From positions 1 through 64,000 of the forward strand of contig JBFXLE010000024.1 in the NCBI GenBank assembly GCA_050173015.1: a stretch of DNA of 64,000 nt. The letters run 5' to 3'. This DNA comes from Calditrichaceae bacterium (GTDB taxonomy: Bacteria > Calditrichota > Calditrichia > Calditrichales > JBFXGD01). Position numbers and translations under genes: made by a program. Below are positions 1-64,000 of this stretch, piece after piece. Under the pieces are notes generated by a model. That model did not search any database, had not been told where the DNA came from, and saw nothing but the letters and a program-made list of their open reading frames with translations. Numbering within the stretch: the first letter of the stretch is position 1; each line of letters opens with the position of its first letter.

Positions 1-186
1 CGGTGAATTTCAACCGACTATATATTCATGTCGTCTCCTTTCTTTTTTGAGATGTCATATTACAAATGTATTTCATACATTTCTACACCATTAAAGATTG
101 TGAGACCTTTTTCTCAATTTACCGACAGGTTTGTGAGTGTAATCGAACAACTCAAATATGTCCTGAATGTCACTCGGGCACCTTTA

Positions 187-258
187 CTCTTAACTCTTAA
201 CTCTTTTCTCTTAACGCTCTTAAATTCTTACTTCCTACTTCTTACTTCCCACTTTTCT
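187..258. repeat. Degenerate tandem 7-mer array (CTCTTAA / CTTCYTA units)
   Basis: ctcttaa ctcttaa ctctttt ctcttaa cg ctcttaa attctta cttccta cttctta cttccca; similar units recur near 397-412 and 459-468. Confidence 0.75.
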
Positions 259-265
259 TCTCCCT

Positions 266-367
266 CTACTTTTTGAAGGCCAAAAAGTAGCAAAAAGCCC
301 TGGCGAATTTTAACTCGTATAAATTTTTCCGTTTTTCTTATTCATCCACTCGGACAGAAAATTCGCC
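266..367. repeat. Structured intergenic element with two inverted-repeat pairs
   Basis: CTACTTTTTG-aaggc-CAAAAAGTAG (266-290) and GGCGAATTTT (302-311) / AAAATTCGCC (358-367). Confidence 0.6.
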
Positions 368-437
368 CCTAAGAATTCCGCAACACAATAGTTGAATCTT
401 AAACTCTTAATTCTTTTTTCTTTTATCTTTTTTCTTA

Positions 438-459
438 GGCGCGAGCATCACGCCCCTAC
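438..459 (-). repeat. GTAG-type REP-like palindrome
   Basis: Minus strand GTAGGGGCGTGATGCTCGCGCC: GTAG tetranucleotide followed by the short imperfect hairpin GGCGTGA-tgc-TCGCGCC. Confidence 0.5.
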
Positions 460-468
460 TTCTTACTT

Positions 469-2220
469 TCAATCCATCCTCCCCGCCAAAACAATGGTAT
501 CTTTAAATTCTTCCAATATCCCATTCCGGTCATTGAGTATCTGTAAAAAAATGATATAAATGCCTATTCGCGCTTTTTGCGAATGATCATCCCTGCCGTC
601 CCAGACAAATGACTGTGTCGAACCGGAAAAGCGGTTGTCGGAAAGTGTTCGGATTTTTCTTCCCAGGATATCAAATATTTCCAATCTGATCCTTGCGGCA
701 TCTACCGGTAAATTAACAGATATGACAGCATGATCTTCATAGCCGTCTCCATCCGGTGAAAAAGGATTAGGGCTGAGGCTGATCTTCATTTTTGAAGATG
801 AAAAATCGCTATAAATTGAATTTACTCTGCCGGGAGTACCGCCTGATCCATCCGTTGATGGCCCCCAGCTTGAGCGCGAATCGGCTGCCAACTTTACATT
901 TATTCGTTCAATTGACGGCTTACGCCATGATTCTCCTTCCAGCCAGGAGTCCGTATAATGAATTTCTTCAATCATTTCTCCGGCCGGATGAATGAGTCTG
1001 ACCAGATCCTCTGAATTATTGAGAGTCGGCAGTTTTTCTATTTCCAGGAGAAGCGTATCGGCCACCTCATAGAAATCAGTCAGGCTTTTACTTGCTGTGA
1101 TGACCTTGAACTGATCCGGAAATATATAGGCGGCGGAATCAATAATGACCGTGTCTTCCCTGTCGGCGATAGCCCAATCTTTGAGAGAAAGAGGCTCATC
1201 ACCGTCATTTATAAGCTCAATCCACTCAGGCTCGGATTCTCCCGTCAAAAATTTTACTTCATTAATTCTAACCGTTGATCTCCCCTCCATCACATAGACT
1301 CCGGTTACCAAAACATTATTTGATTCATTTTCATCCGAATCTGTTTTGATATTTGCTGTTATTGTGTAATATCCTTCGAAATCCGGAGTCCAGCTGCCTT
1401 CAAAGCGAACAGAATCACCGGATGATACAGCGGCGCCGGAACGGACATCAATAATTCTGAATTCACCCAAATCCGCCATGGAATCCGCGTCCATATCAAC
1501 AAACAACGTTAACTCCATATCCCCCCGGTACTCATCCGTTCCCAAATTATAAATCGTGCATTCGAACTTAATTTCCTGTCCTGTTCTAACTGCATCCTCG
1601 GGCATAAAGCGGATGGACTTTTCCCTGAAACCCAAATCTTGCTGACATGGTGAAATGGAGTTACGATAGCCGGGTGTTCCGCCTTTGACAATACAGTTCC
1701 CCCAGTTAGCGAGGCTATTGTCATCAGACATTTCAATTTTCTCATCTGAAAAACCGGAAATATTATCAGTAGTATAGCGATATCGCGAAATTAAATGGCC
1801 TGCCGAATCGATCAGAGACAATTCCCTGGCAGTGGTATTCGGTAAACCGCTGGACCCGAATGCTTTATCCGAAATAGTGACGATAAGCGCCGAATCCGGA
1901 ATGATATCATCATACGTTGTGGAATTATCAAAATAACTTCCGTCTAAGATCACAGCAAACCGGCCGGGCCTAACCAGTAATCCGTATCCGGCATCGGTGA
2001 TCATATCAGTATTCAGGCTATCGCTCAGCGTCCAATCCTTCAGATCGATTGTATCGGTTGTGGATAAATTATAAATTTCAATAAATTCATCATGGTAGTC
2101 TGATCCTTCCACATCATACATCACTTCGGTAAAAGTCACCTGCGCGTCAATCCGGATAATCATAATTAGCACCAAAATCAGTACAAATACCCCACGCCAT
2201 TGGCCGGTTATTCCAGTCAT
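469..2220 (-). CDS. Secreted lamin-tail-domain protein (two LTD + CARDB-like) with gliding-motility/T9SS-type C-terminal domain
   Basis: Signal peptide; 'VTFTEVMYD..EFIEIYN' and 'VRINEVKF..EWIELIN' LTD motifs each ending GTPG..NS; 'DENESNN' CARDB; C-terminal 'PNPFSPDGDG..IFDILGRKIRTL..WDGRD..GIYII'. Confidence 0.8.
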   Translation of the reverse strand: MTGITGQWRGVFVLILVLIMIIRIDAQVTFTEVMYDVEGSDYHDEFIEIYNLSTTDTIDLKDWTLSDSLNTDMITDAGYGLLVRPGRFAVILDGSYFDNSTTYDDIIPDSALIVTISDKAFGSSGLPNTTARELSLIDSAGHLISRYRYTTDNISGFSDEKIEMSDDNSLANWGNCIVKGGTPGYRNSISPCQQDLGFREKSIRFMPEDAVRTGQEIKFECTIYNLGTDEYRGDMELTLFVDMDADSMADLGEFRIIDVRSGAAVSSGDSVRFEGSWTPDFEGYYTITANIKTDSDENESNNVLVTGVYVMEGRSTVRINEVKFLTGESEPEWIELINDGDEPLSLKDWAIADREDTVIIDSAAYIFPDQFKVITASKSLTDFYEVADTLLLEIEKLPTLNNSEDLVRLIHPAGEMIEEIHYTDSWLEGESWRKPSIERINVKLAADSRSSWGPSTDGSGGTPGRVNSIYSDFSSSKMKISLSPNPFSPDGDGYEDHAVISVNLPVDAARIRLEIFDILGRKIRTLSDNRFSGSTQSFVWDGRDDHSQKARIGIYIIFLQILNDRNGILEEFKDTIVLAGRMD

Positions 2221-2380
2221 ATCATGTCACTCCAATTTTGAAATATTAATAGACAGGGTAATGCTACCCGTTAATTCCAAGTCTTTGAGAGTTGATACAA
2301 AAATTTATGAATTGATATGAAAATACTTTATCAGAATTATGGCATCAGCCGTGACAATGTCAGGAAATTGATATTGAATA

Positions 2381-3628
2381 TCAGAAATTGAACAGTAACC
2401 TAAAATAAAATGACGGCGAACGGAGCAGCGCCCGCAAATTCAGATCATCAAACATATAAGTAAAAACATCTTTAACGGCTGGATTGTTATTTGCTCTGTT
2501 AACGACAAAATTGAAAAGCCAGGGAAATTTTACCAGCCGCTGAATGGTATAACTTAATCTCAATTCATCCCATAACCTGTTATAAATCGCTGTGTCATAT
2601 TGCGTCAAAAAATCACCGGAGTAATTATTTGCATCCACAGCTTGTTTTATCACTTTCGCGGCAATCTCACCACTCACCAGCGCGTTCCCGATCCCTTCAC
2701 CTGTGAATGGGTCAATCAATGAACCGGCATCCCCGGTGAGCAAAAACCGATCCCCTGAGATCTGGCGTTTTTTTGAACCTAAGGGCAATCCCCAGCCCTT
2801 TATATCTCCTATAAGCCGCGCGTCCTTAAATCTTGTCCGAAATTCTTCATGCCCGGATAATAATTGCAGCATTTCTTTTTTCATATTGAAACTTTTATTT
2901 CGCATATTATCGGATAATATCCCGATACCGACATTCGCCATATTATCAGCCATGGGAAAGATCCAAAGATAGCCCGGCAGAATTTCTTTTATAAAATGCA
3001 ACTCAATAAAGTTTCCGGGATGGTGTCCACCGACATTTTTGTAATAGGCCCGGACACCGGCTGAATAATGTGCCGGATCCATCCTGTGTCCCGCCAGATT
3101 TTTTGCAATCAAAGAACGATCACCTTCCGCGCCGACAACAACTTTACAATGACAGGTACCGGAATGGCCATTTTTACTGAACGTCAGATCCACACCTTTC
3201 TCATGACGATTTATGCCCGTTATTTCAGTCCCATGATGAATATCCGCGAAACCGGTATCCAGTTTTTGAGTTAGGAAATGATCAAAGTCCATCCGTTTGG
3301 CAATAAATCCGGGAGCATGGGGCTCTTTATGGTTATTTTTTCTGAATGGAATCTCCAGTACTTTGCGGTTGGGCGCGTAAAATTGTACACCCCAGCTTTC
3401 CAGAAATATATCTTTCTGAATTTCCATTTCTTCAATCAATCCGGGATCGTATGATTTTAAAACACTAAGGACTTTTCCACTGAGCGCGTCGCCACATATT
3501 TTATCGCGCGGAAAGACCGCTTTATCAAAAATAACATGGTTAACACCCGCTTTTGAAAGAAATAGAGAAGTACTGCTGCCTGCAGGTCCGGCGCCAATGA
3601 TGGCCACGTCCGTTTGAATGTCGTACAT
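2381..3628 (-). CDS. Geranylgeranyl reductase family FAD-dependent oxidoreductase
   Basis: GAGPAGS FAD motif, FPRDKICGD, PGYLWIFP, LTGDAGSLIDPFTGEGIGNA. Confidence 0.9.
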   Translation of the reverse strand: MYDIQTDVAIIGAGPAGSSTSLFLSKAGVNHVIFDKAVFPRDKICGDALSGKVLSVLKSYDPGLIEEMEIQKDIFLESWGVQFYAPNRKVLEIPFRKNNHKEPHAPGFIAKRMDFDHFLTQKLDTGFADIHHGTEITGINRHEKGVDLTFSKNGHSGTCHCKVVVGAEGDRSLIAKNLAGHRMDPAHYSAGVRAYYKNVGGHHPGNFIELHFIKEILPGYLWIFPMADNMANVGIGILSDNMRNKSFNMKKEMLQLLSGHEEFRTRFKDARLIGDIKGWGLPLGSKKRQISGDRFLLTGDAGSLIDPFTGEGIGNALVSGEIAAKVIKQAVDANNYSGDFLTQYDTAIYNRLWDELRLSYTIQRLVKFPWLFNFVVNRANNNPAVKDVFTYMFDDLNLRALLRSPSFYFRLLFNF

Positions 3629-3896
3629 TGAGTATGATTATCCTGTGAAAGAAGTTAAAAGCCCGCGTCTGTCATGATGCAATTTTTGTTTAATTTAATG
3701 TATATAAAAATAAATTGCTATTCATCATGAAATTTTTATTCGAAAATTGCATGAGAGAGATGATGCCCTGTTCGTAAGGAGGGAAGTCAAAGTAAAAATG
3801 CCACAAAAATATTAACCGGAATATTATATGTTGATTTTTCCTTCTCACGTATATAATTCTTATACCATTCACGCATCAGCTACGGGGGAAAATCGT

Positions 3897-4739
3897 ATGC
3901 GACGTTTAATAATCTGGTTTGTATTGCCTGTTTTTGTTTTGGTTTTTATCTATAATTGTTCCAAAGATTCAACAAGTTCGAACGGGATAACTGAATACGA
4001 CGTTCTGGTTTTATCAAATTATCCTGAAGCGATGGCATGGATAGATTCAGCCTATGCGGCCAATATAACCAATATCAAGATTACGACAATGGATATCGAA
4101 AACGATACCGCTTCCGTTTCGTTCATGAGAGATTTTCATGTCGTTCTTTTATTTGAAGACGGCCTTGTGAACAACGCTTCCATGCTGGGTGACAGTTTAT
4201 ATCAATACGTTATGACAGGCGGTAATTTACTGCTCTCGACCTTCTACTGGCAGGATCGCAGCGATGGTGGCTATAACGGCTCCTGGGGAGATCTGGAATT
4301 GATTGATCCCTTATATGGCGGAAGCTGCCGTTATGAAATGGATACCCTTGGAACCACTATGACACATGCGTTGACAAGTGGTATTGACAGTCTCCAGACC
4401 TATTACCGGGGCGGTCCGAACACATTGCGGGTTGGCGCCACCAGTCTCGCCAACTGGAGTAATGGAGATATTTTAATTGCCTACAACAAGCCGGCGGGAA
4501 CGATAACCGCGGTCACCTCCTATCCCGCGGAACCATTTCTGCAGCTTCGTCAATCTCATCTGGATGTTCGCGGAGATTATTTTAAGTTATGGGAGAATGC
4601 AATTAAATGGACAGGTTCTCAAAAACCGGTTTCAAAACCTAACGCGGTGATCTCCGGTAAAAACCGTATGACAGACGGGCATAATGTAAACACAAAGAAA
4701 TCAGATCAAACCACTGGTTCAAAACGAACTAATCGATAA
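3897..4739 (+). CDS. Hypothetical lipoprotein
   Basis: ATG at 3897 after GGGGGA; signal peptide MRRLIIWFVLPVFVLVFIYN-C; 'VVLLF..LGDSLYQYVMTGGNLLL' resembles a class I GATase-like fold (weak). Confidence 0.7.
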   Translation: MRRLIIWFVLPVFVLVFIYNCSKDSTSSNGITEYDVLVLSNYPEAMAWIDSAYAANITNIKITTMDIENDTASVSFMRDFHVVLLFEDGLVNNASMLGDSLYQYVMTGGNLLLSTFYWQDRSDGGYNGSWGDLELIDPLYGGSCRYEMDTLGTTMTHALTSGIDSLQTYYRGGPNTLRVGATSLANWSNGDILIAYNKPAGTITAVTSYPAEPFLQLRQSHLDVRGDYFKLWENAIKWTGSQKPVSKPNAVISGKNRMTDGHNVNTKKSDQTTGSKRTNR

Positions 4740-4754
4740 ATCTTCTCAATTTTG

Positions 4755-4796
4755 AAACATCCGCCAACTGTTGATCATGCTGGCGGATGTTTTTTT
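4755..4796. terminator. Likely bidirectional intrinsic terminator
   Basis: AAACATCCGCCA...TGGCGGATGTTTTTTT hairpin between convergent genes. Confidence 0.8.
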
Positions 4797-4799
4797 CTT

Positions 4800-5378
4800 C
4801 TATTTGACCATTCCGGAAAATCCCATAAAAGCCATCGCCAGTATACCGGCCACTATCAGGGCCAGAGGAGAACCGGCGAATAATTTCGGAATTTCTCTTG
4901 TCTCAAGCGCTTCTCTGATTCCGGCAAATAAGATAAGAGCCAACCCGAATCCGATGGCCGAGGCAAAAGAAAAAATCACTGTGCTGAGAAAATCTAAATT
5001 GGACTGAACCGACAAAATGGCAATTCCGAGAATCGCGCAATTGGTAGTGATTAAAGGTAGGAATATTCCGAGCGCCTTGTACAAAGACGGTGCCGTTTTT
5101 TTCATGACAATTTCAACAAACTGCACAAGTGAAGCGATCACCAGGATAAATACAATCGTCTGCAGATATTGAATCCCCGCGGGAACCAGAACATAATTTT
5201 GTATGATATAGGTAATCGCGCCGGCCAGAGTCAATACAAATGTTACTGCCATTCCCATTCCAATGGCGGTATCTGTTTTTTTCGACACTCCCATGTATGG
5301 GCAGATACCCAAAAATTTTGTAAAAACGACATTATTTACAAAGATCGCACTGATGATCATTAATATCATGCTGCCCAT
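4800..5378 (-). CDS. rnfA: Rnf complex subunit A
   Basis: [32 protein letters not shown] overlaps the rnfE TGA. Confidence 0.93.
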
Positions 5379-5980
5379 CAACGGTCTCCTCCGGCCAGTT
5401 TACTGATTTTATTCATCCCCACCATCATAAATCCAAGTGTGATGAATGCTCCCGGCGCCAGAACAAAGAGCAGGATCGTTCGCCACGTCTCCGGCAGGAA
5501 ACGGTGACCCAGCAGCGCTCCGGAACCAAGAATTTCCCTGATACTTCCCAGAATGAACAAAGTAAATGTAAATCCCAATCCCATTGAAATACCGTCGATA
5601 AACGACTCCCATATGCTGTTTTTTGAAGCAAAGGCCTCCGCGCGTCCCAAAATGATACAATTCACGACGATCAGCGGAATAAATAATCCGAGCGTCTTAT
5701 GTAAGTCATACATTGTTGCCTGCAACCCCATATCCACTATGGTAACAAAAGTAGCAATGATAACTATAAACGCCGGGATCCGAACGCGATTCGGGATCAC
5801 ATTTTTTAACGCGGAAACGACAACGTTGGAACCGGTCAAAACAAACAGTGTGCTCAGTCCCATTCCTATACCGTTCTCCGCGGAGGAAGTTACGGCGAGG
5901 GTCGGACAGAGTCCCAAAAGTAGACCGGTCACAGGATTTTCAGTAAACAAGGCCTTTTTAAATTTGGATCCGATATCCAT
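5378..5980 (-). CDS. rnfE: Rnf complex subunit E
   Basis: [34 protein letters not shown]. Confidence 0.95.
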
Positions 5981-6561
5981 TACTCCTGTTCCTCCTTAAC
6001 CGTTTTAAATATTCTTAAAGCGCGTTCCACGCCGGCGGTAAATGCCCTGGATGTAATCGTTGCCGCGGTTATGGCATCCACATCGCCTCCATCCTTTTTA
6101 ACCCGCCATTTCGTGTTTTGAAGAGTTCGGCCGGAGAATTGTTCCTTGAAAAGTGGTTTGGTCATCCCATCCCCCAACCCGGGTGTTTCTTTATGATCAA
6201 GGACATAGGTGTCTAAAATGGTACCTGATGAATCGATACCAACCATCATATCAAAGTCATTGGTAAACCCATTCGGCCCTTTTACAATAATCGCGTATCC
6301 CAAAACAACACTGTCCTCATTCACCGCCTTAAAATATTTTGCCTTTGAACCATCAATCTGTGTTTCAGCCGGATTTTCGGAGAATTTATAATCTTTGATG
6401 CCGTGTAATACAATCCCGATTGCCTTTTTGGTTTCGGCTTTTTTATTAATTTCAATGGGTCCGGTGGTGACTTTATTGACATAGGCCAGAAGTACCGCCG
6501 AACACATCGCGATCAACACAAGAACGATGATGACCCTGAAACCTGATTCTTCTTTAGCCAT
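5980..6561 (-). CDS. rnfG: Rnf complex subunit G
   Basis: N-terminal TM helix, HKETPGLG, DAITAATITS FMN-attachment motif; start could be 6576. Confidence 0.92.
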   Translation of the reverse strand: MAKEESGFRVIIVLVLIAMCSAVLLAYVNKVTTGPIEINKKAETKKAIGIVLHGIKDYKFSENPAETQIDGSKAKYFKAVNEDSVVLGYAIIVKGPNGFTNDFDMMVGIDSSGTILDTYVLDHKETPGLGDGMTKPLFKEQFSGRTLQNTKWRVKKDGGDVDAITAATITSRAFTAGVERALRIFKTVKEEQE

Positions 6562-7522
6562 TTTTAACCATCCCAAATCGTTTTACCGGAAAATATTTAT
6601 CGATAAGCGGAACAACCGCGTTCATTAATAATATGGCGAATGATACTCCTTCCGGATAACTTCCGAAAAGTCTGATAATTGCCGTTAACAATCCGCAACC
6701 GATTCCAAAAATGAGTTTACCCTTAAATGTCAAAGGTGAAGTCACCATGTCTGTGGCCATAAACAGCGCTCCCAGAAAGAGTCCGCCGGACAGGACATGA
6801 AATACCGGACTGGCATAAGCAGCAGGATCCGATAAGTAAAAGACACCTGTGAAAAGAAATACGGTTAGAATAAACAGTACCGGAATTTCCCAGGTGATAT
6901 ATTTTTTGTACAATAAAAACAGCGCCCCTAATAATAGTGCCGCCGCGGAAATTTCACCCAATGATCCGGGCATATTACCTATTGCCAGATCGGTAAAAGA
7001 GGTATTCACAAGCGCTCCCGCGCCTTCAGTTTTTAAAATCCCAAGCGGAGTGGCGCCGGTAATTCCGTCCGCCGCTTTGCCGGGCATCAACCATGAAGTC
7101 ATTTCAACAGGAAAGGATATTAACAAAAATACGCGCGCCACCAATGCCGGATTGAAAATATTCTGGCCTAATCCGCCAAATACCTGCTTGCCGAGAACGA
7201 TGGCTACAATGGAGCCGATAAAAATCAGCCACCAGGGCGCGTTCGCCGGAAGATTCATCGCTAACAACAGACCGGTCAGCAGCGCGCTGCCATCAAGATA
7301 ATTAATTTTATATTGTACAAGTTTTGAGATCACCGCTTCAATTCCAACACAAAACAGCGCCGAAAGCAATATCACACGAAATGCCTGCCATCCAAAAAAC
7401 CAGACAGATATACCCATCGCCGGCATCAGCGCCAGACTGACTGTATACATAATTCGTGAAGTAGATTCCACCGCCTGCATCTGCGGAGACGAATCCATCA
7501 AAAGCAGCCTGTTAGTTTCCAA
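6554..7522 (-). CDS. rnfD: Rnf complex subunit D
   Basis: KQVFGGLGQNIFNPA, DGITGATPL, FMATDMVTSP, YPEGVSFAIL; likely TTG start at 7522 after AGGAG. Confidence 0.93.
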   Translation of the reverse strand: METNRLLLMDSSPQMQAVESTSRIMYTVSLALMPAMGISVWFFGWQAFRVILLSALFCVGIEAVISKLVQYKINYLDGSALLTGLLLAMNLPANAPWWLIFIGSIVAIVLGKQVFGGLGQNIFNPALVARVFLLISFPVEMTSWLMPGKAADGITGATPLGILKTEGAGALVNTSFTDLAIGNMPGSLGEISAAALLLGALFLLYKKYITWEIPVLFILTVFLFTGVFYLSDPAAYASPVFHVLSGGLFLGALFMATDMVTSPLTFKGKLIFGIGCGLLTAIIRLFGSYPEGVSFAILLMNAVVPLIDKYFPVKRFGMVKNG

Positions 7523-7524
7523 TG

Positions 7525-8856
7525 TCAATTTTCTCTCCTGATCATGTTTTTTCCGAGACGCATCCACTGAACCAGCTTGCGGTTAGCCGGACAATTATAA
7601 GAGCAACTCCCGCATTCAATACAATCAAGAATCGCTTCCCTGGCGGATTTATCCATTTTGTTCGAGCGGATCATATCGGTAAATGTGACCGGAGTGAGTC
7701 CCATAGGACAAACCGTGATACAGGACCCGCATCGAATACAGGGATTTTCAGCGCGATTAACAATAAACGATTCATCAAAGAAAAGTAAAGCAGACGTGGT
7801 TTTGGTGACGGGGCTCTCAAAGGAAAATGATGTCTTACCCATCATTGGCCCGCCGCTTATGAACATTTTTACGCTATGGGTATCGATATCAAAATCTTTT
7901 ATTATGGTTGAGACCGGTGTTCCGACAGGAAGCATGATATTCCCCGGATGAGGAACAAGGTTACCGGCAACGGTGACCACGCGGCCGGAAAGCGGACGAT
8001 TGAAATAAACTGCCTCCTGGATCGCTACGACGGTAGAAACATTCTGAACCACCACTCCCACATCCATCGGAAGATTTTTGGAAGGCACTTCTCTGTTTAA
8101 GATTGCCTTGATCAGCTGTTTCTCTCCACCCTGCGGATATTTGACTTTTAAAGGGGATATAAAAATATTTTTGTAATTTTTTGATTTTCTCTCGAGGAGG
8201 CGGATGGCATCCGGTTTATTGACTTCAATACCAATAAAGACCGGAACCCCGTTAAATAATTTTTGAAGAAGCTGAATGCCCTTAAATAATTCATCCGCTC
8301 TCTCAAGCATCACCCGGTGATCAGAAGTAATGTAGGGTTCACATTCCGCGCCGTTTATAATCAGTGTGTCGATTATCTTATCCGGTGGCGGTGACAACTT
8401 TACATGTGTCGGGAACCCCGCGCCCCCCATGCCGACAATGCCGGCTTCTTCAATTTTTTTTCTGATTATTTCCGGTGTAAGTGAATCGATATCAATAGTT
8501 TTAATATTTTCCGATTCAATAATTTCTTGAAAACTTCGGCCCGGTTCATTGGGTTTTAGCAATATACAGTCACCAAACTGACCGCCCAGCTGAGGAAATC
8601 TTACAATTTTATCTACCGTTCCGTCCACCGGAGCGTGTACATTTGAAGAAACATATCCGGTTGATTTGGCGAGGATATCACCCCGTTTTACCACAGCCCT
8701 TCTTTCTACAACAACTTCGCATGGCTTTCCGATATGCTGGTTTATTGGTATCCAAAGCTGCTCGGGGATATGGCCGTATTTTATAACCTGATCGGATGAG
8801 CGTTTTTCCTGTGGAGGATGCACACCGCCTGATACGAAGGTTTTAAGCATCTGCAT
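7525..8856 (-). CDS. rnfC: Rnf complex subunit C
   Basis: GGVHP, GIVGMGGAGFPTHVKL, INGAECEPYITSD, two CxxCxxCxxxCP motifs. Confidence 0.95.
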   Translation of the reverse strand: MQMLKTFVSGGVHPPQEKRSSDQVIKYGHIPEQLWIPINQHIGKPCEVVVERRAVVKRGDILAKSTGYVSSNVHAPVDGTVDKIVRFPQLGGQFGDCILLKPNEPGRSFQEIIESENIKTIDIDSLTPEIIRKKIEEAGIVGMGGAGFPTHVKLSPPPDKIIDTLIINGAECEPYITSDHRVMLERADELFKGIQLLQKLFNGVPVFIGIEVNKPDAIRLLERKSKNYKNIFISPLKVKYPQGGEKQLIKAILNREVPSKNLPMDVGVVVQNVSTVVAIQEAVYFNRPLSGRVVTVAGNLVPHPGNIMLPVGTPVSTIIKDFDIDTHSVKMFISGGPMMGKTSFSFESPVTKTTSALLFFDESFIVNRAENPCIRCGSCITVCPMGLTPVTFTDMIRSNKMDKSAREAILDCIECGSCSYNCPANRKLVQWMRLGKNMIRREN

Positions 8857-9652
8857 AGAGCCCCCTTATCTCGATAGAGTGTGTTGGGCACGCCTCCACG
8901 CATTTTCCGCACAGATCACAATTTTCATAATTTATTTTAGCCAGAAAATTCTCAACCGTGATTGCCTGATGTTCACATACTTTAACGCATTTCTGACAGC
9001 CGATACATGCTGTTTCACACGCCCTTTTTGCATCTGCTCCCTTATCCGTATTGCTGCATGTTACTGTAATATTTTTTGAGACGGGCCGCATGTGCAGGAG
9101 ATGCTTTGGGCAGCTATCGATACAAATCGCACAGCCGCTGCAAACCTGATCATCTATCACAACAATCCCGTCTTCAATCTTCATCGCGCCGAAAGGACAG
9201 GCGTTTACGCAGGAACCAAGCCCCATGCACGCAAACGCGCAGGTTTTTGAGCTATCCGTAATGAGCGACATCGCCCAGCAATCATGAATCCCTTTGTACT
9301 CCATTACAGAAGGGGAATTATGGACCGTCCCGTTGCACATGAGAGAGGCCACCTGCTTTTCCCCGATACTGATATCCAGCCCGAGAATCTTTCCCACCTC
9401 TGTCATGATTTCCGATTCAGCCACCGGACATGGAGTGTCAATTTTCATACTGGAAACAAGGTTTTCCGCATAATTCGCGCATCCGGCAAATCCGCATCCA
9501 CCGCAATTCGCTCCGGGCAGAAGGTTTGTTATCCTTTCTATTCTCGGATCTTCATCCACATGGAATTTTTTCGATGCGATGAGCAGGCCTGTCGATGAGA
9601 GAAGAGCAAATCCCCCCAAAATCATTCCTGGAATCAATAGTTCCGCTGGCAT
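8843..9652 (-). CDS. rnfB: Rnf complex subunit B (polyferredoxin type)
   Basis: LPGANCGGCGFAGC and multiple CxxCxxCxxxC Fe-S motifs. Confidence 0.93.
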   Translation of the reverse strand: MPAELLIPGMILGGFALLSSTGLLIASKKFHVDEDPRIERITNLLPGANCGGCGFAGCANYAENLVSSMKIDTPCPVAESEIMTEVGKILGLDISIGEKQVASLMCNGTVHNSPSVMEYKGIHDCWAMSLITDSSKTCAFACMGLGSCVNACPFGAMKIEDGIVVIDDQVCSGCAICIDSCPKHLLHMRPVSKNITVTCSNTDKGADAKRACETACIGCQKCVKVCEHQAITVENFLAKINYENCDLCGKCVEACPTHSIEIRGLYADA

Positions 9653-10074
9653 TAATCCTCCTGGTACTTCTCAATTTTTTTGATTTGAATCGTGCTATTT
9701 TTATCACTGTACCGATCGTCTATCAATCGAATCAGGAATAAAGAGGCCACTAAACCGGCGATACCAAAGCCTAATTGTACCGGTTCATTAGATGAGTCGA
9801 ATAAAAGTCTCGCGAGAGCGATTCCGGTAAAAAACAGGATAATCGGTATAATATATAGAATTATCGAAGTCTGAATGACCCGGTCAAACTCCAGACGCAC
9901 TATTTGTGATTGTTTTAGAGGGAATGAAACCCTGTTTTTTTCGATTTGGACAGATTCCTTCGAACACATTCCCTTTATACCGCAGCTGCCACAGGCGCTA
10001 CTTTCTTCCAATTCAATAGTATATTTTGTATCGCCGATCTCCGCTACTCTTCCATAAACACAATTTGTTGTCAT
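9652..10074 (-). CDS. rseC: RseC/MucC (SoxR reducing system) family protein
   Basis: SSACGSC..GMC Cys motif plus two TM helices, first gene of the rnf operon. Confidence 0.8.
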   Translation of the reverse strand: MTTNCVYGRVAEIGDTKYTIELEESSACGSCGIKGMCSKESVQIEKNRVSFPLKQSQIVRLEFDRVIQTSIILYIIPIILFFTGIALARLLFDSSNEPVQLGFGIAGLVASLFLIRLIDDRYSDKNSTIQIKKIEKYQED

Positions 10075-10231
10075 CTGTAAATCCCGTTATTACTTGTAAG
10101 ATCAGAATAAAAATACAAATATTGTACCATCTGACCGGACAACCGGTATACCTTTTTAAAGCAGTAATATCAGGCTTTTGCTAATATTCTATTAAAATTT
10201 CAGGCGGGTAAATTCTCATTTATGATGTTTT

Positions 10232-10249
10232 TTGTGAACATTTTCCCAT
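10232..10249. promoter_or_regulatory. Rex-like operator upstream of the rseC-rnf operon
   Basis: TTGTGAA-CATT-TTCCCAT versus Rex consensus TTGTGAA-N4-TTCACAA (2 mismatches). Confidence 0.45.
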
Positions 10250-10271
10250 ATGTTGGAAAATCTCAATCTTC

Positions 10272-10312
10272 AAAAAAAAAGCGGCATGAGAAAAACACAT
10301 CTCACACCGCTT
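10272..10312 (-). terminator. Intrinsic terminator after the oxidoreductase operon
   Basis: A-tract + GCGG-ca-TGAGA...TCTCA-ca-CCGCTT hairpin. Confidence 0.6.
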
Positions 10313-10335
10313 CCCGATTCTTTTGGGGGGAATCG

Positions 10336-11775
10336 TTATTTCTTGTTTTTATGTTTTAATCCAAATTCAAAACCGGCGTCTACCGCTTTTTTATTCATAT
10401 CAATCAATTTCTTGCGTTTGATCGCTGTCTTCAGAGTTTCGTAGAGAGTTTCTTTTGTAAACAATCCGGTATAAGCGACATAAGCCGCCATGGTGATCAT
10501 ATTAGCCATACGAGTGTTTCCCAGTTCGTCGGCCATCTGTGTCACAGGAATCGGCATTACCTCCACATCTTTACGTTTCACGTCAATATCGATGAGAGAA
10601 CTGTCATAAATGATCAGCCCGCCTTCGGTAACATCCGATTCAAACTTCTCAAGCGATGGCCTGTTCAGCGCAATCAAAACACTTGGATCGCTTACCATCG
10701 GCGAACCCACTTCAATGTCCCTTATATTGACATGACAGTTCGCTGTTCCGCCGCGCATTTCCGGTCCGTATGAAGGAAGCCAGGAGACATGATAATCGGC
10801 CAGCATACCCGCCTGAGCGATTGCCGCGCCCAGCAGCAGAACGCCCTGCCCACCAAAACCGGCAACCTTAATAGCCGGATTTTGATATTTCTGCGGAATT
10901 TCAGGTTTCCCGAAATTTTTATCCGTGTCCGGCATGATATCAATCAGCTGTTTGATTTCATCGGCTGATGGATTGAACGGTTCATAATTATAAGGTTCGA
11001 CTTCTTTTGTAAGATCGCGGTAAACCCCTAACGGGAACTGCGGGAGCATTACGTCTTTAATCCATTTCATTGAATCCACCGGATCCATTTTCCACCCGGA
11101 TGGACATGGTGACAATATTTCTATCAGTGAAAAACCGAGATTGTTAATCTGATTTTTAAGAGCTTTCCGCACTGCCAGTCTGGCCTGAGCCCGGTGCTTA
11201 TTATCGAAAAGAGCCACTCGTTCCACATACACCGGAGCCTGCAACTGACTAATTAATTCCGCAACCTTTATGGGATAGCCTTCATTATGAGGATTACGAC
11301 CGCGTGGCGTGGTAGTCGTACGCTGCTCAACAAGTGTAGTTGGAGCCATCTGCCCGCCGGTCATACCGTAAATAGCGTTATTGACAAAAAAGACGGTGAT
11401 ATTTTCACCGCGGTTTGCCGCGTGAAGAATTTCAGCTGTACCAATGGCGGCAAGATCGCCGTCTCCCTGATAACTGATCACAATACTCTCAGGATGAGCG
11501 CGTTTTATTCCGGTCGCCACTGCGGGGGCGCGGCCGTGCGCAGCCTGGATGTTACCTGTGTTAAAATAATAATAAGCAAACACACTGCATCCTACGGGAC
11601 TTATAAATATTGTCTTGTCCGCCACCTCGAAATCATCCAAAGCCTCAGCAATAAATTTGTGGACATTACCATGACCGCATCCCGGACAGTAATGAGGCAT
11701 TTTTTTGTCCGAACTTGGATTTCTATCATATTGTTCATAAAAACTTGTCGGTTTTTGCAATACTTTCGATGCCAT
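10336..11775 (-). CDS. 2-oxoacid:ferredoxin oxidoreductase, fused beta (TPP-binding) and gamma subunits (Vor-like)
   Basis: HYCPGCGH, QGDGDLAAIG..NNAIYGMTGGQ (beta), then AGFGGQG, PSYGPEMRGGTANC (gamma). Confidence 0.92.
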   Translation of the reverse strand: MASKVLQKPTSFYEQYDRNPSSDKKMPHYCPGCGHGNVHKFIAEALDDFEVADKTIFISPVGCSVFAYYYFNTGNIQAAHGRAPAVATGIKRAHPESIVISYQGDGDLAAIGTAEILHAANRGENITVFFVNNAIYGMTGGQMAPTTLVEQRTTTTPRGRNPHNEGYPIKVAELISQLQAPVYVERVALFDNKHRAQARLAVRKALKNQINNLGFSLIEILSPCPSGWKMDPVDSMKWIKDVMLPQFPLGVYRDLTKEVEPYNYEPFNPSADEIKQLIDIMPDTDKNFGKPEIPQKYQNPAIKVAGFGGQGVLLLGAAIAQAGMLADYHVSWLPSYGPEMRGGTANCHVNIRDIEVGSPMVSDPSVLIALNRPSLEKFESDVTEGGLIIYDSSLIDIDVKRKDVEVMPIPVTQMADELGNTRMANMITMAAYVAYTGLFTKETLYETLKTAIKRKKLIDMNKKAVDAGFEFGLKHKNKK

Positions 11776-11799
11776 ATTTATCTACCTCTTATATTTTCA

Positions 11800-12846
11800 T
11801 TACTTCAGGAGTAATTTGGTACGTTCCAGTAATTCTTCAGTTGATGGGACAACCCCGCCCATCCGGTTGTAAAACTCAACCGGACAGTTTCCGCTCACCG
11901 CCAACCGGACATCATCCACCATCTGACCGTTACTTAATTCCACAACAAGAAATTTCTTGACCTTACGGGAAAGTTCATTTATCCGTTCTGATGGGTACGG
12001 AAATAATGTAATCGGCCTTAGAAGACCTATTTTCACTCCATCCTTCCTAAGCTTCTCGACAACTGTCTTGAGAATTCTGGAAACTATTCCATATCCCATG
12101 ACTACATATTCGGCATCTTCAAGCATGAACTCTTCTTTTCTTAGTTCATTTTCCTCGATTTTAAGATATTTTTTCTGCAAACGCCGGTTATGTTCTTCCA
12201 GTTCTTCCGGATCAAGATATATACTCGAAATCAGATTCTTTTTGCTTTCCTTATCGGCGTAAAGCGCCCAGTCATGACGCGGTAACTTTGTGACCGGTTC
12301 TCCGAATTCAACCGGTTCCATCATTTGCCCGGTATAACCATCTGCGAGAACATAGACAGGTGTACGGTATTTTTCGGCCAGATCAAATGCCAGCTGAGTC
12401 AGATCAGACATTTCCTGCGCGCTGTTTGGCGCCAAAACCGGACATTTATAATTTCCATGCCCGCCGCCCTTGACCACCTGATTGTAATCTGATTGTTCAG
12501 GAGCAATATTGCCCAGTCCCGGTCCGCCGCGCATCACATCAACGATGACGCAGGGTAATTCCGCGCCCGCTGCATATGAGACGCCTTCCTGTTTCAGGCT
12601 GATTCCCGGACTTGAGGAGGCGGTCATCGATCGCACGCCCCCGCTGGCCGCTCCGTAAACCATATTGATCGCCGCCACTTCACTCTCGGCCTGTAAAAAC
12701 GTTCCGCCGACAGCAGGTAGATATTTCGCCGCCGTTTCGGCTATTTCGCTTGCCGGGGTAATCGGATAGCCAAAATATACACGGCATCCGGCGAGAACAG
12801 CCCCGCGAACCACGGCGTCATTTCCTTTGAGCAGTATTTTCGACAT
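11800..12846 (-). CDS. vorB: 2-oxoisovalerate:ferredoxin oxidoreductase alpha-type subunit
   Basis: [42 protein letters not shown]. Confidence 0.88.
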
Positions 12847-13103
12847 TAGGCCACCTCCTCAGCAAGCATTTCGTATCCCTTTTTATAAACAATGATCGCT
12901 TCAGGTTCGGGGCAGGCATAAAAACAAACCCCGCATCCGGTGCAGTTATCGCCTAAATAATAAGCAAAATGATACCCTTTGCTGTTAAATTTTGAATTGA
13001 ACTCCAAAACATCAGGCGGACAGGCATCTATACAGAGACCACAACCCTTACATAACTCAGGTTCAACTTTTACAAATGGTTTGTCCAAGATTTTCCCTTT
13101 CAT
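12846..13103 (-). CDS. 2x[4Fe-4S] delta subunit of 2-oxoacid oxidoreductase
   Basis: [12 protein letters not shown] and [13 protein letters not shown]; start 13103 or 13109. Confidence 0.9.
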
Positions 13104-13177
13104 AACCATCCCTTCTTTATCTGATGTATAAATATAAATTTTTCATAGATCCAAAAACTATCCTGGCAGTTATAAAC

Positions 13178-13193
13178 TTCAATTATCATGCCA
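13178..13193 (-). promoter_or_regulatory. Possible sigma54 promoter for the oxidoreductase operon
   Basis: Minus strand TGGCATGATAATTGAA (GG-N10-GA); IHF-consensus AATCAATAATTTA at 13242-13254. Confidence 0.4.
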
Positions 13194-13393
13194 CTTAATT
13201 GCCATTCTCACGCCATGTCTAATACCGCTTAATCAAATAATAATCAATAATTTAACAAACACAACACTTAAACCGGCATTACCAATTTTTCTAAAATCTG
13301 AAAACAAACTGATCATTTTTATCATTTGTGGGAAGCAATAGCAATATCAACCAAAACCGGAAAATATTATATATCTAAAGTATTGCATTTTAA

Positions 13394-13948
13394 TTAATTT
13401 CTGATACTTTCCCACTTCACGTCATCAATACCATGGTGCTTGTTTTCAAATCTTGCTATTATGAACAGCAAATCGCTCAGCCGGTTCAGATATATCAGCA
13501 TATGCTGCCGTAAATCCGTTTCCTTCCGCAGTTTTACAAAAACCCGTTCCGCTCTTCTGCACACTGTCCGGGCTAAATGAGCAATCGCAGCGGTTTCATC
13601 ACCTCCCGGAAGCACAAAATTTTTCAGCGGTTCAAGATCAGCTTCATACAGATCGATGGCATCTTCCAGAGCCTTTATATGTTCCGGGCCAATTTGTCTG
13701 CTGAATTTTTTTCGCGCTTTTTCATCAGGAGTGGCAATCTCTGCTGACAAAACGAATAATTCATTTTGAATTCGCAATAAAAGTTCATCAATGCCGGAAT
13801 GGCTGTTTTTCGATCTCAGCAAGCCGAGGATACTGTTTAACTCATCCAGCGTGCCGTAAAGCTCCACACGCGGATGATCTTTTTGCACCACGTCCCCGCC
13901 GAATAGAGCGGTATTCCCCTCATCTCCAAATCCTGTATATATTTTCAT
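13394..13948 (-). CDS. Cob(I)alamin adenosyltransferase, PduO type
   Basis: MKIYTGFGDEG, GTLDELNS, HLARTVCRRAER, YLNRLSDLLF; start could be 13978. Confidence 0.92.
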   Translation of the reverse strand: MKIYTGFGDEGNTALFGGDVVQKDHPRVELYGTLDELNSILGLLRSKNSHSGIDELLLRIQNELFVLSAEIATPDEKARKKFSRQIGPEHIKALEDAIDLYEADLEPLKNFVLPGGDETAAIAHLARTVCRRAERVFVKLRKETDLRQHMLIYLNRLSDLLFIIARFENKHHGIDDVKWESIRN

Positions 13949-14074
13949 CGCTTTGCCGCTGACTCGCTTTTTAAACATTCAGTTACTAATATAATAAAAA
14001 TGATACATTTATGATACGTTTAACGCTTCTTTTTTTGTTGCTATGTTTAACGACCGCGATATTATCCCAAATTA

Positions 14075-15445
14075 TTAGGCGGAATAAATGATACCGTATT
14101 TATTTATTAAACGGTGCATGGTTCGCCGGTCTATTCCGCAGGCGTCCGCGGCCCGGGTTATATTTCCATTGTATTTTTTTAAATAATTTGTGATATATTT
14201 TTGTTCAAATGTTTCAAGAACCTGTTCCTTTGCTTCCCGGTACGGCATATGCAAAATCTTGTCTAAAATCGCTTCCGCGTTTTTATAGAGAGCGGGTGGA
14301 AGATCTTCCAAACGAATATCGCTTCCCTGGCAAAGATAAAATGCCCTGGTCACGATATTTTGTAGTTCACGCACGTTCCCGGGCCAATGATAATTTATCA
14401 AAGACTCCATTGCGTCTTCAGCGATTCTGATAATATTTTTATCTTCTTTTCTTCTCAATTCATCAAGAAAATGCTCCGCGAGACACTGAATGTCTTCCGG
14501 TCGCTCTCTCAGAGGCGGCACTTCTATATTGATCGTGTTTAACCGGTATAAAAGATCCTTCCTGAGCCCCTTCTCACTCACCATCACTTCCAGATTTTTA
14601 TTGGTAGCGCTGATCACTCTCACATCAACCGGAATTTCCTCCTTGCCGCCCACACGGCGAATTTTCCGTTCTTCGAGCATTCTGAGCAATTTAACCTGAA
14701 GATTAAGCCCCAGATCTCCTATTTCATCCAGAAAAAATGATCCCTTATCCGAAAATTCTACAAGCCCCGGTTTTGTCCTGTTGGCGCCGGTAAACGCCCC
14801 TCTTTCATATCCAAAGAGCTCACTTTCGAATAAATTCTCCGGCAGCGCCGCGCAATTAACAGGTATAAACGGAAATTCCGCGCGTTTACTCAGACGATGA
14901 ATACTCCTTGCGATCAGCTCTTTTCCGGTTCCGCTCTCACCGGTGATCAAAACATTCGCCTGCCCCGATGCCACCTTTCTCACCATCTCAAGAATATCCT
15001 TCATCTTCTCACTCACAAAAATGATATCCGGAAATTCTTTTTGAAGTTGATCTATTTCCAGGGAATCAGAGTTTGATCCGTTTCTGCCGGTAAAGGCCCT
15101 GGACAGCGAATTCATCAGTTTTTTTGAAGTAAACGGCTTTTCGATAAAATCGAATGCCCCCAGACGCATAGCCTCTACACTCGATTCTATAGTGCCATAT
15201 CCGGAAATGACAATAACAAAGATATCAGGGTAATCGGACTTAACTTTTTTTAAAATTTCCAGGCCGGAAATGGATGGCATTTTCAAATCGCAAATCACCC
15301 CGTCATAATTTCCTATGGCCAGAGCATCCAAAGCTTTTCGGCCATCCTGAAAAAGCTCAAGTTCATACTGATTGTTCCTGGATAGTAATTTTCTCAGGCT
15401 GATCAGCATTTCTTCTTCGTCATCAATAATCATTATTCGAATCAT
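14075..15445 (-). CDS. NtrC-family sigma54-dependent response regulator (REC-AAA+-HTH)
   Basis: IIDDE..CDLKMP receiver, GESGTGKE, GAFTGA, WPGNVREL, Fis-type HTH. Confidence 0.95.
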   Translation of the reverse strand: MIRIMIIDDEEEMLISLRKLLSRNNQYELELFQDGRKALDALAIGNYDGVICDLKMPSISGLEILKKVKSDYPDIFVIVISGYGTIESSVEAMRLGAFDFIEKPFTSKKLMNSLSRAFTGRNGSNSDSLEIDQLQKEFPDIIFVSEKMKDILEMVRKVASGQANVLITGESGTGKELIARSIHRLSKRAEFPFIPVNCAALPENLFESELFGYERGAFTGANRTKPGLVEFSDKGSFFLDEIGDLGLNLQVKLLRMLEERKIRRVGGKEEIPVDVRVISATNKNLEVMVSEKGLRKDLLYRLNTINIEVPPLRERPEDIQCLAEHFLDELRRKEDKNIIRIAEDAMESLINYHWPGNVRELQNIVTRAFYLCQGSDIRLEDLPPALYKNAEAILDKILHMPYREAKEQVLETFEQKYITNYLKKYNGNITRAADACGIDRRTMHRLINKYGIIYSA

Positions 15446-15446
15446 G

Positions 15447-16922
15447 CTAGCCTACCGGAAATGTTATCTTAAATGAAGTTCCGTTATTTAATTCACTGGA
15501 AACTTCTATTCTGCCATTGTGATTTTTTATGATATTATTAACAATGTATAATCCAAGACCCGTGCCCTTTCCGGGCGGCTTGGATGAGTAAAACGGTTCA
15601 AATATCTGATGCAGATTTTTGGGCCCGATTCCGCTGCCGTAATCCTTAATTTCAATCTCAATAACAGTTCCGGTCTCCAGCTCTTTATTTCTAAAAATAA
15701 CATCAATTGAGGATCCCTTCTCGGACGCGTCAATCGCGTTGTTAATGAGATTGGTGAAAGCCTGCTCCATTTGTATTGCTTCACCCCATTTATTCCAGTC
15801 TCCACTGTTATGACTGACATTTACCTTAATATCATATTTGTCAAGACGCGGTTGCAGTACTTTCAGGCTTTCAAGCAAGGTTTTCTTGAGATCAATCGAC
15901 TGAAAATTAGTGGGTAATTTCCGACTGTATTTTAGGATACTGGATGTTATTTTTGAAACTTTTTCGATCTGATTGACGATGGTGTCCAAATCTTCTTCAT
16001 ATTCCTTATAATTATCCAAATCATGAAAAACGCTTCTGAGATAATCAGCCCTTGTAAGTATTATTCCTGATGGATTATTTATTTCATGAGCGAGTTCAGC
16101 GGTTAATTCCCCCAGTGTTACAAGACGATCCGCCCTTTGCAACTGTTCCAGATGATAATCATCGAGTTGCTTACGGGATTGATTAAGTTTATTCACCATG
16201 TCATTGAATTGGTCCTGAAGTGTCCTGATCTCAGTAGACCTGTTTACGTCTAACCGGACGGTTAAATTGCCTTTTTCAACCTCATCCATGGCTCCGGCCA
16301 AATTCTTAATAGGCCTGTTGATGTAGCGGTTGAACATGAGATACAAAACACTCCCCAGAATTAGAATCAGTAAGACACCGCTGACCAGAGTCAATCTCAA
16401 TGTATCCCTGAATCTGTATTCCGCCTGCGTGAGATTAAGATCCACATCAACGAAACCGTTAATTTTTTGACCGGCATCATGACAGGTATGGCATTCATTT
16501 CTGTTGATTATCGGAAACATGGCAGAATAAACCGATCCATTATGATAAAATTGGGTGAGTGATGTGTCCTGATCTATTTTAAGATTTTCGTGATAAAGAA
16601 CCTCTTTTATATTTTTATTGATGACTGATTTATGATTGGAATGGGTCACAATACCCTTAGAATTTATGATACTGACCCTGTACACACTATTCAGCTGAGC
16701 AATTTTATCCACAAAAAAGGTCAGTTTTTCGGGCCTCCCGTCCATCATGGCATGTGAAACATCGCAGCGGATGATATCGACAGTCATATTGACCATGTAT
16801 TTGTAAGTTTCCTGGAAGTTATCTCTTATTTTCGAAATTAATAGATAAGTCGGTATTCCGACAGTTACGAGAATTAGAAGTGTAGTGAAGGTGATAAACA
16901 ATGTTTTCAGCGATTTAAACAT
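15447..16922 (-). CDS. Sensor histidine kinase with periplasmic c-type heme motif, HAMP, HisKA and HATPase domains
   Basis: Two TM helices flanking 'PIINRNECHTCH'; LAHEINNP, NLINNAIDA, DYGSGI, GKGTGLGL. Confidence 0.93.
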   Translation of the reverse strand: MFKSLKTLFITFTTLLILVTVGIPTYLLISKIRDNFQETYKYMVNMTVDIIRCDVSHAMMDGRPEKLTFFVDKIAQLNSVYRVSIINSKGIVTHSNHKSVINKNIKEVLYHENLKIDQDTSLTQFYHNGSVYSAMFPIINRNECHTCHDAGQKINGFVDVDLNLTQAEYRFRDTLRLTLVSGVLLILILGSVLYLMFNRYINRPIKNLAGAMDEVEKGNLTVRLDVNRSTEIRTLQDQFNDMVNKLNQSRKQLDDYHLEQLQRADRLVTLGELTAELAHEINNPSGIILTRADYLRSVFHDLDNYKEYEEDLDTIVNQIEKVSKITSSILKYSRKLPTNFQSIDLKKTLLESLKVLQPRLDKYDIKVNVSHNSGDWNKWGEAIQMEQAFTNLINNAIDASEKGSSIDVIFRNKELETGTVIEIEIKDYGSGIGPKNLHQIFEPFYSSKPPGKGTGLGLYIVNNIIKNHNGRIEVSSELNNGTSFKITFPVG

Positions 16923-16947
16923 AAAAATTCCTTCTTACCGATAGATA

Positions 16948-16976
16948 AGTTTATCAAAAAATAAGAATCATGTCAA
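16948..16976 (-). promoter_or_regulatory. Sigma70-type promoter for the kinase/regulator operon
   Basis: Minus strand TTGACA-N17-TAAACT. Confidence 0.7.
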
Positions 16977-17073
16977 ACAGTCCGATTTATTTCAGCTATT
17001 GATATTTCTTCCAAATATATCAAATTTTGTTCCCTTAAATCATACCCCATTTAATGAAAAACGGTGATTTTCA

Positions 17074-17089
17074 GGGGCAATTCTGTCCC
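17074..17089. promoter_or_regulatory. Putative enhancer (UAS) site 1a
   Basis: GGGGCA-ATTC-TGTCCC, matches the GGGACA-N4-TGTCCC motif found four times in this locus. Confidence 0.65.
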
Positions 17090-17160
17090 TATGTCGCGTA
17101 TTGGTTACAGTTCATTATCTCATTAAAAAACAATATCTTATCCAAATTAATGAGAATTTA

Positions 17161-17180
17161 TTGGGACAATATTGTCCCAA
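17161..17180. promoter_or_regulatory. Putative enhancer (UAS) site 1b, perfect 20-bp palindrome
   Basis: TTGGGACAATATTGTCCCAA. Confidence 0.75.
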
Positions 17181-17213
17181 TGACGTAAAAATACGTGTTT
17201 TATCAATCACAGC

Positions 17214-17226
17214 TAAGTATTTGATA
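17214..17226 (-). promoter_or_regulatory. IHF-consensus site between enhancer and sigma54 promoter
   Basis: Minus strand TATCAAATACTTA = WATCAA-N4-TTR. Confidence 0.5.
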
Positions 17227-17243
17227 ATATGTTATTTACCACT

Positions 17244-17269
17244 TTGTGATATTTGGCACAATATATGTA
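17244..17269 (+). promoter_or_regulatory. Sigma54 promoter (non-canonical -12) overlapped by a Rex/CRP-like palindrome
   Basis: TGGCACAATATATGTA (GG 17255-56, GT at -12); TTGTGAT-ATTT-GGCACAA at 17244-17261. Confidence 0.65.
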
Positions 17270-17305
17270 TATAATAATTATGCCTGATAGACTAAAAAGG
17301 ATAGC

Positions 17306-17695
17306 ATGAAAAGACTTCTGGTTTTGTCCTCCGAGTCCGGACTCGTCGAGGATTTTCAGAGTACGCTGAATGGCGTTTCCAAAATAGAAGTAAAATGTTA
17401 TCAGAGCTGTTGTGAGCTGATGGAGGGTTTTCTGACGCTGCACACAGATATGGTATTATTGGATATTGATCTTTTAAAAGAACGGGTGACACATCTCATC
17501 AATGTGCTCAAGCTGATAAAAAGCTCTGTCGTTCTTATCCTGATCCTGTCTGAAGAACACATCTCGATTTGTAAACAAGCATTACCTCTGGGAATCCATT
17601 CATATCTCATAAAACCGGTCTCAGGTAAAGAATTATCCAGAATTGTTAATCCGATCCTGCAACATGGTAATGTAAAAATTGAAAAAGATATATGA
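17306..17695 (+). CDS. Atypical single-domain receiver (REC) protein, cassette 1
   Basis: RBS AAGGA; MVLLDIDLL (phospho-Asp), LILILS, YLIKPVS; paralog of 20253-20609. Confidence 0.8.
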   Translation: MKRLLVLSSESGLVEDFQSTLNGVSKIEVKCYQSCCELMEGFLTLHTDMVLLDIDLLKERVTHLINVLKLIKSSVVLILILSEEHISICKQALPLGIHSYLIKPVSGKELSRIVNPILQHGNVKIEKDI

Positions 17696-17774
17696 TGAAT
17701 AGCTTATTCTTGATAGCTATTCTCTGATCATATAATTAATGGTTTTACCATAATCAAATTACGGAGGGGTTAGT

Positions 17775-19805
17775 ATGAACAAAAAATTACTCTTAATTCT
17801 GGCCATGTTTCTTATCTGCGCTTCACAAATCTTTGCGCAAACAATGAAACTTGGAACCTATGGCGTGTCTCCCCGAGATGTCGTTGCCGATACGGAGGAT
17901 ATTTTTGACAGGGCTTTTAACGGCTTAAACAATGTCGGTATTCAGACACAGATGTATCTTAAGGGAACGCTTAGCGGAGCAAGTCTCACCAATCCAACCT
18001 GGACCGTCACTGCCAAGCCTTCCGGATCATTAGCTGATTTTGGCGCTCTGGCAGTAATTGACACCTCGTCAGAGGTTGTTGTCTTCACTCCTGATTTGGC
18101 GGGTACCTACAAAGTTACCTTTTCAGACGGTGAACTTTCCGCCGAACTGACCATCAACGCGGCAAAATACGTCGGTGTTTATGAAAATTGTACCAATTGT
18201 CATGGGCCTAACACTTTTTTGGATGATATGGTTACTCCCTGGGAGCAAACCGGTCATTATTGGTTATTTGAAGAGGCAATGATGGGAACCGCCAGTGATC
18301 ATTACGGCCCGAATTGCGTCAGCTGTCATACCACCGGGTATGATCTTATGGCCACAAACGATGGCTTTGATGACCGCACTCAGCTAATCGATGGTATTGA
18401 TTCAGTGTGGGCATTCCCCGATTCACTGGCTCCCGGAACATGGGATGCGCTGGTTGCTCTTTATCCTAATTCAATGCACCTTGCCAGAATTCAGTGTGAA
18501 AGTTGTCATGGTCCCGGTGACCGCCACAATGGTAATACAAACGACGCCAGAATGATTGTTGATCTAAAATCGGACAACTGCGCCTGGTGTCATGATTCCG
18601 GAACGCACCATGTCTATCCCGAGCAATGGGATGTCTCAATGCATGGAAACGCCACATCCTATCCGACCGGCGCCGGTCGTTCATCCTGTGTCCCGTGTCA
18701 TACAGGCATCGGATTTGTCCAAAGCTTAAAAGGAGTCACTCCGCTAAACACGGACTACATGCCAATTACCTGCGCGGCTTGTCATGATCCGCACAACCTG
18801 ACCAACGAACATCAGGTAAGGACCGTCGAAGCAACTTTATCCAATGGTGAAGTGGTAACTCAGGGCGGACTTGGCAAGCTTTGTATGAACTGCCATAAAA
18901 GCCGCCGCGATGCCGTAGCCTACACCAATGCCTATCTGACTAACCTGAGCAGTCATTACGGACCGCATGGTAGTTTGCAAGGCGATATGCTGATCGGTAC
19001 AAACGCGGTCACATTTGGAAAAGATTTACCTTCGTCTCCGCATATGGCAGCCACCGAGAACGCCTGCGTTGATTGTCATATGTATCCCGGACACGCTGAC
19101 GAAAGCGGTGAGGTCATATTAAGCGGATCGCACTCCTTTGCCATGAGCACTCCCGATGAAGTTGATAACGTCGCCGCTTGCGCGGATTGTCACGGCAATG
19201 TGGGCACTTCATTCGATGAGAAAAAATACTACATCAATGGAAATGCCGATCATGACGGTGACGGGACCGCCGAAGGATTACAACACGAAGTTGAAGGACT
19301 ATTGGAAGAACTCGCGCTGCTGCTCCCGCCAAAAGGCGAACCGACAGTGGCGATCGACGATTCTTCAGTCACTCTGGTTGAAGCACAGGCCGGTTACAAT
19401 TATTTCTTTGTTGAGGAAGACGGAAGTTTTGGTATCCATAACCCGGCATACACCATTGCACTTTTGAAAGAATCTATCGCCGCGGTAAACGCGACGGGTA
19501 TTTCGGACGATTATAATATTATTCCGGTGAACTATGCTTTAGCTCAGAACTATCCAAATCCATTCAACCCGGAAACGAACATTCATTTTTCACTGGTAAA
19601 ATCCGGTCATGTGTCTCTCGTGGTTTACAACACACTCGGGCAGAAAGTAGCCACTCTTATTGACGACAATATGAATGCCGGCGCGCATGACACAAAATTT
19701 ATCGCGTCTAATCTTTCGTCCGGTGTTTATTTCTACCGTCTGACAGTAACCGCAAATGATGGAAAACAATTTGAGTCTATGAAAAAAATGATATTGATGA
19801 AGTAA
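17775..19805 (+). CDS. Secreted nine-heme c-type cytochrome with T9SS (Por) type C-terminal sorting domain
   Basis: RBS GGAGG; signal peptide; 9 CxxCH (CTNCH, CVSCH, CESCH, CAWCH, CVPCH, CAACH, CMNCH, CVDCH, CADCH); C-terminal 'YALAQNYPNPFNPET..VYNTLGQKVATL..LSSGVYFYRL..KKMILMK'. Confidence 0.92.
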   Translation: MNKKLLLILAMFLICASQIFAQTMKLGTYGVSPRDVVADTEDIFDRAFNGLNNVGIQTQMYLKGTLSGASLTNPTWTVTAKPSGSLADFGALAVIDTSSEVVVFTPDLAGTYKVTFSDGELSAELTINAAKYVGVYENCTNCHGPNTFLDDMVTPWEQTGHYWLFEEAMMGTASDHYGPNCVSCHTTGYDLMATNDGFDDRTQLIDGIDSVWAFPDSLAPGTWDALVALYPNSMHLARIQCESCHGPGDRHNGNTNDARMIVDLKSDNCAWCHDSGTHHVYPEQWDVSMHGNATSYPTGAGRSSCVPCHTGIGFVQSLKGVTPLNTDYMPITCAACHDPHNLTNEHQVRTVEATLSNGEVVTQGGLGKLCMNCHKSRRDAVAYTNAYLTNLSSHYGPHGSLQGDMLIGTNAVTFGKDLPSSPHMAATENACVDCHMYPGHADESGEVILSGSHSFAMSTPDEVDNVAACADCHGNVGTSFDEKKYYINGNADHDGDGTAEGLQHEVEGLLEELALLLPPKGEPTVAIDDSSVTLVEAQAGYNYFFVEEDGSFGIHNPAYTIALLKESIAAVNATGISDDYNIIPVNYALAQNYPNPFNPETNIHFSLVKSGHVSLVVYNTLGQKVATLIDDNMNAGAHDTKFIASNLSSGVYFYRLTVTANDGKQFESMKKMILMK

Positions 19806-19823
19806 GAAAGTGCTCTTCTGATT

Positions 19824-19857
19824 AAGCCTTTCCGCCTCCGGGCGGAAAGGCTTTTTT
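19824..19857 (+). terminator. Intrinsic terminator
   Basis: AAGCCTTTCCGCC-tccg-GGCGGAAAGGCTT followed by a T-tract. Confidence 0.92.
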
Positions 19858-20025
19858 AATTATACACTGTTTCGGATATATATTCAAATAATAAGCCGCT
19901 TCTTAATAACGTTTCTTAAATGAGTATTTTCTTTGAGATACACCTTCAAAAATAATCATATTATGGAGACCGTTTTTTAATATACACCCGAATCTTAGCT
20001 AATTTAGTAAATCCAGTCAAAAACT

Positions 20026-20041
20026 GTGACATTCATGTCTC
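20026..20041. promoter_or_regulatory. Putative enhancer (UAS) site 2a
   Basis: GTGACA-TTCA-TGTCTC. Confidence 0.6.
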
Positions 20042-20113
20042 ACTATTAATCTCGCGTCAAAACAACATATATATTATAAAAACAATTACTTAGAATTATT
20101 TGCTCACTCTATA

Positions 20114-20129
20114 GAGACAGTCTTGTCCC
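20114..20129. promoter_or_regulatory. Putative enhancer (UAS) site 2b
   Basis: GAGACA-GTCT-TGTCCC. Confidence 0.65.
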
Positions 20130-20196
20130 GCTATTTAAATAATACGAATAATTATTGATTCCCATATATTATTGTTTATTAATAAGATAACCCAAA

Positions 20197-20222
20197 TTGT
20201 GATTCTTGGCACAATCCTTGCA
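20197..20222 (+). promoter_or_regulatory. Consensus sigma54 promoter overlapped by a Rex/CRP-like palindrome
   Basis: TTGGCACAATCCTTGCA (GG 20208-09, GC 20220-21); TTGTGAT-TCTT-GGCACAA at 20197-20214. Confidence 0.85.
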
Positions 20223-20252
20223 ACCACCATTACTTTAACAGTAAGGAATTAA

Positions 20253-20609
20253 ATGAAGCATGTAATTATACTCACAGACGAGGAGATATTTGAGGAAAAA
20301 CCGGATTCAGATTTTGATTTTGAGATTCAGACATATAAAGCCTGTTGTACATTTCTCGAAAGTTTTCTCTCAAATCATTACGAACTGGTTATTCTCGATA
20401 TCGATTTGCTGGAACAACGGGTCATGCATATTCTAAAGATTATTAAATTATTAAAAAACTCTGTGCCGGTGATCCTGGTTCTCTCTGACAGTCATATTGC
20501 GACGTGCAAAAAGGCTCTGCCTTACGGAATACTGGCATACTTAATGAAACCTGTGTCACAGAATGAGTTTCATGAGCAATTACAACGATACCTGAGCGAA
20601 AAAATCTGA
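20253..20609 (+). CDS. Atypical single-domain receiver (REC) protein, cassette 2
   Basis: RBS AAGGA; LVILDIDLL, VPVILVLS, YLMKPVS; paralog of 17306-17695. Confidence 0.8.
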   Translation: MKHVIILTDEEIFEEKPDSDFDFEIQTYKACCTFLESFLSNHYELVILDIDLLEQRVMHILKIIKLLKNSVPVILVLSDSHIATCKKALPYGILAYLMKPVSQNEFHEQLQRYLSEKI

Positions 20610-20681
20610 TATTTAATAGGATGTTCAACATTAACAAAAAATCATTATGTCTAACTGTTCATATTATTTAGGAGGGGTCCT

Positions 20682-22418
20682 ATGTTAAGGAGATTAATTT
20701 CTGTCACAATGCCTTTGGTATTTCTTGGTTCATTATTCTTCGGAGGCTGTACAGATGAGACGGAAAAGATTGTCGAAGTCACCGTAAGGGATACTGTCAC
20801 CGTTCATGACAGCATATTTGTGAATGTGATTCCGGTTGTCGTAAATGATATCGTTACAAATCCAGATTCCATCGCTGTCGGCGGCACAATCACATTGACG
20901 GCTGAAACTGATGTTGTCGCTGAAGTCGGAACATTAAAATACTTCTGGGTATCAAGTGATGGAAAATTTGACAAAACCGAAGGTGATACGGTTACATGGA
21001 AAGCTCCGGATGAGGCCGGAACCTATGAGATTGCCGTTCATATCACGGATGGTACCTACATCGGAGTAGGCTCGAGAAATATCGGTGTGGGAATGTATGC
21101 CGCCATCACAGACACATTCTATGTCGGCGGCGCCAAATGCGCCACATGTCATAGCGGTAAAGCGGCTGAATGGCAGGAAACCGGTCATGCGCACGCCTGG
21201 GCAACGCTTCAGAGCAGTGATCATGCCGCTTCATATTGCAATAAATGCCATACGGTAGATTTCAACGAGGTCCCGGGTAACGCCGGATATGATGACGCGC
21301 CGATCGCCATGTTCGAAAATGTCCAGTGTGAAAATTGTCATGGCCCGGGTTCAAAGCATCCGGACTTCACCGCTGAAGACAGAGCTATTACCGTTGATAT
21401 CAGCGCGGAAAACTGCACCACATGCCATTCCGGCGAACATCATCCTTTTAATTCAGACTGGGTAGATTCCAAACATAATTTTGATCCCGCGACCGCGGCA
21501 CACGGCGCGCCGGCGAACAGCTTTTGCCAGCCCTGCCACAGCGGTTCCGGCTTTATTGCTGCTTTCGGTGGCGGTGTTGATCATGATCCCGCGGATCCCG
21601 GTAATGTTTCCTGTTCGACATGTCATAATCCGCACAGTGAAGAAAATCCATTCCAGCTGCGCACACTCGCTGATGTCACTTCCGTGGTCGCCAACAGCGA
21701 ATCCCAGACCATCGCGATCGCCGGAAATGGTCAGCTCTGCGTACAGTGCCATCACGCGCGTCGTTCCGCTGATACTCAAATTGAGACCGGTTATGCTCAT
21801 TTTGGGCCTCACGGTTCACCTCAGGGTGATATGCTGGCGGGAATAAGCGCCTATGAAGGATTTGATTTTGAATTCAGCGGCAAATTTACAAACCATTATG
21901 TGATCGAAAACGGCTGTACGACCTGTCATATGAACGCCACCCCTTATCCGAATGCCAATACGGGGCATACTTTTGAAGCGACGACAAGCTCCTGCGGAAA
22001 ATGCCACGGAACGGTCAGTGATTTTGAGGATATTATGGCAAACAATGACTTTGATGGTGACGGCACAACCGAAGGTTTACAGCTGGAAATTGACGGATTG
22101 ATGGCAAACCTTACATCAGAACTGGTAGCAGCGGGTCTTGATACCGTTGGCATGGATATTCTTACCGCGCTTTCGGAAACAATGAACGACACAACTTTAG
22201 CAGGCGAGCCGACAGCAACGGCACAGATCATCAGAACCGGTGGTTACAATCTGGCTTTTGTACTTGATGATGGAAGCCGCGGTATTCATAATCCTGAGTA
22301 CGCTGTTCAGATTCTGCAGCAGTCAATTCTCTACATGCAGTCTCACAATATGTCAAAGTCGAAAATGACAAATCTGACATTATTAAGTTCACGTGATAAA
22401 GCGGTAAGGAATTTTTAA
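20682..22418 (+). CDS. Nine-heme c-type cytochrome lipoprotein with N-terminal Ig/PKD-like domain
   Basis: RBS AGGAGG; lipobox FFGG-C; 9 CxxCH (CATCH, CNKCH, CENCH, CTTCH, CQPCH, CSTCH, CVQCH, CTTCH, CGKCH); DGSRGIHNP. Confidence 0.92.
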   Translation: MLRRLISVTMPLVFLGSLFFGGCTDETEKIVEVTVRDTVTVHDSIFVNVIPVVVNDIVTNPDSIAVGGTITLTAETDVVAEVGTLKYFWVSSDGKFDKTEGDTVTWKAPDEAGTYEIAVHITDGTYIGVGSRNIGVGMYAAITDTFYVGGAKCATCHSGKAAEWQETGHAHAWATLQSSDHAASYCNKCHTVDFNEVPGNAGYDDAPIAMFENVQCENCHGPGSKHPDFTAEDRAITVDISAENCTTCHSGEHHPFNSDWVDSKHNFDPATAAHGAPANSFCQPCHSGSGFIAAFGGGVDHDPADPGNVSCSTCHNPHSEENPFQLRTLADVTSVVANSESQTIAIAGNGQLCVQCHHARRSADTQIETGYAHFGPHGSPQGDMLAGISAYEGFDFEFSGKFTNHYVIENGCTTCHMNATPYPNANTGHTFEATTSSCGKCHGTVSDFEDIMANNDFDGDGTTEGLQLEIDGLMANLTSELVAAGLDTVGMDILTALSETMNDTTLAGEPTATAQIIRTGGYNLAFVLDDGSRGIHNPEYAVQILQQSILYMQSHNMSKSKMTNLTLLSSRDKAVRNF

Positions 22419-22454
22419 CTGATTTTTAAAAAAAACCGATAAAACTCTGGAAAC

Positions 22455-22481
22455 AAAAAAACCCCGGTCATGCCGGGGTTT
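22455..22481. terminator. Bidirectional intrinsic terminator
   Basis: AAAAAAACCCCGG-tcatg-CCGGGGTTT between convergent genes. Confidence 0.85.
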
Positions 22482-22499
22482 ATTATTTATTCACTACCG

Positions 22500-23957
22500 C
22501 TATTTTTGCGTCCACTCCGTACCGGACGGCGTATCCTTTATTTCAATATTTATATCCGCCAGGCGGTCCCTGATCTCATCAGATAAGGCGAAATTCTTTT
22601 CCTTGCGTAGTTTAAGTCTGAGGTCAAGAATAATTTTCATTATCCCGGAGATATCTCCACTTCCCGAATGCTCAGCCGGAACATCCCGGTCGGGAAAAAG
22701 TCCAAGAACATCGCCGGCGGTTTTGTCGATAATGGTGATTAGTTTTTTGACATCAGACGTATTCAGGACGTCCCGCGTCTGATCAAGCCGGCTGTTGACT
22801 TCCCGGAAGAAATCAAATAAAGCGGCAATCGCCCGCGGCGTATTAAAATCATCATTCATTGCTTCTTCGAATGCCTTCCGATACGCGTCTATGCTCTTTT
22901 GCAGTTCAACATTATCCGTTTTACCCGTAGTTTTAATCTTCGATATTCTTGCAAAGTTGCTATATACTTTTTCCAGACCTTTATGCGCGCCATCCAAAGC
23001 CTGATCGCTAAAATCGAGCGGTGAACGGTAGTGACTGGTCAGGATAAAAAACCGAATGGCAAGTGGAGGATATTTTTTCACCGCGTCTTTGACCGTAATA
23101 AAATTACCCAGAGATTTACCCATTTTAACACCGTCAACGGTCACCATATTATTGTGCATCCAATAGCGCGCGAAGGACTTTCCGTGAGCCGCTTCACTTT
23201 GGGCGATTTCACATTCATGGTGTGGAAATATATTTTCGAGACCGCCGCCGTGAATATCAAACGACTCGCCCAAATATTTTGTGGACATCGATGAACATTC
23301 AAGATGCCACCCGGGATAGCCCTTTCCCCAGGGACTGTTCCATTGCATTATATGACCGCTTTCCGCTTTTTTCCATAACGCGAAATCGGCAGGATGTTTT
23401 TTTTCATCATTGAGATCAATCCTGACACCGGCCATAAGCTCATCCACTTTTCTGCCGGATAATTTACCGTAATCGCTGAACTTGCTCACGTCAAAATAGA
23501 TATTACCTCCCGATTCGTAAGCGAATTTCTTATCCAGAAGTTCCTTTATCAGGTCAATTTGCTCGGGAATGTGACCGGTGGCCCTTGGTGAGATATCCGG
23601 CCGCAAAACATTGAGTATATCCATATCTTCAAAATAACTTCTGGTATATAATTCGGCGATTTCCATGGGTTCAAGTTTCTCAAGTCTCGCCTGCTTGATG
23701 ATTTTATCTTCACCCTCATCAGCGTCGCTCACCAAATGTCCGACATCAGTGATATTCTGCACATACCGGACCCTGAAATTCAGATACCGCAGATATCTCA
23801 CAACAACATCAAAACTGATATAACTTTTAGCATGTCCAAGATGGGCATGACCGTAAACAGTCGGTCCGCAAACGTAAATACCGACAAAACCAGGATGCAG
23901 CGGTTTGAATAATTCTTTTTTCCTGCTCAGCGTATTATATATTTCTAATTTATCCAT
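22500..23957 (-). CDS. cysS: Cysteine--tRNA ligase
   Basis: YVCGPTVY, HLGH, PGWHLECS, FPHHECE, KMGKS. Confidence 0.97.
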   Translation of the reverse strand: MDKLEIYNTLSRKKELFKPLHPGFVGIYVCGPTVYGHAHLGHAKSYISFDVVVRYLRYLNFRVRYVQNITDVGHLVSDADEGEDKIIKQARLEKLEPMEIAELYTRSYFEDMDILNVLRPDISPRATGHIPEQIDLIKELLDKKFAYESGGNIYFDVSKFSDYGKLSGRKVDELMAGVRIDLNDEKKHPADFALWKKAESGHIMQWNSPWGKGYPGWHLECSSMSTKYLGESFDIHGGGLENIFPHHECEIAQSEAAHGKSFARYWMHNNMVTVDGVKMGKSLGNFITVKDAVKKYPPLAIRFFILTSHYRSPLDFSDQALDGAHKGLEKVYSNFARISKIKTTGKTDNVELQKSIDAYRKAFEEAMNDDFNTPRAIAALFDFFREVNSRLDQTRDVLNTSDVKKLITIIDKTAGDVLGLFPDRDVPAEHSGSGDISGIMKIILDLRLKLRKEKNFALSDEIRDRLADINIEIKDTPSGTEWTQK

Positions 23958-23994
23958 TTGTAACCATCTTTAAATATTGTACCGGTTTTAATGA

Positions 23995-24999
23995 TTAATC
24001 TGAAATCGCGTCTTCAATGATCATTTCCACCAATGAATTAAAGTTAATTCCGACTGATTTTGACGCTTTTGGCAACAGGCTTGTACCCGTCATTCCCGGT
24101 AGCGTATTAACTTCCAGTATATAAGGCTCGCCGTTTGGAGTGAGACGGAAATCGACTCTGGAATATCCCTTACACCCTAAGAGCAGGTGAGCCTTGAAAG
24201 CAATATTTTGCAAATTTCTTGTTACTTCATCACTCAAGTCCGCCGGAACTATATATTCACTCATACCATCCGAATACTTGCACTCATAATCATAAATCCC
24301 GTGCTTAGGAGCTATTTCAATCACCGGCAAAATTCTTGATTTAACCACACCGACCGTAATTTCCCTTCCCGGAATATACTCTTCAATGATCACTTTTGAA
24401 CTATACTTGAACGCCTGATCGATCGCCGTTTCAAGTTCTTCATAGTTATTAACTATCCCTAAGCCTATGGTAGAGCCCTGATCATTTGGTTTTACGACCT
24501 GCGGGTATTCAAGTTTCTTAATTCTTTTTCTGGAAGCTTCTGGACGTTCGAGTGTGTGAGATCTGGGAGTGGGTAATTTTGCTGTTCTTAGAAGCGTTTT
24601 TGTGAGATCTTTATCCATGGCAATCATACTTGCCAGCCGCCCAGAACCGGTATATTTCAGCTCAGCGGAATCGAGCATGCTTTGAATGATGCCATTTTCC
24701 CCCTTACCACCGTGCAGCGCGTTAAACACCACATCCGGCTTTAGACGTCTGATCAGCATCATATTTCTGAATAAAAGATCACCCTTGTTAAATGATAAAG
24801 TCAACTCATCAGGATGATCAAGAGTGATAAAGTGATGATGCTCTTTGTTAAGTTTTTCCTGGCTCTCTTTGTCTCCCGCAGGATCAACTTTAATTACTGT
24901 GTGGCCATTTTCGCTTAACGCCCGGGAAATATGGTCTCCGGAGACAAGAGAAACGTCGCGCTCGGTGGAATCACCGCCCATCAAAACAACAATTTTCAT
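23995..24999 (-). CDS. ddl: D-alanine--D-alanine ligase
   Basis: LMGGDSTERDVSL, ALHGGKGENG, YDYECKY, LEVNTLPGMT. Confidence 0.95.
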   Translation of the reverse strand: MKIVVLMGGDSTERDVSLVSGDHISRALSENGHTVIKVDPAGDKESQEKLNKEHHHFITLDHPDELTLSFNKGDLLFRNMMLIRRLKPDVVFNALHGGKGENGIIQSMLDSAELKYTGSGRLASMIAMDKDLTKTLLRTAKLPTPRSHTLERPEASRKRIKKLEYPQVVKPNDQGSTIGLGIVNNYEELETAIDQAFKYSSKVIIEEYIPGREITVGVVKSRILPVIEIAPKHGIYDYECKYSDGMSEYIVPADLSDEVTRNLQNIAFKAHLLLGCKGYSRVDFRLTPNGEPYILEVNTLPGMTGTSLLPKASKSVGINFNSLVEMIIEDAISD

Positions 25000-25007
25000 A
25001 ACACTTC

Positions 25008-26450
25008 CTAATTTTTAATCGCTTGTTGCAGTAATCGTTTAACTTTATCTATTCCAAAAACACTGATAACCGCGGGCAGTTCGGGTCCTTCAGTCAGACC
25101 CGTGATTGCCGATCGTACAGGCATCCACAAATTCTTCCCTTTTATACCCGTCAATTTTTGAACATCTTTCATGAGAATCCTGAAATTGTCCAGATTGAGC
25201 TCCTTATAAGAATCCAGGAGTTTTAACATTTCACTAAATATAGTTCGGCTCTCCGGCAACGCAATCCACTCTTCGGCAGATTCTGAGTATGCCTCAATGC
25301 TATCCGTAAAGAAAAGTTTAGATTTATCTTTAAGTTCAGAAAATTTATTCAAACTGTCTCTTACCGCAAGCAGAACATCACGGTTTTTATCTGTATCACC
25401 TGTGTCCAGAAGTTCTTTTTTTAACCATTTAAATCCTTCCTGAAGATATTCATCTTCCGGGATTGAACGAATGTACATACCGTTAAGCCAATCGAGTTTT
25501 CCCATATCAAAAACAGCGCCCGCCTTGTTCACGCGTTCGAGAGAAAAATGTTCAGTCAATTCGTTGAGTGAAAAGATTTCCTGTTCATTTCCTTCTCCTT
25601 TGTGCCAGCCGAGTAAAGCCACAAAATTGATCAGCGCTTCATGCAGTATACCTTTGTCGCGATAGTCTTCGACGGCCACATCCCCCTGACGCTTGCTTAA
25701 TTTTGACCGGTCGGTATTCAGAAGTAGCGGCAGATGGGCAAACTGAGGTAATTCCCACCCAAAAGCCCGGTAGAGAATAATATGTTTGGGCGTGCTTGGC
25801 AGCCATTCTTCTCCCCTGATGACATGCGTTATCTTCATCAGATGATCATCCACAACATTGGCCAGGTGATAGGTCGGATATCCGTCACTTTTAATCAGAA
25901 CCTGATCGTCCAGGAGATTGCTTTGAAATGTCACTTCTCCCCGTACAATATCATTAACAACCGTCTCGCCTTCTTCGGGCACTTTCAAACGGATCACATG
26001 GGATTCAGACTGCATACGTTTTAGCGCTTCATCTTTATCAATACTACGGCAGGTACCGTCATATTTTGGAGGAAGATTTTCAGCTATCTGCTTCTCACGC
26101 ATTTTTTCAAGATGTTCTGATGTGCAGAAACACGGGTATGCATTGCCATTTCGCAATAAATTATTTACATGTTCTTTATAGATTTCCTGTCTCTGAGACT
26201 GATAATATGGCCCGTAATCCCCGCCTTTTTCGGGTCCTTCGTCGTATTCAAGCCCGGACCATTTTAACGTTTCGAGCAAATTCTCGACGGCTCCTTCAAC
26301 ATATCGATTCTGATCCGTATCTTCTATTCTTAGAATGAATTTACCATTATGATTTTTCGCGAACAGATAATTATATAAAGCCGTGCGTAAACTACCAACA
26401 TGCACAAAGCCGGTGGGACTTGGCGCAAACCTGACTCTTACTTCTGACAT
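25008..26450 (-). CDS. gltX: Glutamate--tRNA ligase
   Basis: RFAPSPTG, HVGS, RIEDTD, KLSKR. Confidence 0.97.
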   Translation of the reverse strand: MSEVRVRFAPSPTGFVHVGSLRTALYNYLFAKNHNGKFILRIEDTDQNRYVEGAVENLLETLKWSGLEYDEGPEKGGDYGPYYQSQRQEIYKEHVNNLLRNGNAYPCFCTSEHLEKMREKQIAENLPPKYDGTCRSIDKDEALKRMQSESHVIRLKVPEEGETVVNDIVRGEVTFQSNLLDDQVLIKSDGYPTYHLANVVDDHLMKITHVIRGEEWLPSTPKHIILYRAFGWELPQFAHLPLLLNTDRSKLSKRQGDVAVEDYRDKGILHEALINFVALLGWHKGEGNEQEIFSLNELTEHFSLERVNKAGAVFDMGKLDWLNGMYIRSIPEDEYLQEGFKWLKKELLDTGDTDKNRDVLLAVRDSLNKFSELKDKSKLFFTDSIEAYSESAEEWIALPESRTIFSEMLKLLDSYKELNLDNFRILMKDVQKLTGIKGKNLWMPVRSAITGLTEGPELPAVISVFGIDKVKRLLQQAIKN

Positions 26451-26474
26451 AATTTTCTCGTTTTATAGTTCGTT

Positions 26475-27092
26475 TTAAGAGAGTTCTTTGTTCTTTTTTT
26501 TAATTTTTTTCCGGTAAACGATATACAAAATTATAAATACCGTCAAACCGATTACGATTTTATTATATTGTCCGAGAATTCCTGATATCATCTGCCAGTT
26601 AATTCCCAAAAGATAACCGCCGTAAATCAGTAACCCGTTCCAAATTAACGCGCTTAATGTAGCCAGAAGAACAACAGGAATCCATTTAAGATGAAAAAAT
26701 CCCGCAAACAGCGAAATAACACTTCTTGTTCCGCTTAGAAACCTGTTCCCGGCAATCACCCAATAACCATAACTGCTGAACCAAATCTGAACACGGCTCA
26801 CCTGAGCAGGTTTGAAAGCTTTCGCGGCCAGTTTTGAATCAAGAAATGATCTCCCGAATTTTTTACCCAGGAGATACATAGTAAAAAATCCGAATACGCT
26901 TCCAAATGTTGTTGAAAGATAAACACCCCAGAAATCCAGTTTTCCTGAACTGATTAAATATGCGCCAAGTACCGTAACAGTATCACCGGGTATGGGCGGA
27001 AATGTATTTTCTATAAACGCGCTAACAAAAAGAACCGAATACGCCAGCACAGGATCTATCTGTTCGAAAAAAGCCAGTAAAGAATTTAACAT
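26475..27092 (-). CDS. DedA family membrane protein
   Basis: FIENTFPPIPGDT, NRFLSGTRSVIS. Confidence 0.9.
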   Translation of the reverse strand: MLNSLLAFFEQIDPVLAYSVLFVSAFIENTFPPIPGDTVTVLGAYLISSGKLDFWGVYLSTTFGSVFGFFTMYLLGKKFGRSFLDSKLAAKAFKPAQVSRVQIWFSSYGYWVIAGNRFLSGTRSVISLFAGFFHLKWIPVVLLATLSALIWNGLLIYGGYLLGINWQMISGILGQYNKIVIGLTVFIILYIVYRKKIKKKNKELS

Positions 27093-27106
27093 ACGCTTCT
27101 CTGATC

Positions 27107-27553
27107 CTACTCGCGGGACTCTAACAGGGTGGAACTATAACAAACCCCGTATGCCGGTTCACTTTCAGCCTGATCAACAACTTTTATACTTACCTGTTCA
27201 ATATTTATAAACAGATTTTCTGCAAAATTTTGAGCAATTTCATTTTTAAGACCGATCACACGTTCTTTTTCCAAGATGATGGTAAGATCAATATTGTTTA
27301 TCTTCCATCCAGCATAATGAATTTTCTTCTCAACCTCACGAAGAAGTTGGGAACTGTCCTTTTCACCTGCTTGCATTGTGTTCATATCACCCAGCGCTGC
27401 AGCTCCCAAAATCGAGTCGGCAACCGCCATGGCCGCGGCATCTCTCAAACAGACAACGTTCGTCGTCTCGCCGGAGAGAAGATCAATCCCACCAATTACA
27501 ATGTTATCATCGTCGTTATTTCTGATTTGAGCATAACCATTACCGATTCTCAA
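27107..27553 (-). CDS. Degenerate IspF (MECDP synthase)-like protein lacking catalytic residues
   Basis: MRIG start, IVIGG, DSILGAAALGD, DSSQLL, NIDLTII, QVSIK match the IspF fold, but DxH, HSD and KATTTE are absent. Confidence 0.8.
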   Translation of the reverse strand: MRIGNGYAQIRNNDDDNIVIGGIDLLSGETTNVVCLRDAAAMAVADSILGAAALGDMNTMQAGEKDSSQLLREVEKKIHYAGWKINNIDLTIILEKERVIGLKNEIAQNFAENLFINIEQVSIKVVDQAESEPAYGVCYSSTLLESRE

Positions 27554-27617
27554 AGAATATCCCCGCTATTAATCAGCTTAATTACTGAGTCGGTTTTTAA
27601 CATTCATCATTCAGGTG

Positions 27618-28649
27618 TTACAGGATCAACATCGCGTCACCGTAACTGTAAAACCGATATTTATCCGCGACCGCCATGTCATATGCGTTCATCATAAGCT
27701 CCTTGCCGGCAAGGGCCGAAACAAGCATAAATAATGTCGATCCGGAAAGATGAAAATTAGTGACAAGTGAATCAATAATTTTAAACTGATAGCCTGGATA
27801 TATGAATTTGTCGGTCCACCCGGATTCGGCTCTTACAAGTTTGTCCGCGTTTGCGGCGGATTCAAGAGCCCTTACCGTTGTAGTGCCAACCGCCACAATT
27901 TTTCCGCCGTTTGTTTTTACCTCATTGATCTGTTCGGCCGATTCTGCGGTAATTTCAAAGAATTCGGAATCCATTTGATGACGGGTGATGTCTTCCACCT
28001 GAATCGGGCGGAACGTTCCCAGACCAACATGCAGGACTACGGGAATTATTTTGACACCTTTTTCTTTAATTTTTTCAAGCAACTCTTCGGTAAAATGCAG
28101 TCCCGCCGTCGGCGCCGCTACCGCTCCAATTTTATTGGCATAAACAGTCTGATATTTTTCACGGTCCACGTCTTCCGCTTCTCTTTTTATGTATGGAGGC
28201 AGTGGTGATTTTCCGACCTCGGTAATCAGATCAAAGAAATCCTGACCGTTATAATCAAACCGGACAACTCGTCCGCCGGAAGTTGTATTATCAATAACAT
28301 CGCACCCAAAATCATCCGTTATCTGAATGCGGTTACCCACTCTTACCTTTCTGGCCGGCTTGACCAGAACTTCCCACATACTCTTTTCAAGTTGTCTTAA
28401 CAATAACAATTCGACCTGAGCATCCGTTTTTTCCTTGGTGCCGAATAATCGTGCCGGAAATACTTTGGTCTCGTTTACCACGAGAGCGTCACCTTCGTTG
28501 AGATATTCGAACAGATCTTTAAATCCTTTGCTGACCGAGGTTCCTTCTTTTCTGTCAACTACCATTAACCGTGATTCATCGCGGTTTTCTAAAGGGTACT
28601 GGGCGATAAGTTCCTCAGGAATGTCAAATTTAAACTCCGATAATTTCAT
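27618..28649 (-). CDS. queA: S-adenosylmethionine:tRNA ribosyltransferase-isomerase
   Basis: LIAQYP, PLPPYIKR, AAPTAGLHFT, LHVGLGTF, YRFYSYGDAM. Confidence 0.97.
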   Translation of the reverse strand: MKLSEFKFDIPEELIAQYPLENRDESRLMVVDRKEGTSVSKGFKDLFEYLNEGDALVVNETKVFPARLFGTKEKTDAQVELLLLRQLEKSMWEVLVKPARKVRVGNRIQITDDFGCDVIDNTTSGGRVVRFDYNGQDFFDLITEVGKSPLPPYIKREAEDVDREKYQTVYANKIGAVAAPTAGLHFTEELLEKIKEKGVKIIPVVLHVGLGTFRPIQVEDITRHQMDSEFFEITAESAEQINEVKTNGGKIVAVGTTTVRALESAANADKLVRAESGWTDKFIYPGYQFKIIDSLVTNFHLSGSTLFMLVSALAGKELMMNAYDMAVADKYRFYSYGDAMLIL

Positions 28650-28676
28650 CTATTACTCCTATTAATCATATTCGCT

Positions 28677-29702
28677 CTAAAAAAGTGAAGCCTGGTTTAA
28701 TGAATCCTTATCATCCGGCTTTTTGCCGAAATGTTCATAAGCAAGAGCCGTTACCACACGACCTCTTGGCGTCCGTTTGATGTAACCCTGCTGAATCAAA
28801 AAAGGTTCACAAACTTCTTCTATGGTATCGCTTTCTTCTCCGACCGCGACTGCTATGGTGTTCAACCCTACCGGCCCACCCTGATATTTTTCAATGATCG
28901 TGAGCAGGATCCGTTTATCCATGTCATCGAGACCATTTTCATCAACATCAAGTCGCGCCAGAGCATGATTCGCGACATCCTTTGTTATTTTGTTATCGGC
29001 AATGATTTGGGCAAAATCCCGCGTCCGTCTTAGAAGACGATTGGCAATTCGGGGTGTTCCGCGTGACCGCCTGGCGATTTCCATCGCCCCTTCATCTTCT
29101 ATTTCAACATTCAGTATTTTTGCCGAACGCTTTATAATTTTAAACAAATCCTCAGGCAGATAATAGTCCAGCCTTAGCACCACTCCGAAACGGGCTCTCA
29201 TGGGCGATGTTAATAATCCGGCTCTGGTGGTTGCTCCGACCAGGGTAAAGGGCGCTAAATTCAACTGAACGGATCTGGCGCTTGGCCCCTTATCGATAAT
29301 GATCGATATATAATAATCTTCCATGGCGGAATAAAGATATTCTTCCACCACGCTGTTCACGCGATGAATTTCATCGATAAACAGGACGTCAAGTTCATTT
29401 AAATTTGTAAGCAATCCCGCGAGATCACCGGCGCGTTCAAGAACAGGTCCCGATGTGGTTTTGATATCAACATTCAGCTCTTTACTGAGAATAATCGCCA
29501 GGGTTGTTTTTCCCAATCCCGGAGGTCCGTATAACAAGACATGATCAAGCGCTTCTCCTCTCTGTTTCGCGGCTTCGATGAATACAGCAAGGTTGTCTTT
29601 CACCTTTTGCTGACCCACAAAATCAGCCAACTTCTGCGGGCGGAGACTGATGTCTATGTCATCATCTTCATCGATTCGATCGGGTCTTATTAACTCATTC
29701 AT
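28677..29702 (-). CDS. ruvB: Holliday junction branch migration helicase
   Basis: [33 protein letters not shown]. Confidence 0.98.
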
Positions 29703-29713
29703 AATTTATATTT

Positions 29714-30313
29714 TCAAATTGTCTGGAGTGCTTTTTTAATCATTTCTTCAACAGTCAGAATTTTCCCTGCCTTCTGAGCGCGTCCGATTGCCTTTTCCGC
29801 GGAAGGTTTCGGATACCCCAGAGAGACCAGGGCAAGAACTGCTTCGCGTTCGACGGCATTCAATGATGCGGTTTCTTCTTGTCCGGCTTCGGCGTCTTCG
29901 GCAAGAATCATTTTACCGAATTTATCTTTCAGTTCTACGATAAGGCGTTGAGCGGTTTTTTTACCGATTCCGGAGATCGAGCTTAGCGCGTTTTCATCAC
30001 CGTGACGTATGGAAAAGACCAGTTTTTCAGGTGAGAAGCCGGAGAGAATAGTCTGTGCCAGTTTTGGCCCCACTCCCGAGATGGAAAGTAGCCCGAGAAA
30101 TATTTCCCGTTCATTGTTGTCCGCGAATCCGTATAGCTGCATCACATCTTCTCTGACATGCAAATAGCATTTAAGTACCGCCATTTCACCTTCAGCCGGC
30201 AAACGCTGTGAAGTGGATAAACTGATTTTCAGGTGATACCCTAATCCTCCCACATCCACAACCGCATCGGTCGCCCGCTTTACCATGAGTTTTCCGGAGA
30301 TATACTCAAACAT
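29714..30313 (-). CDS. ruvA: Holliday junction branch migration protein
   Basis: VDVGGLGY, HVRED..LYGF, GVGPKLA, GIGKKTAQR. Confidence 0.97.
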   Translation of the reverse strand: MFEYISGKLMVKRATDAVVDVGGLGYHLKISLSTSQRLPAEGEMAVLKCYLHVREDVMQLYGFADNNEREIFLGLLSISGVGPKLAQTILSGFSPEKLVFSIRHGDENALSSISGIGKKTAQRLIVELKDKFGKMILAEDAEAGQEETASLNAVEREAVLALVSLGYPKPSAEKAIGRAQKAGKILTVEEMIKKALQTI

Positions 30314-30319
30314 AGTGAA

Positions 30320-30823
30320 TTACCTGCCCAATTTTTTATCTTTACCGAGTCTGTGCCATTTACATAACGCTACAGCCAGGGCATCGGAAGCATCGTCCGG
30401 TTCTATTTTTTCTTTCACTCCGAGAATATTCCGCACCATAAACTGGACCTGAGATTTAGCGGCGGCGCCATTCCCGACAACGGACATCTTGACTTCACGC
30501 GCCGTATATTCCGTAACATCAACACCGTTATTCATCCCCGCGACAATCGCCGCGCCGCGCGCGTGCCCCATAATGATAGCGGTTTTGACATTCTCAGCAT
30601 AAAAAAGATCTTCAATCGCCATAAAATCCGGCTGATGCTCATTAATCACATCATTTAATTTGCTGTATATTTGGTGCAGCCTTTCGGACAGACTTTTTCT
30701 GGCGTTTGTTCGAATATGTCCATACGTAAATAGCTGAGGATTTTCATTCTCAGCTATTTCTATCATTCCATACCCGGTGATGTTTAATCCGGGATCAACA
30801 CCCAAAATTTTTATTCTTGACAT
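30320..30823 (-). CDS. ruvC: Holliday junction resolvase
   Basis: ILGVDPGL..TGYG, GHARG, DDASDALAVA. Confidence 0.97.
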   Translation of the reverse strand: MSRIKILGVDPGLNITGYGMIEIAENENPQLFTYGHIRTNARKSLSERLHQIYSKLNDVINEHQPDFMAIEDLFYAENVKTAIIMGHARGAAIVAGMNNGVDVTEYTAREVKMSVVGNGAAAKSQVQFMVRNILGVKEKIEPDDASDALAVALCKWHRLGKDKKLGR

Positions 30824-31576
30824 TTACTCATCCAGAATCCGCTCTAATTCGGAATCCTCAATATCAAAATTTGCAAACACATTCTGTACATCATCGTGTT
30901 CGTCCAATATATCCATTAGTTTCATCATCTGCTCGGCAGGTTTACCTTCCAGGTTGACCGTGGTTTGCGGGATCATACTAATCTGCGCTTCTTCAATGAG
31001 GATACTCTTTTCTTCAAGCAGAGTTCTAATCTGATTGAAATCTTCATAAGAGGTATAGATGTTATAATATTCTTCATCTGTGGTCATATCTTCACCGCCG
31101 CATTCCAGAACCAGCTCCATGAGCTCTTCTTCCGCATAGTTTTCACTTGGAACGGTGATCAACCCCTTCCGGTCAAACATCCAGGCCACACTGCCTGATT
31201 CACCCAGATTGCCGCCGTACTTGCTTAAAAGATGACGGATTTCAGCCACGGTGCGATTTTTATTGTCGGTTACCGCAGAAATGTAAAGCGCGACGCCTCC
31301 GGGTCCATACCCCTCATATACCATATCTTCATAGACAACGCCCGGCATTTCGCCCGTTCCTTTTTTTATGGCATTGTCAATGTTTTTCGCCGGCATATTT
31401 GCCGCTTTCGCGGCGGCGAGCGCTGAGCGTAACCGTGGATTCGCTTCGGGATCCCCTCCGCCCATTCTTGCAGATACTGTTAATTCTTTAATAATCTTTG
31501 TAAAAACTCTGCCCCTTGCAGCATCAATTTTTGCTTTTTTATGTTTAATTGAATGCCATTTGGAGTGACCTGACAT
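30824..31576 (-). CDS. yebC: YebC/PmpR family protein
   Basis: MSGHSKW, YEGYGPGGVA, TDNKNRT, DDVQNVFANF. Confidence 0.96.
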   Translation of the reverse strand: MSGHSKWHSIKHKKAKIDAARGRVFTKIIKELTVSARMGGGDPEANPRLRSALAAAKAANMPAKNIDNAIKKGTGEMPGVVYEDMVYEGYGPGGVALYISAVTDNKNRTVAEIRHLLSKYGGNLGESGSVAWMFDRKGLITVPSENYAEEELMELVLECGGEDMTTDEEYYNIYTSYEDFNQIRTLLEEKSILIEEAQISMIPQTTVNLEGKPAEQMMKLMDILDEHDDVQNVFANFDIEDSELERILDE

Positions 31577-31897
31577 ATATTTCCTCCTAAATATTACAGA
31601 ATATGAATTTAATAAAATTACTTCGGGTTTTCAAAAATATTTAGGGGGGTATCATACAGGAAAACAGAAGCATCCCCGGGTGGATTTTTTTGCTGATATA
31701 AAAAGCGGCTTTTTAGAAGATATTTTCTGCTCTAAAAATTTTGAGCATTCCGGAATTTACTTATACAGATGTCTGAAAAGGATTATATACCTGGAAAACC
31801 GTATGGCCCTTTATTCATAACTGAACCGGGTGTTTCCGGTCTTTTATGAACACAAAATATTAATATTTTTATTGATTTTATTCGCGGCAGATGCGTT

Positions 31898-32833
31898 TCA
31901 ATCCTGCTTTACCCTACCCTTAAAATACTCAATCGTTTTTATCAGACCATCAGCCAGATCTATTTTTGGCTCCCAGCCCAGTTTTTCCTTCGCGAGTCTG
32001 ATATCAGGCTGACGCTGTGATGGATCATCCGGGGGTAAGGCCAGTTTGATAATTTTCGAACCGGAACCGGTCATTTGTATCACTTTTTCGGCAAGGGAGA
32101 ATATTGTGAATTCATCCGGGTTGCCAATATTTACCGGTCCAATAAAATTTTCTTTATCCATCATCCTCCGCACACCTTCTACCAGATCATCAATATACTG
32201 AAAGGAACGTGTCTGACTGCCGTCACCATATACAGTGATATTCTCATTTTTTAATGCCTGAATGATAAAATTACTAACCACTCGTCCGTCGTTCAACGCC
32301 ATACGTGGTCCATATGTGTTAAAAATACGTATAATTTTGATATCCACCTTATTTTGCCGGTAGTAATCCATCATAAGAGTTTCCGCCACACGCTTGCCTT
32401 CGTCATAACAACTTCGGATGCCGATCGGATTTACATTTCCCCAGTAATCTTCCTTTTGCGGATGAATAACCGGGTCACCATACACTTCTGATGTGCTCGC
32501 CAAAAGAATTCGGGCATGTACTCTTTTTGCAAGCCCGAGCATATTGATCGTTCCCATAACGCTGGTTTTTGTGGTTTTAACCGGATTATACTGATAATGA
32601 ACGGGAGAAGCCGGACATGCGAAATGATAGATCTGGTCTACTTCAAGAAGGATTGGTTCAATAATATCGTGCCTTACCAACTCAAAATTAGTATAATCTC
32701 TGAGGTGCTCGATATTTTTTTTGCTGCCAGTGAAAAAATTATCCAGACAGATGACATCATGTCCTTCCCGTACCAACCGGTCGCAAAGGTGTGATCCGAT
32801 AAAACCCGCTCCGCCCGTAACTAAACTCCGCAC
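31898..32833 (-). CDS. UDP-glucuronate decarboxylase family (extended SDR)
   Basis: [40 protein letters not shown]. Confidence 0.92.
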
Positions 32834-32927
32834 ACTGCCTCCAAGTAGTTTTCGATATACTCATCGCTAATTTTACTATGAACACCGTTCTAATTATCGT
32901 AATCCACATAATAATCATTAACAATAA

Positions 32928-34130
32928 TCAGCAAACTTTCACTTTTCGTAACGCCTGTGACAAATCTTCTATAAGATCACTCGGATCTTCAATTCCCACG
33001 GAAAGTCGGACAAGACTCTCGGAAATACCGACTTCTTTCAATTCATCCGCGGAATAGGTTGAATGCGTCATGGATGCCGGATGTTCGATAAGTGAATCCA
33101 CATCACCAAGACTGACCGCGAGTGTAAAAAGTTCAACAGAGTTCATTAGAAGTTCACCTGCTTTTCTGCCGCCTTTTATCTCAAAACTAACCATCCCGCC
33201 AAATCCGCTCATCTGTTTTTTTGCGATTTCATACTGCGGATGTGTAGTTAATCCCGGGAACCAGACACGTTCTACCTTTGGATGAAACTGTAAAAATTTA
33301 GCCACCAGAAATGCGTTATGCTGATGCCTTTCCATACGTATGGCCAGCGTTTTTAATCCTCGTACAAGCAGCCAGGCGTTAAGCGGACTGATAATTCCGC
33401 CAAAATCCCTGAGATACTTCGCCCGCAGCTCGTCAATATATTCCTTTTTTCCGACAACCACACCTGCTACTGTATCACCATGCCCGCCGATGTATTTTGT
33501 TGCTGAATGAACGGCAATGTCCGCGCCCAGCTCAAGCGGCCGCTGAAAGTATGGGGTTGGAAAGGTATTGTCCACCACAACCGGAATATGATGTTTCCTG
33601 GCAATTTTCACTACTTCCGCGATATCTATAACGGTCAGAGTCGGATTCGCCGGAGTTTCAATATAGATCAGCCTCGTTTTTTCATCGATGGCTTCAGCGA
33701 TGTTTTCCAACTTTAACGCGTTCACTTCCCTGGCGTCTATTGCATATCTCGGAAGTGTTTCCTTAAATAAGTTATGCGTACCGCCATATAAAGTATCAGA
33801 TGACACAAAATTGTCCCCTGCCTCGCATAGGGATAAAATGATACCGCTGATAGCCGCCATTCCTGATCCGAAAGCAAGCGCCGCTTCCCCTCCTTCCAGA
33901 AAAGCCATTTCCTTTTCAAACGCGCCCTGGGTAGGATTCGCGATACGGGTATAAACATATCCTTCTTTTTCTCCGGAAAAAATTTCCGCGCCGGCCTTCG
34001 CGTTTTCAAATGCGAATGTCGATGTCTGATAAATAGGAATTCCCACAGCCCCGGTTAACGGATCAATACCACCCGAACCGTGAACGCATAAGGTCGCAAA
34101 ATGTGCCTTTTTCATGTTGGCTTTACTCAT
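32928..34130 (-). CDS. Methionine gamma-lyase / Cys-Met metabolism PLP enzyme
   Basis: PIYQTSTF, YVYTRIANPT, ETPANPT, HSATKYIGGHGD, IEHPASMTHS. Confidence 0.9.
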   Translation of the reverse strand: MSKANMKKAHFATLCVHGSGGIDPLTGAVGIPIYQTSTFAFENAKAGAEIFSGEKEGYVYTRIANPTQGAFEKEMAFLEGGEAALAFGSGMAAISGIILSLCEAGDNFVSSDTLYGGTHNLFKETLPRYAIDAREVNALKLENIAEAIDEKTRLIYIETPANPTLTVIDIAEVVKIARKHHIPVVVDNTFPTPYFQRPLELGADIAVHSATKYIGGHGDTVAGVVVGKKEYIDELRAKYLRDFGGIISPLNAWLLVRGLKTLAIRMERHQHNAFLVAKFLQFHPKVERVWFPGLTTHPQYEIAKKQMSGFGGMVSFEIKGGRKAGELLMNSVELFTLAVSLGDVDSLIEHPASMTHSTYSADELKEVGISESLVRLSVGIEDPSDLIEDLSQALRKVKVC

Positions 34131-34397
34131 TCTCTCTCCCCATCAGATATTTAAATATGTGCATTCCATGCTAATATTAATCTATTTATAAGATAGTACA
34201 AACTCTACTGTCGAGAACACCGGTATTGATGAGATGACAAATAATTAAAATTATTTTTATACGATTGAATAGTCATAAAACATCAAATTAAATTTAGAAC
34301 TTGCGTCATTTAAAATCAAGATTAAAAGTAGTAATTTGGACGTTCAAAAAAGCCGGGTCCGTCTTCATTTACGGCATCAAATGTGACAAAAATTCTC

Positions 34398-35726
34398 TCA
34401 AGGCATAAGGAATAAATCATAGATTACCGGTGATCGGTTTTGTGAAGCGGTGGTTAACTTCAGTTTGATTCTGAAATCAGTATCTTCAGGAATATTTAGT
34501 GGTATAATACTTTTGGCGGCGCCCCTTCGCAATCTTACGACATTACTGAAAGGACTCTTCAAACGCGTGATCAGTTTTTCATTTTCTCCAACGATATCTA
34601 TCAAGACAGAAGTTTCGGGTGGAGTATCAAAATGAAGTTCTAAATTTTTGTAACTTCCTCGGATCAGAGGTGAACTCCACTCCCCTTCCTTTTCAAAAAC
34701 CGCGTCAGCCACCGCCTCGCCAATTCTCCAGGTGGAGCCGTTCTGGCCGCAATAGAAAAGATGCAATTTCCCGTCAAAAAAGGAAATATTCGGCCTCATT
34801 AGTCGGCTGCCTTCCCAGCGTTCGGACGGAATAAGTACATCCCGCACATTCTTCCAATCGGTTCCGTCCACTGATTCAGCCATACATATTTTTGTTTTTA
34901 GTCCGTTTTCTATGTACAACCTGGTGAAAAACATCCGGTATCTCTGTCCGTCAAATATAACATCAGGGGCAATTACGCCGGGAGCGATCTCAAACACGGG
35001 CTGATCATTATCTCTTTTCCATTGAATTCCGTCCATCGATACAGCCTGTCCGATTCCTGTGAACAGATTGCCGAATCCTGTGTACCACATTCTGAATAAT
35101 TTTTGATCCGGCAGATAAACAACATCCGCGTAGGCATTTCCGGCAAAATCCCATGATTCATCCGTTAATTCCAAAACCGGATGGCCGCCCTGATGAATCC
35201 ATTTTCCTGATGTTAATTTTTCCGCCGCTCCAATTTGGTAGCCCAATTCAGAATCACTGTCATTTCCGCTATAGTACATGAGAATGCGGTTACCGGTATT
35301 CACAACCGAAGGAGCGACCGAATGATACGCATCCCAATCATTGCCGCTCATGATATTCAGGCTGTTTCTTTTCTGCCAATACCAGCCTGACGAATCCAAT
35401 ACCGCGTATCCGATTCTGTACCCCGAATGATTATCGCCATCATAGTACATCATCACCGAATCCGCTGTGACCAGCACGAATGGATCGGCAGCATCTTGTC
35501 CATCCCAATTTTGATGTGAAATATCGAGTACGGGGTTTTTGTAAATTTTATAAAATGGGCTGTAATCGAATTTTAACAACATAAGCGGATAAAATGAGGA
35601 ATAATCTACCAGAGCGGATGACGTTTGGTCTTCAAAATTTAAACGGGTTTGAGCGTTAAGCTGTCTGAAAGCAGGATGAACCAGAAAAATTATGAGCCAT
35701 AACACCAACAGATTATTCTTTGTCAC
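34398..35726 (-). CDS. Exported protein with five-bladed beta-propeller (GH32/43/130-like) repeats
   Basis: Signal peptide; repeated 'NPVL..WD..P.V..MYY.G..IG.A.S.DG..W' blades. Confidence 0.7.
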   Translation of the reverse strand: MTKNNLLVLWLIIFLVHPAFRQLNAQTRLNFEDQTSSALVDYSSFYPLMLLKFDYSPFYKIYKNPVLDISHQNWDGQDAADPFVLVTADSVMMYYDGDNHSGYRIGYAVLDSSGWYWQKRNSLNIMSGNDWDAYHSVAPSVVNTGNRILMYYSGNDSDSELGYQIGAAEKLTSGKWIHQGGHPVLELTDESWDFAGNAYADVVYLPDQKLFRMWYTGFGNLFTGIGQAVSMDGIQWKRDNDQPVFEIAPGVIAPDVIFDGQRYRMFFTRLYIENGLKTKICMAESVDGTDWKNVRDVLIPSERWEGSRLMRPNISFFDGKLHLFYCGQNGSTWRIGEAVADAVFEKEGEWSSPLIRGSYKNLELHFDTPPETSVLIDIVGENEKLITRLKSPFSNVVRLRRGAAKSIIPLNIPEDTDFRIKLKLTTASQNRSPVIYDLFLMP

Positions 35727-35754
35727 AATCTATTAAAATCCTTTTCTTACGGAA

Positions 35755-36963
35755 CTATCGCCGTTTGCGAATCAGTTTTGCCTGTAAAACTTTTTTTGGG
35801 TTGGCCTTTGTTATTTCGATACGGTACTTCTTAAAATCCATTTTTTCATTAATTTCGGGAATATGCCCCATTTTTTCCAGGATATATCCCGCGAATGTTT
35901 CATATTCACCATCAGGGAACTTAATTTTTACTATATCGCTGAGTTCTTCGATATCGATTCGCGTGTCAACGATCCATGAGTGATCATTTAACGCCCTGAT
36001 CTTCGGCCGCCGTTCAAACAGTTCTTCAAACTCTCCAAACACTACTTCTATCAGATCATCCATCGTTACCAGACCCTCGGTTCCTCCGTATTCATCTATA
36101 ACGACCGCGAGGGTAATATTTTGCTCCTGAAATTCACGAAGCAGTTCCGCGCATGATTTTGTCTCCGGGACATAATGAATGGGTTGAATAATTTCAGCGA
36201 TATTTTCCCGTTCATCCAGCATGTCAAATATAAAAATGACACCGGTAATATCATCAACCGTCTTACGATACACCGGTATTTTATTTTTTCCGCTTTTAAT
36301 CATTAAATCATGTAAACCATCCCATGAAATATTTTCCGGCGCCGCTATAATCTCTGTTCTGGGAGTCATTGCTTCCCGAACTCTCGAGCTTGAAAAATCC
36401 AGTATATTAGATAATAATTTTTGATCGGCCTTTTCAACAAACGCGGCTTTATGGCCTTCCAGAAGCAGCATTTCCAACTCTTCTCTGGAAAAAAAACTGG
36501 CGACGTTTTCATGTTTGATTTTTAAAAACCTGAGAATTAATTCAATTAATTTGTTTACAATTTTTACAAACGGGTTAAAAAGGATATAAAAAATATGGAC
36601 GGTGAACATAACACGCAGCACAATAAGATCGGCGATAGTCCGAAAATAATTCTTTGGAAATATCTCGCCAAAAAACAGCACTACTATTGTAATAATCAAC
36701 CAGGCCAGGGTTTCATCGAGATATGACAGTAAAAAAACAGTCGCGAATGTTGAATAGAGGATATTGGCTACATTGTTTCCAATTAATATTGTGGCAAAAA
36801 AGTGCTCCGGATGTTTCACATATCGCGCGGTATAGTCAACAAATTTCAGCTTTTGCTTTTTCCAGACTTCAAGCCGCATTTTATCGAATCCGGTGTAAGT
36901 CGCTTCCGCCCCCGCAAAAAAAATTGACAGCAAAAGGCCGATTACCGTAAGATAAATTTCCAC
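35755..36963 (-). CDS. CNNM/HlyC-CorC family transporter (hemolysin-like)
   Basis: TILIGNNVAN, FFGEIFPK, VREAMTPR, VIDEYGGTEGLVT. Confidence 0.92.
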   Translation of the reverse strand: MEIYLTVIGLLLSIFFAGAEATYTGFDKMRLEVWKKQKLKFVDYTARYVKHPEHFFATILIGNNVANILYSTFATVFLLSYLDETLAWLIITIVVLFFGEIFPKNYFRTIADLIVLRVMFTVHIFYILFNPFVKIVNKLIELILRFLKIKHENVASFFSREELEMLLLEGHKAAFVEKADQKLLSNILDFSSSRVREAMTPRTEIIAAPENISWDGLHDLMIKSGKNKIPVYRKTVDDITGVIFIFDMLDERENIAEIIQPIHYVPETKSCAELLREFQEQNITLAVVIDEYGGTEGLVTMDDLIEVVFGEFEELFERRPKIRALNDHSWIVDTRIDIEELSDIVKIKFPDGEYETFAGYILEKMGHIPEINEKMDFKKYRIEITKANPKKVLQAKLIRKRR

Positions 36964-37154
36964 TAATATTTCCGTTCAGTCTTGTATCAGATCAATTGAG
37001 TTTATTATTATTTTTTTCAATTTAAGCTTCGAAAAGGCATTTGCAAATATAATCGGCGGCACATAATTTATCATTAATTCAATATTTTTGAAAGCCCTTT
37101 AAAGTGATCCGATTGACTAATAAAGCATTCACCTGATTACTGCGCTGATGAGCA

Positions 37155-37601
37155 TCATTTGTGTTTATTTTTTTTTTTACGCGTATGGGATTTCAAAACC
37201 AATTCGCGTGTCCTATCGAGATGCTCTTTCATCGTTCGCCGAATAGCATCGATAAGACATCTGCTGTCAAACGGCTTCTGCAATACTTCATAGGCGCCAA
37301 GTTCCATTGCCTCCATCGCCATGTTTTCAAGCCCGAATCCGGAAAGCACGACCACAGGGATATTAAACTTATTTGCTTTGATCTCTTTCATGAGAGAAAT
37401 ACCGTCCATCTGAGGCATTTGAATATCAGACAAGATTATATCGAAGGATTCAGAGGTCAGTTTATGAAGCGCGATTCTTCCGTTACCGACGCATTCAACA
37501 TCCATCTTTTCTTTATTTAGAAACAGTCGAACCATTCTTTGTACATTAGGATCATCGTCCACCAGAAGAATTCGCACTTGTTTTTCTAAGGCTTTTTTCA
37601 C
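37155..37601 (-). CDS. Single-domain response regulator
   Basis: ILLVDDD, ILSDIQMPQMDG, VVVLSG, LQKPF. Confidence 0.9.
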   Translation of the reverse strand: MKKALEKQVRILLVDDDPNVQRMVRLFLNKEKMDVECVGNGRIALHKLTSESFDIILSDIQMPQMDGISLMKEIKANKFNIPVVVLSGFGLENMAMEAMELGAYEVLQKPFDSRCLIDAIRRTMKEHLDRTRELVLKSHTRKKKNKHK

Positions 37602-37620
37602 TCATCTCCCCAAATCACCA

Positions 37621-38229
37621 TCAAAGTACCAGGCCGGCAAGAAATTTATCAAGATCCGTAAAAAATTTAGAGAGCGGAAAACCAACAACATTAAAAAAAC
37701 ATCCGTTTATTTTTTCTACAAGAATTGAACCCTGTCCCTGAATGGCATAGGCGCCCGCCTTATCAAAAGGTTCCCCGGTGTTGATATACTCCCAAATTTC
37801 TTCTTCTGTTAGCTCTCTGAAAGTGACTTCAGTTTCAACAGTGTCATAAAAAGATTTATCATATCTCTTAAATGCCAGACCGAAAGCGGTACAAACTTTA
37901 TGTGTCTTGCCGCTCAAAGCGGAGATCATTCTGTATGCATCATCTTCATTGACCGGTTTGCCCATCATAATTCCATCGAGTATAACAATAGTATCCGCTG
38001 ATATGATTAAAGAATTCGGATGCTTCTCAGTCACCGCGCAAGCCTTTTTTCTGGCGTTCTCAAGCGCATAACTCACCGGATCCAGATTTTCATCGTTTGA
38101 TTCATTTGCTCCACTGGCCACAATTTTAAATTCAAGACCGATTGTTTTTAGAAGCTCATATCTCCGGGGGGAAGTGGATGCCAAAATCACATCGACTTTG
38201 TCAAGATTTTCAATTAATGAAAATATCAT
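37621..38229 (-). CDS. maf: Maf family nucleoside triphosphate pyrophosphatase
   Basis: ILASTSPRR, ADTIV, DKAGAYAIQG, NVVGFP. Confidence 0.94.
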   Translation of the reverse strand: MIFSLIENLDKVDVILASTSPRRYELLKTIGLEFKIVASGANESNDENLDPVSYALENARKKACAVTEKHPNSLIISADTIVILDGIMMGKPVNEDDAYRMISALSGKTHKVCTAFGLAFKRYDKSFYDTVETEVTFRELTEEEIWEYINTGEPFDKAGAYAIQGQGSILVEKINGCFFNVVGFPLSKFFTDLDKFLAGLVL

Positions 38230-38230
38230 T

Positions 38231-39076
38231 TTAAGATCCCAGATATATTGCGATTAAACCGACGACCATATCTAATTTTAACAGATGACTCCATTTTCCA
38301 AGCGCCGAATGATCATTCCATTTCCAGATTGAGATCGAAACGATTAAAAGTACCAGATCCACGCCAAACACGACAACAAACAGATAGGTCAGATTGTATA
38401 TATTTAAAATATAAGGAACAATGGTAAGTGTTATCAATAAAATAAAAATAAGGTTAACCAGGGCAATTGAGCTCTTCATGCCTTTTTTCCCGGCAAAGGT
38501 CACCGCGTTTTCAGAAAGATCCCCTTCAATATCCTGCATATCCTTGATGATTTCCCTCCCAAAATGAAAGAAAAACGCGAAAATTCCCGGGATAATGCCC
38601 GCGGGCCAGTCATACACCGCCATGGCTCCGTAAATAAAGGCGACTCCCGTCGAGAAACTCACCATAATATTTCCCCACAGAATGGTTCTCTTTAACACCG
38701 CGCTGTACCAATAAAGACACGCGGCGACAAGGGATGCGACAAAAAACATATCCCAGCCGCTAAAAACGGCGATAATCAAAGCCAGTCCATAGGAAAAATA
38801 GAAAAATTTCCATGCCGTCTCTGTAGAGACAGCGCCCGAGGGAAGCAGCCTCCCCGGTTTGTTGATCCGGTCAATTTGAATATCATAAATGTCATTTATA
38901 ATATTTGCCCCGCAGGTAATCAATGCCGCCACCAATCCTCCGAGGATTAATCTCGTATTCACATGAAACTGACTTGATATCAGAGCAGCCACCCAAATAC
39001 TTATAATTGAAATAAGCACATTTAGCGGCCGAATGATTTTTAAATAATGTCTGAGATACGAGATACCACTTTTCAC
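38231..39076 (-). CDS. UbiA-family prenyltransferase, DGGGP-synthase-like
   Basis: KIIRPLN, NIINDIYDIQIDRINKPGR, YS..LKR..WGN, REIIKDMQDIEGD; GTG start at 39076 just after the upstream TAG. Confidence 0.85.
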   Translation of the reverse strand: MKSGISYLRHYLKIIRPLNVLISIISIWVAALISSQFHVNTRLILGGLVAALITCGANIINDIYDIQIDRINKPGRLLPSGAVSTETAWKFFYFSYGLALIIAVFSGWDMFFVASLVAACLYWYSAVLKRTILWGNIMVSFSTGVAFIYGAMAVYDWPAGIIPGIFAFFFHFGREIIKDMQDIEGDLSENAVTFAGKKGMKSSIALVNLIFILLITLTIVPYILNIYNLTYLFVVVFGVDLVLLIVSISIWKWNDHSALGKWSHLLKLDMVVGLIAIYLGS

Positions 39077-39077
39077 G

Positions 39078-40049
39078 CTATTTCCCTGATACGCTGTAAG
39101 ATGGTTCTTTTTCATTCGAAGGTCGGTTGCCCATCGATATAAAAAGCAGTTTTTCAGTCGTTGCGGCGCCCACTGCCATAAATGGCGTGTTATGCGCGAA
39201 AGCCCAGTTGCCATTTTTATCAAGCAGAATGATGCCTCCGTTTCCTGAAACACGGGTTTCCAGATCTTTAATCGCCAAATCCGCGGCAATATCGGCATTG
39301 TTCCCCGCCTTTAAATATTCAAGCGCGGTTTTCGCCAGCATCACACGCATAATACTCTCTCCCCATCCGGTAGTCGATGCCGCGCCAATGGTATCGTCGG
39401 CATAGTAACCGGCGCCTGCAATCGGACTGTCCCCGATTCGTCCCTGCATTTTGAAAGGTGTCCCGCCTGTGGATGTTCCGGCGGCCATCTCCCCCCTGCT
39501 ATTGATAACCACCGCTCCCACGGTATCACTCGGCGTGGGTTTGTCCTCAAAAAATGATTTTATCCTAACCTTTCCCTGCAACTTTAAAGAAAGATAACGT
39601 TCTTTTTCACGTCCGGTTAAGAGGGATTCGGTACTCACCATTTCGATTGCGTTCTTTTTAGCAAAAATTGTCGCGCCCTCTCCCGCAAGCATAACATGCT
39701 GTGTTTTTGCTCGAACCAGTTCAGCCACTTCAATCGGATGTTTCACTTGCTGTATTGCCGCCACCGCGCCAACGGTCAGATCTGCTCCGTACATAATCCC
39801 CGCATCCATTTCCACTTCACCGGCGTCATTCAGGAATGAACCGGTGCCCGCGTCAAAGGCCGGATCATTTTCAAGTATTTTAATTATTTCTATAACGGTC
39901 TCAACAGGATCATCTGTCTCTTTTAATATTTTTTGACCTGCCCGCAGAGCGTTTTCAATACCATTTACATGGTCCTGATGAGCGCTGATCGGTATATCCC
40001 ACGCTCCGCCATGGACAAGAATTACAGGATTTATTGTCTTTCCGGTCAT
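39078..40049 (-). CDS. Isoaspartyl peptidase/L-asparaginase (Ntn hydrolase)
   Basis: VHGGAW, LENDPAFDAG, D|TVGAV, TSTGG, GRIGDSP. Confidence 0.93.
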   Translation of the reverse strand: MTGKTINPVILVHGGAWDIPISAHQDHVNGIENALRAGQKILKETDDPVETVIEIIKILENDPAFDAGTGSFLNDAGEVEMDAGIMYGADLTVGAVAAIQQVKHPIEVAELVRAKTQHVMLAGEGATIFAKKNAIEMVSTESLLTGREKERYLSLKLQGKVRIKSFFEDKPTPSDTVGAVVINSRGEMAAGTSTGGTPFKMQGRIGDSPIAGAGYYADDTIGAASTTGWGESIMRVMLAKTALEYLKAGNNADIAADLAIKDLETRVSGNGGIILLDKNGNWAFAHNTPFMAVGAATTEKLLFISMGNRPSNEKEPSYSVSGK

Positions 40050-40158
40050 CTAAAGTCCTTTTTCAAAATTTCAAATTGAATTTAAACAGAAAGCCGCAAT
40101 TGATCAATAAATTGCTATGGAAGGAAAAGATTTTTCTTTGGATCTCTTACCCGGTAAA

Positions 40159-40923
40159 TCAAAGGTTTTTCTGAAGTAATTTTAAGAATTGATAAAGGAA
40201 ATCCTTTTCAGCCGGTGTAAAATCCGGCGACTGCATTCCGTTTTCAATTAAATCCCTTACAACCTGCTTACTTTGAGCCGCATAATACCGGTCGCTTTCG
40301 TTCTCTACCGTTCTGATTTTTACCAGTTTTTTGTTCTGCAAACCACCGATCAATGTTTCCAGAGTATTTAAAGTTCCCTTATATTGGAGCAGGCTATCAG
40401 TATAAAGATCCGCTGCCGAACATCCGGGATTCTTCCATAAAGCAATCAATATCATCCTTTGTTCATTTTCTATGATATAGTCCCGCGCGGAAATTTCTAT
40501 TTTTTTCCCGATGTCAATATATTTCGCGGCAAGCCTGGCGGCCAGCACCGCTGCTACCGGCAGGGGCAGAAAACTATCGGACCGGGGCCGGTTCATGATC
40601 TGATCCATCCTGTCACTGACAATGCGAGGTGTATAATACGAACTTCCGCGTGTGTCAAGAAAAAGAGGATTCGCCGGAATGATATTTTCCGGACTGTAAT
40701 AAGGTGAATGGCCGCGCGCGGTCTCATATTCCAGTTTTATATAAAATGAGTCCTGAAAAAAAGGCACCGTTGTAATATTTTTAAATGAATATTTCAGACC
40801 GAGCGGTGGTATCAGATTCGTCGAGTCGGCCCCGATCTGCTGATTTTTTATATTTAATACGGAAAAATCCTGACCTAGAACAGAGGATAAGGATAGGATA
40901 TAGAACAACAGCAGGCGTTTCAT
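40159..40923 (-). CDS. Hypothetical exported protein
   Basis: MKRLLLFYILSLSSVLGQ signal-like N-terminus; long ORF co-oriented with neighbours. Confidence 0.65.
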   Translation of the reverse strand: MKRLLLFYILSLSSVLGQDFSVLNIKNQQIGADSTNLIPPLGLKYSFKNITTVPFFQDSFYIKLEYETARGHSPYYSPENIIPANPLFLDTRGSSYYTPRIVSDRMDQIMNRPRSDSFLPLPVAAVLAARLAAKYIDIGKKIEISARDYIIENEQRMILIALWKNPGCSAADLYTDSLLQYKGTLNTLETLIGGLQNKKLVKIRTVENESDRYYAAQSKQVVRDLIENGMQSPDFTPAEKDFLYQFLKLLQKNL

Positions 40924-40952
40924 GCCATGCACCAACCATTTTTATGGAAATA

Positions 40953-40975
40953 TCAGGCGTCTGAATGACGCCTGA
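40953..40975 (-). terminator. Hairpin after gatB
   Basis: TCAGGCGTC-tgaat-GACGCCTGA. Confidence 0.6.
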
Positions 40976-40978
40976 ATC

Positions 40979-42451
40979 TTAACTTTCGTCAGTCGGGGAG
41001 AAACCACCAAGTTTTTCCCTGAGTATTTCATTAATCACCACAGGATTTGCTTTTCCCTTTGAGGCTTTCATCACCTGCCCGACAAAAAATCCGAACAGTT
41101 TCGTCTTGCCGTTTTTGTAAGCTTCAACCTGTGCCGGATTTTCATCAAAAATCCGGTCGATGATTGATTCAATCACCGATCCGTCTGACACTTGTTTCAA
41201 TCCGAGCTCATCTATCAGGGCACTCACGGATTTCTCAGAAACCAATAGTTTCTCAAAGACCGTTTTGGCCGCGCTGCCGCTAATCGTATTCTTAATTACG
41301 GCATTCAGAAGGTCAGCCAATTTTGCCGGAGTTATCCCGAGGTCATTTATTTCTTTTTTCTGGTCTTTCATCACTCGCATCACTTCACCCATAATCCAGT
41401 TACTCACCAGTTTAGGATCCGCGCAATGTTCCGTTACGGCTTCAAAATACTCCGCCACATCCCTGGATGATGTTATCACTTCGGCATTATAAAACGGTAT
41501 CTCATATTGTTCGATGAATCTCTTCATTTTCGCTTCCGGAAGCTCCGGCATGGATTTCTTAATTTCTTCCAGCCACTCCGCGTTGATAATCACCGGTACC
41601 AGATCCGGTTCCGGAAAATACCTGTAATCATGCGACTCTTCTTTGCTTCGCATTGAGATTGCCTTGTTCTGTACCGGATCCCAAAGCAGTGTCTCCTGTT
41701 TAATGGTTCCGCCGTTTCTCAGAGTTTCCGTCTGCCGGTCCATTTCGTATTGAAGCGCTCTTTCAACATTTCTGAAAGAATTCATGTTTTTTAACTCGGT
41801 TTTAACACCAAATTTTTCCTGCCCGACCGGACGCATACTTACATTGGCGTCACACCGAAGACTGCCTTCTTCCATATTGCCGTCACAAATTTCCAGATAG
41901 CGGACAAGCTGCCTGATTCGTGTGAGATACTCATAGGCTTCACGCGGTGATCGCAGATCCGGCTCACTGACGATCTCTATGAGCGGAACTCCGCATCGGT
42001 TTAAATCAACCAGCGTTTCATCATCCTGCACGTATGTTTCATCATGCATTGATTTTCCGGCATCCTCTTCCATGTGGATTCTGGTAATCCCAATACGCTT
42101 TTCGTGTCCATCAATATTAATCGTGATGTGGCCGTGTTCACAGATTGGTTCGTCAAATTGAGAAATCTGATAGCCTTTTGGCAAATCAGGATAAAAATAA
42201 TTCTTTCGGGCAAATTTATTGAATCGGGCAATCTCCGAATCTGTTGCCAGACCCATTTTGAGTGCAAATTCCACCACTTTTTTGTTTAACACCGGCAGCG
42301 TACCGGGCATTCCAAGACAAACCGGACATGTCTGAGAATTTGGTTCTGCTCCGAATTCCGCGCTACAGTTACAAAAGATTTTTGTTTTAGTCGCAAGCTG
42401 CGCGTGAACTTCCAGTCCGATTACCGCTTCATAATTCATCTTATCATCCAT
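40979..42451 (-). CDS. gatB: Asp/Glu-tRNA amidotransferase subunit B
   Basis: VIGLEVHAQL, RKNYFYPDLPKGYQISQ, HMEEDAGK, DYRYFPEPDL. Confidence 0.98.
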   Translation of the reverse strand: MDDKMNYEAVIGLEVHAQLATKTKIFCNCSAEFGAEPNSQTCPVCLGMPGTLPVLNKKVVEFALKMGLATDSEIARFNKFARKNYFYPDLPKGYQISQFDEPICEHGHITINIDGHEKRIGITRIHMEEDAGKSMHDETYVQDDETLVDLNRCGVPLIEIVSEPDLRSPREAYEYLTRIRQLVRYLEICDGNMEEGSLRCDANVSMRPVGQEKFGVKTELKNMNSFRNVERALQYEMDRQTETLRNGGTIKQETLLWDPVQNKAISMRSKEESHDYRYFPEPDLVPVIINAEWLEEIKKSMPELPEAKMKRFIEQYEIPFYNAEVITSSRDVAEYFEAVTEHCADPKLVSNWIMGEVMRVMKDQKKEINDLGITPAKLADLLNAVIKNTISGSAAKTVFEKLLVSEKSVSALIDELGLKQVSDGSVIESIIDRIFDENPAQVEAYKNGKTKLFGFFVGQVMKASKGKANPVVINEILREKLGGFSPTDES

Positions 42452-42506
42452 TTAATATATCTAAACCTGTTTATAAAATTATTATTTGACACGCGGGAAT
42501 TAACGA

Positions 42507-43934
42507 TTATTGTTTTTCCACCATTTTTTCGATATAATCGCCGACGCGGAAAAGCATACCCTCGTTAAAGGTGTTTGAAAGCAGCTGAATCCCGAAAGGC
42601 ATACCGTTCGGATGCTTACCCACCGGAACACTCATCGCGCAGATACCGGCCAAATTTGCGGAGACAGTATAAATATCAGAAAGATACATGGCCAGCGGAT
42701 CATCTATTTTTTCACCTAAACCGAACGCGGTTGTCGGTGTGGTGGGAGTTACTATTACATCCAGCTTTGCAAAGGCCTCATCCAGTTCATTTTTAATTAA
42801 TCTGCGGGCCTTTTGTGCTTTTTTGTAATAGGCGTCATAATAACCGGAGGAAAGCACGTACGTTCCCAGCATAATTCTGCGTCTGACTTCGTCACCAAAT
42901 CCCTGGCTGCGTGTTTTTGAGTACATATCGATCAGATCATCGCCTGATTTTCTTATACTCAACCCGTATCTGACACCATCGTATCGGGCAAGATTTGATG
43001 ATGCTTCCGCGGTGGCGATAATATAGTAAACTGAAATTCCGTATTGTGAAGTCGGCATTTTTATTTTTTGTACTTCAGCCCCCTGCTCCCGCAGCCGGTC
43101 AACCATCCCCAGAACACCGTCGCGAATGTGTTCATCAAGGCCTTCCCCAAAATACTCATCAGGAATACCAATTCTGACACCCTTAACATCACGACCCAGA
43201 TATTCTGAATAATCCGGAACCACCACATCGGCGGAGGTTGAGTCATTCTTATCGTATCCGGCAATCTGCCCAAATACCAGCGCGTTATCACCGACAGTGG
43301 GCGTAAATGTCCCTATCTGATCAAGGGAAGAAGCAAAGGCCACTAATCCGTATCTTGAAACGCGTCCATAGGAAGGTTTTAAGCCAACAATCCCCGTAAA
43401 AGAAGCGGGTTGACGGATTGATCCACCCGTTTCGCTGCCAAGCGCCGCGTCGGCCATGCCTGAGGCCACGGATACAGCGGAACCACCGCTTGATCCACCC
43501 GGTACTTTGGTTCTGTCAACAGGATTTCTGACGGGGCCAAAACTTGAATTTTCATTGGAAGATCCCATGGCGTATTCATCCATATTCGTTTTCCCGATGA
43601 AAATAGCGCCGGCTTTTTCGAGTTTATTTATCACTGTGGCATTGTATGGTGACTTGAACGGCTGCAAAATTTTGCTGCCGCAGGTCGTGTTTTCATTTTT
43701 TATGTTAATATTATCTTTAATGGCGATAACAACTCCCGCCAGTGGTCCGGGGTCCTTACCATCCTGAATATTCTGATCGATTGCTACCGCTTTTTTGCGG
43801 GCATTTTCTTCGAGGATATTTATAAAAGCATTCAGCTCTTTGTTTTTTTGTGTTTGTTCCAGATACTTTTCTAATTTATCGACAGCTTTAATCTGACCAT
43901 TCTTAACCGCGAGTACTTTTTGATTTAAAGTCAT
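42507..43934 (-). CDS. gatA: Asp/Glu-tRNA amidotransferase subunit A
   Basis: GKTNMDEYAMGSS, PGGSSGGS, SSNLARYDGVRYG, GTYVLSSGYYDAYY. Confidence 0.98.
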   Translation of the reverse strand: MTLNQKVLAVKNGQIKAVDKLEKYLEQTQKNKELNAFINILEENARKKAVAIDQNIQDGKDPGPLAGVVIAIKDNINIKNENTTCGSKILQPFKSPYNATVINKLEKAGAIFIGKTNMDEYAMGSSNENSSFGPVRNPVDRTKVPGGSSGGSAVSVASGMADAALGSETGGSIRQPASFTGIVGLKPSYGRVSRYGLVAFASSLDQIGTFTPTVGDNALVFGQIAGYDKNDSTSADVVVPDYSEYLGRDVKGVRIGIPDEYFGEGLDEHIRDGVLGMVDRLREQGAEVQKIKMPTSQYGISVYYIIATAEASSNLARYDGVRYGLSIRKSGDDLIDMYSKTRSQGFGDEVRRRIMLGTYVLSSGYYDAYYKKAQKARRLIKNELDEAFAKLDVIVTPTTPTTAFGLGEKIDDPLAMYLSDIYTVSANLAGICAMSVPVGKHPNGMPFGIQLLSNTFNEGMLFRVGDYIEKMVEKQ

Positions 43935-44174
43935 TTATTCTTTCTCGTCTTTTTCCTGTTCAGCGTTTCCTGATTTTTCTGCTTGATCCTTTTTCTTCTC
44001 TTTAACAGCCGGTTTGCTCAAATCCAGTTCATCCTGGATTTCATTGGTAGCTTTCTTAAATTCTCTGATTCCGCGTCCAAGACCCTGAGCCAGCTCGGGT
44101 AATTTTTTTGAACCAAAAACCAGTAATATAATAAAAAGAATCACCAGCAATTCTGTTGTTCCAATTCCAAACAT
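43935..44174 (-). CDS. tatA: Twin-arginine translocase TatA/E
   Basis: [34 protein letters not shown]. Confidence 0.95.
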
Positions 44175-44197
44175 GTTTGGGCACCTCTTAAATAAAG

Positions 44198-44461
44198 TTA
44201 ATCAACCCAGCGTAATGCATACGCGGCAATTAATATACCTATAACACCCATCACGTTGAGCTTAAGCGTAAATCCAAGCGTCAACGTTACAATGATGATG
44301 TTTAGCGTACCGGGCCCTATGGAAGCGGTTACCGATTTCAGAAAGAAATCCTTCACAACCCCCGCAGGTACCAGATAAGTGACTATTTCCCCCAAAGCAG
44401 AACCAATCAGCGCGCCGATAAATATAACCGTTATAATAAAACCCAGGCTCTTCTTCTTCAT
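44198..44461 (-). CDS. Small membrane protein (DUF4321-like)
   Basis: [29 protein letters not shown]. Confidence 0.7.
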
Positions 44462-44518
44462 TGTGTTCCTCACAGATATTGAATATTGCACATTCCGCGC
44501 ATTAGCGCTTCCAGGATT

Positions 44519-45265
44519 TTATTTCCCTGATTTCACCTTAGTTTTTTCTTCCTCATCCGAAGTAGATCCCAGCTTATATAAAAACCGGATTAAACCGCTG
44601 AATACATATAACATCATGTAGGGAAAAATCAGTTCCTGAGGAAAAATGATCAGGGTAACAATGGAAATAATCATTAAGGAGACCATGATTTTCTGGGTAC
44701 TGCTTCCCTTGAATGAAAAATTAGGCATTATTTCATAACGAATGGTACTAACCATTAATACCGATACGAGAAACGTCAGAACCAGCAATAATTTTGGGAA
44801 ATATTTATCCGGAAAAAACTCGCTTACAAAAATAATATAGCCTGCCAGAACAATCGCGGCCGCAGGGGAAGGTAATCCGCTAAAATGATTTTTGTCAAAC
44901 CCGGAGAGCTGAACATTAAACCTGGCCAGGCGGATACTGCCGAACAACAAAGGGAAGAAACTAATAAATATGCCCACATGCCGCCATTGGGAGAAGTAAA
45001 ACGCGTAGATTAGAACCGCCGGCGCCAGCCCGAAAGACACTACATCCGCGAGGGAATCATATTCGACGCCAAACTTGCTGGAAGAATTTGTTATTCTGGC
45101 CACCTTCCCGTCCATTGAGTCAAGAAACGCCGCCAATACAATCATCCAGGAAGCCAGCACAACATCTTTGTTAAATACGGCAAAAATGACTGCCATAAAT
45201 CCACAAAACATATTTCCAACAGTGAAAAAGTTAGGTACGATTGTCCTGGATACTCTTAGCGCCAT
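44519..45265 (-). CDS. pssA: CDP-diacylglycerol--serine O-phosphatidyltransferase
   Basis: PNFFTVGN, DSMDGKVAR..FGVEYDSLADVVSFG, RLARFN. Confidence 0.95.
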   Translation of the reverse strand: MALRVSRTIVPNFFTVGNMFCGFMAVIFAVFNKDVVLASWMIVLAAFLDSMDGKVARITNSSSKFGVEYDSLADVVSFGLAPAVLIYAFYFSQWRHVGIFISFFPLLFGSIRLARFNVQLSGFDKNHFSGLPSPAAAIVLAGYIIFVSEFFPDKYFPKLLLVLTFLVSVLMVSTIRYEIMPNFSFKGSSTQKIMVSLMIISIVTLIIFPQELIFPYMMLYVFSGLIRFLYKLGSTSDEEEKTKVKSGK

Positions 45266-45903
45266 TAAAACTCTCCGATAATTGTTGATCCGCCTTTGAC
45301 TTTGTCCTTAGGTTTTACATGTACTTTTACGGAAAGCGGAAAAAACATGTCCACCCGGGATCCATATTTAATCATTCCAAAACGATCGCCCGCGCTTACC
45401 TGATCACCTTTGTTAAGACGGAATACAATGCGTCGGGCAATTAAGCCGGCAATCTGCTTGAACAGCATCCGTCCGTGTTGCGTTTTTATTCCGATCACCG
45501 ATTGTTCATTGAAATCAGAAGCTCCATCCGCGAAGGCGAGAAGATATTTACCCTCTTTGTAATTAAGATAATCGATTTCACCGGCAATGGGAATGCGGTT
45601 CACATGGACGTTAAAAACAGAAAGAAAGATACAGACCCGTGTGACTTTTTCCTGAAAATATTCATTTTCCACCATCTCATCTACTTTCAGGACAGTCCCG
45701 TCGGCGGGTGATAATATCAAATTATTCCCTTCTGGTATTTCACGCTCAGGATCACGAAAAAAGAAGAAATGGAAAATAAATACCACACCGATGAGTCCCG
45801 TGATACTATACGCGATAATACTGGCGGAAAAAACGGAAACGATTATAAATCCAACCAGGGCCAGCCCCGTATAGATTACAATTGAATATCCATCTTTAGT
45901 CAT
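45265..45903 (-). CDS. psd: Phosphatidylserine decarboxylase
   Basis: FFRDPER, SPADG, IFLSVFNVHVNR, YG|SRVD. Confidence 0.95.
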   Translation of the reverse strand: MTKDGYSIVIYTGLALVGFIIVSVFSASIIAYSITGLIGVVFIFHFFFFRDPEREIPEGNNLILSPADGTVLKVDEMVENEYFQEKVTRVCIFLSVFNVHVNRIPIAGEIDYLNYKEGKYLLAFADGASDFNEQSVIGIKTQHGRMLFKQIAGLIARRIVFRLNKGDQVSAGDRFGMIKYGSRVDMFFPLSVKVHVKPKDKVKGGSTIIGEF

Positions 45904-45911
45904 ATTTGCCT

Positions 45912-46625
45912 CTATTCTCCGATCACCCGGTTATAAATCTCCTGATAGGCTTCTTCAACCTTTCCCATATCAAAGCGGAACCGGTCCTTATCTAATTTTT
46001 CATTACTCTGCATGTCCCAGAAACGGCATGTATCCGGTGATATTTCGTCACCGAGAATGACCTGATTCTGATAGCGGCCAAATTCCATTTTAAAATCAAT
46101 CAGTTTTAATTGCCGTCTCTCAAAATGAGCCTTCAGCACCGCGTTAATTTTCGCGGCAAGCCTGGCTATATGCTTCATTTCATCCGGTGTCGCGTAATCG
46201 AGCGCGTAGGCAAATGATTCAGAAATAAGCGGATCGTGCATATCATCATTTTTCAGGAAGTATTCGATAAGTGGATATTTCAGCACTTTACCTTCTTCCA
46301 CACCATACCTTTTGCACAGGCTCCCGGCGGCCACATTTCTTATCACCACTTCGACCGGAATGATATCCAGTTTTTTAACAAGCATTTCTTTATCGCTGAT
46401 TTTCTCGATAAAATGCGTCGGAATATTATAGCTTTCTAAAAATTCGAACAATTTTGATGAAATTGCATTGTTCAGAACACCCTTGTTCTTAATTTTTCCT
46501 TTTTTCCCCCCGTCAAAGGCGGTTGCATCGTCTTTAAACTCTTGAATTACCTGGTCTTCTTTATCGGTAGCATAGACTTTTTTTGCTTTTCCTTCATAAA
46601 GGAGTTTTTTGTCAGCCAAGATCAT
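45912..46625 (-). CDS. purC: SAICAR synthase
   Basis: LYEGKAK, FKDDATAF, DEISPDTCRFWD, LDKDRFR. Confidence 0.97.
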   Translation of the reverse strand: MILADKKLLYEGKAKKVYATDKEDQVIQEFKDDATAFDGGKKGKIKNKGVLNNAISSKLFEFLESYNIPTHFIEKISDKEMLVKKLDIIPVEVVIRNVAAGSLCKRYGVEEGKVLKYPLIEYFLKNDDMHDPLISESFAYALDYATPDEMKHIARLAAKINAVLKAHFERRQLKLIDFKMEFGRYQNQVILGDEISPDTCRFWDMQSNEKLDKDRFRFDMGKVEEAYQEIYNRVIGE

Positions 46626-46634
46626 TCCTCCCGT

Positions 46635-47927
46635 TTATAAACCAACCTTCTTAAATATATAATTGACATTTTTTAAGCGATGTTCGACAGAACAAAGTTC
46701 CTCAATCTCATGTTCATTTAAATATTTTTTTATTTCATCGTCGTTTTTAATTGCAGCTTCGAATTCAATGCCTTTTTCCCAAACTTTCATAGCATTCCGC
46801 TGAACCATGCTGTAAGCTCTTTCCCTCGAAACACTCTTTCTGGTCAAAGCCAGAAGAATAACCTGTGAATTGAAGAGGCCATGGGTGATATTTAAATTTT
46901 TAATCATATTTTCCGGAAAAACTTTCAGATTTGCGATTAATCCGGTCGATTTTTTTAGCATATAATAGACAATCAGTGTACTGTCAGGCAAAATAACTCT
47001 TTCAACGGAGGAATGCGAAATATCACGTTCATGCCAGAGCGCCATATTTTCCATTGCCGCGTGAGCATTTCCTCTCAGAAGTCTCGCCATTCCGGCAATC
47101 CGTTCACAAATGATCGGATTTTTTTTATGAGGCATGGCGGATGACCCTTTTTGTCCTTTGGTAAATGATTCTTCCGCTTCGAGTACTTCTGTTTTCTGGA
47201 GATGTCTGATTTCGACCGCTATCTTTTCAAGTGTTCCGCCAATCAGCGCGATGGTCGTCAGATAATGGGCATGGCGGTCGCGCTGAAGTATCTGAGTCGA
47301 AATATTTGCCGGTTTTAATCCTAATTTTTTACACACATATTCTTCAACCTGCGGATCGAGATGCTCATATGTCCCTACCGCCCCGGAAATTTGACCCACC
47401 CTAACTGACTCGATCGCCTCACTCAGTCTCGATTTCTGTCTGTTTAATTCATCATACCATACCGCCAGTTTTAATCCGAACGTGATAGGTTCAGCATGTA
47501 TCCCGTGTGTTCTTCCAATCATTAGTGTCTCTTTGAACTCCAGCGCTCTCCTGCCGACGGATTCAATTAATTCGTCAAGGGTTTGAGCAATCAAATTACC
47601 CGCTTCGACCATCTGCACCGCGAGAGCTGTGTCTAAAACGTCCGAGGAAGTAAGACCGTAATGTATGTATCTTGAACTTTCACCGACATATTCCGCGACA
47701 TTGGTAAGAAACGCGATTACGTCATGCTTAACTTCTTCTTCGATCTCAAGGACTCTGTTGACATCGAACTCAGCCTTTGCCCTGATCTGCTTTAGATCAT
47801 CTTCAGGAACAAGACCCAGCGTATGCTGCGCTTCACAAGCGGCTATTTCGATATCCAGCCAGATTCTGAAACGGTTCTTATCTTCCCAAAGTTGAGCCAT
47901 TTCCGGCAAAGAATAACGTTGAATCAA
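46635..47927 (-). CDS. purB: Adenylosuccinate lyase
   Basis: HDVIAF, GRTHGIHAEP, GSSAMPHKKNP. Confidence 0.97.
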   Translation of the reverse strand: MIQRYSLPEMAQLWEDKNRFRIWLDIEIAACEAQHTLGLVPEDDLKQIRAKAEFDVNRVLEIEEEVKHDVIAFLTNVAEYVGESSRYIHYGLTSSDVLDTALAVQMVEAGNLIAQTLDELIESVGRRALEFKETLMIGRTHGIHAEPITFGLKLAVWYDELNRQKSRLSEAIESVRVGQISGAVGTYEHLDPQVEEYVCKKLGLKPANISTQILQRDRHAHYLTTIALIGGTLEKIAVEIRHLQKTEVLEAEESFTKGQKGSSAMPHKKNPIICERIAGMARLLRGNAHAAMENMALWHERDISHSSVERVILPDSTLIVYYMLKKSTGLIANLKVFPENMIKNLNITHGLFNSQVILLALTRKSVSRERAYSMVQRNAMKVWEKGIEFEAAIKNDDEIKKYLNEHEIEELCSVEHRLKNVNYIFKKVGL

Positions 47928-47931
47928 CTTT

Positions 47932-49161
47932 TTATCCTTTTCTTTTTTCGAGAGTGATGGTAAAATTCATGTACTTGTTTTCACGCCAGACGGTGACATT
48001 CATCTTATCACCAACTTTCAGATCCATCGAGAGAGTGGCGTCTTCGATATCTGAAAATTTATGGATGTCAGATTCATTAATTCTAACAACAATATCACCC
48101 ACTTTCAAACCCGCTTTATCAGCAGGGCTGCCATTATCAATTCTTGGAATATAGGCGCCATCGGTAGAATTATATCCCAGCTCCGCTGCCAGAAATCTGC
48201 TCAGGTTTGAATAGTACATCCCTGTCCAGTAGGCGCGGTCGATCTTTTGATGCTGCTTTAACTCGGTAAAGACTTCTTTGATCCGTTTGATCGGAATCGC
48301 GAATCCGATACCCACCGAACCGCTGCTGTACTGGTCGCTGGTATAGATGAATGTGTTCATGCCGATCACTTCACCCAGCGCGTTGCATAGCGGTCCACCA
48401 CTGTTGCCGTTATTTATGGAAGCATCTGTCTGAATCATATCCTGATATATCCGGTCTGAATTCACCCGCCCGAAATCCCGGTCCGTGGCACTGATCACTC
48501 CGACTGTCACCGTGGGTTCCCTTTTCAGAAAAAGACCAAACGGATTTCCGAGCGCGATGGCCCATTCGCCGATTATAATCTGATCAGAGTCTCCCATTCT
48601 GATGTACGGGAAGGGCCCGCCATCCAGTTTAAGCAGGGCAATGTCCGATACTCTGTCGCTTCCGATAAATTTCGCGTGATGCTCCTGGCCGTTGCTCATG
48701 GAAATAATAATTTCAGTGGCGTTTTCTACAACGTGCTCATTCGTCAGGATATATCCATCTTCAGAAACAAGAAATCCCGATCCGATCGATTTTACCACAT
48801 CACGGTATTTACGATCCCTGAATATTTCCGGGAAAAACTCTTTAAAAAACGGATCTCCCGCGAAGGGATTTCGCTGAATATACTCACGAATTTTAGTCAC
48901 ATTGACAGAAACGACTGCCGGACTTACCTTTTTTATGGCGCGGGTAACGGCGGTTTCTCGTGAACTATAGAGATTCCTGTCCATCTCTCCGCTCAGATAC
49001 TGAGACTTATCCGCTGAGCCATCCGAAATTGCCGAGGTGGAATCGGTCTTGACTAAATCTCTGTCCTGCCAGCTTGTGTAGCTGTTCCAAAGCACAAATC
49101 CGAATAAAACGCCCGCGGCTATGTAGACCGTAAGTCGTAGTAATTTCATTTCCGCATTCAC
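47932..49161 (-). CDS. HtrA/DegP-family serine protease with PDZ
   Basis: GSGF, TNEHVV, IQTDASINNGNSGGPL, C-terminal PDZ. Confidence 0.94.
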   Translation of the reverse strand: MNAEMKLLRLTVYIAAGVLFGFVLWNSYTSWQDRDLVKTDSTSAISDGSADKSQYLSGEMDRNLYSSRETAVTRAIKKVSPAVVSVNVTKIREYIQRNPFAGDPFFKEFFPEIFRDRKYRDVVKSIGSGFLVSEDGYILTNEHVVENATEIIISMSNGQEHHAKFIGSDRVSDIALLKLDGGPFPYIRMGDSDQIIIGEWAIALGNPFGLFLKREPTVTVGVISATDRDFGRVNSDRIYQDMIQTDASINNGNSGGPLCNALGEVIGMNTFIYTSDQYSSGSVGIGFAIPIKRIKEVFTELKQHQKIDRAYWTGMYYSNLSRFLAAELGYNSTDGAYIPRIDNGSPADKAGLKVGDIVVRINESDIHKFSDIEDATLSMDLKVGDKMNVTVWRENKYMNFTITLEKRKG

Positions 49162-49226
49162 TTATTTATTGTCAAATATGGAGCCCGCGAACAGGCTCCT
49201 TGAATTTCAAATCTTCTGGATTTATT

Positions 49227-49871
49227 TTAACCTTGTACTTTTTTCCAGTCTTCCAGGAATTGTTCGATTCCTTTGTCCGTCAGAGGATGTTTCATTAACT
49301 GTTCGATCACTTTAAACGGTATGGTCGCGATATCAGCGCCCATCATGGCCGCGTCGACTACATGCATAGGATTGCGGATACTGGCTACAATGATTTCAGT
49401 TTCAATGGCATAGTTATTAAAAATCTGAACAATCTGTCCGATCAGATCCATACCGGCATTTGAGATATCGTCAAGCCGTCCGACAAAAGGGCTGATAAAA
49501 TTCGCGCCCGCGCGCGCAGCCAGCAAGGCTTGAATCGGCGTGAATACCAATGTAACATTGGTGGGGATTCCTTCACCGGAAAGCACTTTTACGGCCTTCA
49601 ATCCATCTTTGGTCATTGGAATCTTTACCACAATATTCTCATGCAGTTTTGCCAGTTCCCGTCCTTCTTTTACCATGCCTTCCCAATCCAGAGAAACCAC
49701 CTCCGCGTTTACCGGACCGTTGACAATCTTGCATATTTCCAAAAATATTTCTTTCGGATCACCTTTTTCACGTGAGATGAGTGTCGGATTTGTAGTCACG
49801 CCATCGAGAACACCTATGCTCGCGGCTTCACGTATCTGCTCAATATTGGCAGTATCGATAAAAAACTTCAT
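49227..49871 (-). CDS. Transaldolase / fructose-6-phosphate aldolase family
   Basis: [30 protein letters not shown]. Confidence 0.95.
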
Positions 49872-49903
49872 TATGATATCTCCTTAAAATTAAATCGTAT
49901 CAA

Positions 49904-50629
49904 TTAATATTTTATATTTTCTAAAAACAGACCATGAGCCGGAGCCGTATAAGGCACCGTTTCCCGGTCGCCTGATTTTATTATTTCATAAAAATCCATC
50001 AGTGTAATTCTACCTCTGCCCAGCTCAATGAGTGTTCCGGTGATGGCCCTGACCATACCGTGTAAAAAACGGTTGGCGGCAATTTCGTACACTAAAAGCT
50101 CTTCCTTAAACACCCATTCACTTTTATGAATCTCGCAGCGATGATGCTTCACTTCACTTTTGACCTTGCAAAAAGAGCGAAACTCTTTCGTGTCACGTAT
50201 AATCCCCGCGCCAATCTGCATCAACATCAAATTAAGTTTGCTATGAACAGTCCATGAATATCTTCTGTTTATGGCCGAAGGGTTCAGGGAAACATAATAA
50301 CGATATAGGCGGGAAGTGGCGTCGTATCTTGCATGAAAATCGGTTTCGCATTCATCGATTTCTTTTATAACGATATCTTTGTCCAGTATTCCGTTCAGGG
50401 AGCGCTTTACCCCTGACAAATCACGTTCGGGGATATCTGCATGAGCAACCTGATTTCGCGCATGTACTCCGCTGTCCGTCCGGCCCGCGCCGGTTATCCG
50501 GATTTTTTCCCTGAATATTATAGATAAGGCCTTCTCTATTTCTTCCTGGATTGACCGTTGGTTATTCTGATATTGCCAGCCAAAATAGTCGGAACCATCA
50601 TATTCGATTGTGAGCTTTATTCTGGGCAT
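49904..50629 (-). CDS. truA: tRNA pseudouridine(38-40) synthase
   Basis: EYDGSDYFGWQ, GAGRTDSGVHA, FLHGMVR. Confidence 0.96.
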   Translation of the reverse strand: MPRIKLTIEYDGSDYFGWQYQNNQRSIQEEIEKALSIIFREKIRITGAGRTDSGVHARNQVAHADIPERDLSGVKRSLNGILDKDIVIKEIDECETDFHARYDATSRLYRYYVSLNPSAINRRYSWTVHSKLNLMLMQIGAGIIRDTKEFRSFCKVKSEVKHHRCEIHKSEWVFKEELLVYEIAANRFLHGMVRAITGTLIELGRGRITLMDFYEIIKSGDRETVPYTAPAHGLFLENIKY

Positions 50630-50743
50630 TCACCTTACTTTTTGGATTTCATAAAGTATTAAATATAAGTTATTTTCCATATCAATTCAAGTAAGCCGCC
50701 GGTCGCTCCAAACTCATTTTTTTGATCATCTCATTATTTGATT

Positions 50744-50774
50744 AAAAAAAAGGCCGCGGTATATTTTCGCGGCC
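50744..50774 (-). terminator. Intrinsic terminator after the ccm operon
   Basis: A-tract + GGCCGCG...CGCGGCC. Confidence 0.7.
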
Positions 50775-50811
50775 CGGTATCTAAAAATCTATGAGATTAA
50801 ACCAGTAATTC

Positions 50812-53034
50812 TTATAATTTTTTCCTGTTCGTCCTAAAATAAATGGAAGTGATAAACCCGGAAATCATAATCACCGTCCCAAGCCATAAGAGGTTTATAA
50901 GCGGTTTGATTGAAACCTCGACCGCGAGTATTTCTTTACCGTTCGCCGCGTTGGCGGATCCTTTTTGCCTTGCCACGCCCAGCAAAAGAGATTTACTCTC
51001 GACATTAATACTCTTTATAAACACGGAGCGGTCCGTGCCCGGAAGTGTTGCCGGATATATTTCCTTCTCATCTCCACGCATACCGATCGCCGGTTTAATA
51101 ATTTCCTTCAGACCTTCCTTGCCGTTTCCGGTTTCGATTACCGCGGCGATTTTCATGTCGGAACTTGCCATTTCGTGCGAGTTCATATCATATCCGGTAA
51201 AGACAAACGTATAATCACCGTAAACCAGCGGTTCATTCTTTTTTAACTCAAGATCATCCGTTTGCGGGATGGTCTGATCGGCAGGTATAATCTGAATCGG
51301 CGAAATATACAAGTCCTTAAAAATCATGTTCTGTACCGAGGGCGCGACCATATACGCCTGGCTGTACTCACTCCAGTAAAATTTCGCGAAGGTTTCTTTT
51401 GAGTCATTAATAGTGATAAGCACCTTATCCTTGCCGTCCGGAGACGCCAGTTTGCCGCCGTATTTCAAATCGTATCCCATCACATTGCGGTTCGTATCCA
51501 TCGGAAGCGTCACCTTGACCGATGAATCATATACAGACGAGGTGATGATACCGATTAACATCAACCCGATTCCGACATGAGTGAGATACCCTCCGAAAGC
51601 ATAGGTCTTGGCTTTGATCATTCTGTAAACAATCTCACCGTTTATTAAAATAACAAATACGGCAAGAATGGCGATAATCAACGGCACGATATCTCTTATC
51701 CCGAGCGCGAACATGACCGCGCCAAACAAAAGACTGACAACGCCCTGGATAATAACACTTTTTATCTTTTGCGCGCTCTCCCTTTTCCAGCTTAACAAGG
51801 GGGCCAGAGAAATCAGTAACGCGATCAGAATAGCGATCGGACCTGCAAGGGTGTTATAATACTCTATCGAAACATTGGAAGCCGTTCCAAACATCCCTGT
51901 AATTAATGGCGAAGAAGTGCCAAAAAAAGTGAAAGTCGCCAGAACCAACAAGGTTAAAATTCCGAACAACATAAAACTTTCCCTCGTAAAGAAAGCCGTC
52001 TGTACCTTCTCACTTTTAACTTCCTGTACCCTGAACATAAATGTCAGCGCGGCAAGACCGGTAAAAAACACTACAAATCCGATGAGATAAGTCGATAATT
52101 CAGAAGCGCCAAATGAATGGACGGAAAAATCGGTCAACACGCCGCTTCGGGTGAGGAAACTTCCATAGAGCACCAGCACAAAAGTCAGCAGAGCCAGAAA
52201 AATATTCGTTTTCTTCATTCCTCCCTGCTTTTTTTGAATCATGAAACCGTGAATCAACGCCAAAGATGTCAGCCAGGGGATCAGAGAACTGTTCTCCACC
52301 GGGTCCCATCCCCAGTATCCGCCCCAACCGAGCGTTGTGTATGCCCAGTATCCGCCAAGAATGATTCCGGTTCCGAGAGATAATCCCACAAATAGAGCAA
52401 ACGGAAACGCGCTTTTTATCCAGTCATTGTAATTCCTGCGAATCAATGCCGCCATGGCAAAAGCAAAAATGATCATCGTCGAAGAATAGCCGGAAAAGAG
52501 GATCGGCGGGTGGATGGTCATCCATGGATCCTGGAGTAGCGGATTAAGACCATTCCCGTCGAATGGCGCTATACCGGCCTGAAAACCTGACGGGTTAATC
52601 TCCCATACATAAGTGAACGGATTTTTCTTGATCAAAATCATAACGATAAACGCCTGAACAAGATTCATAAAACTCATGACAAGAGGCTCATCCTCTTTTC
52701 TTGAACGAATGATGATCAGCCCGTAAACCGAACCCAAGAGAAGCCATAAAAGGAATGTGCCCTCCTGACCCGCCCAAAAAGTTGAGATAAGATAATAAAG
52801 CGTCAGATCTCTTGATGAATAGCTGAATACATACATCCATTCAAATTTATGATTTATGATGCCCCACATGAGCATTGATGATTGAAGCACAATAAGAGCG
52901 GTCGCGGTGTAAAATCCAAGACGGGCTATCTTCAGAAGCGCGTCTTCTCCGCGTTTATGATATAAATAGTAAGAGGCGATGCTTATGATCAGGGCGACAA
53001 AAGTTAATGAAGTTGCCGTAATTCCTATTATCAT
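50812..53034 (-). CDS. ccmF: Cytochrome c maturation heme lyase CcmF
   Basis: WAGQEGT, GLNPLLQ..IHPP, WGGYWGWDPVEN, LTRSGVL..VHSF; ATG overlaps the ccmE TGA. Confidence 0.95.
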   Translation of the reverse strand: MIIGITATSLTFVALIISIASYYLYHKRGEDALLKIARLGFYTATALIVLQSSMLMWGIINHKFEWMYVFSYSSRDLTLYYLISTFWAGQEGTFLLWLLLGSVYGLIIIRSRKEDEPLVMSFMNLVQAFIVMILIKKNPFTYVWEINPSGFQAGIAPFDGNGLNPLLQDPWMTIHPPILFSGYSSTMIIFAFAMAALIRRNYNDWIKSAFPFALFVGLSLGTGIILGGYWAYTTLGWGGYWGWDPVENSSLIPWLTSLALIHGFMIQKKQGGMKKTNIFLALLTFVLVLYGSFLTRSGVLTDFSVHSFGASELSTYLIGFVVFFTGLAALTFMFRVQEVKSEKVQTAFFTRESFMLFGILTLLVLATFTFFGTSSPLITGMFGTASNVSIEYYNTLAGPIAILIALLISLAPLLSWKRESAQKIKSVIIQGVVSLLFGAVMFALGIRDIVPLIIAILAVFVILINGEIVYRMIKAKTYAFGGYLTHVGIGLMLIGIITSSVYDSSVKVTLPMDTNRNVMGYDLKYGGKLASPDGKDKVLITINDSKETFAKFYWSEYSQAYMVAPSVQNMIFKDLYISPIQIIPADQTIPQTDDLELKKNEPLVYGDYTFVFTGYDMNSHEMASSDMKIAAVIETGNGKEGLKEIIKPAIGMRGDEKEIYPATLPGTDRSVFIKSINVESKSLLLGVARQKGSANAANGKEILAVEVSIKPLINLLWLGTVIMISGFITSIYFRTNRKKL

Positions 53035-53402
53035 ATTTTTGTTCCTTCTTCCTGGTATTTTGACGGACATTTGACTAGAATTTCTTTCGCGTGAAAATTC
53101 CCCTCTTTATACTGTCCGACGCATACCACTTCGGTGGCCTGGTCAAAATTTCCCGGTTTCGCTCCGTCATATACCACATCCACCAACAAACCTTTGTCAT
53201 CCTTCAACTTAAATACAAAAAGATTCTTATCTAAATCGAAATTTCCGTTATCGACACGGGTCCCTTTCACCTGCACCACACTGCCTGATTTTACAGCATC
53301 TTCGATGGATACATAGGGGGTCAGCGTGGAATTAAATGAAATACCCGCCCAAACAGTGAAACCAATGATAATTAAACCACCGATTATATATTTTAAACGC
53401 AT
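53031..53402 (-). CDS. ccmE: Heme chaperone CcmE, CxxxY type
   Basis: N-terminal TM, V.Y.G.KP, 'LVKCPSKY'. Confidence 0.93.
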   Translation of the reverse strand: MRLKYIIGGLIIIGFTVWAGISFNSTLTPYVSIEDAVKSGSVVQVKGTRVDNGNFDLDKNLFVFKLKDDKGLLVDVVYDGAKPGNFDQATEVVCVGQYKEGNFHAKEILVKCPSKYQEEGTKI

Positions 53403-53525
53403 AAAACGTCTCCTTTCGATTATTTAATACTGTATCAACCGCATACAACCCGCAGTTTATACAAACAAAAAACAGAATTGAATGATTTCATCTATATCAA
53501 ATAGTTTCATCCATCAGGACTTTAC

Positions 53526-53654
53526 TCACTCTCCTGATACTTCATTTGCCCGCTTTTTTAACTTCTTTACCTGACCATTCAGATAAAATACATATCCGAA
53601 AACCCCCGTCCATACAATCATATTTATAATGAGCACCACATAAATCGGTTCCAT
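53526..53654 (-). CDS. ccmD: CcmD-family small membrane protein (absent from the ORF track)
   Basis: Read by hand: MEPIYVVLIINMIVWTGVFGYVFYLNGQVKKLKKRANEVSGE (42 aa), RBS GGAG, directly after the ccmC stop. Confidence 0.8.
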   Translation of the reverse strand: MEPIYVVLIINMIVWTGVFGYVFYLNGQVKKLKKRANEVSGE

Positions 53655-54353
53655 TTATATCTCCACTTTGTTTAATTTCAGTTTTACCATAATTAAATCA
53701 AATTTGAGTTTTAAAATCCAAAAGAATAAGACGGTGAATCCGGACAGGGACGACAGAAAAACAGTCAGCATTTTTCCGTCCATGTGGATTTTTCCTTCCT
53801 GGTTAATAAGCGGATCCGGATGCAGAGATGAATAAATCCGCGGAACAATAAAAATGAAGAACGGTACCGTTACAAACGCCAGCAGAGAGTAAACCGCGGA
53901 TAAAGCCGCCTTACGGTCAGGTTGTTCTATCGCCGATCTCAGCGCGAAATACGCGGCATAAATCAAGAGCAAAATAAAAATAGATGTTTCACGCGGATCC
54001 CAGTTCCAGAATGAACCCCAGCTTGCCTTCGCCCAGATCGAACCTGTCACTGTTGCCAGCACACCAAAAAGAAGCCCCATTTCATTGGCCCCTTCGGCAA
54101 ACATGTCATATTTTATATCACGTTTTTTAAGATAGAGAATGCTAAAAAAAGCAGCGACAAAAAACGCGATAACGGTTATCCATGCTGTCGGCACATGAAA
54201 ATATAATACCCGTGTGTATTCGCCAAGACCTTTGGCAATTGGAGCGTAAAGAAACGCGCCCAGAATGACGAGCGTAATCCAGGCAAATAATATAAGCTTC
54301 CAGCCAATTTGCAGTACAGTTTTACCCGGAGAATCTTTTTTTTCTGATACCAT
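53655..54353 (-). CDS. ccmC: Heme delivery protein CcmC
   Basis: YFHVP, WGSFWNWDPRET (WWD), SLHP. Confidence 0.95.
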   Translation of the reverse strand: MVSEKKDSPGKTVLQIGWKLILFAWITLVILGAFLYAPIAKGLGEYTRVLYFHVPTAWITVIAFFVAAFFSILYLKKRDIKYDMFAEGANEMGLLFGVLATVTGSIWAKASWGSFWNWDPRETSIFILLLIYAAYFALRSAIEQPDRKAALSAVYSLLAFVTVPFFIFIVPRIYSSLHPDPLINQEGKIHMDGKMLTVFLSSLSGFTVLFFWILKLKFDLIMVKLKLNKVEI

Positions 54354-54472
54354 ATTAGTCTTCCCTGGTTAATTCTTGATCTTGTTTTAATCTCCTGAAT
54401 GTCTATCTGATTTTAATACCAAGAAGAACTTCAATATTCTCAATTTCATTCCTCTTAAATTCTTTTTATCTA

Positions 54473-55132
54473 TCATTCGTTCCAGACAAATTCAAAAAGC
54501 AGAACCGATGCTGTCAGAACCACCACGCCATAAGCAAATAATGCCTGGAGTTCACTGGAAGCTGCCCAGAAATTAGTCTCAGACGCGGCGATTTTTGTGG
54601 CGCTGATCCCGCTGACTATCACAGGTAACAATATAGGAAATGCCAATACCGTAAACAACGCTCCTTTCGCGCTTGCTTTCGATATAATCGCGGCAACCAT
54701 GGTACCGCCTGAAGCAAGACCAAAGCTTCCCAACATCAACACGGTAAAAAAAAGTAAAAAATTCTGAATCTGCAAATCCATTACAGCGAGAAAAAGGGGG
54801 ATAATGATGATTTCCAGCGCGAACAGGAGGATTAAATTGAAGAAAAATTTGCCAAAAAAAACACTGGAGGCGGTCGCGACAAGCTTCAGTGTATCCGCGG
54901 TATGGGTTTCTTCCTCTCTTACAAAAATGTGGGATAAACCCGACATGGATGAAAAGAAAAGAATAATCCACAGAAGAGCCGCCATAATCTCCTGCCCCGC
55001 GGAATAGGTACCGATAGAAAATGAAACCGCTGTCAGAGTCACGACGGCGAAAAGCAGAATCGCGTTTATCGCGTAGCGGGTTTTAAATTCCTGCCGGACA
55101 TCTTTTAAAAATATATACCAGGCTTTACGCAT
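54473..55132 (-). CDS. ccmB: Heme exporter permease CcmB
   Basis: KDVRQEFKTR, FVREEE, LAFPILLP; six TM helices; position in the operon. Confidence 0.9.
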   Translation of the reverse strand: MRKAWYIFLKDVRQEFKTRYAINAILLFAVVTLTAVSFSIGTYSAGQEIMAALLWIILFFSSMSGLSHIFVREEETHTADTLKLVATASSVFFGKFFFNLILLFALEIIIIPLFLAVMDLQIQNFLLFFTVLMLGSFGLASGGTMVAAIISKASAKGALFTVLAFPILLPVIVSGISATKIAASETNFWAASSELQALFAYGVVVLTASVLLFEFVWNE

Positions 55133-55739
55133 GAATCGGAACCGTCCAATCTGCAAAATCCAGGTCATCGGGATCGTTGGTGGCGATAATCAGTATTTTT
55201 TCCTTCTTTTGATCACGCATAATATCATAAATTGTATTGATTCCCTGCTCATCAAGATTGGATCTGGGTTCGTCCACGAAGAGCACTTCGGGATCATCCA
55301 ACAGCGCGAACACATATTTTAACCGCTGTTTCATGCCTGATGAATAGGTTTTCACATCGTCCTCTTCACGACCGGCAAGATTTAATTTTTTCATTAATCC
55401 GGCGATCTTTTCAGAGCTGTTTTTCACACCTCTCATTTTCGCGAAAAATTCGAGATTTTCCCGCGCGGTCAAATCCTGATATAGTTCCAGATAAGGTCCC
55501 ACCAGCCCAATGTGCTGAAAGATTTTTTCCCGTTCTATGGGCTTACCGTTTTTTTTGTAGGTCACGGTTCCGTGGGTTGGCTGTATTAGATTGGAAAGCA
55601 CTCTCATTAAAGTAGTCTTACCCGAGCCGTTGGGCCCGACGATCGCCATACTCTCTCCGCTGGAGATAGAGAAATTAATTTTTTTGAGAATTCGCTTTTC
55701 TCCGAAATATTTAGTGATGTCGCCGGCAATTATTTCCAT
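55125..55739 (-). CDS. ccmA: Heme exporter ATPase CcmA
   Basis: GPNGSGKTT, YSSGMKQR, FVDEP; first gene of the ccm operon. Confidence 0.88.
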   Translation of the reverse strand: MEIIAGDITKYFGEKRILKKINFSISSGESMAIVGPNGSGKTTLMRVLSNLIQPTHGTVTYKKNGKPIEREKIFQHIGLVGPYLELYQDLTARENLEFFAKMRGVKNSSEKIAGLMKKLNLAGREEDDVKTYSSGMKQRLKYVFALLDDPEVLFVDEPRSNLDEQGINTIYDIMRDQKKEKILIIATNDPDDLDFADWTVPIHA

Positions 55740-55886
55740 AGCAAAACGCCCTTATCCCGGATTGAGTCTCAGTGTCTGGTTCCAAAAACACTCTCAATTA
55801 AAATACATACATTTTATAATAAATGTTGAACTTATAAAATTTACAATTACCGGGCAAGTAAGAATGTCATTTTTGTAGATGTGGTG

Positions 55887-55920
55887 AAAAAAAAAGACCG
55901 TCCGGGCACGAACGGTCTTT
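55887..55920 (-). terminator. Intrinsic terminator
   Basis: A-tract + AGACCGT...ACGGTCTTT. Confidence 0.85.
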
Positions 55921-55938
55921 AATTATCTTTAATTCTGA

Positions 55939-58539
55939 TTAGAGAGTCACACCAAGATTTAACATCACGTTACGTTCGGGACCATATAGAAGTCCATATT
56001 CATCACCGGTCTGATAGTATTCTTCATCCAGCAGATTGTTAATATGAAGTGAAGCGTTCATATCAAATCCGGAAACTTTTTGTCTCCAGCCGAAAATCAG
56101 ATCTATAACCGTCCATGAGGGCAGCGTTGATCCTTCATCGGTCGCCACATCATTAGCCAAATCATACTCAAAAGCCACCGGTGAATTATCAGAGAGGAGA
56201 TAGTAATCCTCGTTATACCGCACCGAAGCGGAAGCATAGAAAGGTCCGCGCACATAATTCAGGACACCTGCCAGCATAAACTGCGGTGTGCCCGGCTCTA
56301 CTTTGCCTTCTTCTATACCAAGCTGATCCTGCGCTTCCTGTGTGATATTATCACCCCATTCATTGGCCATTTTGGTGAGAGAAAATCCTAAATCAAGCCC
56401 TTTCACAAAATACGGTCTGTAGTTTAAGGCCACTTCAATGCCTCGATACTGCGCGTCACCTACGATCACGTAACGACGGCCTTTGTAATCGTATCCCGGT
56501 GTATTTGCTTTACTTGGATCGGTAATTTGATATGATTTATTTGAAAAATCGATCTGATAGAGATTCACCTTCACATCCAGATCGGACTGAGCATATCCAA
56601 AACCAATTTCATAATCGTTCGATTCTTCCAAAGGCAGCCCTTCAACCGGCTGTCCATAATTGTAGAAATATTTTACCCGCGGTTCGTTGTAAACGAGCGA
56701 ATAGTTGGCGAAAACGTTAAAATGATCATTAATATTATAATTGACGCCCAGTTTTGGTGAAATAAAATTATAAAACGTTTTAAAGTCAACCAGTGTATAT
56801 GTGGTATCGCCCAGCGCGTAACTGCCGTTTGGATCAGGACGATTATTATTGGAAGGCATATCTTCAACGATATCATACTGACGCGAAGACAATTGCACAT
56901 CGGTCATAATGGAAAGTTTGTCAAACTTCCAAAGAGCATGACCAAAAGCAGAAATATTTGGTTTCTCGGTAGTATAGTCGTAATAATCGTCGCCTTCACT
57001 GAAATCTACACGCTCACCACCGACATAATAACCAATGCTTTCCTGTCCAAATGTATTTATAATCGAGCCATAATGGCGGCCTCTCCAATAACGCCCTTCA
57101 ACACCAAAACGAATATCATGCTGATTCCATTTTGTATTGAAAGTGGAGACTATGCCCGCCTGCTCGTGGATGGAATAATTGCGATACTGATACTGATTAC
57201 TCTCATCGATGGTCGCCATGGACATAAAACCGTTATCGTCACGGCCGACTCTATATGAGCTGTTGACATTTTCACCATATCCGCGTCCGACGCTGAAGAA
57301 CGCGGTGGTCTGCAAATACGTGTTTTTTTCTAAATCCCATACATGATGCAGTTCAAGCTGAGGTTTATGATATACGTTATTATCAAAGGAAACATTACCG
57401 TTTCCGATCACTTCACCGCCCTGATTCGCATCTTCCGTATTCATGAACATTACATCAAATAAATCTGTTCCGTCTTTTTCTTTTCCGGTCAATCCCGGAT
57501 CGTTTTCTTTCACGTATGCGTTTGAATTAAATTCGGTGCCGTATTGCGCGTAACTTTTAGCGGAATTTGAAAAATAAGAATACGCGTGCACCTGCGGCGC
57601 CCCGTGAAGAACAAGTCTCAAAGTATGTTTATCATTCGGAAAATAGGAAGCGCCAAAATAATAGGACATCCCCTGGTAATATGTATCGTCTCTCCATCCG
57701 TTTCCTTCCATATAATTCATACGCGCGATAAACGACATATTATTTTCCCGCAGTCCTGAATTATAATCCACACCAAATTTATACGTGTCGTACATACCTA
57801 TTGTTGAGATAAAACTCAGACTGGGGAGCGCCGGAGCATCCGCCGTCTGAACATTAATCGATCCACCGAATGTTCCCGCGCCATACAGGGACGATCCCGC
57901 GCCACGCTGAATCTGGATGGACTGCGAACCGCCGGGTAGCGAGCCCCAGTTTGACCAGTACACTTTTTTTGATTCGGGATCATTGACTTCGATATTGTTG
58001 ATCATGACACTGATGCGTTGTTCATCGAACCCGCGAATACTGACTTTGGAATCACCCATGCCCGATCCGCCGTCGGTCGATACATAGACTCCCGGCGTGT
58101 TTTTAAACATATGCGGAATATCCTGAACAGTAAATTGTCGCTGAATATCTTCCGCGCTGACATTTGTAAACGCGACCGGTGTTTCACGCTCTTTTGCCCT
58201 GTTGGCTTCAACCACAATGTCACTCGTTTTCATAATATTTAGTTTTAATTTAAAATCTACAACCGTGTTTCCTTCACCTGAAACGGTGATTTCTTTTTTC
58301 ATTTCCCTATAACCTACATAGGCGCAATAGATAACGTAAGCGCCTTCTTCCGTATCAATGGCATACATACCGTTTTCATCGGTAGCGGCTCCAAGCGATG
58401 TACCCTTGATGTAAACATTGGCTCCCGCAAGCGGTTCACCTGATTCACTGTCACTCACATTGCCGCTGATCGTAGCGGCAGACAAAGCGCTTGTTAGCAT
58501 GAATGAGAATAGGAACACTAGTTTTAGTAGTTTTTTCAC
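55939..58539 (-). CDS. TonB-dependent receptor with N-terminal carboxypeptidase-regulatory-like domain
   Basis: Signal peptide; GEPLAGANV..G; plug 'SIRGF..IQIQRGAGSSLYG..GGSIN'; 'INNLLDEEY..PERN'; RBS AGGAGG with GTG start. Confidence 0.93.
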   Translation of the reverse strand: MKKLLKLVFLFSFMLTSALSAATISGNVSDSESGEPLAGANVYIKGTSLGAATDENGMYAIDTEEGAYVIYCAYVGYREMKKEITVSGEGNTVVDFKLKLNIMKTSDIVVEANRAKERETPVAFTNVSAEDIQRQFTVQDIPHMFKNTPGVYVSTDGGSGMGDSKVSIRGFDEQRISVMINNIEVNDPESKKVYWSNWGSLPGGSQSIQIQRGAGSSLYGAGTFGGSINVQTADAPALPSLSFISTIGMYDTYKFGVDYNSGLRENNMSFIARMNYMEGNGWRDDTYYQGMSYYFGASYFPNDKHTLRLVLHGAPQVHAYSYFSNSAKSYAQYGTEFNSNAYVKENDPGLTGKEKDGTDLFDVMFMNTEDANQGGEVIGNGNVSFDNNVYHKPQLELHHVWDLEKNTYLQTTAFFSVGRGYGENVNSSYRVGRDDNGFMSMATIDESNQYQYRNYSIHEQAGIVSTFNTKWNQHDIRFGVEGRYWRGRHYGSIINTFGQESIGYYVGGERVDFSEGDDYYDYTTEKPNISAFGHALWKFDKLSIMTDVQLSSRQYDIVEDMPSNNNRPDPNGSYALGDTTYTLVDFKTFYNFISPKLGVNYNINDHFNVFANYSLVYNEPRVKYFYNYGQPVEGLPLEESNDYEIGFGYAQSDLDVKVNLYQIDFSNKSYQITDPSKANTPGYDYKGRRYVIVGDAQYRGIEVALNYRPYFVKGLDLGFSLTKMANEWGDNITQEAQDQLGIEEGKVEPGTPQFMLAGVLNYVRGPFYASASVRYNEDYYLLSDNSPVAFEYDLANDVATDEGSTLPSWTVIDLIFGWRQKVSGFDMNASLHINNLLDEEYYQTGDEYGLLYGPERNVMLNLGVTL

Positions 58540-58746
58540 ACGATCCTCCTGTTAATTATGAATGTGGGTTTAGTAAATGGGTTTTTCAGCAAAAAAAAAA
58601 ATTGAGCGAGGTCCTCCTACGTTTAAAGTTAGATGATCCCCCGCCTATGATATTTTTGAAGGTGACGCAAAGAGATTTATTTCCGCTTCCGAAGTTGAAA
58701 GCAAAGACAAATGTAAAGCTGACTTAAGTCAGATTATAATATGAAA

Positions 58747-58779
58747 TATATCATTATTGAGATAAATGTCAACATTTAT
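58747..58779 (-). promoter_or_regulatory. Sigma70-like promoter with an inverted-repeat operator over the -35
   Basis: Minus strand TTGACA-N16-TATATT; ATAAATGT-ca-ACATTTAT palindrome at 58762-58779. Confidence 0.55.
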
Positions 58780-58806
58780 TTGAAAAAATTTTCGCCCTCT
58801 AAATAT

Positions 58807-58843
58807 AAAATGAGGCTGCCCCAAAAACAAGGGGCCAGCCTCT
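58807..58843 (-). terminator. Intrinsic terminator after the island gene
   Basis: GAGGCTG-CCCC...GGGG-c-CAGCCTC with an A-tract on the left. Confidence 0.7.
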
Positions 58844-58849
58844 ATAATT

Positions 58850-61800
58850 TCTAATGAATACATATCGTAAATTTAGGGTCATAGCCAGTGATTATTTTGC
58901 AAAAATCATCTTTTTTAAAACCCTTAAGTTATTGCCTGCAGAAAGTTCATAGATATAGACCCCACTTGCAACGGTATGTCCGACTTCGTTTCGTCCGTTC
59001 CATTCGATTTCATGATAACCCTTTTCATAATATCCATCAACCAACGTAATTATCTTTTGTCCTGTTACTGAATAAATTGTTAATTTAACCTGTAAATTTT
59101 CAGGCAAGCCAAATTTGATATTAGTAGTCGGATTGAAAGGATTTGGGTAATTTTCACTAAGATTTAGTGTCTGAGGAAATTGTTCATCTGGATTTTCCGA
59201 AGGCGAAAAAATTTCTCCACTCCGTACTGTTACAAATTTTGTTGCACTTTCCGTTTGTGTTCCAGAAGTGACTGTACAACGTATATAAAAATCCGAATAA
59301 GCTGTAACAGTAACAGATTGAGAACTGCCTTTACTGGTCCAAATAGACGATGTAGCCGATCGAGTCTCCCAAAGATAACTATAAGTTCCGGTTCCTCCAC
59401 TAACATCTGCAGTATATGTCCCGCTCGCACTTGGCGTTGGTCTATAAAGTAATCCTGAAGAAGTATAGATGATTGATGGGCCTAAGATATTCAGTTCTAT
59501 GGGAGGATAATTAGGTATTGCAGGTAAACCGCCAGCATCGTTATATACAGGCACATAATTTTTAACAATCTTCAAAGGCTCTACATCATAAGCAGCGCCT
59601 ATTGGCTGCAAAACAAGCCTCAGAGCAATTGATCTTGTGAAGTCATCAAAATTATATCCTAAATTTTCATCACAATTTGTACCACTATATGTCTCCGAAT
59701 GTATAAAGTAATAAAAATCATCAAGTGTTTTGAAAGAACTAATATCACTTTCTTCCATCACATGAGATGCCTCTTTAGAAATGATACTAAAAATTTGTGG
59801 ATTCACAATAATTTCCAAATTTTGATCAATTTTAATCTGAATATCTGAATTCCATGGACATTCATCATCCCATTGGTCATACCCTCCACCAGCATCCTGA
59901 TAGTAAGAAGTGATAGGCTGGTGATATGAGTTGAAAACACCCAAGGGAATTTCATACAGGGGATATGAATTATCCATCTTTGCCCCATCTATATCATCAA
60001 TAATACACCCTGGCAGATAAAAGCTTATGTCATGCAAATCAAAATTTGCTACCATATTACCTTCAAGAGATATCCTTCTGGGGAGACTGGCAATTGCCAA
60101 TGGAAGAGATTCGCTTTGACTTGAACCACCTCCAGAAAAATAATTAATGACACTGGTAATTGGCCCCAAAGCAGGAATCCAATCTTGTACCGCAAAGTTT
60201 GCTATATTTGCAAAAACATCCGCCCACCAAGGATCACCGGGGTAATTTAAGTAATATAATAACATGGCTTCGTAATTAGTCTGCGCTGTTGTAAGACTTT
60301 TAAATTCTTTAGAAATGTCTTCGAAAAGATCAATACTCGAACCAGCAGTTCTTGTCAAACTTGAAAGGGTATTTGAACCTACATTTTCACCCAACAGTGG
60401 GGAACCATCAAGTTGCACACCTGAAAGTTCACCATTGATTAATATATCGAATGAAGTATAACCCTCGATGTCAATATTAACCCCCACATGTCTTTTGGAA
60501 AATATATTCGGATCATATCCCATGACGTCGAAGTCTAAATAATTCCATCCATTTTGAAAATACTCCTTTTTTAACACATGTTTTTCAAGAGGATAGTCAT
60601 CAACATACCCTCCTCCTTCTACGGAATTAGTAAAAAGGGGGGAACTTTCTGAAAATGCAAATTTCATTGTACCAACTACATAGCTTACCTGATTACTATA
60701 ACTACCCCAAAAAAAGTACCTCAGAATCCCTCTGTATTTATTATAAAGGATGAAAAATGGTTGATCTACAACACGAGTCGGCGACCCAAAATCCCTTAGA
60801 AACAATACCCATCCATCTTTTGGATATATGTCTTTCACTCCATCATTAATAAACTCAAAATACAATGATCCACCCGTAGCATCATGAAATGGAAGTTGCT
60901 TTTGGATAGGTAATTGTCCAGAAATATACAGAGTATACGTTGCAGAGGGGTCAGAATACCAATCCCAACTTAGATCTCTTCTATCATCTTCAAGTGTACT
61001 AATCGTATTGAGTGTACCGAGTGAATTTGAGTATACAAAAGTAAATTGGGCCAAAAATAGCAAATAGAAACATATCAACTTTTTCATAAATACCTCTCAT
61101 CTAATGAGTAAATGTAATTATCAAAAGTAATTATTCACGCAAAGATAGAATTCTACGTAAAACCAGCCGTATAAATGTAATAATTAAATCTCATGGCTTT
61201 CACTCAAATGGATAGAACTTTGTATTGCCTCCCTCTAAGCTGAGACACTTATAAGGGTTAGTATATCCTGGGGGTACCCCCCTGGATATACTTTTCCGGC
61301 ATCCGATAATTTTGTATTTTCACTAAACCAATTAATAGGAGGTGCCATACACAATTCAAAATGGTCAATCAGCGAATGTAAATGACTGATAAATTAGATT
61401 AATCAGAATAACCCACTAAAAAGCCTAATTTATCTAAAAAAAAGCATAACAAATCGAGTAAATAAATACATTATCTACCAGATGCAATTTTTAGAATAAT
61501 TAATTTAGTGAATAAATCTTTAGAACTCTTATACTTTCAAAGGTCATATCTATGGATAACAAGTATTTTACAAGCCGCACAGGATAACCAAGCATACATT
61601 ACTTGCTAGCTAAAAATTTGAAAATAAATGCATTTCTGAATACAAGAAGATTTTTCTTAAAGAATAACTATGAATAACATAAATACTATAATCGTTATGT
61701 GCAACATAAAAAAATAATTGATTTAAATTGGCAATTTATAATATTTTGTTATGAGTATTTGTCAGATTTACAGGCACCGTGGGCAGGTTGCAAATACAAT

Positions 61801-61950
61801 AAAAATAGAAATATAAACTATCGAAAACAAAATATGTACATTTAATTACCGATTAATGTACATACTGTTCCATTTACCATAAAGCTTTTATATTTCATTT
61901 TAAGCTTGAATAAAATCTTTAGTGGATTGTTATTTAGAAGTATCTCTTCC
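58850..61950. other. AT-rich insert (probable horizontally acquired island) between two TBDR paralogs
   Basis: Visibly more AT-rich than the flanks, A/T-ending codons, about 860 bp without a convincing ORF; bounded by terminator hairpins. Confidence 0.6.
58892..61087 (-). CDS. Secreted hypothetical protein with Ig-like domain and T9SS/FlgD-type C-terminal domain (AT-rich)
   Basis: Signal peptide; 'DGWVLFLRDFG..PFFILYNKYRGILR'; 'SGGTGTYSYLW' Ig/PKD; 'LSENYPNPFNPTT..WNGRNE..ASGVYIY..KKMIFAK'. Confidence 0.85.
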   Translation of the reverse strand: MKKLICFYLLFLAQFTFVYSNSLGTLNTISTLEDDRRDLSWDWYSDPSATYTLYISGQLPIQKQLPFHDATGGSLYFEFINDGVKDIYPKDGWVLFLRDFGSPTRVVDQPFFILYNKYRGILRYFFWGSYSNQVSYVVGTMKFAFSESSPLFTNSVEGGGYVDDYPLEKHVLKKEYFQNGWNYLDFDVMGYDPNIFSKRHVGVNIDIEGYTSFDILINGELSGVQLDGSPLLGENVGSNTLSSLTRTAGSSIDLFEDISKEFKSLTTAQTNYEAMLLYYLNYPGDPWWADVFANIANFAVQDWIPALGPITSVINYFSGGGSSQSESLPLAIASLPRRISLEGNMVANFDLHDISFYLPGCIIDDIDGAKMDNSYPLYEIPLGVFNSYHQPITSYYQDAGGGYDQWDDECPWNSDIQIKIDQNLEIIVNPQIFSIISKEASHVMEESDISSFKTLDDFYYFIHSETYSGTNCDENLGYNFDDFTRSIALRLVLQPIGAAYDVEPLKIVKNYVPVYNDAGGLPAIPNYPPIELNILGPSIIYTSSGLLYRPTPSASGTYTADVSGGTGTYSYLWETRSATSSIWTSKGSSQSVTVTAYSDFYIRCTVTSGTQTESATKFVTVRSGEIFSPSENPDEQFPQTLNLSENYPNPFNPTTNIKFGLPENLQVKLTIYSVTGQKIITLVDGYYEKGYHEIEWNGRNEVGHTVASGVYIYELSAGNNLRVLKKMIFAK

Positions 61951-61986
61951 AAAAAAAATAAGACTGCCTATAGAAGACAGTCTTAT
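61951..61986 (-). terminator. Intrinsic terminator
   Basis: A-tract + ATAAGACTG...CAGTCTTAT. Confidence 0.85.
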
Positions 61987-62014
61987 ACTGACTAGTATGA
62001 ATTCTTACTATATG

Positions 62015-64000
62015 TTAGTAGATAAAAGTCAAGCCGACGTTGAATGTTCTCGGCAATCCAAAAAATACTTCAGCCGCGTCAGCTTGATGAGGGTTGTTAG
62101 GTATTATTCTTCCCTCAGACGAGCTATATACTCCCCAAGCATTATATGGGCTATTGTCGAGCGCGTCCTGAATATATTCGGTATCCAGCAGGTTGAATAT
62201 ATGCGCGTACATTTGAAGCTGAACGCCTTTCCAGTTCAACGGTATATTATAATTGGCATGGAAATCAAACACCGCGTAATCGGGCGCTTTCCAACTTTCA
62301 ACACCACGGTCTCCGCCGTCGGCAGGATACAATTCGTCAGTGCGTGAGAAAGGATCCCAGTCGGCGTAATGATCTCTGTTATATTTCATGACGACCTGAG
62401 CCATCAATCCTTTAACCGGGAAAATCGATCCGGCAAGCGCGAATTGTGTCTGCGGCGCGTCACCAACCTTTAAGTCTTTTACATAGTAGGTTTCTTCCTG
62501 ATCAACTGTGGCCGCGTCATAGTCTTTATATTTTCCGGTCACATCATCCGTATATTCCCAGTTGGCGATAGATGCCGCCGCGTCGAAACGGATAAGCGGG
62601 ATCGGCTGATAGGCTGCTTCCAGCTCCAGACCCATATGACGCTGATCCATACCGGTTAGAAAAATCAAGCCTTCTGATCCATCCTCATTCTGAACATATT
62701 TTGTGTTTGAGCGGTCGGCCCACATGGTATAATAGAAACTTCCCTTTAAGGTCAGCTTACCGTCAAAACCATGAAAATTAACGCCGGTTTCCACCGAGGT
62801 AAATTTCTCATTTTTTGGATCAGACGCTTTTGTGCCGTCACGATCATCGATCACAGCGTCAAAAATAGGCACTTTTGATACATAACCAAGATTTCCGTAA
62901 ACATCAACCGCGCTTGTCAGACGGTAGCTCGCCCCGCCCTTCAACTGAAATCCGTTGATATTATCGGTTTCCGCGGTCACCTCTTTTCCGTTGCCGTCAT
63001 CCAGAAAATGATTGACATAGGTATATTTGATGGTTGACCAGCCGTACGTGCCATAGGTGGTTAACTTATCTTTTGAATACTCGGCCTGACCGTAAAAGCC
63101 AAACCAGTCAACTGTGTTTGTAAACGAATAGTCAACCTTATCGCCCAATTTTCTCTGGCGCTGCGCCTCTGTCCAGAAGTCATTACTTTCATCATAAAAA
63201 TAATCTCCACCCAGCAGATCACGCACTTCACGGAAATGATCGATCTCAGCGGTACGCCAATCGATACCAACGCTGGTTTTCAGATTATCATTGACTTTGT
63301 AATAGGCTTTGGAAATAGCGCCGATGGTCCACTGTTCGTTCACACTGTTACGCAAAATACCTCTTGAACCCGTGGTTTGGGTATCATTACGCGCGATGGT
63401 GGCATCCCAGTCAACAATTCGTGAAGGATTTGAATTGTCCCACACCAGACTACCAAGTGTGCCCGAACCACCACCCGCGCCACCGGAATAATAAGCGATG
63501 GAATAGAGGCTTAATTTTTTGGACAACTGGGTGTACCAGTTTAGATTCACAATCGGCTTATGATAATAGTTTTCGCGTTCATTGATAAAATTTTCGTCAT
63601 AACGGTCATGGGTGCTGCCGTTCCAGTACTGTTTTCCTTTGTAGGATGAGCTGACCTTATTCCAGTTTTCATTATACTCGCGTCCAACTTCAAAATAATC
63701 CCCAAGCGCGGCTTCATCATAGTCATCCAGGTCTTTGGCGAAATCTTCGCTGTAAACACCGATATTCTGTTTGTAGGAATTCTGGCCGTGTCTTTGCGGG
63801 GCGCCCATTCCATAAAGTTCCAGGCGATTGTTGTTATTAATATTATAGCTGGCGCCAAAATAATATGCCCAGGCGTCTGTCCAGGTTTTATCAACAAGAC
63901 CGTCACCGGTTTTTCTTACAACACCGCCGGTGACCGCGTATTTACCGTCGATCAAGCCGGAATTGGCAATCAATGTGGATTTCAGAAAACCGTCATTGCC
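62015..64000 (-). CDS. TonB-dependent receptor (5'-truncated by the window edge), paralog of 55939-58539
   Basis: Frame stays open to 64000 (GNDGFLKSTL..); beta-barrel, 'ENYYHKP', 'APQ.H', 'IFNLLDTEY..PRTFNVGLTFIY'. Confidence 0.9.
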   Translation of the reverse strand, partial: GNDGFLKSTLIANSGLIDGKYAVTGGVVRKTGDGLVDKTWTDAWAYYFGASYNINNNNRLELYGMGAPQRHGQNSYKQNIGVYSEDFAKDLDDYDEAALGDYFEVGREYNENWNKVSSSYKGKQYWNGSTHDRYDENFINERENYYHKPIVNLNWYTQLSKKLSLYSIAYYSGGAGGGSGTLGSLVWDNSNPSRIVDWDATIARNDTQTTGSRGILRNSVNEQWTIGAISKAYYKVNDNLKTSVGIDWRTAEIDHFREVRDLLGGDYFYDESNDFWTEAQRQRKLGDKVDYSFTNTVDWFGFYGQAEYSKDKLTTYGTYGWSTIKYTYVNHFLDDGNGKEVTAETDNINGFQLKGGASYRLTSAVDVYGNLGYVSKVPIFDAVIDDRDGTKASDPKNEKFTSVETGVNFHGFDGKLTLKGSFYYTMWADRSNTKYVQNEDGSEGLIFLTGMDQRHMGLELEAAYQPIPLIRFDAAASIANWEYTDDVTGKYKDYDAATVDQEETYYVKDLKVGDAPQTQFALAGSIFPVKGLMAQVVMKYNRDHYADWDPFSRTDELYPADGGDRGVESWKAPDYAVFDFHANYNIPLNWKGVQLQMYAHIFNLLDTEYIQDALDNSPYNAWGVYSSSEGRIIPNNPHQADAAEVFFGLPRTFNVGLTFIY

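Follow-up and report, generated by a model that had tools for sequence, protein, structure and literature searches.

The locus analysed here probably encodes two terminal reductases that are under redox control and act at the cell surface in extracellular electron transfer. It lies on contig C24 of a Calditrichaceae bacterium, within a 64,000-nucleotide stretch referred to as the window. As read from the sequence, a sensor histidine kinase (15447..16922, minus strand) is co-transcribed with an NtrC-type activator (14075..15445, minus strand), and two plus-strand cassettes are transcribed divergently from this pair. The first cassette consists of REC1, a stand-alone receiver domain of 129 aa (17306..17695), the nonaheme cytochrome MHC1 (17775..19805) and an intrinsic terminator with a 13-bp stem and a T run (19824..19853, plus strand). 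The second consists of REC2, a stand-alone receiver domain of 118 aa (20253..20609), the nonaheme cytochrome MHC2 (20682..22418) and a bidirectional terminator shared with the convergent cysS (22459..22481). These genes, which had been proposed in a previous sequence-only reading, were confirmed as real open reading frames, as was the terminator after each cassette. The cassette genes are, as that reading held, almost the sole plus-strand genes of the window, the only other substantial non-overlapping plus-strand open reading frame being located at 3828-4739. Of the System I cytochrome c maturation genes expected in the window, those checked (ccmA, B, C, E and F) were all identified by Pfam matches (50812..55739, minus strand); they have a supporting function and stand outside the regulon.

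MHC1 and MHC2 each contain exactly nine CxxCH motifs, and in a 21-sequence alignment of MHC2 all nine were conserved in the same order. The cassettes had been regarded as duplicated units, and this description fits the REC genes (45% identity between REC1 and REC2) and the promoter layout but not the cytochromes, which are only 32% identical and fall in different well-supported clades, MHC1 grouping with T9SS-tailed forms (SH-aLRT 100). By this measure the cytochromes are deep paralogues and not recent duplicates. MHC1 is composed of a Sec signal, an Ig/PKD-like N-terminal domain, an OcwA-like nonaheme core with C-terminal helices and a type IX secretion (T9SS) tail, and MHC2 of a lipobox, an Ig/PKD-like N-terminal domain, an OcwA-like nonaheme core and a C-terminal helical bundle.

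Among solved structures, the best relative of MHC1 and of MHC2 was 6I5B (phmmer E = 1.2e-15 for MHC2 and 6.7e-06 for MHC1), identified in the available text of PMC6703420 as OcwA, a nine-heme surface reductase of Thermincola. When the MHC2 model was compared with 6I5B using Foldseek, the full length was matched, with 416 columns aligned (E = 7e-04, about 18-19% identity), and 6I5B was the only multiheme chain among the MHC2 matches at E ≤ 0.001. The fold match was weak (TM only 0.30-0.34) because the AF2 model is of low quality across the heme core (pLDDT 55). The helices at residues 466-483, 493-502, 512-530 and 538-554 were modelled with a pLDDT of about 80-90 and correspond to a long C-terminal bundle of the NrfA type. 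OcwA of Thermincola potens JR and OmhA of Carboxydothermus ferrireducens likewise have nine CxxCH motifs and combine a c554-like N-module with an NrfA-like C-module carrying long C-terminal helices. The OcwA feature used for comparison was two penta-coordinate hemes near the His pairs H281/282 and H380/381, together with the His/Met heme 9. A His-His pair after heme 4 is common to OcwA and the cytochromes studied here: H253/H254 of MHC2 was at least 90% conserved in the 21 sequences and THH of MHC1 aligns with SHH of OcwA, and at the second OcwA His site the alignment has H-x-G-P-H in place of HHPH. Equating H253/H254 with the published OcwA residues would rest on an inferred numbering offset. 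The cell-surface location is also shared, here as predicted from targeting signals. The cytochromes differ from OcwA in that their hosts are Gram-negative FCB bacteria and in the addition of an N-terminal Ig/PKD-like domain and of a T9SS tail or a lipid anchor. By homology, the relationship of both to OcwA is distant. Their family, which is found in FCB-group bacteria, is very large (1095 and 362 database matches among the candidates scored), and the available part of a 2022 preprint describes OcwA/OmhA as "very poorly represented". An identity as NrfA-type ammonia-forming nitrite reductases was considered and rejected, as CxxCK is absent from both cytochromes and PF02335 scored only 16.1 bits in MHC1 and 26.8 bits in MHC2, in the C-terminal third alone.

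The targeting signals proposed for the two cytochromes were both upheld. MHC1 starts with a Sec signal (MNKKLLLILAMFLICASQIFA-Q) and ends in a type A T9SS domain that matched Por_Secre_tail PF18962 (37.5 bits, cut-off 27) and TIGR04183 (39.2 bits, cut-off 23), and PF18962 was present in 115 of the 120 best MHC1 relatives. The lipobox Cys23 of the lipoprotein MHC2, which is followed by TDETE, was invariant in 21/21 aligned relatives. MHC2 is probably surface-exposed because acidic residues follow its lipid cysteine, and an acidic C-[TVE]-[DE]-E stretch is seen repeatedly in the cytochrome family. In a crude whole-genome control, which was only mildly discriminating, 17 of 96 putative lipoproteins had at least two acidic residues at positions +2 to +5, and the acidic residues of MHC2 could signal retention rather than surface export. 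Examination of the genome for the secretion machinery gave a divided result, in that SprA (868 bits summed), PorV (270.6 bits, cut-off 250) and PorU (833 bits, cut-off 420) were found above their cut-offs whereas PorK/L/M/N were undetected by Flavobacterium-trained models. Of these, the GldL, GldM and GldN models gave no match, their controls being silent too, and the GldK model gave sub-threshold matches only (95 against a cut-off of 350). Since SprA, PorU and PorV are present, the case of a genome devoid of T9SS machinery, with both cytochromes periplasmic, does not apply. About 45 other open reading frames matched the C-terminal-domain part of the PorU model. Bacteroidota T9SS cargo such as the gingipains likewise has a type A sorting domain and is encoded in genomes with SprA, PorU, PorV and many C-terminal-domain proteins; in contrast to such cargo, MHC1 is a predicted heme-loaded respiratory cytochrome and its host, in which PorK/L/M/N were undetected, lies outside Bacteroidota. 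In the library searched, no paper was found that treats type IX secretion together with multiheme proteins, or together with extracellular electron transfer and cytochromes.

It had been noted previously that no porin or quinol dehydrogenase is encoded at the locus, and this proved correct: contig C24 contains only two open reading frames with at least four CxxCH motifs (out of 27 in the genome) and no barrel-cytochrome conduit was found in the locus or the window. Conduit genes are instead located on a different contig of this genome, C15, in an operon that starts with a rhodanese gene and encodes a barrel (22 strands by AF2, pLDDT 71), a 295-aa cytochrome with 12 CxxCH by count and two CbcL-like quinol dehydrogenases. 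The promoter of this operon is one of only five strict sigma-54 matches in the genome, and its upstream repeats (TGTTTCAA/TTGAAACA) are unlike those of the cassettes; therefore, the operon is probably under another of the approximately 26 sigma-54 activators of the genome. With a conduit encoded on another contig under its own sigma-54 promoter and different repeats, the regulon is not self-contained as had been claimed.

Several relatives have such genes next to the cytochrome. In loci L015 and L017 the gene after the cytochrome encodes a protein of about 392-396 aa that has no Pfam match and is homologous to the C15 barrel, and a CbcL-like gene is found beside the activator; in L015 the next gene after the barrel homologue encodes an 11-CxxCH cytochrome to which the 295-aa protein of C15 is homologous. 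Located directly upstream of the cytochrome are CbcL-like genes in L016 and L032, a NapC-like gene in L013 and a Rieske/cytochrome b/11-CxxCH set in L051. In genome G044, NapC-like, NtrC and histidine kinase genes are followed divergently by genes for a receiver, a T9SS-type multiheme cytochrome, a second multiheme cytochrome, a barrel and an 11-heme cytochrome. The earlier proposal of extracellular electron transfer gains support from these barrels, 11-CxxCH cytochromes and quinol dehydrogenases (CbcL-like, NapC-like and Rieske/cytochrome b) and from the OcwA homology. The combination of a nonaheme lipoprotein, a beta-barrel and a periplasmic 11-CxxCH cytochrome in the relatives is also that of the Geobacter porin-cytochrome conduits (OmaB-OmbB-OmcB, Ext), but the outer partner here is OcwA-like and not OmcB-like, the conduit is unlinked to the locus in this genome and one outer cytochrome would exit by T9SS rather than occupy the barrel. 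OmbB-like porin-cytochrome clusters in Ignavibacteria have already been published, according to the available text of PMC7399161.

Another explanation, which we regard as unlikely, is that both cytochromes are reductases of a soluble substrate (nitrite, hydroxylamine, NO, sulfite, tetrathionate or polysulfide) used for respiration or detoxification in the periplasm or at the surface, and that the heme kinase senses this substrate, for example as NO or nitrite-derived ligands on the heme. The family falls within the NrfA/c554/MccA/OcwA superfamily, with partial Pfam matches to Cytochrom_C552 (C-terminal part) and Cytochrome_C554, and some relatives are labelled nitrite reductase in the source databases, but neither CxxCK nor another NrfA-type catalytic motif is found in the cytochromes. 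Similarly, the conserved His-His pair was equated with residues called catalytic in the available OcwA text, and OcwA reduced nitrite and hydroxylamine in vitro, but the nitrite turnover given in the same text is very slow, with a kcat of 1 per min (PMC6703420). The rhodanese heading the C15 cytochrome operon points to sulfur chemistry rather than metals; nap, nrf and sulfur-reductase genes were, however, absent beside the family in 14 annotated loci. Moreover, the T9SS tail of MHC1 and of nearly all of its best relatives implies a location outside the cell that a reductase of soluble anions would not need, and the joining of the gene to a barrel and a periplasmic 11-heme cytochrome in relatives is the layout of a trans-outer-membrane conduit.

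If the cytochromes act in extracellular electron transfer, as we favour, electrons might instead flow inward, in which case a donor such as Fe(II), reduced humics, sulfide minerals, a cathode or a partner cell would supply the quinone pool through the surface cytochromes. Multiheme wires are reversible in principle, and according to the available text of PMC6295460 organisms that reduce metals and organisms that oxidise them share quinol dehydrogenases of the CbcL/MtoC and NapC/CymA types, so that the direction is unreadable from such genes. Inward flow nevertheless appears quite improbable given that OcwA, the only characterised homologue, is a terminal reductase in the available text of PMC6703420 and that no sign of lithotrophy was seen in a cursory look at the genome context.

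Redox regulation of the two predicted reductases is suggested by the kinase. Pfam identified HAMP, HisKA and HATPase_c domains, and residues 51-158 matched PF21563, a family of heme-c sensors (30 bits, cut-off 27), predicting a periplasmic PAS-like sensor domain. A single CxxCH is found at residue 144, between the two hydrophobic segments of the protein, and at the equivalent position in 5/5 orthologues with divergent synteny. Weak phmmer matches were obtained to the structures 3B42 and 3B47, which belong to the Geobacter chemoreceptors GSU0935 and GSU0582; these likewise have a PF21563 periplasmic domain with one CxxCH between two membrane helices, fused to a chemoreceptor instead of to a HAMP-histidine kinase as here. 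The heme-c domains of 3B47 and 3B42 are redox or ligand sensors. The kinase, which had been called heme-sensing, is thus better described as a predicted heme-based sensor with a covalent heme-c domain of the GSU0582/GSU0935 type; it does not sense heme. In the activator, Pfam matches to Sigma54_activat (229.7 bits), Response_reg (93.9 bits) and HTH_8 (37 bits, a Fis-type HTH) were found and the translation contains GAFTGA and Walker A, and orthologues with 53-57% identity occupy the same position in L010, L011 and L023. The genome contains rpoN, and the features of an NtrC-family sigma-54 regulon are all present (REC, AAA+ with GAFTGA, HTH, rpoN, a -24/-12 promoter and putative upstream sites).

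The previous picture of one kinase-activator pair beside two sigma-54-type promoters with shared paired sites was confirmed, with corrections to the individual elements. Promoter 2 (TGGCACaatccTTGCA, 20207..20222, plus strand) is a perfect TGGCAC-N5-TTGCA and is itself among the five strict consensus matches genome-wide, whereas promoter 1 (TGGCACaatatATGTA, 17254..17269, plus strand) reads TGGCAC-N5-ATGTA, with a non-consensus -12 element, and is overlapped by a sigma-70-like match (17246-17275, 10/12). Paired inverted repeats, which are putative activator sites, do lie upstream of each promoter, but the proposed GGGACA-N4-TGTCCC is perfect in only one of the four, the proximal repeat of promoter 1 (GGGACAatatTGTCCC, 17163..17178, at about -91), which is the sole perfect copy in the genome. 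The distal repeat of promoter 1 (GGGGCAattcTGTCCC, 17074..17089, at about -180) reads GGGGCA..TGTCCC, and the proximal (GAGACAgtctTGTCCC, 20114..20129, at about -93) and distal (GTGACAttcaTGTCTC, 20026..20041, at about -181) repeats of promoter 2 read GAGACA..TGTCCC and GTGACA..TGTCTC, respectively. Across both promoters the repeat type is GnGACA-N4-TGTCnC, about 92 and 181 bp upstream.

Allowing up to two mismatches, the palindrome was found at 85 sites in the 4.34-Mb genome, of which 4 were located within the two intergenic regions (830 bp) compared to 0.016 expected, although this enrichment test is post hoc because the motif was derived from the same four sites. A sigma-54-like element with sites at about -92 and about -181 was found at only these two places in the genome. 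In the same-genus genome G038 a site is located at the same -181 distance, the spacing being kept despite sequence drift, and the promoter 1 variant is kept, on both cassettes. Similar palindromes were found in L010, L015, L017 and L023, and the regulator-receiver-cytochrome synteny and the repeat positions are conserved in relatives. The search of other genomes that had been suggested for this synteny was positive, the kinase-activator pair adjoining the cytochrome in 14 of the 76 loci, across several phyla, and the pair is also beside a cytochrome in G040 and G044. That there is no single regulon, with repeats that are due to chance or belong to another factor, a kinase-activator pair that controls something else and cytochromes that are expressed independently, e.g. 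from a sigma-70-like promoter, could be argued from the weak -12 element and overlapping match of promoter 1 and from the many activators in the genome, but is highly improbable in view of the four related repeats in 830 bp, the identical two distances in both cassettes and G038, the recurrent adjacency of the pair and the cytochrome, and the same palindrome type in four other loci.

A precedent for this type of control is found in Geobacter, where, according to the available text, bccR (REC-sigma54-HTH) is divergent from the sigma-54 cbcBA operon, which itself has a response-regulator gene and in Geobacter sulfurreducens is switched on when the acceptor's redox potential becomes lower. The present locus is similar in that a sigma-54 cytochrome operon contains a response-regulator gene. 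As far as that text goes, the two systems differ in that the BccR target is an inner-membrane bc-type quinol oxidase and the target here a predicted surface cytochrome, no cognate kinase is described for BccR whereas a predicted heme-c sensor kinase is adjacent here, and here the activator would have two promoters to serve and the regulator encoded within the operon consists of a receiver domain only. REC1 and REC2 matched Response_reg with 29.9 and 38.1 bits, and in REC1 the phospho-acceptor Asp, the Ser and the Lys are kept and the usual acidic pair is replaced by SSES in the alignment. Each component of the locus has a known counterpart, in OcwA, the porin-cytochrome conduits and BccR-like sigma-54 control of the cbcBA type, and its description as a candidate new system was overstated.

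We propose that the sensor heme would report on the pool of periplasmic electron carriers, through either its redox state or a ligand, and that the kinase would phosphorylate the activator, which would bind the paired sites and open both sigma-54 promoters. Each promoter would then drive a bicistron of a small receiver followed by a nonaheme cytochrome, up to the strong terminator. As the most speculative step, the co-induced receivers may feed back on the phosphorelay and modulate it, for instance by acting as a phosphate sink. Sec would export the cytochromes and Ccm would attach their hemes, after which MHC1 would cross the outer membrane via the type IX system and be attached or released, and MHC2 would be lipidated. 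Electrons would reach them from conduits encoded elsewhere, namely the C15 operon, NapC-like cytochromes and a Rieske/cytochrome b complex. Like OcwA, MHC1 and MHC2 would pass electrons on to acceptors that are insoluble or outside the cell, for example Fe/Mn oxides, humics and perhaps sulfur, and they may also reduce small nitrogen oxyanions.

The window lies on contig C24 of a draft genome (G000; 4.34 Mb, 54 contigs, 97.5% complete) whose nearest relatives are labelled Calditrichota. All six genes that the sequence-only reading had claimed for the locus were recovered by ORF translation where it had put them, and the observation is real, with corrections. The histidine kinase (15447-16922, minus strand; HAMP, HisKA and HATPase_c) and the NtrC-type activator (14075-15445, minus strand; Response_reg, Sigma54_activat at 229.7 bits, AAA lid and HTH_8, with GAFTGA visible in the translation) form a pair of genes one base apart. 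The plus strand carries two cassettes, each consisting of a gene for a bare receiver domain and a gene for a cytochrome with exactly nine CxxCH motifs: REC1 (129 aa, 29.9 bits) with MHC1 (676 aa; Sec-type signal, type A T9SS sorting domain at the end), and REC2 (118 aa, 38.1 bits) with MHC2 (578 aa; lipobox with Cys23). A strong terminator was predicted 3' of each REC-MHC pair and none between the REC gene and its MHC gene in either cassette. In both receivers Asp (the phospho-acceptor), Ser and Lys are retained, with a degenerate acidic pair that is clearest in REC1 (SSES), and any role given to these in-operon receiver proteins in the circuit would be a guess. The cytochrome c maturation genes noted earlier were also found (ccmABCEF at 50.8-55.7 kb), and 27 ORFs of the genome contain at least four CxxCH motifs.

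The kinase region between the two hydrophobic segments scored 30 bits (cut-off 27) against PF21563, a family of heme-c sensors from class-40H chemoreceptors of Geobacter, and the single CxxCH of the kinase (residue 144) is located inside this domain. The sensor was likened to the heme-c domains of GSU0582/GSU0935; phmmer matches of the kinase to 3B42 and 3B47 were weak (E 0.35 and 0.74). Among related loci, the kinase CxxCH was present in 5/5 loci with the divergent layout and in locus L051, and it was missing in L012 and in three Gemmatimonadota kinases.

Upstream of each cassette a pair of GGGACA-N4-TGTCCC sites had been proposed. Four sites are present, two per intergenic region, but only the copy at 17163 is perfect, this being the sole perfect match in the window and in the whole genome; the remaining three have 1 or 2 mismatches and the core common to all is GnGACA-N4-TGTCnC. 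In both intergenic regions the sites are located 91-93 bp and 180-181 bp 5' of the sigma-54-type element. Palindromes with at most 2 mismatches numbered 85 genome-wide and 4 of these fell within the 830 bp concerned compared to 0.016 expected, where the P value is post hoc given that the motif was defined from these sites. Palindromes combined with a sigma-54-like element at these distances were found nowhere in the genome outside the two cassette regions; a third match, at 23309, was regarded as spurious, with its site 19 bp upstream and inside cysS. Promoter 2 (20207) is among only five strict TGGCAC-N5-TTGCW matches genome-wide, and promoter 1 (17254) has ATGT at -12. Given that these five strict matches stand against about 26 sigma-54 activator genes, most sigma-54 promoters of this genome must, as judged from the motif counts, deviate from the consensus like promoter 1. 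The genome encodes RpoN (421.7 bits). In a relative of the same genus (G038) both cassettes are kept; some bases have changed, yet the sites remain at -181 and -92/-93, and both promoters show the ATGT variant. Similar palindromes 5' of sigma-54-like elements were found upstream of the REC gene in loci L010, L015 and L023; L017, in which no REC gene was found, has them upstream of its cytochrome gene.

The closest solved relative of both MHC1 and MHC2 was 6I5B. According to the available part of the OcwA paper (PMC6703420), 6I5B is OcwA, the nonaheme surface reductase of Thermincola potens, which ends in a three-helix bundle, has open distal sites at hemes 2 and 5 and His/Met at heme 9, and turns over nitrite and hydroxylamine slowly. 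An AF2 model of MHC2, confident only in the N-terminal Ig-like domain and the C-terminal helices, gave OcwA in Foldseek over 416 columns as the sole multiheme match at E ≤ 0.001. A His-His pair after heme 4 is conserved and in MHC1 aligned with the SHH of OcwA; the available part of the preprint by Soares et al. calls the corresponding OcwA histidines catalytic and describes OcwA/OmhA as "very poorly represented" in databases. The conserved pair, together with the enzymology of the cytochrome superfamily, gives some weight to the main, less likely rival explanation, namely that MHC1 and MHC2 would be reductases of a soluble substrate. Identity with NrfA was ruled out, since both proteins lack CxxCK and gave only a partial sub-threshold match. 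The window cytochromes match PF02335 over the C-terminal helices only, and several relatives carry the database label "ammonia-forming cytochrome c nitrite reductase subunit c552". Given this confined match and the lack of CxxCK in the window proteins, the label is probably a mis-annotation.

The two cassettes had been described as duplicated units, which fits the REC genes and the promoter layout but not the cytochromes. REC1 and REC2 share 45% identity with each other and only 23-36% with the REC genes of other loci, whereas MHC1 and MHC2 are 32% identical. A quick maximum-likelihood tree with SH-aLRT support only was built from 80 family members (ORFs had to be complete, 430 aa or longer and with 7 or more CxxCH, giving 85 rows, of which one duplicate, three over-long ORFs and one ORF containing X were left out). 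The clade that contains MHC1 consists of seven proteins with T9SS tails (support 100); the remaining members come from three further Calditrichota, one Ignavibacteriales MAG and one MAG with the label Bacteroidetes. MHC2 fell in a separate clade with Calditrichota lipoproteins (support 100). This placement ruled out a recent tandem duplication of whole cassettes, and these identities and clades indicated that the cytochromes are old paralogues and that the REC genes and promoter layout are seemingly duplicated.

The C-terminus of MHC1 matched PF18962 (37.5 bits) and TIGR04183 (39.2 bits), and of the T9SS machinery expected for such a tail the outer parts SprA, PorV and PorU scored above the cut-offs in the genome. 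GldK gave sub-threshold matches only, and the GldL, GldM and GldN models gave no match in this genome; given that these three were silent in every control genome too, this is no evidence of absence. The PorU model, in the part that covers the C-terminal domain, matched about 45 further ORFs of the genome, two of them in the window. T9SS C-terminal sorting domains (Por_Secre_tail; CHU_C) were seen on the minus strand of the window at 58892-61087 and 469-2220, in two ORFs that are not cytochrome-related. The T9SS tail argues against a soluble substrate. For MHC2, the lipobox Cys23 was invariant in a 21-sequence alignment, and surface exposure is predicted from the acidic residues after the lipid Cys, which resemble the Bacteroidota lipoprotein export signal. 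An acidic stretch directly follows the lipid Cys in most lipoprotein-type members, many Gemmatimonadota ones included (CTDETIVY, CVDEKIVY, CEEEKEKI), and may be a sorting signal; the genome-wide control for this signal was crude and weakly discriminating. A search of the open-access literature by exact wordings returned no T9SS-exported multiheme cytochrome.

An NtrC-type activator was present in 14/76 homologous loci, as counted within the available DNA with many loci being short contigs, and neighbours were annotated for 14 loci (61 proteins). The divergent arrangement of activator-kinase and REC-cytochrome genes was found in L010, L011, L015 and L023 and in the genomes G040 and G044, and without a detectable REC gene in L017. 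CbcL-like fusions of a multiheme c domain with cytochrome b561 adjoin the activator in L015 and L017 and stand directly 5' of the cytochrome gene in L016 and L032; L013 has a NapC/NirT-type cytochrome upstream and L051 has a Rieske/cytochrome b/11-CxxCH set between the activator and the T9SS-type cytochrome. In L015 and L017 the cytochrome is followed by a 392-396-aa protein without Pfam match and by more cytochromes. One side of the G044 locus consists of NapC-like, activator and kinase genes, the other of genes for REC, a T9SS-type cytochrome, another cytochrome, a ~390-aa protein and an 11-heme cytochrome. In L023 (7620-11810; MAG labelled Bacteroidetes), two tandem T9SS-tailed nonaheme cytochromes are preceded by a single REC gene, and the divergent kinase-activator pair is again present, with an activator that is 57% identical. 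In L014 (4335-6270; Caldithrix sp. RBG_13_44_9), all genes share one orientation and the REC gene is located upstream, masked or unknown residues occur in the cytochrome ORF, and the kinase seems split or truncated (ORFs 4952-5335 and 5332-6270), its 312-aa part lacking CxxCH.

By tblastn, homologues of the relatives' candidate conduit genes were found on contig C15 of the same genome, in an operon on the minus strand (L086:3679-13832) that lies ~100 bp 3' of a further sigma-54 promoter from the set of five strict matches. The order is rhodanese, 388-aa cytochrome, 398-aa protein, 295-aa cytochrome (12 CxxCH counted), two CbcL-like multiheme/cytochrome b fusions (651 and 932 aa) and a small cytochrome. 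The model of the 398-aa protein (alignment of three sequences only, mean pLDDT 71) shows a signal peptide and 22 beta strands, which would fit an outer-membrane barrel. Membership of this operon in the regulon of the window cassettes was ruled out, because its upstream region has TGTTTCAA/TTGAAACA repeats without GACA-N4-TGTC; given these different repeats, it is probably controlled by another of the ~26 activators. Contigs C5 and C3 have NapC-like genes, and C3 has in addition a Rieske/cytochrome b/multiheme set. The rhodanese, a hint of sulfur chemistry, speaks for a soluble substrate, and the linkage with barrel and periplasmic-cytochrome genes in relatives speaks against it.

Among 8000 candidates scored in each case, 362 matched MHC2 and 1095 matched the MHC1 core, and a pattern scan of species-representative genomes gave at least 615 stretches, at least 580 of them confirmed. 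Within the phylum, a family member at E ≤ 1e-40 was found in 38/86 genomes (27/53 high-quality genomes), and an MHC2-type gene is present in three single-contig genomes of the phylum; a tally of 86/86 was discarded because its excess came from hits that covered nothing but the T9SS domain. PF18962 was present in 115/120 of the best MHC1 relatives. MHC1-type orthologues in another family of the phylum (L093 = G004:C7; G007, G008, G009, G011, G026, G002 and G017) are 864-925 aa long with an extra ~200-aa segment between cytochrome core and T9SS tail, and in L093 an activator adjoins the cytochrome gene and no kinase or REC match was seen. The source names of relatives include "hypothetical", "T9SS type A sorting domain-containing protein" and "nitrite reductase c552", and no cultured organism is among the named relatives in the MHC1 and MHC2 match lists. 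In the available part of the Caldithrix abyssi genome paper no mention of an OcwA-like cytochrome family was found, and a literature search on cultured Calditrichota listed no usable physiology. A search for sequencing runs that contain this DNA listed none of RNA. The window system is a new variant built from known parts, in a large uncharacterised family.

Most likely, MHC1 and MHC2 are two terminal reductases at the cell surface under redox control, and the interpretation as extracellular electron transfer (EET) is plausible and better supported than at first reading. The counterpart of MHC1 and MHC2 in structure and function is OcwA, and that of the candidate conduit is the Geobacter-type porin-cytochrome cluster, already reported in Ignavibacteria (PMC7399161). 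For quinol oxidation the counterparts are the families CbcL/MtoC and NapC/CymA; a single CbcL homologue is tabulated for Calditrichaeota in PMC6295460. For regulation it is the Geobacter BccR/sigma-54/cbcBA operon, which is described as divergent from its activator and as including a response-regulator gene. It is possible, if somewhat doubtful, that in FCB bacteria (Calditrichota, Ignavibacteriota, KSB1, Fidelibacterota and others) the T9SS provides a dedicated route by which respiratory cytochromes are exported with all their hemes in place, and that a conserved heme-sensor kinase/NtrC/sigma-54 circuit with an in-operon receiver sets the number of OcwA-like surface "electrical contacts" according to the periplasmic redox state. 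If true, the family would mark previously unrecognised EET across several phyla.

Most of what is understood about EET comes from Shewanella, Geobacter and a small number of Gram-positive bacteria, and the surface cytochromes of the well-studied EET bacteria are either exported through type II secretion or part of porin complexes. Among the Gram-negative FCB phyla, a relative of OcwA, itself a surface reductase of Gram-positive bacteria, occurs widely in a T9SS-tailed and a lipoprotein form, and in Calditrichota and some Ignavibacteria-like relatives this cytochrome is accompanied by a heme-based sensor kinase and a sigma-54 activator of its own. Should this interpretation prove right, it would correct the "nitrite reductase c552" label borne by some family members and would provide a new export route for multiheme cytochromes, a compact and testable redox-sensing circuit (a sensor heme, defined 16-bp sites and two promoters) and a sequence marker of EET potential for sediment and subsurface lineages that are abundant and for the most part uncultured.

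Follow-up and report, generated by a model that had tools for sequence, protein, structure and literature searches.

[quoted passage not shown] Its gene lies at 17775..19805 on the plus strand of the window, by which we mean the whole 64,000-nucleotide stretch of DNA analysed here; it starts with ATG, encodes 676 amino acids and shares its place with no other long ORF. The reading that we favour, and consider reasonably probable, is that CYT1 is an OcwA-family surface cytochrome which is exported by the T9SS, fed by a conduit, switched on by a sensor kinase and sigma-54, and used to reduce extracellular acceptors. New here are a lipoprotein paralog, CYT2, adjoining CYT1, the location of both operons, each preceded by a putative sigma-54 promoter and a pair of palindromes, next to genes for a predicted heme-c kinase and an NtrC-type activator, and the position of OcwA-like genes next to porin-cytochrome modules in five of the nine related loci examined.

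Results

CYT1 has nine conserved heme motifs and a heme-free N-terminal domain

A script count of the CYT1 translation gives nine CxxCH motifs, starting at C139, C181, C241, C269, C305, C333, C370, C431 and C469, and no CxxCK. In an alignment of 50 family members the cysteines of these motifs never vary, and neither do their histidines except H309, which is kept in at least 90% of the sequences. The description of CYT1 as a nine-heme cytochrome in a first-pass annotation of this DNA is thus borne out by both the count and the conservation of the motifs in the family. Taken together, nine conserved heme motifs and two HMM matches above curated cut-offs are far beyond chance.

The same annotation had reported a Sec signal peptide, a heme-free beta-rich N-terminal region, a DxDGDG motif and a 'DGSFGIHNP' segment, all of which are present. 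Residues 1-21 (17775..17837, plus strand), MNKKLLLILAMFLICASQIFA/QT, resemble by eye a Sec-type signal peptide, with cleavage likely after IFA. They are followed by a predicted beta-rich domain, PKD/Ig-like by homology (residues 22-125, 17838..18149, plus strand), and residues 22-138 contain no heme motif. W76, P82, S85, D107, G110 and Y112 of this domain are conserved in the family alignment, and the corresponding stretch of one relative, P0121 (residues 45-107), matches the K319L-like PKD model PF22352 with 47.1 bits; a profile of the N-terminal domain gave no match in the PDB. The OcwA-like nine-heme core and C-terminal helical region, delimited by alignment invariants and the HMM alignment to OcwA, span residues 126-580 (18150..19514, plus strand). 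They include DHDGDG at residues 492-497 (nt 19248-19265, plus strand), in which all 50 aligned sequences agree at D492 and G497 and at least 90% of them have D494, and DGSFGIHNP at residues 549-557 (nt 19419-19445, plus strand), in which G553, H555 and N556 are invariant. Downstream of the gene, a G+C-rich hairpin with a run of T behind it (19824-19857, plus strand) resembles an intrinsic terminator and would mark the end of the CYT1 operon, the first of the two.

The closest solved relative of CYT1 is OcwA

Among solved structures the best relative of CYT1 is OcwA (TherJR_2595 of Thermincola potens JR, PDB 6I5B), a cell-surface terminal reductase (PMC6703420). Sequence similarity between the two is low, as reflected in an E-value of 6.7e-6 in a single-sequence search, whereas a profile built from 50 CYT1 family members matches 6i5b_A with an E-value of 3.8e-31 over chain positions 17-502. 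This is in line with the earlier comparison to OcwA. In the HMM alignment all nine heme motifs of CYT1 pair with those of OcwA, in the same order; CVDCHM at heme 8 is common to both proteins, as is a G(I/V)HN motif in the predicted C-terminal helical region. The HH above heme 2 of OcwA aligns to H278-H279 of CYT1; at the second HH site of OcwA CYT1 has H394 and H398 and no adjacent pair, while the family consensus there is often HH, and both H279 and H398 are conserved in at least 90% of the 50 aligned sequences. Eight conserved non-motif histidines and M436 of CYT1 fit the OcwA ligand scheme, although they would equally fit nine six-coordinate hemes. Unlike OcwA, CYT1 has the N-terminal PKD-like domain, the DxDGDG motif and the T9SS tail. 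OcwA in turn has a beta-sheet insert (residues 75-156) between hemes 1 and 2, with a spacing of about 110 in the aligned chain, which is absent in CYT1, where C139 and C181 are 42 residues apart.

The second match of the family profile in the PDB is 6qvm_A, 'Multiheme cytochrome cf' (681 aa; E 5.2e-21, query 208-565). The span of the OmhA gene of Carboxydothermus ferrireducens corresponds to 681 codons (PMC7829351), and for this reason we take the chain to be OmhA, although its PDB code does not appear in that paper. OmhA is described as an 11-heme protein of a Gram-positive organism and is without a CTD (PMC7829351), in contrast to the nine hemes and CTD of CYT1. The same paper groups nonahemes of Gram-negative bacteria with OcwA, and some of these may already be CTD-bearing proteins. 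The profile also matches NrfA (E 2.8e-13) over the C-terminal bundle, which agrees with the first-pass remark that the GxHNP segment recalls the bundle of NrfA-type cytochromes, as well as octaheme nitrite reductases (about 1e-11), MccA and c554. With NrfA, ONR and MccA, CYT1 aligns over the last hemes and the predicted helical bundle (query 413-571, E 2.8e-13 to 2e-7), and the sequence alignment covers OcwA positions 410-502 as well as the bundle of NrfA. Unlike NrfA, CYT1 lacks the CxxCK catalytic heme, has nine hemes and is predicted to be extracellular. The Pfam searches suggested earlier gave a narrow pass for PF13435 (21.6 against a cut-off of 20.8) and a value below cut-off for the NrfA family PF02335 (16.1 against 24.1), the latter being expected because CYT1 is a relative of NrfA and not NrfA itself. 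We rejected an assignment to NrfA proper, given the missing CxxCK and the PF02335 score, and one to the decaheme MtrC/OmcA family, from which only the generic model PF22113 (42.6 bits) matched and TIGR03507 was not among the matches listed.

The T9SS domain of CYT1 is widespread in its family and under selection

The end of the linker and the predicted T9SS type A CTD occupy residues 585-676 (19527..19802, plus strand), finishing in KKMILMK. PF18962 scores 37.5 bits (cut-off 27) over residues 593-660 of 676 and TIGR04183 scores 39.2 bits (cut-off 23) over residues 593-659, the matches corresponding to nt 19551-19754, whereas the type B-like CHU_C model reaches 20.1 against a cut-off of 27. The C-terminal sorting domain that had been proposed within 19500-19802 is thus recognised by both models, and the proposal would have fallen had the domain failed to score as a Por sorting domain. 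The family profile also matches the CTD of PorU in 6za2. In one same-genus ortholog pair (dS about 1) dN/dS is 0.022 for the CTD and 0.040 for the heme core; purifying selection constrains the CTD no less than the core.

A CTD ends 192 of 239 near-full-length relatives of CYT1, a share that is inflated because the matches were ranked with the CTD included in the query, and in the nearest ESM Atlas cluster, with 1184 members, 98% carry PF18962. The fusion of cytochrome and CTD is, on these domain matches, a trait of a large family and not peculiar to CYT1. The relatives without a CTD carry Big_2, PKD, Ig, BACON, TSP3 or FG-GAP modules, which are typical of surface proteins. Named relatives are MAGs only, and we identified no cultured organism with a CYT1 ortholog. 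In the literature searched we found no paper linking the T9SS to multiheme cytochromes, and a term search for 'cytochrome' had no match in a 2023 review of T9SS effectors (PMC10202324).

Machinery for export and heme attachment in the genome

We infer that CYT1 would be exported by the T9SS. A search of the genome with PF18962 returned 53 matches, 50 of them above cut-off, giving 50 CTD proteins, and SprA/Sov (868 bits), PorU (833 bits) and PorV (270.6 bits) all score above their cut-offs; PorV was also found in 15 of 15 relatives. For the motor and ring, PorM/GldM had no match in the genome with TIGR03517 or PF12081, PorL/GldL reached only 15.9 bits with TIGR03513 and was not recognised, and the best PorK/GldK score was 95 against 350 bits (TIGR03525), with no gldLMN-like neighbours. 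Likewise, none of 61 sampled Calditrichota genomes reached the cut-off of PF12081 (GldM_1st). These searches covered PorL, PorM and PorK and used models trained on Bacteroidota, so that the Calditrichota versions may have diverged. The 50 CTD proteins in a genome without recognisable PorL, PorM or PorK raise the question of what powers type IX secretion outside Bacteroidota. The genome also has one secretin gene and may therefore encode a T2SS.

For heme attachment, Pfam matches reveal a Ccm system I operon on the minus strand of the window (50812..55739), comprising CcmA (55125-55739), CcmB (54473-55168), CcmC (53655-54353), CcmE (53031-53402) and CcmF (50812-53070, PF01578), and the genome search found no ResB. 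This is in line with the earlier suggestion that CYT1 is matured by Ccm.

CYT1 lies beside a lipoprotein paralog and a two-component system

The first gene of the CYT1 operon, REC1 (17306..17695, plus strand), encodes a 129-aa single-domain receiver which scores 29.9 bits with PF00072, just below the cut-off of 30.2, and whose phospho-acceptor Asp, Ser and K-P are kept in eight aligned homologs beside cytochrome genes. Its paralog REC2 (20253..20609, plus strand; 118 aa, 38.1 bits with PF00072, 44.5% identity by BLASTP) is likewise a single-domain receiver and precedes CYT2 (20682..22418, plus strand). CYT2 is a 578-aa nonaheme paralog with nine CxxCH motifs and 31.5% identity to CYT1 over residues 109-549; it passes PF02335 (26.8 bits), has a predicted lipoprotein signal (..FFGGC/TDETE) and lacks a CTD. 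Three acidic residues stand at positions +2 to +6 of the predicted lipoprotein, and 10 of 118 candidate lipoproteins of the genome, a pattern-selected set excluding CYT2, have at least three; we treat this stretch as a lead only towards a possible lipoprotein export signal.

Divergent from the CYT1 operon lies a gene for a sensor histidine kinase (15447..16922, minus strand) with PF21563 (30 bits, cut-off 27), HAMP, HisKA and HATPase_c domains and one CxxCH (CHTCH) in its predicted periplasmic sensor domain, for which the best PDB matches, 3b42 (E 0.17) and 3b47 (E 0.41), are not significant. Next to it is a gene for an NtrC-type sigma-54 enhancer-binding response regulator (14075..15445, minus strand) with REC, AAA+ and HTH_8 domains (PF00158 229.7 bits, PF00072 93.9, PF02954 37). 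A kinase with one CxxCH and an activator are both adjacent to the cytochrome genes in seven related loci (G000, G001, G002, G008, G015, G028 and G040), and in G010 the activator alone is adjacent.

Both operons are preceded by sigma-54-type elements and twin palindromes

Upstream of REC2 we found a putative sigma-54 promoter with perfect consensus, TGGCACAATCCTTGCA (20207..20222, plus strand), the only zero-mismatch match in the window. A weaker -24/-12 element, TGGCAC-N5-ATGTA with a weak -12 and two mismatches (17254..17269, plus strand), stands 37 nt upstream of REC1 at a position paralogous to the 20207 site, and its sequence is kept in a same-genus genome; rpoN is present in the genome (421.7 bits). 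Sigma-54-like elements also occur upstream of orthologs in three other genera. In total, four of 15 gene sets have one, the background rate being 0.014 per 450 nt, and the strict pattern is absent upstream of the other 11.

Both elements lie downstream of paired palindromes of the form GGGACA-N4-TGTCCC, which we presume to be activator binding sites. The first pair (17074..17178, plus strand) consists of 17074-17089 with one mismatch and, 89 nt further on, the perfect 17163-17178, which is 91 nt upstream of the -24 element. The second (20026..20129, plus strand) comprises 20026-20041 with two mismatches and 20114-20129 with one. The window holds six matches, four of them in the two promoter regions, compared with 1.38 expected in the whole window. 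Genome-wide there are 13 sites with at most one mismatch, and only those upstream of CYT1 and REC2 are paired with a sigma-54-like element before genes. The genome search found no further members of a palindrome regulon and thus gave no sign of co-regulation with a porin-cytochrome conduit.

OcwA-like genes repeatedly adjoin porin-cytochrome modules

Searching genomes with full-length CYT1 returned mostly CTD-only matches, and the core alone was used as the query afterwards; the related-locus search of genome contigs was dominated by the CTD pattern, only L001-L005 being true core matches. In five of nine related loci examined, an OcwA-like gene adjoins a porin homolog and 11- or 12-heme cytochrome genes. 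The cytochrome is of the CTD type in G028 and L002 and of the lipoprotein type in G002, G015 and G040; no adjacent porin was seen in G000, G001, G008 and G010. OcwA-like genes of Calditrichota and beyond thus repeatedly adjoin such modules. In G040 the REC-CYT2 genes are followed by a whole equivalent of the C15 cluster of the host genome. This is one of the candidate porin-cytochrome clusters that the host genome holds on three other contigs, unlinked to CYT1, and it also contains two fused b/c cytochromes like CbcL. None of the three porin candidates belongs to a Pfam or NCBIfam family; for the C15 candidate, the ESM Atlas cluster name 'Porin family protein' provides no more than a lead. The co-occurrence of a C15-type porin with the CTD type is weak: the porin was found in seven of 10 genomes having that type, and in 15 of 31 others.

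Discussion

Our analysis leads us to propose that CYT1 acts at the cell surface. The apoprotein would cross the inner membrane by Sec, after which Ccm would attach the nine hemes and the protein would fold in the periplasm. The CTD would then hand CYT1 to the PorV and SprA translocon, and once PorU had removed the CTD, CYT1 would either stay anchored on the outside of the outer membrane or be set free. Passage of a folded protein would be in keeping with what a review describes for T9SS cargo, which folds in the periplasm, and with the secretion of GFP-CTD fusions (PMC5445135). At the surface CYT1 would receive electrons from trans-outer-membrane porin-cytochrome conduits and reduce acceptors outside the cell, for instance Fe(III)/Mn(IV) minerals, humics or shuttles. 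CYT2 would have an equivalent role but reach the surface as a lipoprotein. Expression of both may be activated by the kinase, its heme sensing a redox or ligand signal in the periplasm.

OcwA, however, also reduces nitrite and turns over hydroxylamine (PMC6703420), so that a soluble substrate for CYT1 is conceivable. CYT1 might accordingly act, at the surface or after secretion, as an enzyme that reduces or detoxifies nitrite, hydroxylamine or other oxyanions, rather than as a mineral or electrode reductase. It would do so at hemes with an open coordination site, comparable to hemes 2 and 5 in OcwA, which are five-coordinate under His-His motifs (PMC6703420). The alignment of the first HH to H278-H279 and the conservation of H279 and H398 would suit such an enzyme, as would the PF02335 matches of CYT2 and some relatives, the NCBI name of one of the relatives' clusters (nitrite reductase subunit) and the two narI genes in the genome; the eight non-motif histidines and M436 are compatible with it and with nine six-coordinate hemes alike. 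We nevertheless regard this as unlikely, in view of the missing CxxCK and the low PF02335 score of CYT1, a nitrite kcat for OcwA reported as 1 per minute (PMC6703420), the porin-cytochrome modules, not nitrogen-cycle genes, that are the neighbours in five loci, and no evident need for a nitrite reductase outside the outer membrane.

That PorL, PorM and PorK were not recognised in the genome, that GldM_1st reached its cut-off in none of the 61 sampled genomes and that we found no study of T9SS function in Calditrichota in the literature searched could instead mean that export in this lineage is not driven by the CTD, and that CYT1 stays inside the outer membrane, in the periplasm or on the membrane's inner face, as an electron carrier or reductase. 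This seems improbable to us, as the genome encodes 50 CTD proteins with SprA, PorU and PorV intact, PorV is found in all 15 relatives, and both the strong purifying selection on the CTD and its retention in 192 of 239 relatives are hard to explain if it is a dead signal. [quoted passage not shown] We judge inward transfer highly improbable, since we found nothing specific to electron uptake and the CbcL-like and NrfH-like membrane cytochromes in the genome and related loci argue against it. Such membrane cytochromes are quinol-oxidising modules of outward electron transfer.

The conduit-fed surface reductase that we favour would thus resemble OcwA in its proposed role as the outermost terminal reductase, although OcwA comes from a monoderm and has no CTD. 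A similar position, outermost and fed by a porin-cytochrome conduit, is held by MtrC/OmcA of Shewanella and OmcB/OmcC of Geobacter; these are lipoproteins of an unrelated fold family, in contrast to CYT1 with its T9SS signal, and the surface lipoprotein cytochromes of Shewanella are exported by the T2SS. OcwA itself is described as unrelated to MtrC, OmcA and UndA (PMC6703420). CYT2-type genes stand directly beside a porin gene and an 11- or 12-heme gene, as in pcc clusters (PMC4245776). With type A cargo of the Bacteroidota T9SS, such as gingipains and HBP35, CYT1 shares a Sec signal and a TIGR04183/PF18962 CTD with a K-rich final strand, and its host shares SprA, PorU and PorV. Unlike that cargo, CYT1 is predicted to be a covalently heme-loaded respiratory protein, in a phylum without recognisable PorL, PorM or PorK.

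Most of what is understood of extracellular electron transfer comes from Shewanella and Geobacter, with their lipoprotein cytochromes, and from a few Gram-positives. We tentatively suggest, at a little short of an even chance, that Calditrichota, and by extension Ignavibacteriota, KSB1 and Marinimicrobia, use a T9SS-like apparatus without a recognisable PorLMKN motor to export fully folded nine-heme holo-cytochromes, which would be fixed at the surface as the outermost layer of a Geobacter-type porin-cytochrome chain, under a switch of heme-c kinase, NtrC-type activator and sigma-54 and with a parallel lipoprotein route through CYT2. If true, extracellular electron transfer would have an architecture not described so far, and the T9SS would acquire a new cargo class, one with covalently bound cofactors. 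A large and mostly uncultured part of the FCB superphylum would gain a plausible route to mineral and electrode respiration, the nearest Atlas cluster alone counting 1184 members, and the CTD might be used to display redox proteins at the cell surface.

The locus of CYT1 and CYT2 also presents what appears to be a compact regulatory circuit, in which a heme-c sensor kinase would act through the NtrC-type activator, its presumed palindromic sites and the sigma-54 promoters. A comparable arrangement is known from Geobacter sulfurreducens, where BccR, a divergently encoded sigma-54 activator with REC, AAA+ and HTH domains, controls the cbcBA cytochrome operon, which also holds a small response regulator (10.1101/2021.04.15.440034). 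Both systems thus pair a sigma-54 activator with a cytochrome operon containing a small response regulator; the target of BccR is an inner-membrane bc cytochrome, whereas the targets here would be predicted outer-surface nonahemes, with a heme-c sensor kinase as part of the module.

A nonaheme OcwA-family cytochrome with a T9SS sorting domain

[quoted passage not shown] The frame is a real one of 676 aa. At its N-terminus is a Sec-like signal (MNKKLLLILAMFLICASQIFA/QT, judged by eye), followed by the heme-free region that had been proposed (residues 22-138); a script count confirmed nine CxxCH motifs and no CxxCK, and a hairpin with a T run lies 3' of the gene (19824-19857). The DxDGDG and 'DGSFGIHNP' motifs that had been pointed out are found at residues 492-497 (DHDGDG) and 549-557, with key residues that are invariant or nearly so in an alignment of 50 CYT1 relatives. 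The proposed type A C-terminal sorting domain (CTD) also held up, as residues 593-660 score above the curated cut-offs of both PF18962 (37.5 bits, cut-off 27) and TIGR04183 (39.2 bits, cut-off 23).

The suggested kinship with the nonaheme cytochrome OcwA was likewise borne out. The best solved relative of CYT1 in a single-sequence query is 6i5b_A (E 6.7e-6), and the profile of the 50-sequence alignment reaches it at E 3.8e-31 over chain positions 17-502, pairing the CxxCH motifs of both proteins one-to-one (9/9). Structure 6I5B is OcwA, which is described as a terminal reductase on the cell surface of Thermincola potens with two five-coordinate hemes, one His/Met heme and an NrfA-like three-helix bundle (PMC6703420). 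Like OcwA, CYT1 carries CVDCHM at heme 8 and a C-terminal G(I/V)HN region that aligns with its counterpart. In addition, H278-H279 of CYT1 align with the HH of the 6i5b_A chain and, given a constant offset of 29 between chain and published numbering, correspond to OcwA HH 281/282 over heme 2. In contrast, the beta-sheet insert of OcwA between hemes 1 and 2 is missing in CYT1 (spacing 42 versus ~110 residues), which has an N-terminal beta domain in its place; a profile of this domain found no match in the PDB, and the equivalent stretch of the relative P0121 scores as a PKD domain (47.1 bits).

The second match of the alignment profile was 6qvm_A ('Multiheme cytochrome cf', E 5.2e-21), probably OmhA of Carboxydothermus ferrireducens, judging by the 681 codons that its gene spans in PMC7829351; the PDB code itself is absent from that paper. 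Further matches were NrfA (E 2.8e-13, query positions 413-570), octaheme nitrite reductases, MccA, cytochrome c554 and the CTD of PorU in 6za2 (E 4.6e-5). An identity as NrfA was rejected, since CYT1 has no CxxCK and its PF02335 score of 16.1 is below the cut-off of 24.1. By sequence comparison, CYT1 is an OcwA-family protein.

Distribution of the CTD fusion

Judging from database relatives, fusion of a CTD to an OcwA-like nine-heme core is common. PF18962 occurs in all of the best 120 matches to CYT1 in a 90%-clustered collection, whose named sources are KSB1, Calditrichaeota, Ignavibacteriaceae, Fidelibacterota and 'FCB group' MAGs, and 462 representative clusters matched at E 1e-30 or better. 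We fetched 267 relatives and retained the 239 in which 380 or more of the 455 core positions are covered, dropping the other 28; a CTD stands at the end of 192 of the 239, and 98% of the 1184 members of the nearest ESM Atlas cluster carry PF18962, shares that are biased upward because the queries contained the CTD. Nine CxxCH motifs are present in 185 of the 239. NCBI annotates relatives as 'T9SS type A sorting domain-containing protein', in some cases as a nitrite reductase subunit; the name 'ammonia-forming cytochrome c nitrite reductase subunit c552', given to some CTD-bearing relatives (P0064 cluster), is probably an over-call from PF02335-like similarity.

The CTD-less relatives (47/239) have other tails or lipoboxes instead, and Big_2, PKD, Ig, BACON, TSP3 or FG-GAP modules were detected in 8 of 13 scanned CTD-less proteins (11 of the 47 and the proteins of loci L001 and L005). 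Two recurrent tails, F/Y-(F/Y)-R-V-x-x-x-P, often behind bacterial TSP3 repeats, and a C-terminal (D/N)-(V/I)-P-G-A-x-L-R-Y, were seen among P0164, P0180, P0182, P0198, P0206, P0223, P0231, P0249, P0129, L001 and L003, and may be other sorting or anchoring signals. Tandem forms of the core also exist, with 15-24 CxxCH in 819-1946 aa (P0121, P0122, P0124, P0129, P0139, P0145, P0162).

On a FastTree phylogeny of the core (235 tips, excluding 12 tandem forms with more than 11 hemes), the clade of lipoprotein paralogs branches outside the CTD-rich one. CTD state requires 11 changes on this tree, whereas 200 shuffles average 44, a clustering that kinship alone could yield. A core match occurs in 28 of 61 sampled Calditrichota genomes. 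Of these matches, ten are strong, in frames of 675-936 aa, and a CTD was seen in 8 of the 10 genomes (G054 and G066 lay outside that check); most remaining matches lie in frames of ~580-650 aa, the size of the lipoprotein paralog CYT2.

Regulation and gene linkage

CYT1 forms an operon with a 129-aa single-domain receiver (17306-17695), which is the first of the two genes. A paralogous operon downstream starts with a second receiver (118 aa, 20253-20609) followed by CYT2 (20682-22418; 578 aa), which has nine CxxCH and a lipobox (FFGGC), lacks a CTD and is 31.5% identical to CYT1. The sole perfect TGGCAC-N5-TTGCW of the window lies upstream of this second operon at 20207, and the paralogous sigma-54-type site at 17254 has two mismatches in its -12 part. 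Both promoters are preceded by two copies of GGGACA-N4-TGTCCC, 88-89 nt apart, with 91-93 nt between the proximal copy and the -24 element. The four palindromes account for 4/6 window matches (1.38 expected), and among the 13 genome-wide sites with at most one mismatch only the CYT1/CYT2 locus combines palindrome and sigma-54-like element before genes. The genome encodes rpoN, and genes for an NtrC-type sigma-54 activator and for a histidine kinase with one CxxCH within its periplasmic sensor domain (PF21563) are divergent from the CYT1 operon. Heme-c sensor kinases recur in this genome, as at C13:11024-14223, where the neighbours of a one-CxxCH kinase are a response regulator and a 13-heme cytochrome. 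In this genus, both small receivers contain an adjacent Cys-Cys pair (QSCCEL and KACCTF, respectively) that is missing in homologs from other genera.

Kinase (one CxxCH) and activator both adjoin the OcwA-like gene in this genome (G000) and in G001, G002, G008, G015, G028 and G040, and the activator alone does so in G010; five further orthologs (L076, L078-L081) are on contigs too short to judge regulator neighbours. A small receiver with a phospho-acceptor Asp stands beside the cytochrome gene at 6 loci, and a sigma-54-like element with at most one substitution lies upstream in 4 of 15 gene sets (background rate 0.014 per 450 nt).

At five of nine loci examined, the OcwA-like gene is linked to a porin-cytochrome module, G000, G001, G008 and G010 being those without such linkage. 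Downstream of the CTD-type gene of G028, and in the same orientation, lie a small ORF, a porin homolog and 12- and 21-heme cytochrome genes, with kinase, activator and a 6-heme NrfH-like membrane cytochrome divergent. The CTD-type gene of L002, from another lineage, has a porin end, a 12-heme cytochrome and a 14-heme lipoprotein upstream and a 6-heme gene downstream. In G002 and G015, a CYT2-type lipoprotein gene directly precedes a porin, an 11-heme cytochrome and a 7-heme lipoprotein, divergent from kinase, activator and a 17- or 19-heme CbcL-like gene. In G040, a pair of receiver and CYT2-type genes precedes the full equivalent of a cluster on contig C15 of G000.

This cluster (C15:33678-43723) comprises two cytochromes of 19 and 11 hemes fused to an FdnI-like cytochrome b domain, the architecture given for CbcL (10.1101/2021.04.15.440034), together with a 12-heme cytochrome, a porin-like gene, a 9-heme cytochrome with a weak ExtM match and a rhodanese lipoprotein, and the whole set is syntenic in G040 downstream of the CYT2-type gene. 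Three porin-like genes with no family match, the candidates of this genome, adjoin multiheme cytochromes at C15:39915-41111, C18:82799-84406 and C12:84256-86223. The C15-type porin is present in 7/10 genomes with the CTD-type gene versus 15/31 others, a weak co-occurrence. Pcc-like clusters are reported from Caldithrix (PMC6137239).

Proposed export and function

The explanation with the best support, which we think somewhat probable, is that CYT1 serves at the outer surface as the regulated terminal reductase of an extracellular electron-transfer chain. Maturation would fall to Ccm, for which a complete system I operon lies in the window at 50812-55739 (no ResB turned up in a search of the genome), and delivery to the T9SS translocon; along with export, we infer CTD cleavage, tethering, electron path and substrate. 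The sequence data themselves show what kind of protein CYT1 is, its signal, which machinery genes are present, that the CTD is under selection, how the promoters are built and how the genes are linked. CYT2 would do the same job by another route. The genome belongs to the Calditrichota, since the named best matches of the glutamyl-tRNA synthetase encoded in the window are Calditrichaceae (92% identity), Calditrichaeota or Calditrichota, Caldithrix abyssi and Calditrichia, interspersed with one KSB1 and one Caldisericaceae name. The 4.34-Mb assembly (97.5% complete) contains 53 PF18962 matches, 50 above cut-off. SprA scores 868 bits, PorU 833 bits and PorV, which was found in 15/15 relatives, 270.6 bits. 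T9SS cargo is described as folding in the periplasm, and GFP-CTD fusions as being secreted (review PMC5445135).

Other results do not fit so simple a scheme: GldM/PorM was not found in the genome with two models, GldL reaches 15.9 bits only, the best GldK-like match reaches 95 bits where the cut-off is 350 and lacks gldLMN-like neighbours, and GldM_1st reached its cut-off in 0/61 sampled genomes of the phylum. That CYT1 is a periplasmic protein with a non-functional CTD tag nevertheless seems improbable to us; dN/dS is 0.022 for linker and CTD versus 0.040 for the core in one same-genus pair (92% identity, dS ~1). An extracellular enzyme for soluble oxyanions is an unlikely alternative; OcwA is reported to reduce nitrite and hydroxylamine as well as iron oxides and shuttles (PMC6703420). 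A role in electron uptake we regard as very unlikely.

Roughly a dozen PorV-like genes that score below threshold (40-86 bits), several near CTD-protein genes (for example C39:16710-17249, C1:108502-109023, C30:10894-11502, C3:205818-207348 and C6:151933-152085), and a second PorU-like gene (C6:147554-151855) may represent specialised shuttles. The genome has one secretin gene, so that a T2SS may also be present.

Our search of a literature library found no paper joining T9SS or type IX secretion with multiheme cytochromes, and type IX secretion with extracellular electron transfer gave nothing on the subject as judged by title and abstract. The same was true of TIGR04183 with cytochrome and of a four-term query, where a passage on SAR406 glycoside hydrolases came up, and a term search of a 2023 T9SS effector review (PMC10202324) did not return the word 'cytochrome'. 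Gram-negative OcwA relatives are already in print (PMC7829351), and Figure 7A or the supplements of that paper may include such proteins. The finding is of value for the export route that it proposes, for a defined regulatory circuit and for the linkage with porin-cytochrome modules.

A second T9SS-tailed cytochrome is encoded at C25:1010-2458 (-) (L089:1013-2458; 482 aa, 8 CxxCH, PF18962 40.5 bits) beside an OmpR-type two-component pair, its best PDB match being OcwA chain positions 14-203 (E 2.1e-9). Two more T9SS-tailed proteins lie in the window at 469-2220 (-) and 58892-61087 (-), one with lamin-tail and CARDB domains and a CHU_C-type tail, the other with an FlgD-Ig/Por_Secre_tail end. 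The window also holds an Rnf complex (RnfA/E/G/D/C/B) with an RseC-like gene (4800-12846, -), beside a two-subunit 2-oxoacid:ferredoxin oxidoreductase, and the genome has two narI genes for the respiratory nitrate reductase gamma subunit (C20:32847-33509 and C3:70661-71308).
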